A program made the position numbers and the translations under genes. DNA of 20,000 bases from an uncultured virus (IMG/VR IMGVR_UViG_3300020051_001048). Its lineage: Duplodnaviria; Heunggongvirae; Uroviricota; Caudoviricetes. A model generated the notes under the pieces. That model did not search any database, was not told the DNA's origin, and saw nothing but the letters and a program-made list of their open reading frames with translations. Below are positions 1-20,000 of the stretch, one piece after another; positions within the stretch are counted from its first letter, which is position 1, and each line of letters begins with the position of its first letter. Where the stretch lies: the IMG/VR virus record IMGVR_UViG_3300020051_001048; one strand, given 5' to 3'.

Positions 1-346
1 ATTTTAATGTTTGTATGGCTGGATTAAATCTTTCAACCATACCTACTATAACCTTGTCGTCTAACATTATTTCATTAACGTGCGAAGCGGTCAAGGCTAC
101 AGGCTTTTCTATGAAAATATATCCATCATAACCAGAGTCTCTAACTTTTTTGTAGATATCATAATGGCTATACTCAGGAGATGCTATTAACACTCTATCA
201 AAACTTGGCGACTGTTCAATATGTGACTCTTTTTCTTTTGGACCCGTTCCTTGAGGGTCGCACCATCGCCATTTTATATTATTTTTCGTTAAATATTTAG
301 CGTGAATTTTTCCTATATTGCCTAATCCAATAATCAAACACTCCAC
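1..346 (-). CDS. Gfo/Idh/MocA family NAD(P)-dependent oxidoreductase (probable nucleotide-sugar dehydrogenase), 3'-truncated by the window edge
   Basis: Not in the ORF track. My translation from GTG at 346 (AGGAG at 354-358) gives MECLIIGLGNIGKIHAKYL...DRVLIASPEYSHY...IFIEKPVALT...VIVGMVERFNPAIQTLK, open to the window edge. It has a Rossmann GxGxxG, the EKP motif and VGxVERFNPA typical of this family. Confidence 0.85.
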   Translation of the reverse strand, partial: MECLIIGLGNIGKIHAKYLTKNNIKWRWCDPQGTGPKEKESHIEQSPSFDRVLIASPEYSHYDIYKKVRDSGYDGYIFIEKPVALTASHVNEIMLDDKVIVGMVERFNPAIQTLK

Positions 347-1182
347 ATTAAATCTCCTATTAGCTTGTTTATATATTGACTATAATGTTCATATGGTCTA
401 TGACTATGATACTCAGAATAATGTCCACTTCTTAGTTTTTCAGTATCATAGTTAACATTTTGTCCACCCCTGTCAATTCTGCTAGGATGCCAGTAATCGT
501 AGAAAAATTCTGACAAGTGAAATATATCTTCTTTTTCGTGAGAAAATATAAAATCAGACGAATAACACTCATCAAGTCCCCAAAAAGTCTGCTGGTTTGT
601 GTGATGGTATTTATTCCTATGAGAAAAAACTTTAGTAATTTCTTTTTCCCAGTCGTCTTCAATCTTGTACACTTCTTTATATAGACTACCTTTTGCCACA
701 TGATGAGAAGAAGGAAAGTAAGAAGCAGGAGATCGTTTAACTAGCGGAGAGTCATTGTCGGGAGAAAACATGTAACCTAAAGTTTGAGGTGTATAGTTTT
801 TATATGCATCAGCAAAACCTATTACGTATTTGTCTTCATCAACATTTTTAACATAATCCAAAAAAAAGTTGGTTAGCAATAGTTGGTCAATGCCACACGT
901 CATACAGACTTCTGACGGAAATTTCGCTGCCGCCCAAAAAATCGACCAAGTTACAGACCAATCAAGGTTTTTATATACAGAAACGCTATCCACAACTGGT
1001 ACTACTATTATTTCCCCGTACTTGTCAGATAGGTTTAAATCTTTTAGTTCTTGATGTGTTCCATTAAAAACTAATGTCGGTGTAATATTCCACTTTTCTT
1101 GCCAAACTCTAGAATATAAATTCCAAAAGCTAGAATATATAATATTATTATTCAAGCAAAGCATTACTCTATCTATTTTCAT
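334..1182 (-). CDS. Hypothetical protein, possibly a glycosyltransferase-like enzyme
   Basis: 282 aa ORF overlapping both neighbours. CGIDQ lies where a DxD-like motif might sit; also HHVAKG, WGLDE and YHSHRP. Context is a GT cluster. No family recognised with certainty. Confidence 0.5.
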   Translation of the reverse strand: MKIDRVMLCLNNNIIYSSFWNLYSRVWQEKWNITPTLVFNGTHQELKDLNLSDKYGEIIVVPVVDSVSVYKNLDWSVTWSIFWAAAKFPSEVCMTCGIDQLLLTNFFLDYVKNVDEDKYVIGFADAYKNYTPQTLGYMFSPDNDSPLVKRSPASYFPSSHHVAKGSLYKEVYKIEDDWEKEITKVFSHRNKYHHTNQQTFWGLDECYSSDFIFSHEKEDIFHLSEFFYDYWHPSRIDRGGQNVNYDTEKLRSGHYSEYHSHRPYEHYSQYINKLIGDLMWSV

Positions 1183-2020
1183 CTAAAATCTCCAATATTC
1201 TTTGTGTCCTATTTTTATATGTATGGTTTTGTTTAACTAAGTTATAACCCGCCTTGCTAATGTCTTCTCTATAAGTATGATTTTGGATGGCGTGTTTTGC
1301 ATAGCCAACCATTTGAATAGAATCTTGATAAATTAAACAATTTTCCCCGTGTATAATACCTAGTTCTGCATAGTCTGGATGTGCCGATGTGAGCAAACAA
1401 GTATGACATCCCATAGTCTCAAAGTTCCGATAATTAATATCTACGCTAATATTTGCGTTCCAGTGTATCTGGTAAGAGTTAATCGCTCTAACCATATCAT
1501 CACCGATAACCATTTCGTCAAATACAAATCCCGGAACATTTGCTTTCATTAAATCAATTTGTAATTTTCTGTTTACTACGTTTCCGCAAAAGCCAATCGG
1601 AATACGATTATAGTAACTATTTTCTATTGGATGTAATAGAGTATCGTCGTAACAGTTTGGTAGCCAGCACCCGTCTTTAGCAAATTTTTTTGTAGCATGT
1701 AGAACCTTGTCAAATCCATATTGTTCATAAACCTGTGGACCCTTGCAATGTGCGTCAATTGCCCAGATAAATTTCTTGGTGTGTACTTTACTCATGTCTG
1801 GCATCCAGTCCCAGTTTTCAATCGCAAACACCAAATCAAAGTGACTGAAGTATTGGTCGTACATTCGCTGGTCTGGATTTGGATCGAAATCATCGTGACC
1901 CTTTCCCCAAATTTCTACTGTAGCACCATGATACTCAAATCCACGCTTGAGACAAAAGCACTCTCTAAAGTTCCTATTTTTTTCATGGTGACCGTTTTCT
2001 TGGATAATTAAAATGTTCAA
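1169..2020 (-). CDS. CgeB-like (Glyco_trans_1_2) GT-B glycosyltransferase
   Basis: IGFCGN...R, INYRNFETMGCHTCLLT, HGENCLIY and C-terminal GYNLVKQNHTYKNRTQRIL match the CgeB-type C-terminal domain pattern. Confidence 0.75.
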   Translation of the reverse strand: MNILIIQENGHHEKNRNFRECFCLKRGFEYHGATVEIWGKGHDDFDPNPDQRMYDQYFSHFDLVFAIENWDWMPDMSKVHTKKFIWAIDAHCKGPQVYEQYGFDKVLHATKKFAKDGCWLPNCYDDTLLHPIENSYYNRIPIGFCGNVVNRKLQIDLMKANVPGFVFDEMVIGDDMVRAINSYQIHWNANISVDINYRNFETMGCHTCLLTSAHPDYAELGIIHGENCLIYQDSIQMVGYAKHAIQNHTYREDISKAGYNLVKQNHTYKNRTQRILEILDENR

Positions 2021-2643
2021 AATTGCGTAACCTCATTTTCATCGTACACCTGACCAACAAAATCTTGTAAATTTTTCCTTGGGGTTGGGAATGGTTTTCT
2101 TTCAAAGTATTCGTCGTGGACTATGCTATCATCTTTTACTAAAGGATATACTATCTCTCGTAAAAAGTTTTGATCTACCTGATATTTATTATCATACGAC
2201 CCAGTATTGTAGTTAGCTATCATGTCCTTAATTCCATTTAAAAGACCATTGCGAACCCCCCACATACCGCCAAGAATCTCTGTCTTATGATATGGGTGGT
2301 CACGCATAATGTGGAAGTCTTTGTCACTGGCAAGCCATTCATCAACGGCGGCTTTTTCTCTAGTTCCAAGACGAGAGTCTGTATCTCTAGAGATCATAAT
2401 ATCGTCACTGTCGGCAGCGAAAAAACGCCAGAACATTCCATTCCAACTTGAGCCATCCATTTTACAGACTTCTGCACCATTGTCAATAAGTTGATTTTCA
2501 ATATCTTCTGAAACATCATCGCCAGTGTAGAATCTACAAATCCAGCCCGGATAAATTTCTTTTGCTAATTCTGTGTTACGTATAGCACCTATTGTATATT
2601 TCGGATTTTTACCCCACAAACTAAATGCAATAACTTTAGTCAT
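2017..2643 (-). CDS. Conserved hypothetical protein, putative GT-A glycosyltransferase
   Basis: FSLWGKNPKYTIGAIRN, MFWRF, ISRDTDSRL (DxD), FHIMRDHPYH, ILGGMWG, DQNFL. I recall this motif set from glycan loci; the function is inferred. Confidence 0.6.
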   Translation of the reverse strand: MTKVIAFSLWGKNPKYTIGAIRNTELAKEIYPGWICRFYTGDDVSEDIENQLIDNGAEVCKMDGSSWNGMFWRFFAADSDDIMISRDTDSRLGTREKAAVDEWLASDKDFHIMRDHPYHKTEILGGMWGVRNGLLNGIKDMIANYNTGSYDNKYQVDQNFLREIVYPLVKDDSIVHDEYFERKPFPTPRKNLQDFVGQVYDENEVTQF

Positions 2644-3352
2644 TTGTTATCCTTTGCTTAGGAAATCCCAACTCTTTTCTCTTCTCAAAAACCATTTGGT
2701 CTCTACCAGCATAATGTAGAGTTTTCTTAGCTGATAGATCAAAGTCTCCCGAATTACTATTTCCTTCTTCGCCGTAATGCTCATGTTTAATTATAATGCG
2801 GTCAATATATTTAGCTCTGTTAAGTCTATATACCTGCTGAGTAAATTCATCATCGCAATATAAACTCTTATAATCTGGATGGTAAATATATCCGAAATAA
2901 TCATATAGCTTTCTACCCAATATAGAAAGAGTTATCAACTTTCCTTTTTGATGCCCGTCAGAATAATGAAGGGCGCCATCTCTGTGTGGGAAATGAGTTT
3001 GCATATCTGTAGCGATAATGTCATCCCACCCCTCTTCCTGCGGTATCATATCATCTGATGCGCAAATTACAATATCAAAATCAAAAAATCTTGCGTCAAT
3101 ATGGCTGTTGATAGCGGATATCTTGGTCGTATTTTTATCAAACTTTAAACTAAATGTACAATTATCTTTTTCTTGAAACAAACCGCAGACATCTGCTACA
3201 AATTTACTGTTATTACAGAGATCGTCGTCTTCGTCACAGTTAATATTAAAATGTAGCTCATGTTTAGAGCTATACGTAGAGAGATATTTTTCTAGGCACT
3301 TAGTAAATTTCTCAGGTCTAGCATATGTAGGAAACTGAATCAATATTTTCAT
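2636..3352 (-). CDS. Glycosyltransferase family 2 (GT-A fold)
   Basis: N-terminal ILIQFPTYARP, KISAIN, IVICASDDMIP (DxD-like), YKSLYCDDEFT, IIKHEH. Confidence 0.75.
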   Translation of the reverse strand: MKILIQFPTYARPEKFTKCLEKYLSTYSSKHELHFNINCDEDDDLCNNSKFVADVCGLFQEKDNCTFSLKFDKNTTKISAINSHIDARFFDFDIVICASDDMIPQEEGWDDIIATDMQTHFPHRDGALHYSDGHQKGKLITLSILGRKLYDYFGYIYHPDYKSLYCDDEFTQQVYRLNRAKYIDRIIIKHEHYGEEGNSNSGDFDLSAKKTLHYAGRDQMVFEKRKELGFPKQRITND

Positions 3353-4206
3353 TTAACTTTTTCTTCAATCTTTTTGAGTAGTTGTTTGGATCTGACGTTA
3401 GAGGTGTGCTTCAGCATCACTTGGCTCTTAATCTTTTCTAAAATATTTGACTCATCAACATCTTCTTCATCTAGTATTTCAGACAAGAACTTTGATAAAT
3501 TTTCTGAGTCTTGTATTTTCAGCGAAACATCTTCTGAATTTAAAATGCTATCAAAGAAAATCTGACCACATAGATCTTTTGTTTTCCCGCACAATGTAAT
3601 ATTCTTATAATTTCTATATATTGGTTTCATTGTGACGGTGTTTACAAAGAAGTCAAAATCGGGATCTTTCTCATGACTAATTTTAATCTTATGGTATACT
3701 TCTTTTTTTGAACATAATTTTTGATATTCTTCAGAGTTTTCAACGGCGAGAACAGCACTGTCAATATTAAATTTAGGTGTTGATATTTGAATTTCATCAA
3801 TGTTAGCTGCTGGTAGAAGTTTAAACAGTTCGTGTTTTTTTGGTTTTACTGATTCCATGAAGTCATAAGCATTAGAAATCATAAACAAACAATTTATATT
3901 AAATTGATCTATAATGCTCTCTAATTTGTCTAAATCTTCTTGAGATTCCAAGCCGCTAATACTGAGAATTACTTTGATGTTTTTTTCTTGATTTGTTGAT
4001 AGATACTTAACAATATCTTTGTTCATAAGCCCAAAGTGACAGATAAGAATGTCTGGCTCAGTTCTATCTAACATATCATATGCGCTGTAACGGTTTACCT
4101 CCCATAGTCCGCTCTGGTGATCTGACGGATGGCTATTGATTCCATTGCTTAGATAGTATGGCTCACTAGAAGTTGGGGTTGTATAATTTTGTATTAGAAT
4201 TTTCAT
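3349..4206 (-). CDS. Hypothetical protein, possibly a divergent GT-B/CgeB-like fold
   Basis: 285 aa. Starts MKILIQN, has EPDILICH, and ends KHTSNVRSKQLLKKI, resembling the end of the CgeB-like gene at 1169-2020 (NHTYKNRTQRILEIL). Confidence 0.45.
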   Translation of the reverse strand: MKILIQNYTTPTSSEPYYLSNGINSHPSDHQSGLWEVNRYSAYDMLDRTEPDILICHFGLMNKDIVKYLSTNQEKNIKVILSISGLESQEDLDKLESIIDQFNINCLFMISNAYDFMESVKPKKHELFKLLPAANIDEIQISTPKFNIDSAVLAVENSEEYQKLCSKKEVYHKIKISHEKDPDFDFFVNTVTMKPIYRNYKNITLCGKTKDLCGQIFFDSILNSEDVSLKIQDSENLSKFLSEILDEEDVDESNILEKIKSQVMLKHTSNVRSKQLLKKIEEKVK

Positions 4207-4934
4207 ACCGAGTCCTTTATACTTTTTAAGTTATTATATTTCTTTACTTGTCTTTCTAGATTTTTTATAACAGCTACTTCATAGTTTCTTGAGAAGTCAT
4301 TTATGGCTTCAAATAAAAATTTTGTCTTATAGTTAATATTAGAAATTATTTCATAAAATTTATTTACTTCTCTTTCACCGCATAGATAAAAATTCTCAAT
4401 CCAATAGTTATCTTTTAATCCAAGTGAAAGATTTTGCAATTTATAATTGTGGTTTATAGCTGAAATTTCAAACAGAGAATTAGAATTAGTATCTTGAGTT
4501 ATGATTGAATTTTTAGTATAGTCAATCTGCGAGTAATTCTCTTTAGAAAGTATTGTATTACATTGCTGTATGAAGATCCTAGAATTATTAGTATTTCCCA
4601 AACATAGTCTAATACTTTCACAACAATTAGTATTGTAATGTATCTGATTTTCAACAACTCTTACGTTATCAAATAATCCATCTTTAATGTGGCTATTTAT
4701 TTTAAATGACTCAAACCCCGTACATACGATTATTTCATAATTTACAAAACAAGACTTGATTGTTTCAATTTGTTTTTCCAGAATGGTCTTTTCACCAATC
4801 TTAATCATTGGGATTGGGCCATGAGACTTCATTCTATATCCATGATTTTCAGCAAGAATTATAAAGGTTATAAACTCTTTTATATCCTTGCGTTGCCTAT
4901 TTCTAGGGCTTGTTATACAGAATTTATTTTTCAT
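4203..4934 (-). CDS. Sugar-phosphate nucleotidyltransferase-like protein (NTP_transferase/LicC-like fold), signature motif degenerate
   Basis: FIILAENHGYRMKSHGPIPMIKIGEKTILEKQIETI...EIIVCTGF...VVENQIHYNTNCCESIRL parallels IILAAGxGxRM...PKxLxxIxxKxIL...IIVVxGY...N..Y..TN...S. Confidence 0.65.
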   Translation of the reverse strand: MKNKFCITSPRNRQRKDIKEFITFIILAENHGYRMKSHGPIPMIKIGEKTILEKQIETIKSCFVNYEIIVCTGFESFKINSHIKDGLFDNVRVVENQIHYNTNCCESIRLCLGNTNNSRIFIQQCNTILSKENYSQIDYTKNSIITQDTNSNSLFEISAINHNYKLQNLSLGLKDNYWIENFYLCGEREVNKFYEIISNINYKTKFLFEAINDFSRNYEVAVIKNLERQVKKYNNLKSIKDSV

Positions 4935-5670
4935 TGATATTTTTATAAAATTGAGATCCTTTAATCATCTTTCTAATATCTGATTCCATCATATCGTAAT
5001 TATTGAAATCTAGATAACGAGATTTAACAATTTTTGAGGATATGGTGAGGTTTCCGCTTGAATCTTCAAACACAAGTATCTTTTCTAAATCTTTATTTAT
5101 AGAAGCGTTTATATTACTTAAATAGTTTTTGTCTATTGTAGAACCCGCTTTGAGTTGCATGAGATAATTAGACTTTGATAGATATTTAAACGAATCAAAG
5201 TCTTTGATGTGTTGAACATTATTAAAATTGAATACAACTTTATTATTAATATCTTCTGCTTTTAATTGATGAGAAAGCAATACAAATTTTGATACTTCTT
5301 CTTTTTTTGCGGTACACTGTACTACTACGGCAAATTTGTTCTTAGGGTAGTCAATATTTTTTATAGAATCAATTGACTTTTGCATGTCCTCAAGGCTATC
5401 TTTTACAACAAGCACGATACCAACAGATGGATAAATATTTAGCAGGTCTTCTTCAAGTGAAGAGTCTTTATTGTTATTTAGATTGCAAACTCTACTTATA
5501 CTGTAAAATTTACCTTCTTCATTTATCTCTGCTTGTTGGTTTTCTTTAAACTTATCTAGTCTATTCGCAGAGCATCCTACTTGAATATTTTCTACTATAG
5601 CATACTTACACCCTTCACAGGAAGTTGTTATACTAAGATCTGACTGCTGAGATTTCATATCTAAATCCAT
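4924..5670 (-). CDS. Hypothetical protein: Cys-rich N-terminus plus a possible degenerate GT-A-like domain
   Basis: CEGCKYA...GC...RVC, then PSVGIVLVVKDSLEDMQKSIDSIKNIDYPKNKFAVVV, which resembles a GT2 N-terminus. No DxD. The start could be ATG at 5658. Confidence 0.5.
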   Translation of the reverse strand: MDLDMKSQQSDLSITTSCEGCKYAIVENIQVGCSANRLDKFKENQQAEINEEGKFYSISRVCNLNNNKDSSLEEDLLNIYPSVGIVLVVKDSLEDMQKSIDSIKNIDYPKNKFAVVVQCTAKKEEVSKFVLLSHQLKAEDINNKVVFNFNNVQHIKDFDSFKYLSKSNYLMQLKAGSTIDKNYLSNINASINKDLEKILVFEDSSGNLTISSKIVKSRYLDFNNYDMMESDIRKMIKGSQFYKNINEK

Positions 5671-6058
5671 TCATTTTAGAGTGTACGACGGTGAGGTTTA
5701 AAGATTTTACAATGTTTTCTGCTGATGCGAGATTCATCATAGACTTTACCTTTGAAACACAATCTCTTGCGCTTGATTCATCTATAACATTGTTTGTTAC
5801 ATTCTTGCAGAACATTCTTAAATCAATTCCACCCACCACAATCCTACCATTAACTCTTAGTTTATTTGTTATAGCCATCAGGTTTTCACCTAAAGCTTCT
5901 GGTTCAGAGTCATCTATAATATTTTGAGCAATGATTAATTCGCACTCATTGTCGGAGAACTCTTGTAGCTTTTGTGTCAGTGGGACATAATCCATTTTAA
6001 CATAATTAAATCCACCGATAGGTGCTTCATCTTTCGTAAGAATTTGTAATTTTGTCAT
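5633..6058 (-). CDS. Truncated/degenerate class I SAM-dependent methyltransferase-like protein
   Basis: FSDNECELIIAQNIID...LMAITNKLRVNGRIVVGGID resembles the FxDxSxDxIxAxxVLEH...RVLKPGGxLxIxxPD pattern. No GxG SAM motif visible. Confidence 0.5.
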   Translation of the reverse strand: MTKLQILTKDEAPIGGFNYVKMDYVPLTQKLQEFSDNECELIIAQNIIDDSEPEALGENLMAITNKLRVNGRIVVGGIDLRMFCKNVTNNVIDESSARDCVSKVKSMMNLASAENIVKSLNLTVVHSKMNGFRYEISAVRS

Positions 6059-6065
6059 TTTATTC

Positions 6066-7052
6066 CTATAGTATAGAAGATTGATAAATCTGATTAAAAA
6101 TCGTATTCCATTTTTCCGTAAAGTTTTCAGTTGTAAATCTACTTAACACTGTAGACCTAGCAGCTTTACCCATTTCTACTGCCATCTCTGGATTATTTAG
6201 TAGCTGTTCTACATATCCACGTAGTTCTTGTTCATCGTTTGATATAAAACCATTTTTCCCATGTTCAATAATTTTTGGTATTTCACATGTAGCGGTACTG
6301 ACAATCGCACAACCACAAGACATGGCCTCTAATAGAGCCGTAGGGAGCGGACTGAAGGTAGACGTATTAAGGAATACCGATGAAGACTGATATCCCTTTA
6401 CAAGCTCTTGAACCGAACTAGCGGCTTCAGAAAGACCCGGAGTATTTCCAATAACTTTCACTGGAAGCCCCTTTGTAATTCTTTGCCACCCAGAAAAGTT
6501 AAGACAATAATCTCTATTAATAAAATCGTTAGCTACGCTCAATACAACGTTGTCTCTTTTCTCTTCGCTAGAACAAAATGTTTCTGAGTCAACATTATGT
6601 GGAGCAACAATTCCATCACTAGAAAATCCCCAAGCATCTTTATTATACTCTGTATTAAATATGTTTAGGTGTCCTTTTATGGATTTTAAATAATTAACTT
6701 GCTCATTTGTCATATTTGGCGTAGGTACTGTATGCTCCATGCAAATTATTGGCAATTTAAAGGTTTTAGAAATATCAAACGCAATTTGCAGTTGACCAAA
6801 TTTACTTTGAGCTAAAATAAAGTCTAAATCAAGACCTTGAGGAATAGTATTTTCTGGTAAGATGTAATAGTTACTTGGTATTTTTGCGTAGTTTTCGTCC
6901 CACTTCTTACCTTTATTGTGATCGAAACAATAAAAATTGTGACCCGTTAGACATAAATCTGATTCGTATCTTTCATGCGTAGCAAAGGTTAAGATATTAT
7001 ATTTATCCTTTTTGCTTAATTTAGATAAAATCTGTAGCGTTTGATTACTCAT
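6066..7052 (-). CDS. Glycosyltransferase family 4 (GT-B)
   Basis: VFLNTSTFSPLPTALLEAMSCGCAIVSTATCEIPKIIEHGKNGFI and MGKAARSTVLSRFT form the GT4 C-terminal signature. Confidence 0.85.
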   Translation of the reverse strand: MSNQTLQILSKLSKKDKYNILTFATHERYESDLCLTGHNFYCFDHNKGKKWDENYAKIPSNYYILPENTIPQGLDLDFILAQSKFGQLQIAFDISKTFKLPIICMEHTVPTPNMTNEQVNYLKSIKGHLNIFNTEYNKDAWGFSSDGIVAPHNVDSETFCSSEEKRDNVVLSVANDFINRDYCLNFSGWQRITKGLPVKVIGNTPGLSEAASSVQELVKGYQSSSVFLNTSTFSPLPTALLEAMSCGCAIVSTATCEIPKIIEHGKNGFISNDEQELRGYVEQLLNNPEMAVEMGKAARSTVLSRFTTENFTEKWNTIFNQIYQSSIL

Positions 7053-8184
7053 TTATCGCTCCCTTCATTAGTTCTGCAACGTTTTTATAGGAGAATTGTT
7101 CTGCTCTCTTCAGTCCAGCAGCCTGATTCCTAGACTTATAGGAAATACTATCCTTTTTCCAAGAGTTATACAGTCTTCTCATTTGTTCTTTAATATCTTT
7201 CTCTGACGGCTGAAACCAATACTCCCTTCCGGTAAAGAGGTCTTGAAATGCTGCATCATCACATCTACAGATAGTTGAAACTCCATTAGCCAAGAATCCA
7301 GTTCTCCAATCATTCCTATCAATAAAATCTCTAGGTCCACCAAAATTAGAGCAGATTGGAGTGTTGCCAAAGCACATTGCTTCAAATGATGGGATAGACC
7401 AAGCTTCTCCGTGAGACGGACATATGAAACAATCGCAATACTGATGTAGCGCGTATAACTCTTCTTCTTTAATTTTAGAAGGCACTATAACTGGTCTTTT
7501 GTAGTCTGTCGAATTTCTATATAGACGCACATCTTTTTGGACTTTCGCAGATAGATTATTAACTAGCTCTTCCATCATTTTTGGATCGTGACCAAATTTA
7601 CTAACTTTAAGTATTAGAGCTACATCTTCTGAAGATTCAAATTCTGAATAAAAACAAGCAAGAATAGACTCAAGATTTTTTCTCTTATTTACATCTCCAA
7701 TATAGTAAAATTTGAATTTACCCTCTACGTTGGGTACTTTTATGTCGCCATATCTCCGTTTATATTTTTCTAATTCAAAAGTATGTGGAATCACTTTAAC
7801 CGGGATGCCGATTTCATCTTCAATTAAAGAATTTTTAAGTTGTTCATTTGGAACCCATACCTCATCCATCATTTTAAGGTTTTCTAACCAAGCGAGACCT
7901 TTAATACTGGTTGATTCGGAAGCAAAAAAAGCAATATTCTTTTTAAGCTTGTTATATTTAACAAGATAGTGCGGTAGAACATGTTGAATACAAATATCAC
8001 AATCAGAAGAATCTTTCTTCTCTAGCGCTAGAAGTCTGCTATCAACATCTTCTTTGTCACTAGTCAAAGTAACATTTCTGCAAACAACATCAACACCATT
8101 TTTGTCTAAGGCTAGTATATAGTCGGTTGCAGCCTGAGACCAGCCACCAAATTCCTTGTAATGTCCTATGTATAATATTTTCAT
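7045..8184 (-). CDS. Glycosyltransferase family 4 (GT-B)
   Basis: DEVWVPN, FYYIGDVNKRKNL, CDCFICPSHGEAWSIPSFEAMCFGNTPICSNFGG (E-x7-E motif). Confidence 0.88.
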   Translation of the reverse strand: MKILYIGHYKEFGGWSQAATDYILALDKNGVDVVCRNVTLTSDKEDVDSRLLALEKKDSSDCDICIQHVLPHYLVKYNKLKKNIAFFASESTSIKGLAWLENLKMMDEVWVPNEQLKNSLIEDEIGIPVKVIPHTFELEKYKRRYGDIKVPNVEGKFKFYYIGDVNKRKNLESILACFYSEFESSEDVALILKVSKFGHDPKMMEELVNNLSAKVQKDVRLYRNSTDYKRPVIVPSKIKEEELYALHQYCDCFICPSHGEAWSIPSFEAMCFGNTPICSNFGGPRDFIDRNDWRTGFLANGVSTICRCDDAAFQDLFTGREYWFQPSEKDIKEQMRRLYNSWKKDSISYKSRNQAAGLKRAEQFSYKNVAELMKGAINE

Positions 8185-8192
8185 AAAATTAT

Positions 8193-8858
8193 TTATCCTA
8201 AGTTATTGTTTTTGTAAAGAATATCTTCTTGCCATCCTTTTAAATTAGGATTATTTTGATTTGAAAAATTATTATCTTTTAAAAAGCTGTTTAATTCTTC
8301 AAACATAACTTGACCAGAATAGATTTCTTTATATGTTACTTCAGTATATATATATTTAACATTTTTCAGGTAGTCACCAAGACCTTTAAGTGCTAACATC
8401 TCAGCGCCTTGAAGATCCATCCATATAATGTCTACGTTTTCAACGCCATGTTTTTGCATTACACTGTCTAACCTATGACAATTTACGTTTATTTTGTATT
8501 GAGGAAGGCTTTCCGCAGTATAAGTTCCATTGTGTTGGAACATGGATGACGCTCCCGGATTTCCGTCTGCGTGAACTGTTTCATTTTTTTCTTGGTCTAT
8601 AGGATAAAAATCAACTGTGCCGTCATAGTCGCATACAGCACCTTCTATTAACTTCACCCTGTCTCCAACTTTGTAATTTTTTATATTGTTTTTACAAATA
8701 TCTAACGTGTTTGGATTGCACTCAAAAGAATATATATTAGAGTTTGGGAAAGCATAATACAACTCTATGCTTTGCATACAATCTCTAGCTCCAACATCCA
8801 GTATATTGTACTTTAAATTTCTATTTAAGTCTATATTGTAAATTAGATTTTCAATCAT
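8193..8858 (-). CDS. FkbM family methyltransferase
   Basis: ILDVGARD, IYSFECNP, GAVCDYDG, GASS, VNCHRLD, VDIIWMDLQGAEMLALKG, YIYTEV. GAGGA SD lies upstream. Confidence 0.9.
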   Translation of the reverse strand: MIENLIYNIDLNRNLKYNILDVGARDCMQSIELYYAFPNSNIYSFECNPNTLDICKNNIKNYKVGDRVKLIEGAVCDYDGTVDFYPIDQEKNETVHADGNPGASSMFQHNGTYTAESLPQYKINVNCHRLDSVMQKHGVENVDIIWMDLQGAEMLALKGLGDYLKNVKYIYTEVTYKEIYSGQVMFEELNSFLKDNNFSNQNNPNLKGWQEDILYKNNNLG

Positions 8859-8894
8859 TATTTTCCTCTAGTTTGAGTTCTGTTTTTTATTGGT

Positions 8895-9626
8895 TTAGCA
8901 ATTAACTTTAGTTAAACAGCTTGCATGATAGTAGCTTACAGATTTAAGCTCGCAGTATTCTGATTTATCAAATCCGTAATATAACGCTTCCCCCCACAGC
9001 ATATGGTCTCCCCATCTATAAATATAGATACCTTGAGATTCATTTACCTTGTCTATAAAATATTTAACGGTATCGTTTCCTCTAATTTTATTTAGATCCC
9101 AAGCAACGAGATTAGTATACGGGCCGCCTATCTCCTGCCTTGGTTGATCTGGAAAAATCTTTTTACAGAAGTCACTAAGCCCGTAAACATTGAACCAATC
9201 GTCTCCGCACCATTTTCCATAGACGCAAACTTTTTCATCAAGGGCATCAAAAATATGATCTAAGTCTGAATAAATAGTGCAGTCTTCGTCAATTCTCAGT
9301 AATTGGTCATAGCTTTTAACATAATCTAGAAATCCAGAGAACCAGAAGTTACACATATGCCTATAGTTCCAACCCCAAGGTCTTGTTGGTTCAAATATTG
9401 CATGGTTTCTAGGTTCAAATTTAGGTATAGTTATGAACTGTAACGGAATCTTAGTTTTAGATTGTATATATTCTTGTTGATCTTCACTAATGTTTCCTTC
9501 GTTGAACACAAGAAAGTCGTAATCTCTCTGTATGTTCTCTTCTATGGAATTGTTTCTTTGAATAAAAGAATCATATTCATCTATGTTTTTATAACCTCTT
9601 GTTAATAATGCTATAGCTCTTTTCAT
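8895..9626 (-). CDS. GT15 (Kre2/Mnt1-like alpha-1,2-mannosyltransferase)-like glycosyltransferase
   Basis: NYRHMCNFW, YDQLLRIDEDC, YTNL and GIYIYRWGDH parallel the GT15 motifs YRHMCRF, YxYYWRVEPD, WSNF and GGFFYERWGDA. Confidence 0.7.
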   Translation of the reverse strand: MKRAIALLTRGYKNIDEYDSFIQRNNSIEENIQRDYDFLVFNEGNISEDQQEYIQSKTKIPLQFITIPKFEPRNHAIFEPTRPWGWNYRHMCNFWFSGFLDYVKSYDQLLRIDEDCTIYSDLDHIFDALDEKVCVYGKWCGDDWFNVYGLSDFCKKIFPDQPRQEIGGPYTNLVAWDLNKIRGNDTVKYFIDKVNESQGIYIYRWGDHMLWGEALYYGFDKSEYCELKSVSYYHASCLTKVNC

Positions 9627-11308
9627 TTAGAATTTCCTGCAATTTGGTTAATTCTTTGAACTCTGAGATTTTCCCAATAGTTTCTTTTTTCACACATTCC
9701 TCTTAGCTGTTGATATGCAATATCAAGGTCGAACGGATTCCTAAAACCCTGAGAGTCAAATATTTGACTACTCTCGTTGAAGTACATACCGCCAGTTGAG
9801 GATGTTGATTGTCTATACAACAAATCTCTTGTTAGTCTAGATTCAAAAAACGTATTAAGTTTGGAGCTATCTCCAAGAACATTAACAATTAACCATCTTG
9901 CGAGGTCTTTGTGTCTAACATTATCTTTCAGGTCTGGCTTTGGTGCTGGTTCTATAATTTTTGGTTCAGAACCCCACCCTTGCTGGAACTCAATTGGGTC
10001 AGTTTCATCAAAGTATTTCTCCCATCGAGCGCCACTTAAATGCCACTGATAGTGTTTTTCAAAGTTTTCTCTAGTCCTTTTACCCATAGCCACTCTATCT
10101 TCTTCATTCATTTTTTCAAAGAAGTGTAAGAAAATTTCTGAAGCATATTCATTATCTGGTACTGCTCTAAGACATCCTGTTTCCAGTTCTTTGTATAAAG
10201 CTGCTGGCGTGATAGTGAACCCTTCTAGCTTCCTTAAAACACTTTCCATAGCGGAATAATCAGTTCCGCACACGGGAACCCCACACGCCGCAGCTTCTAC
10301 TTGAGGGAGTCCGAATCCCTCGCAGTTTGCATATTGAGTATAAAGATCAAAACAGTTCATAACTTTTGCTAAATCTTCATAGCTCAAACCATTTTTAACG
10401 TTTGAAAGAGTTGACCCCCACTTCCCTGTATAGGGAGATTGAGCAATTGCGCCTTTAAATTTTGATGAGAATGGCTTTTTAGTCTCTGGGCAAATGTATG
10501 TGAATAGTACATTTGAGGCAATTCCATATTGGTTTAGTAGCTCTGGTATATCCCAACCAAGGTCTGGATAAGATGTATGACAGTAGAGATAATATTTCTT
10601 ACTCTTTGATTTATTTAAGAACTTTTTAAATGCTTCAAATAAATCAGGATATAGTTTACGGCGTTGATTGCGCATAACAGTGCCGATAATTTTATACTCT
10701 GGGTCAATTCCCATAGCTAACTTGTGAGCATTTTTATTATCTATTGGAGCATAAGCTGCGTGAGCAGATGGTGGCGCACTTCCTAGATAATTAATTTTAC
10801 CGCCAGACTGATCTTTTAAGACTCCACCAGCCCAATCAGAATATGTTAGACATCCATCTGCACCAGCATACGTGGCAATCCACTGTCTAGCTTGAGGTCT
10901 TGCGTCAACAGTAGGCATTACAACCCACTTAAAATATGGTCTAAATGGAGACCGTTCTGCAAAGTCAAGCATCCAAAAATCACGAATATCACAAACAAAA
11001 TCTGGTAAAAAATCCAAACAAACATTTTCAAATATCCATTCCCCAAATTGGTTGCTTGGTGAGCTTTGATACTTTTGTATTTCTTCTTGGCTCGCTTTTG
11101 GTTCATTGTGCATATTTGGCGCTACACCATAATATTTCCAAGGAATGTTTGCTGCCCTAGAGTCATTTCTTTCTCCGTAAGAAGACATTTCAGCAATTTC
11201 GTATTTACCAGTACTATGCAAATAGTTTAAGATTTCTCTAGTGTATGTAGCATATCCGGTGTTAAGAAATGTAGCTTCGCTACAGAATAGAATTCTTTTC
11301 TTTCTCAT
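9623..11308 (-). CDS. Large glycosyltransferase family 4 (GT-B) protein
   Basis: RILFCSEATFLNTGYA, IGTVMRNQRRKLYPDL, FDLYTQYANCEGFGLPQVEAAACGVPVCGTDYSAMES, plus a C-terminal extension of roughly 120 aa. Confidence 0.88.
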   Translation of the reverse strand: MRKKRILFCSEATFLNTGYATYTREILNYLHSTGKYEIAEMSSYGERNDSRAANIPWKYYGVAPNMHNEPKASQEEIQKYQSSPSNQFGEWIFENVCLDFLPDFVCDIRDFWMLDFAERSPFRPYFKWVVMPTVDARPQARQWIATYAGADGCLTYSDWAGGVLKDQSGGKINYLGSAPPSAHAAYAPIDNKNAHKLAMGIDPEYKIIGTVMRNQRRKLYPDLFEAFKKFLNKSKSKKYYLYCHTSYPDLGWDIPELLNQYGIASNVLFTYICPETKKPFSSKFKGAIAQSPYTGKWGSTLSNVKNGLSYEDLAKVMNCFDLYTQYANCEGFGLPQVEAAACGVPVCGTDYSAMESVLRKLEGFTITPAALYKELETGCLRAVPDNEYASEIFLHFFEKMNEEDRVAMGKRTRENFEKHYQWHLSGARWEKYFDETDPIEFQQGWGSEPKIIEPAPKPDLKDNVRHKDLARWLIVNVLGDSSKLNTFFESRLTRDLLYRQSTSSTGGMYFNESSQIFDSQGFRNPFDLDIAYQQLRGMCEKRNYWENLRVQRINQIAGNSK

Positions 11309-11309
11309 T

Positions 11310-11636
11310 TTATTCCTTTTCTAAGCACCCAAAGTCAAATTCGTTAATTCTAAATACAATATCATCAGTAGCATCTGTTTTCATGACACCATTTCTAGCA
11401 GAAGCATAGACGGTCATTTTAGTTCCTTTCTTGCCGAGCTTGGCGATTGTTTCTGCTCCAGATGCCCATGCTTGTAGAGTGATGGTCGTGGGAACTTTCT
11501 TTTTTTCTCCGCGCTTGTTCTTACGATACTCGTAAGTGACCAATTTGACAGTACAGCAGCTAGCTCCACCGTCTGCTTCCCCCGTTTCAATCTGTGGGTC
11601 ATGTAATAGATACCCAGTAAAAGTACAATTATTCAT
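11310..11636 (-). CDS. ssb: Single-stranded DNA-binding protein (OB fold), short, lacking the acidic tail
   Basis: MNNCTFTGYLLHDPQ...GEKKKVPTTITLQAWASGAETIAKLGKKGTKMTV follows the SSB pattern N...GxLxxDP...T.W...W...AE...KG. Start moved to ATG 11636 because AGGAG lies 6 nt upstream; the track start at 11663 is immediately downstream of the -10 box. Confidence 0.75.
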   Translation of the reverse strand: MNNCTFTGYLLHDPQIETGEADGGASCCTVKLVTYEYRKNKRGEKKKVPTTITLQAWASGAETIAKLGKKGTKMTVYASARNGVMKTDATDDIVFRINEFDFGCLEKE

Positions 11637-11668
11637 CAATTTCTCCTGTGTAAAATGTCTCACTCTAT

Positions 11669-11697
11669 ATTATAGCAGCAAGATAATAAAAAAACAA
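11669..11697 (-). promoter_or_regulatory. Sigma70-type promoter upstream of ssb and the glycosyltransferase run
   Basis: Minus strand reads TTGTTT-N17-TATAAT with an extended -10 (TGc-TATAAT), in the short gap between dnaE-C and ssb. Confidence 0.65.
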
Positions 11698-13257
11698 TTA
11701 AATTTCGTGAATTTTATCAATAATAAATGATCCATTCTTCTCTACCTCTCCGCAAAACAATAGATTTACACCTTCATCTAATATAAATACGTATTTATCT
11801 GTAGCTTGCGGGAATACAACCACGTTGTCGATAGAGCATGTGTCATCTTCAAGAGTTAAGAAGCACATATCTTTACCCTTACTCTTACCCTTCTGACACT
11901 TATACTTCTGTAGCCTACTAACATTTGCAACCAAGCATATGTTTTTACCAAATTTACCATCTAATATCTCTTTACATGTGGTATTAGAGTGTGAAGTGTC
12001 AGAAGCTTCTACTCTAGATAAAGATATAGGACATCCAAGATACTTCTTCTCTTGTTCTACAATCCACTCTGGGTGATCAGATAGATCGTATGGTGGGTTT
12101 TCTAAAAAATGAATTTCATTTCCTATGACCTGTTTTCTATCAACCTTGCTTGTTCCTCCACCCTCTTTTTTAGTTGGTGCAAGATCAACAAAGCAATCCT
12201 TTAATGTTTTCCACTTCTTAGATTTATAGTTATCAGTTACCCACTTTAGCTCTGCCTTGGTTAGATTTTTAAATATCAGGTATTCGTATAGAGCTTTATT
12301 TCTAGTAACGCCCGTTTTCTTTGTCGAAAAGAATCCTATAGAGCAAAGAGCTTTAAATCCAGTGGAGTTTATATTAGAAGACAGGTAGATTAGAATATCC
12401 ATCCAAGTAAGATTGTGTAGGGGTTTATTAATATCTTCCGACACTTTCTCAATAGCATTTATTACTTTATCTCCATTCACACCAGTAAGTGATTTAACAT
12501 CTTTAATACCAAAGCATAAATTATTCTTGTTAACAAAGAATGTTTTATCCCATGTCGTTATGTTTGGAAGTTTTACCTCAATGTCAAACAGTTTAGCTTC
12601 TGATACAAGTTCGTATACTTCTTGGTGGGGGTCTTGTTTTTCATTCGCGTAGGTTAGGTATGACAAAAAGAACTCTTTGGTGTAGTTTGCTTTATACCAA
12701 GCACTCTTGTAAGAGTTGATTGCATAGCACACAGCGTGAGATTTATTAAATGAATATCGCGAAGATTTCTCAATCCACCCAAATATTTCTTCTGCGATTT
12801 CTTTATCGACCTTTCCAACCTTTTCACAACCAATGAGAAAGTCTTTCTTGACTTCCGCCATGAGGTCTGCCTTCTTCTTACCAATAGCCTTACGCAGAAC
12901 ATCTGCTTCTTGAAGATTAAACCCAGCAAGGTCTTTCGCGATGCGCATAGATTGTTCTTGATAGATTAGAACGCCCTTGGTAGTTTCAAGTATATCTGTC
13001 AAAGTAATATGAAGATATTTAATTATATCAAGGCCGCTCTTCCTATCAACATAGTGTTGGGTCATAGACTTACCATCTGCAATAGCTTTTAGCGATCCCG
13101 GACGAATCAAAGCAATCAACGCTGAAAGTTCTTCAATATTAGTTGGTTGTAATCTTTTCGACCAAGCGCGACCAAGATTACTTTCTAATTGAAAGATACC
13201 TTTGGTTCTACCCTCTTTAAAAAGATTCCAAGTTTTTTCATCATTATAATCAATCAT
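11698..13257 (-). CDS. dnaE: DNA polymerase III alpha subunit, C-terminal half (fingers, HhH, OB fold) of a split dnaE
   Basis: TKGIFQLES, LIALIRPG, GVLIYQEQ, ADVLRKAIGKKK, YSFNKSHAVCY, EKKYLG, and the OB fold KGKDMCFLTLEDDT. It begins at the position equivalent to E. coli DnaE IPLDDKKSF. Confidence 0.92.
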   Translation of the reverse strand: MIDYNDEKTWNLFKEGRTKGIFQLESNLGRAWSKRLQPTNIEELSALIALIRPGSLKAIADGKSMTQHYVDRKSGLDIIKYLHITLTDILETTKGVLIYQEQSMRIAKDLAGFNLQEADVLRKAIGKKKADLMAEVKKDFLIGCEKVGKVDKEIAEEIFGWIEKSSRYSFNKSHAVCYAINSYKSAWYKANYTKEFFLSYLTYANEKQDPHQEVYELVSEAKLFDIEVKLPNITTWDKTFFVNKNNLCFGIKDVKSLTGVNGDKVINAIEKVSEDINKPLHNLTWMDILIYLSSNINSTGFKALCSIGFFSTKKTGVTRNKALYEYLIFKNLTKAELKWVTDNYKSKKWKTLKDCFVDLAPTKKEGGGTSKVDRKQVIGNEIHFLENPPYDLSDHPEWIVEQEKKYLGCPISLSRVEASDTSHSNTTCKEILDGKFGKNICLVANVSRLQKYKCQKGKSKGKDMCFLTLEDDTCSIDNVVVFPQATDKYVFILDEGVNLLFCGEVEKNGSFIIDKIHEI

Positions 13258-13726
13258 TATTTTTATTACTTTTTCTTTTCTGTTGAGCTTTTTTAGAGTT
13301 AAATCCGTTCGTCACCCATTGTAAATTTTCTACCCTGTAGTCTGACTTGTCATCGTTTATATGATCTACTTCTAGTTTTTTAGAAGTGTCATCATTTTCT
13401 ACAAATGCTAATGCTACTAATCTATGCATAGCTATTACAACTCCACCCATACCTATACAGGGGTACTGATTTCTAGTAGTGCTTATGGATAACTTTTTAC
13501 CTTTTGTTCCTATTACATACGGAAAACCACCAGTATTCTTATGAAGGAAATATTTACCAGAATCCATAGAGTTTAATTTAGAAATCATGATGTTAGATTT
13601 TCTATGCATCTCCTTGTCGCCAACAAAGTTAGCTTTTATCTTACTAACATCAATTACATCTTCATCAGAAATTTCATGGTTTGCCGCTTCCGATAATTCA
13701 AATAAAGTTAGCTGTCTTAAATTCAT
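13250..13726 (-). CDS. Free-standing HNH (HNH_3-type) endonuclease, putative homing endonuclease
   Basis: YPCI...MHRLVALAFVEN...EVDHINDDKSDYRVENLQWVTNGFN. Overlaps dnaQ (ATGA) and dnaE-C (ATGATTGA). Confidence 0.85.
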   Translation of the reverse strand: MNLRQLTLFELSEAANHEISDEDVIDVSKIKANFVGDKEMHRKSNIMISKLNSMDSGKYFLHKNTGGFPYVIGTKGKKLSISTTRNQYPCIGMGGVVIAMHRLVALAFVENDDTSKKLEVDHINDDKSDYRVENLQWVTNGFNSKKAQQKRKSNKNND

Positions 13727-14397
13727 AGATAAGTATTCCCGTTAGCAAATGCCTTTTCAAGTTTTAGGTTTCTATAAACAGCGCGATGAGTCTTCATGAA
13801 CTTAATCATCAGGTTAGCAGTATCCTTAACGTCCTGTAACGCATCGTGAGCGTTTTCAGAAGACATACCCATACGTTCTCTAATACTATCCATACTTCTA
13901 GTTTTAATAGATGGATCGCCTTCTGTCCACATCCAATAGTTGTCCATCATATCAATTTTATAAATTTGATGGAATAGCTTTTGCTTTTTCCTCTCTTTGT
14001 CCCAAGGTCCAAATTCTTCACATAATCTATCAATAATTATCATATCATAGCCAAGAATATTATAACCAGCGGGGATCGGAGCGAAGAATGGCGTGCTTTT
14101 CCAGTTGTATTTGTCAACAAATGCGCAAAACTTATTCCAAGTGGGTTTTAGTTTTGGCGCTTTTGCAATCTGCTCTCTGGTTTTACCAGTCACCTTTAGC
14201 GCACCTTCTTCTAATGGTGTTAAACCCATCTTGACTGCTTTATCATCATCTGTTTCAGCCCATATCTCACTATTAAAAGTTCCTTTTAGCTTTAAACTTC
14301 TACCATCTAGAGCTAGCGCAGCTATCTGAGTTGGTTGACACGTCCTTGGGTCACGGCCACCGGTTTCAAAGTCAAAGACTATAATATCTCTATTCAT
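13723..14397 (-). CDS. dnaQ: DEDDh 3'-5' exonuclease, DNA polymerase III epsilon-like
   Basis: ExoI VFDFETGG, ExoII GYNILGYD, ExoIII HDALQD. Embedded between the two dnaE halves. Confidence 0.85.
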   Translation of the reverse strand: MNRDIIVFDFETGGRDPRTCQPTQIAALALDGRSLKLKGTFNSEIWAETDDDKAVKMGLTPLEEGALKVTGKTREQIAKAPKLKPTWNKFCAFVDKYNWKSTPFFAPIPAGYNILGYDMIIIDRLCEEFGPWDKERKKQKLFHQIYKIDMMDNYWMWTEGDPSIKTRSMDSIRERMGMSSENAHDALQDVKDTANLMIKFMKTHRAVYRNLKLEKAFANGNTYL

Positions 14398-16027
14398 TTT
14401 TTTCCTTTATGAGTGCTTCAATATACATTAATTTATCTAATAGGTTAATTGCAAGAACGTCAAACTTAACGTGACCTAGAGCTTCTAAGTCTGTCATCTC
14501 AAGACCTGCAATCTTTTCTTTACTACTTTTTGAGTTTACCATAGGACACACTTGACCAAGAGGCTCTGCTGAAATGACAACACCAGCAGCATGTTTTCCT
14601 TGAGTTTTAAGTGTTCCTTCAATCTTAATAGCTTGCTCAAAATACTCAGCGTAATCACCCTCTAAATATCCTTTATCATTTACATGACAATAATCATATA
14701 ATCCTTCTGAGTTATTTTGCAATGCCCAGCGAATAATAGAGCGATCTTCCTCATCCATCTGCGATAGTTGATCAGATATGGCGGCTTCATCTGGAATGTA
14801 TTTAGTGATTTCATTCATAACGCTAAATCCACAAGCCTCGTTGACCCGTAGAATCTCTTTAATTGCGCTACGGCCTTGAAGTCTACCAAACGTCACCATC
14901 TGGCTTACATTCTCATGACCGTACTTATCTTTAATATTTTCAATAATTTGGTCGCGCTTCTTTCCGGGAATGTCAATGTCAATATCAGGCAAAGAAATGT
15001 TGTCTTTGGTGTTACGACCGGGGTTGTAAAATCTTTCAAACAAAAGGTCAAACTCGATTGGATCTACTTCTGTAATACCAATCAAATACGAAATCAAACA
15101 GCCAGCAGCAGAGCCACGACCCGGACCAACCATCCAACCTTGATCTTTTGCATACTGAATAATATCTTGAACGATCAAGAAATAACCAGACAATTTTGCT
15201 TCTTTTATAATATCAAACTCTTTTCTAAACCTATCGCCATATTCATTCCAGTATGGAGAGTCTTTTTCAATGTGCGGGAGTTTCTTTTTCCAGCCTTTTC
15301 TAGCAAGCTTAGTTAGGTATTGCTCTTCGGACTCTCCGTTTGGCGTTTTAAATTTTGGCAACTTAGGATTGCTTAGAATATTATAATTCTCACATTCGTT
15401 ATATATCTTTTCTAATTCCTGTAAACCTTCTGGGTCTTCTAGCATAACCTCTGTTGCTTCTATTTTATCTGGAACAAAGTAGTGAGAAAAGTCAAAGAAT
15501 TTCTTATTATCAAACTCTTCACCTTTTTGGTATAGTTTTCTCATTTTTGGTAGAGTAGTTTTCATCTCTGAACATAGAAGAATCCTGTGTAGGTTAGCGT
15601 CTTCTTTTTCTACATAGTGCATGTCTTGAAAACATTTGGTTTTATTATACCAGCCGCTTTTTACTGGTGAGTCAGCAGCGGATTCTGCGAGAACCAAAAG
15701 GTTGCCCTTATTGCAAATATCTGACATGTCGCTGCTATTATAGTTTCCGTCTGCATCTAGAAGAGATACAATTTTTATTAGGTCAAACCAACCGTCTTTA
15801 TTCTTAGCAAACAGAGTAAATTTATCAAACGAGCATCCTATTATTGGCTTAACATCATTTGCTACGCAGGCTTTATAAAAAGCAACTGATCCAGAGATAG
15901 TTTTATAGTCGGCAATTCCGCAAGCGCGAAAATTATTCTCCGCGCATTTCTTAGCAAGCTCTTTGGGTTTAGAGAAACCCTTTAGAAGTGAATAGTGCGT
16001 GTAATTACACAATGGGAACCAAGTCAT
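14390..16027 (-). CDS. dnaE: DNA polymerase III alpha subunit, N-terminal half (degenerate PHP, palm, thumb) of a split dnaE
   Basis: YSLLKG, KPIIGC, GYFLIVQD, VGPGRGSAAGCLISYLIGITEVDPI, LLFERFYNPGR, catalytic PDIDID, HAAGVVIS and KFDVL. It stops 20 codons after the last catalytic Asp. ATG 16027 has a GAAAGGA SD (the track uses TTG 16030). Confidence 0.92.
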   Translation of the reverse strand: MTWFPLCNYTHYSLLKGFSKPKELAKKCAENNFRACGIADYKTISGSVAFYKACVANDVKPIIGCSFDKFTLFAKNKDGWFDLIKIVSLLDADGNYNSSDMSDICNKGNLLVLAESAADSPVKSGWYNKTKCFQDMHYVEKEDANLHRILLCSEMKTTLPKMRKLYQKGEEFDNKKFFDFSHYFVPDKIEATEVMLEDPEGLQELEKIYNECENYNILSNPKLPKFKTPNGESEEQYLTKLARKGWKKKLPHIEKDSPYWNEYGDRFRKEFDIIKEAKLSGYFLIVQDIIQYAKDQGWMVGPGRGSAAGCLISYLIGITEVDPIEFDLLFERFYNPGRNTKDNISLPDIDIDIPGKKRDQIIENIKDKYGHENVSQMVTFGRLQGRSAIKEILRVNEACGFSVMNEITKYIPDEAAISDQLSQMDEEDRSIIRWALQNNSEGLYDYCHVNDKGYLEGDYAEYFEQAIKIEGTLKTQGKHAAGVVISAEPLGQVCPMVNSKSSKEKIAGLEMTDLEALGHVKFDVLAINLLDKLMYIEALIKEKNE

Positions 16028-16056
16028 CAATGTCCTTTCAAGTTAGTGTTCAATAT

Positions 16057-16086
16057 ATTATAGTCGGCAAATAATGATTTAGTGAA
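16057..16086 (-). promoter_or_regulatory. Sigma70-type promoter upstream of the split-dnaE cassette
   Basis: Minus strand TTCACT-N18-TATAAT in the gap before dnaE-N. It shares ATTAT-TTGC-n-CTATAATATA with the ssb promoter. Confidence 0.55.
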
Positions 16087-16095
16087 ACAAAAAAC

Positions 16096-16674
16096 TTATT
16101 TTTTCACTTTACACATAAAGGATGGAAATTGCTCATTAGTGATTCCCACCATTTCTAAATGATCTTCTTGAATAGCTTCTATGACAGGAATGATTACACC
16201 TGCGCCCCACACACTAGGGGTTACGCAAAAGTCGTGTCCTGAAATTATTCCGTCTTTTTTTACAACTCTAATGCAACGTTGAAGCTGATCTGTCATAGAC
16301 TTTTGATCGTGACCAGAATCTATGTAAACCCAGTCTAAAGAGTTATCTGATTGTTTATCTAACCACGAGGATATCTCAGACCTACATACTTCTACTTTAT
16401 CATTCCCTAGAAATACAGACGACACAAACTCAGAATAGTTATCGAACTTTCTTCTTTCTTTTTTTTCGCAAATATTCCCCGGCGTATTAAAACCTGCTAT
16501 TGCAACTGGCGGTTGATCGCTCGGCCACAAATCTACAAGAAAAAGTTTACTTGGTTTTGCTTGATGTAGAAGGTTTATAGCATTATACCCCTTCGCTACA
16601 CCTAGCTCCGCACCGATTCCTTTAGAGGGAATGTGCGAAAACATATCTATTCTATTAGAGTGAAAGTAAATCAT
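16096..16674 (-). CDS. Class I SAM-dependent methyltransferase (Methyltransf_24-like)
   Basis: GAELGVAKG, LFLVDLW, LDWVYIDSGHD, VKKDGIISGHDF. Confidence 0.85.
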   Translation of the reverse strand: MIYFHSNRIDMFSHIPSKGIGAELGVAKGYNAINLLHQAKPSKLFLVDLWPSDQPPVAIAGFNTPGNICEKKERRKFDNYSEFVSSVFLGNDKVEVCRSEISSWLDKQSDNSLDWVYIDSGHDQKSMTDQLQRCIRVVKKDGIISGHDFCVTPSVWGAGVIIPVIEAIQEDHLEMVGITNEQFPSFMCKVKK

Positions 16675-17257
16675 AATCGAACCTTTCTAAAATGTGTTGA
16701 CAACTCTGGTCTATAAATTGTAGGCTACTTCCGTTCAGTAAATCTTGGGTTTGTTCTAGCTTTCGAGAAGCATTTCTACGCCTATTAATAAATTTTTTTA
16801 CATCTTCTTTTATGGGAATATCGTAAAGGTCGGCCAACTGATTCATTGACTGCTCCAAATTTTCAAATTTAAATATTTGTTTACATTCTTTGTCTGTTCC
16901 GATACCATAAAACCTATCAAAGTGATTACCAAGTTGAAAAACATCTTCTCCTTTGCACTTCTGTATGAATTCATTGATATCATTTGATCTAAGACGCTCA
17001 AAAGAGGTGGTAGAGATTTTCCAATTTACTGTGTGCATAAAGTGGAACATGGAAACGTACCAAGAAACAGGATGCCTAATAAAACCAAAGCTATTGCAAC
17101 CTTCTGGTAATTCTTCAACCCCCAAATGTCCTCCATTTTTCGTATAATTTATAGGTTTAAAATTGCACTTGTTTAATATCTCAGAAACCCACCAACCTCC
17201 ACATTTTTCTAAATGTAGAAATGCAATGTTCTTTTCTTTATTTATCATAGATGGCAT
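16655..17257 (-). CDS. Sulfotransferase family protein (Sulfotransfer_2-like)
   Basis: FLHLEKCGG resembles the 5'-PSB loop FxHIPKTGG, FIRHPVSWYVS resembles the 3'-PB motif RxPxxRxxS, and FKFENLEQ is also typical. Confidence 0.65.
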   Translation of the reverse strand: MPSMINKEKNIAFLHLEKCGGWWVSEILNKCNFKPINYTKNGGHLGVEELPEGCNSFGFIRHPVSWYVSMFHFMHTVNWKISTTSFERLRSNDINEFIQKCKGEDVFQLGNHFDRFYGIGTDKECKQIFKFENLEQSMNQLADLYDIPIKEDVKKFINRRRNASRKLEQTQDLLNGSSLQFIDQSCQHILERFDYDLLSL

Positions 17258-19182
17258 TAGAGTGTCACCCCCTCATTTATTGATATAACATAAGTATTTT
17301 TAATTTTATTTTTAGCAATTAGTCTAGATTGATGGGGGCAGCTTTCTATGAAATAAACTGGTTTAATTTTTTCACTAGGGGTGGTTATCGCATAGTTATT
17401 AAAGACTTTTGACTTGTATTCTCCAACATTCTTCAGGTGGTTTATATCTCTTTCTTCTTTTGTTCCGTTAAACATTATTAATTCGTTGTATTTTATACCA
17501 TGCTTTTTTAGCCATTCTTCTGTTTGAGGTCTGTATTTTTCAAGTCTACCCGTACATATTGCCATACAATTAAATAATTTTGGAATTCTTGAATTAATTG
17601 GTAATACATCGGTGAGCCATTTTTCATATTCATTTTGATTTTCCGCCACTTCATAGGGGCAGTCTTTACAAAAAACACCGTCTAAATCAAATATTCCATA
17701 CAGAGATGTGTGAGCATTGAAAAAATTCCATTCTAATACATGGGGATATGGCGCACATACATTGGCTATATCTAATATATTTTTACCGTCAACACACATT
17801 GGGTGTGAATAAATTGTTGTATATAGGAACTTTTCCTTTGGGTACTTCTTATTAAACAACTCTTTTGTTCTCATAATTTCAGCGCCACTATAACTAGTGT
17901 CATCTACAACTAAATAAGGTAAAGATTTATTTTCGTTGAACATTTTCATTCTAGATCCACCATCTTTTGATCTGGTAGAGTGTAGCTTCTTTATTTCTCC
18001 TTCAGAGACGCTGTATAAAGGCACAGACATGTTGACCGAAATCACTGAGGCTGGTATCATTCCCGATCTCGGCAACCCAATTACACCTTTTATTGGCGGT
18101 AATTTCTCGCATAGTTTTGTAGATTCTTCTACTAGGTCTTTAGTCGTTAGAAACTTTCCCGGTTCGATAAAACTAATATCGCTATGTGATTTTAGGATTT
18201 TTTCTTTTTCTTCATTATCCCAAGGTAGACTGATTTGGTTACAATTTTTAACTTTATTTGGTGACTTCATTTCATAATTTCCAGATATTATCCTTTTTAG
18301 GATCTCCATTCGATATTCATGCGGTCTAGCGGCATTTATATGTATGAATTGAGGTTTAAAAAATTCACTATTGAGTAGACTCCAAAATTCTGGATCTATA
18401 AATTCTAGATTATACTTTTTACTGAGGATAAAATATTCTTCTGGCTTTAGGTTTATTCCCATTAAATGTTGGTCATATGTCCATATATTTTTATATACAG
18501 GATTGTTTATAGAGTAATTGTCCGCATATTTATGCGGTAGAAGCAGAATTCCAGCTTGGGGTTGTAGGTGATACGTAAATTTCTTACCAAGAATTGTACA
18601 TAAATACTGCCTAACGTTCTTAAAGCTTTTGTAGAATTTCTCATCTTTTTGTACTGTTTCTACTTCGTTTGTAAAGCACATTTTATGTGAATGTGGGTGT
18701 TCAAACAAGTTTTGGGCGTTTTTCGTGACTATGATATCACAGTCTAAGTATAGAGTTTTTTCGTAGTGTCTGACTACATTTTTTAGCCTATACTTATTAC
18801 CAAGCCCCCACTCTGGACACTTGTCACCTGTAAGCTCTACGTAATCGGCGCCGCACTTTTTTGCATACTCTATAATATTTTGCCTAGTAATCTCCAATTG
18901 TTCTTCACAATGCTTGTTACCGGCTATTGTGCAGATTGCATTTTTATTAGAAGGTGTCGGAATATCTTCTTCAAGTTGATCAAAGTTTATATGATACTCT
19001 TGAAAAAGAGATGCAGTTTGAAAATTATTGATATTAATCTTGCTAGATAATTCTAGATAATTTTCTCTTTCTTCTTTTGTTGCATCTTGACACCATTTCC
19101 AGTTAGGCGGCGATTCACCCATAACTTTACCAAAGACGGAGCAGAACCCCGCCTTTTCGCAATTACATTTAGATAGATCCAC
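17257..19182 (-). CDS. Multidomain enzyme: Cys-rich N-terminus, GT8-like glycosyltransferase, type I phosphoribosyltransferase-like domain and HAD phosphatase
   Basis: CNCEKAGFC...WCQ; KTLYLDCDIIV...QAGILLL...DQ...FIH; GVIGLPRSGMIPAS...LVVDDTSYSG; IFDLDGVFC...ICTGR...TEEWLKKHGIKYNELIM...K...FIES. GTG start abuts the upstream TAA. Confidence 0.75.
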   Translation of the reverse strand: MDLSKCNCEKAGFCSVFGKVMGESPPNWKWCQDATKEERENYLELSSKININNFQTASLFQEYHINFDQLEEDIPTPSNKNAICTIAGNKHCEEQLEITRQNIIEYAKKCGADYVELTGDKCPEWGLGNKYRLKNVVRHYEKTLYLDCDIIVTKNAQNLFEHPHSHKMCFTNEVETVQKDEKFYKSFKNVRQYLCTILGKKFTYHLQPQAGILLLPHKYADNYSINNPVYKNIWTYDQHLMGINLKPEEYFILSKKYNLEFIDPEFWSLLNSEFFKPQFIHINAARPHEYRMEILKRIISGNYEMKSPNKVKNCNQISLPWDNEEKEKILKSHSDISFIEPGKFLTTKDLVEESTKLCEKLPPIKGVIGLPRSGMIPASVISVNMSVPLYSVSEGEIKKLHSTRSKDGGSRMKMFNENKSLPYLVVDDTSYSGAEIMRTKELFNKKYPKEKFLYTTIYSHPMCVDGKNILDIANVCAPYPHVLEWNFFNAHTSLYGIFDLDGVFCKDCPYEVAENQNEYEKWLTDVLPINSRIPKLFNCMAICTGRLEKYRPQTEEWLKKHGIKYNELIMFNGTKEERDINHLKNVGEYKSKVFNNYAITTPSEKIKPVYFIESCPHQSRLIAKNKIKNTYVISINEGVTL

Positions 19183-19482
19183 TTAAAATAATCCTGAGTC
19201 CTTAGCGAAAAATCCTATAACACCAGCGCAAGCCGCAACCAGTAACAACCCAAGCCAGTAAGTTATACCACCATTATAAGTTATGATTCGGTATTTTGGA
19301 ATATCTTCTTTATTTCTTTTTGCTCTAATATTTGCTTTTAGTATATCAGAGTCAGTAAAAAGCAATTCCTCAAGTTTTCCAGTGCTGTCCTCTACAACGA
19401 TCATATTGTAATGATCGTTTGCCGCACCTTTCTTTTCTTGATTTTTAATACGATATATCTTACCAGCTTGAATGTTATGCAT
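19183..19482 (-). CDS. Small hypothetical protein with a C-terminal transmembrane helix
   Basis: 99 aa with a GGAG SD upstream. Hydrophobic segment ITYWLGLLLVAACAGVIGFFA near the C-terminus. Confidence 0.7.
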   Translation of the reverse strand: MHNIQAGKIYRIKNQEKKGAANDHYNMIVVEDSTGKLEELLFTDSDILKANIRAKRNKEDIPKYRIITYNGGITYWLGLLLVAACAGVIGFFAKDSGLF

Positions 19483-19491
19483 GATTATCTC

Positions 19492-20000
19492 CTACCAAGC
19501 TCTACATGACCAGTACCTTGCTTTCCAACGAGGGCCGGGGTTACTACAGTTGTGACGCGCTCTGAAGTTCTTACGGCGACCGGGATCGCTTTTCTTGATC
19601 TTCATGTTTGGATCGCCAAAGCGAACGATAACGACTTTACCGCTTCCGTTTCTAACGTAGACGGCACTTTTCTTTGGTCCACCGGGAGTTCTAAAAGGTT
19701 TTCCGAGTTGGACTTTGCGACCTTGATATTCGGCGGCATATGCTTCGCCCCCTTTGCGAGCTTCTACAAAGTCATAAATATTTTGAATATAAATTTCTGC
19801 TTTAGAAATCATATCCTTTGTCCAATCTTCAAACTTGACACCCTCAAGATATTCCTCTATCTCCATAAGTTGATGGTGCATCTTCATGAGTTGCTCGCGT
19901 TGCATTTGACCTTCGTCGTATTCAGCAACGGCTTGCTTCCACAAAGATTGCGCCTTTTTCCATGATTCAGGATCAGGACGATCCTTGTCGCCTTTTTTGG
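19492..20000 (-). CDS. DUF6321-like domain modular phage protein, 5'-truncated by the window edge
   Basis: C-terminal EYQGRKVQLGKPFRTPGGPKKSAVYV...FGDPNMKIKKSDPGRRKNFRARHNC...KARYWSCRAW, which I recognise as DUF6321-like. The frame stays open upstream of the track start (KKGDKDRPDPESWKKAQSLWKQ), so the gene begins beyond 20000. Confidence 0.7.
   Translation of the reverse strand, partial: KKGDKDRPDPESWKKAQSLWKQAVAEYDEGQMQREQLMKMHHQLMEIEEYLEGVKFEDWTKDMISKAEIYIQNIYDFVEARKGGEAYAAEYQGRKVQLGKPFRTPGGPKKSAVYVRNGSGKVVIVRFGDPNMKIKKSDPGRRKNFRARHNCSNPGPRWKARYWSCRAW

Follow-up and report, generated by a model that had tools for sequence, protein, structure and literature searches.

The window analysed here, a stretch of 20,000 nucleotides, is part of a 25.5-kb IMG/VR viral fragment with an estimated completeness of 16%. 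Its replication genes follow one another on the minus strand in the order dnaE N-half, exonuclease, HNH endonuclease, dnaE C-half and SSB (Table 1), and overlaps of 4–8 nt join the first four of them. The dnaE C-half starts within the final codons of the HNH gene, and its OB-fold match is weak (E 1.5e-4, under Pfam's cut-off). The SSB gene keeps its place in the gene order across related loci.

Table 1. Features of the window, with HNH family members at other phage loci
Feature	Position or locus	Strand	Basis or motif
HNH_3 homing endonuclease gene, free-standing, 158 aa	13250..13726	-	ORF, Pfam, PHROG, I-HmuI profile and Foldseek
QLTLF, clamp-binding-like short linear motif, residues 5-9	13700..13714	-	Fit to canonical form; family conservation
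Linker, variable, acidic and low-confidence, residues 10-20	13667..13699	-	Low information content; pLDDT <50 at 10-16
Subfamily-specific N-terminal module, residues 21-55 (D-[IVL]-S-x-I strand and helix 39-53)	13562..13666	-	Alignment and model
NUMOD4-like beta region and HNH catalytic core, residues 56-147	13286..13561	-	Invariant columns; I-HmuI alignment
DnaQ-like 3'-5' exonuclease gene	13723..14397	-	Pfam RNase_T, E 8.7e-11; phrog_192 'DNA polymerase exonuclease subunit'
dnaE N-half (PHP and palm)	14390..16030	-	Pfam DNA_pol3_alpha, E 2.5e-71, profile positions 1-260 of 260; PHP
dnaE C-half (fingers and OB)	11698..13257	-	Pfam DNA_pol3_finger, E 3.7e-44
SSB gene, conserved downstream neighbour	11310..11663	-	Pfam SSB
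HNH between DnaB-like helicase and PolA	L117, L120, L121		QLDFF
HNH upstream of helicase	L116		QLDLF
HNH between AEP primase and UvrD helicase	L123-L134		QLKLF
HNH after T7-type primase-helicase, small ORF before PolA	L135-L137		QEDLF, QLDLF, QGDLF
HNH between Toprim primase and ThyX	L216, L217		QPDLF

The HNH protein is matched by the Pfam model HNH_3 over residues 101–140 (34.9 bits against a cut-off of 24.8) and by several PHROG families of the 'HNH endonuclease' type, among them phrog_59 at E 1.4e-20. H122, N134 and N143, the catalytic His and Asn positions of the beta-beta-alpha metal finger, do not vary among 13 close members or among 35 distant ones. Ahead of the core lies a module that sets the subfamily apart. 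Every member of the family alignment has D26 of this module and 30 of the 35 have S28; generic HNH_3 proteins do not have the module and start with NUMOD4-like strands. When residues 1–56 were searched among proteins of 86–277 residues, five matches were returned, all from the same HNH family.

The sole solved relative is I-HmuI (1u3e). A PDB profile match covers I-HmuI residues 20–103 at E 8.7e-13, and 1u3e is the top Foldseek hit (TM 0.50, rmsd 2.5 over 100 columns, 30% identity, probability 1.00), with an E value of 1.7e-3, slightly over the 0.001 line of the tool. In the window protein 11 residues follow the core and, because the sequence stops there, I-HmuI residues 104–174 are without a counterpart. 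Pfam returned no match to NUMOD, IENR or AP2 in the window HNH protein. Judged by its sequence, the protein is without the C-terminal DNA-binding domain of I-HmuI, the last 70 residues of which form DNA-binding helices and a helix-turn-helix.

The AlphaFold2 model, built from a 71-row alignment, reached a pLDDT of 79.9 and a pTM of 0.71 (the 13 close homologs alone gave a pLDDT of 41). Residues 1–20 have a pLDDT of 53–55, with residues 10–16 below 50, and the rest of the model lies at 77–89. No helix or strand of reportable length occurs in residues 1–23. The folded part begins at about residue 21 and comprises a strand at 24–26, a helix at 39–53 (pLDDT 80–87), the beta region and the HNH core. 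The motif is accordingly placed by the model, as a prediction, in an unstructured N-terminal tail.

A preliminary description of this DNA had stated that the HNH protein opens with MNLRQLTLFE and carries QLTLF at 13700..13714. The translation of ORF 13250..13726 agrees with this reading: the N-terminus is MNLRQLTLFE, the opening residues are MNLRQLTLFELSEAANHE, and codons 5–9 of the gene, which encode QLTLF, lie at exactly 13714..13700 of the minus strand. The ATG at 13726 is the earliest start codon 3' of the upstream in-frame stop, and it overlaps the stop codon of the exonuclease gene as ATGA. At the starts of the homologs the Q is preceded by 1–4 residues, while in three homologs whose N-termini were called longer a Met or comparable residue lies within the sequence, right before the motif. 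Further, AAGGA is found 5 nt upstream of the ATG in three related loci (L007–L009). A second in-frame start is available at M40. Its use is unlikely because residues 24–39, which are conserved as protein, would be lost. From the first ATG, the ATGA overlap, the homolog starts and the AAGGA it follows that the motif is translated, and the concern voiced in the preliminary description, that the true start might lie downstream of the motif, is settled by the first ATG and the ATGA overlap in favour of a start upstream of it.

The rules of the clamp-binding motif are taken here from extracts of PMC11139829. The canonical form is Q-phi-x-[L/M]-[F/L], or a hexamer, and the forms of highest affinity are QLxLF and QLDLF, the latter being the strongest-binding consensus peptide. 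Positions 1 (Q), 4 and 5 carry most weight. Q is the most important residue, position 2 is tolerant with Leu as the best choice, position 3 is highly variable, and Phe is favoured at position 5. By these definitions, QLTLF fits both the canonical form and the highest-affinity form QLxLF.

The motif is well conserved. Twelve close homologs with 67–94% identity were obtained from 5.8 billion clustered proteins, and 11 of them have QLxLF followed by E or D (12 of 13 counting the window protein). The gene call of the twelfth, P0004, begins at 'MLFD', and its true N-terminus is probably missing. At position 3 these homologs have T, Q, E, P, N or K, and residues 11–22 are free to vary. A relative from IMG/VR, L010, reads QLKFF. 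The codons of the motif vary synonymously (CAG/CAA, CTA/TTA, TTA/TTG, TTT/TTC), and because they change while the residues stay, the constraint acts at the level of the protein.

Distant short relatives were found by a profile search of 1.84 billion cluster representatives, and the wider family alignment holds 35 members at a mean column identity of 26%. Position 1 of the motif is Q in 32 of 33 sequences (4.13 bits), position 2 is L in 24 of 33 (2.92 bits), position 3 is variable with D in 13 of 33 (1.41 bits), position 4 is L in 29 of 33 and F in three (3.69 bits), and position 5 is F in 31 of 33 (3.93 bits); the flanks mostly hold 0.5–1.5 bits per column. Conservation in the family follows the hierarchy of the clamp motif, with Q1, L4 and F5 above position 2 and position 3 free. 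A strict canonical motif, defined by a regular expression, is present in 21 of 35 members, and the loose form Q..[LMFI]F in 30; a lack of conservation among homologs, which by the preliminary description would have refuted the idea, is thereby contradicted. The nine near-canonical members (QPDLF in three, QLDFF in two, and QFDLF, QGDLF, QQFLF and QPYLF) are counted against clamp binding. Also counted against it are five members with no recognisable motif, two of which begin downstream of the tail. QLDLF is carried by seven of the 35, and other family members carry QLNLF, which is the motif of Pol V (PMC11139829, in extract).

Two long multi-domain HNH_3 proteins, P0099 and P0120, start with QLSLF immediately before their NUMOD4-like strands, and none of 57 generic HNH_3 proteins that were checked has such an N-terminus. 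In 206 more distant HNH_3 proteins there are 21 canonical matches; 16 of them lie within the N-terminal 20 residues, and the C-terminal 20 have none. As background, the canonical regular expression matches at 1.3e-4 per residue across the 1192 ORFs of all fetched loci, which corresponds to about 0.2% expected per N-terminus.

The genomic setting of the HNH gene was compared across related loci, namely the best 80 viral contigs encoding a relative of the exonuclease, from at least 434 confirmed relatives (at least 598 matched stretches). The dnaE N-half and the exonuclease gene occur in 80 of these best 80 loci, and the dnaE C-half comes next in all 79 that reach that far, one locus ending before it. 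Because this order is kept throughout the best 80 loci, the split of dnaE with the exonuclease between its halves can be regarded as ancestral to the phage group. At the junction of the exonuclease and the dnaE C-half, a member of the HNH family sits in 3 of the best 80 loci, another insert of 327–798 bp in 35, and the two genes directly abut in 41; the HNH gene is absent from 76 of the 79 best loci that show the junction (77 of 80 overall). Fourteen of the other inserts were sampled: five encode an Endonuclease VII, one a NaeI-like protein and three a weakly matched glycosyltransferase or methyltransferase, and five have no Pfam match, one of these showing HNH-like motifs by eye. At the junction of the dnaE N-half and the exonuclease gene, 17 of the best 80 loci have an insert of 477–760 bp. 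A QLxLF start was sought in the other cassettes at both junctions, and none was found.

The closest relative among the listed loci, L028, is without the HNH gene even with polymerase genes that are 84–87% identical to those of the window. DNA alignment against two HNH-less loci, L028 and L031, reveals a clean insertion of about 480 bp between the exonuclease stop and the dnaE C-half start, and in the HNH-less relatives the dnaE C-half directly overlaps the exonuclease stop. The HNH protein of the window is 91% identical to that of L006, whereas the flanking proteins of the same two loci are far less alike (dnaE N-half 55%, exonuclease 57%, dnaE C-half 43%, SSB 34%, glycosyltransferase 41%). 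A free-standing homing endonuclease gene is recognised by sporadic occurrence at one site, by other nuclease cassettes taking its place in related loci, and by an identity discordant with the flanks, none of which would be expected of a domesticated replicase factor. The HNH gene is thus mobile, inserted where dnaE was already split, and is not a replicase subunit.

For clamp binding itself, residues 1–56 of the HNH protein, with their alignment, were co-folded with E. coli DnaN as a stand-in for the host clamp. The outcome was weak support for binding, at an ipSAE of 0.56 (0.55, 0.56 and 0.57 in the individual runs) with a partner pLDDT of 38–41, and the runs share at least 34% of their contacts; the best of the three controls, comprising two control partners and a replaced clamp, scored 0.00, as did each of them. 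The mark applied to such co-folds is reached by 116 of 157 solved complexes and by 2 of 215 mismatched pairs, and at scores of 0.60 or less it is reached by only 18 of the 157 solved complexes together with both passing mismatches. As clamp–peptide complexes are among the solved structures in the PDB, the DnaN score may reflect likeness only.

The phages themselves offer little in the way of a clamp. The DnaN domain PF00712 has no match in the window's own record, and PF00712 and PF02768 have none in four related records, one of which is 98% complete and three 60–62%. In the 98%-complete relative (162,690 bp), no clamp or clamp loader was found by Pfam in 136 of its 142 ORFs with a length of 90 aa or more, eight ORFs that cross 20-kb pieces lying outside the scan; this relative encodes DnaB, a RecA-like protein, two SSBs, RNR, ThyX and PhoH by Pfam. 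The preliminary description had noticed no clamp motif in either DnaE half, and the regular-expression search bears this out: neither Q[LIVMA]x[LM][FL] nor a hexamer occurs in the dnaE N-half, exonuclease, dnaE C-half or SSB of the window, and no conserved canonical motif occurs in 64–67 family sequences of these four proteins. The nearest motif-like stretch in the exonuclease is QQKLF at residues 138–142, present in 62% of the relatives and reading KQKLF in the window. In other carrier phages, 10 of 11 replication proteins checked (helicase, primase, polymerase) are without a canonical motif, and most other phages with family members have PolA replisomes. The apparent absence of a phage clamp, the seemingly motif-less polymerase, exonuclease and SSB, the PolA replisomes, and the weak score and low partner pLDDT of the co-fold with a stand-in clamp are all counted against clamp binding.

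The family as a whole is spread over phages of several types, from the DnaE type of the window to phages with a T7-type primase-helicase and PolA, with a Toprim primase and ThyX, or with an AEP primase, UvrD and PolA. Because its members sit in such unrelated phage types, the tail is more likely to have its partner among host proteins than among those of the phage. Close relatives were also sought in cultured phages. The window DNA gave only short matches, to six Streptomyces phage records; the HNH protein is matched only from residue 37 on; the dnaE N-half finds no more than 30% identity; and of two distant family members, one has a single partial match and the other none.

Two alternatives to a binding motif on a mobile nuclease can be weighed on the genomic evidence. 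The QLTLF might be a chance match, or a by-product of constraint on the nucleotides, for instance through translational coupling at the ATGA. It is true that the HNH start overlaps the exonuclease stop, that about one QLxLF per phage genome is expected by composition, and that the 162-kb relative contains four QLxLF matches, the HNH protein itself among them. However, the residues stay while their codons change synonymously, the motif persists at 26% mean column identity and behind quite different upstream genes, and its matches in distant proteins are enriched by position, 16 of 21 lying in the first 20 residues. On the strength of the synonymous codons, the wide conservation and the N-terminal enrichment this reading was rejected, and its probability is close to negligible. 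Scarcely more probable is the suggestion of the preliminary description that the HNH protein is a domesticated replicase-associated factor, here a stable subunit linking a motif-less split DnaE to the clamp. The location between the dnaE halves with overlaps of 4–8 nt and a polymerase without a canonical motif would suit such a role. This proposal did not survive comparison of the loci: the HNH gene is present in 3 and absent in 77 of the best 80, including relatives with 84–87% identical polymerase genes; in other loci the slot is filled by Endonuclease VII, NaeI-like or further cassettes; the identity of the HNH protein (91%) is discordant with that of its flanks and polymerase genes (34–57%); and relatives of the HNH protein adjoin unrelated polymerases.

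The remaining alternatives accept the motif as functional and differ in what it does. The conserved QLxLF may serve a partner other than the beta clamp, be it a host or phage protein or the nuclease itself through an autoinhibitory or structural fold-back. Conservation indicates constraint and says nothing of the partner; the carrier phages appear to encode no clamp and most of their replisome proteins are without the motif; the co-fold with DnaN gives weak support (ipSAE 0.56); and 7 of 35 members have P, G, Q or F at position 2. On the other hand, conservation matches the clamp motif position by position and many members have the exact optimum QLDLF, in the prediction the tail stays off the folded domain, the unrelated replication modules of the carriers make a phage-specific partner improbable, and the co-fold control partners and the replaced clamp scored 0.00. 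We regard a different partner as unlikely, while still the strongest of the alternatives. It is improbable that the motif binds the host clamp so as to disturb host replication or repair by competition for the cleft, with the nuclease domain incidental. QLxLF and QLDLF are indeed the forms of highest affinity, and for a phage polymerase without a canonical motif blocked host clamps need not harm the phage. Yet the motif never occurs apart from an intact HNH core, the catalytic residues of which are invariant; the gene spreads horizontally and is found sporadically, as a fixed host-takeover gene would not be; and the N-terminal module (residues 1–56) is found in no other protein family among proteins of 86–277 residues.

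The analysis shows the family of the nuclease, its mobility, how its motif is conserved and placed, the predicted disorder of the tail and the missing C-terminal domain. Clamp binding by the tail is somewhat more likely than not. We infer that the N-terminal tail is a beta-sliding-clamp-binding motif and, likewise, that the nuclease is coupled to replication; replication-coupled homing or nicking is the best reading of the motif. The gene of this mobile I-HmuI-like HNH nuclease has inserted at the junction of the exonuclease and the dnaE C-half in a phage whose dnaE was already split. It belongs to a widespread subfamily of short HNH_3 proteins that have lost the C-terminal DNA-binding domain and that carry an N-terminal module preceded by a flexible QLxLF tail. 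In the proposed mechanism, the tail would dock in the hydrophobic cleft of the host DnaN, much as the N-terminal motif of Hda does. The nuclease would so be held on clamp-loaded DNA, the clamp supplying DNA affinity and a one-dimensional search in place of the missing DNA-binding domain. Placed in this manner on replicating DNA, the nuclease could nick or cut the HNH-less junction of the exonuclease and the dnaE C-half in a co-infecting genome, and recombinational repair of the cut, gene-less allele could then copy the HNH cassette in. As a whole, the explanation by a mobile HNH nuclease whose tail is a DnaN-docking clamp motif serving replication-linked homing appears somewhat likelier to be right than wrong.

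Homing endonucleases are usually viewed as self-sufficient, their own DNA-binding modules finding the target. A broader proposal, which we put forward tentatively and with appreciable doubt, is that there may be a widespread class of phage homing endonucleases that gave up their own DNA-binding domain and borrow the universally conserved beta clamp of the host, through an N-terminal QLxLF, as a subunit for tethering to DNA and scanning it. Homing would in that case be coupled to replication. Since all bacteria have this clamp cleft in common, one cassette could pass between hosts and between unrelated phages, be they of the DnaE, the T7-type PolA or the AEP-primase type. Within the literature covered by our search, outside which most subscription-journal papers lie, no link of homing or HNH endonucleases with clamp-binding motifs was found. 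If true, the proposal would add a new class of clamp clients, and the connection of mobile elements with the clamp, known from transposons, would come to include homing genes. Further, it would explain mechanistically how phage homing might be coupled to replication and recombination-dependent repair, as has long been suspected, and the family versions with the optimal QLDLF may serve as natural clamp ligands. Should the clamp not be bound, a strongly conserved short N-terminal motif in a widespread phage nuclease family would still stand.

Among known nucleases, I-HmuI is the nearest in structure. Both proteins combine a NUMOD4-like beta region with an HNH core, both are phage-borne (I-HmuI by a Bacillus phage) and both are associated with a DNA polymerase gene. 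I-HmuI is encoded by an intron in the SPO1 polymerase gene and nicks a single strand. The window gene, in contrast, is free-standing and not intron-encoded, and its product has a 55-residue N-terminal extension with QLxLF that is absent from I-HmuI and from generic HNH_3 proteins. In genomic habit, there is a parallel with the seg and mob homing genes of T-even phages, which are free-standing at or in genes of phage replication and nucleotide metabolism, mobE having split nrdA. The HNH gene shares with them a sporadic occurrence at a fixed junction between conserved genes and alternative nuclease cassettes in the same slot. Unlike nrdA, which was split by mobE, dnaE was here split before the insertion, as the split is present in 80 of the best 80 loci; a further difference is that the window HNH protein carries a clamp-binding-like tag.

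In the position of its motif, the HNH protein resembles Hda, for which extracts of PMC11139829 give the motif QLSLPL in a disordered N-terminus and a peptide KD of 0.38 uM. Each has a motif of the clamp type close to the very N-terminus, within a tail that is disordered (by prediction in the HNH protein). However, Hda is a cellular AAA+ regulator of DnaA with measured binding, while the HNH protein is a phage nuclease with a putative pentamer, QLxLF. For a nuclease tethered by the sliding clamp, the MutL endonuclease provides the precedent (PMC4678855; also tabulated in PMC11139829, both in part), and action on DNA by a clamp tether is what is proposed for the HNH protein. MutL differs in that it serves cellular mismatch repair, has another fold, carries its motif internally and is not mobile. 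Mobile elements too make use of the clamp: the MuC protein of phage Mu does so (PMC12867686), and IS transposases and TnsE of Tn7 bind the beta clamp through conserved motifs (PMC3971601; PMC4549789, each in extract). Indeed, peptides from nine IS families and from Tn7 bound the clamp, and Q1/L4 mutants did not (PMC3971601); the extracts name no HNH or homing endonuclease. What these transposition proteins share with the proposal made here is that they are proteins of mobile elements with conserved clamp motifs that tie the movement of the element to host replication; their motifs are mostly C-terminal or internal, whereas that of the HNH protein, a homing endonuclease, is N-terminal.

The division of dnaE into two genes is ancestral in this phage group. 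The arrangement of a PHP and palm gene (dnaE-N) and a fingers and OB gene (dnaE-C), with the gene for a DnaQ-like exonuclease (exo) in between, was found in all 80 related loci (L027-L106, the best 80 of at least 434 relatives). Together the two halves cover the full length of the Pfam profiles, with no room left for a split intein.

Both junctions of the split polymerase operon, exo/dnaE-C and dnaE-N/exo, are insertion hot spots, with occupancies given in the table below. Among 14 cassettes sampled at exo/dnaE-C, five matched Endonuclease VII, one was NaeI-like and three gave weak matches to a glycosyltransferase or an FkbM methyltransferase; HNH-like, HTH-HNH-like and FkbM-like features were recognised by eye in more cassettes at either junction. 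None of the other cassettes checked at the two junctions starts with QLxLF.

Locations of the features discussed in the window and in related viral loci
Feature	Location	Strand	Details
Split dnaE and exo operon	window 11698-16030	-	PHP+palm gene, DnaQ-like exonuclease gene, fingers+OB gene
exo/dnaE-C junction cassettes	L029-L106		cassettes outside the window HNH family in 35/80 loci
dnaE-N/exo junction cassettes	L033-L092		cassettes in 17/80 loci
KQKLF, exo residues 138-142	window 13972-13986	-	family alignment, 66 sequences
dnaE C-half with insertion	L008:10455-12815		786 aa; insertion at alignment columns 59-325; same contig family as L009
Family-A DNA polymerase gene	L130:4642-6504		same gene in L124, L126, L128, L132-L134; N-terminus MRSTQIPLFTPE
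Glycosyltransferase, sulfotransferase and methyltransferase gene run	window 334-11308 and 16096-19182	-	embeds the replication genes

The N-terminal tag is not confined to the short HNH_3 subfamily, since the long proteins P0099 (547 aa) and P0120 (435 aa), each with several HNH_3 stretches, start with QLSLF directly before NUMOD4-like strands. Further, in an AEP-primase/UvrD podophage-like group a family-A DNA polymerase starts with MRSTQIPLFTPE, which places a canonical motif of the clamp-binding type at the very N-terminus and suggests that this polymerase may use the host clamp; the contigs that encode it also carry an HNH protein bearing QLKLF. No canonical motif of this kind was found in the dnaE-N, exo or dnaE-C proteins of the window, nor a conserved one in their families, and a Pfam scan of 136 ORFs in a 98%-complete relative of 162 kb revealed neither a clamp nor a clamp loader. 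At exo residues 138-142, the window has KQKLF against a family consensus of QQKLF, in which F is invariant and the leading Q occurs in 62% of the sequences; this non-canonical segment within the folded domain bears a weak resemblance to a clamp-binding motif.

In L008, a relative that carries the HNH gene, the dnaE C-half owes its length to an insertion of ~267 residues that follows "..IRPG" in the alignment. The insertion starts with C, ends in HN before C and includes an HNH-like CxxC...H..N..CxxCH segment, features that give it the appearance of an intein carrying a homing endonuclease domain.

In the window, the replication genes lie within a long series of genes for glycosyltransferases, sulfotransferases and methyltransferases. 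To these the 162-kb relative adds genes for sugar-nucleotide dehydratases or epimerases and an aminotransferase, two DUF1501 genes and two giant ORFs, one of 4846 aa and one of 1773 aa, both outside the Pfam scan. The predicted glycan-modification repertoire of this phage type would be unusually large for a phage.
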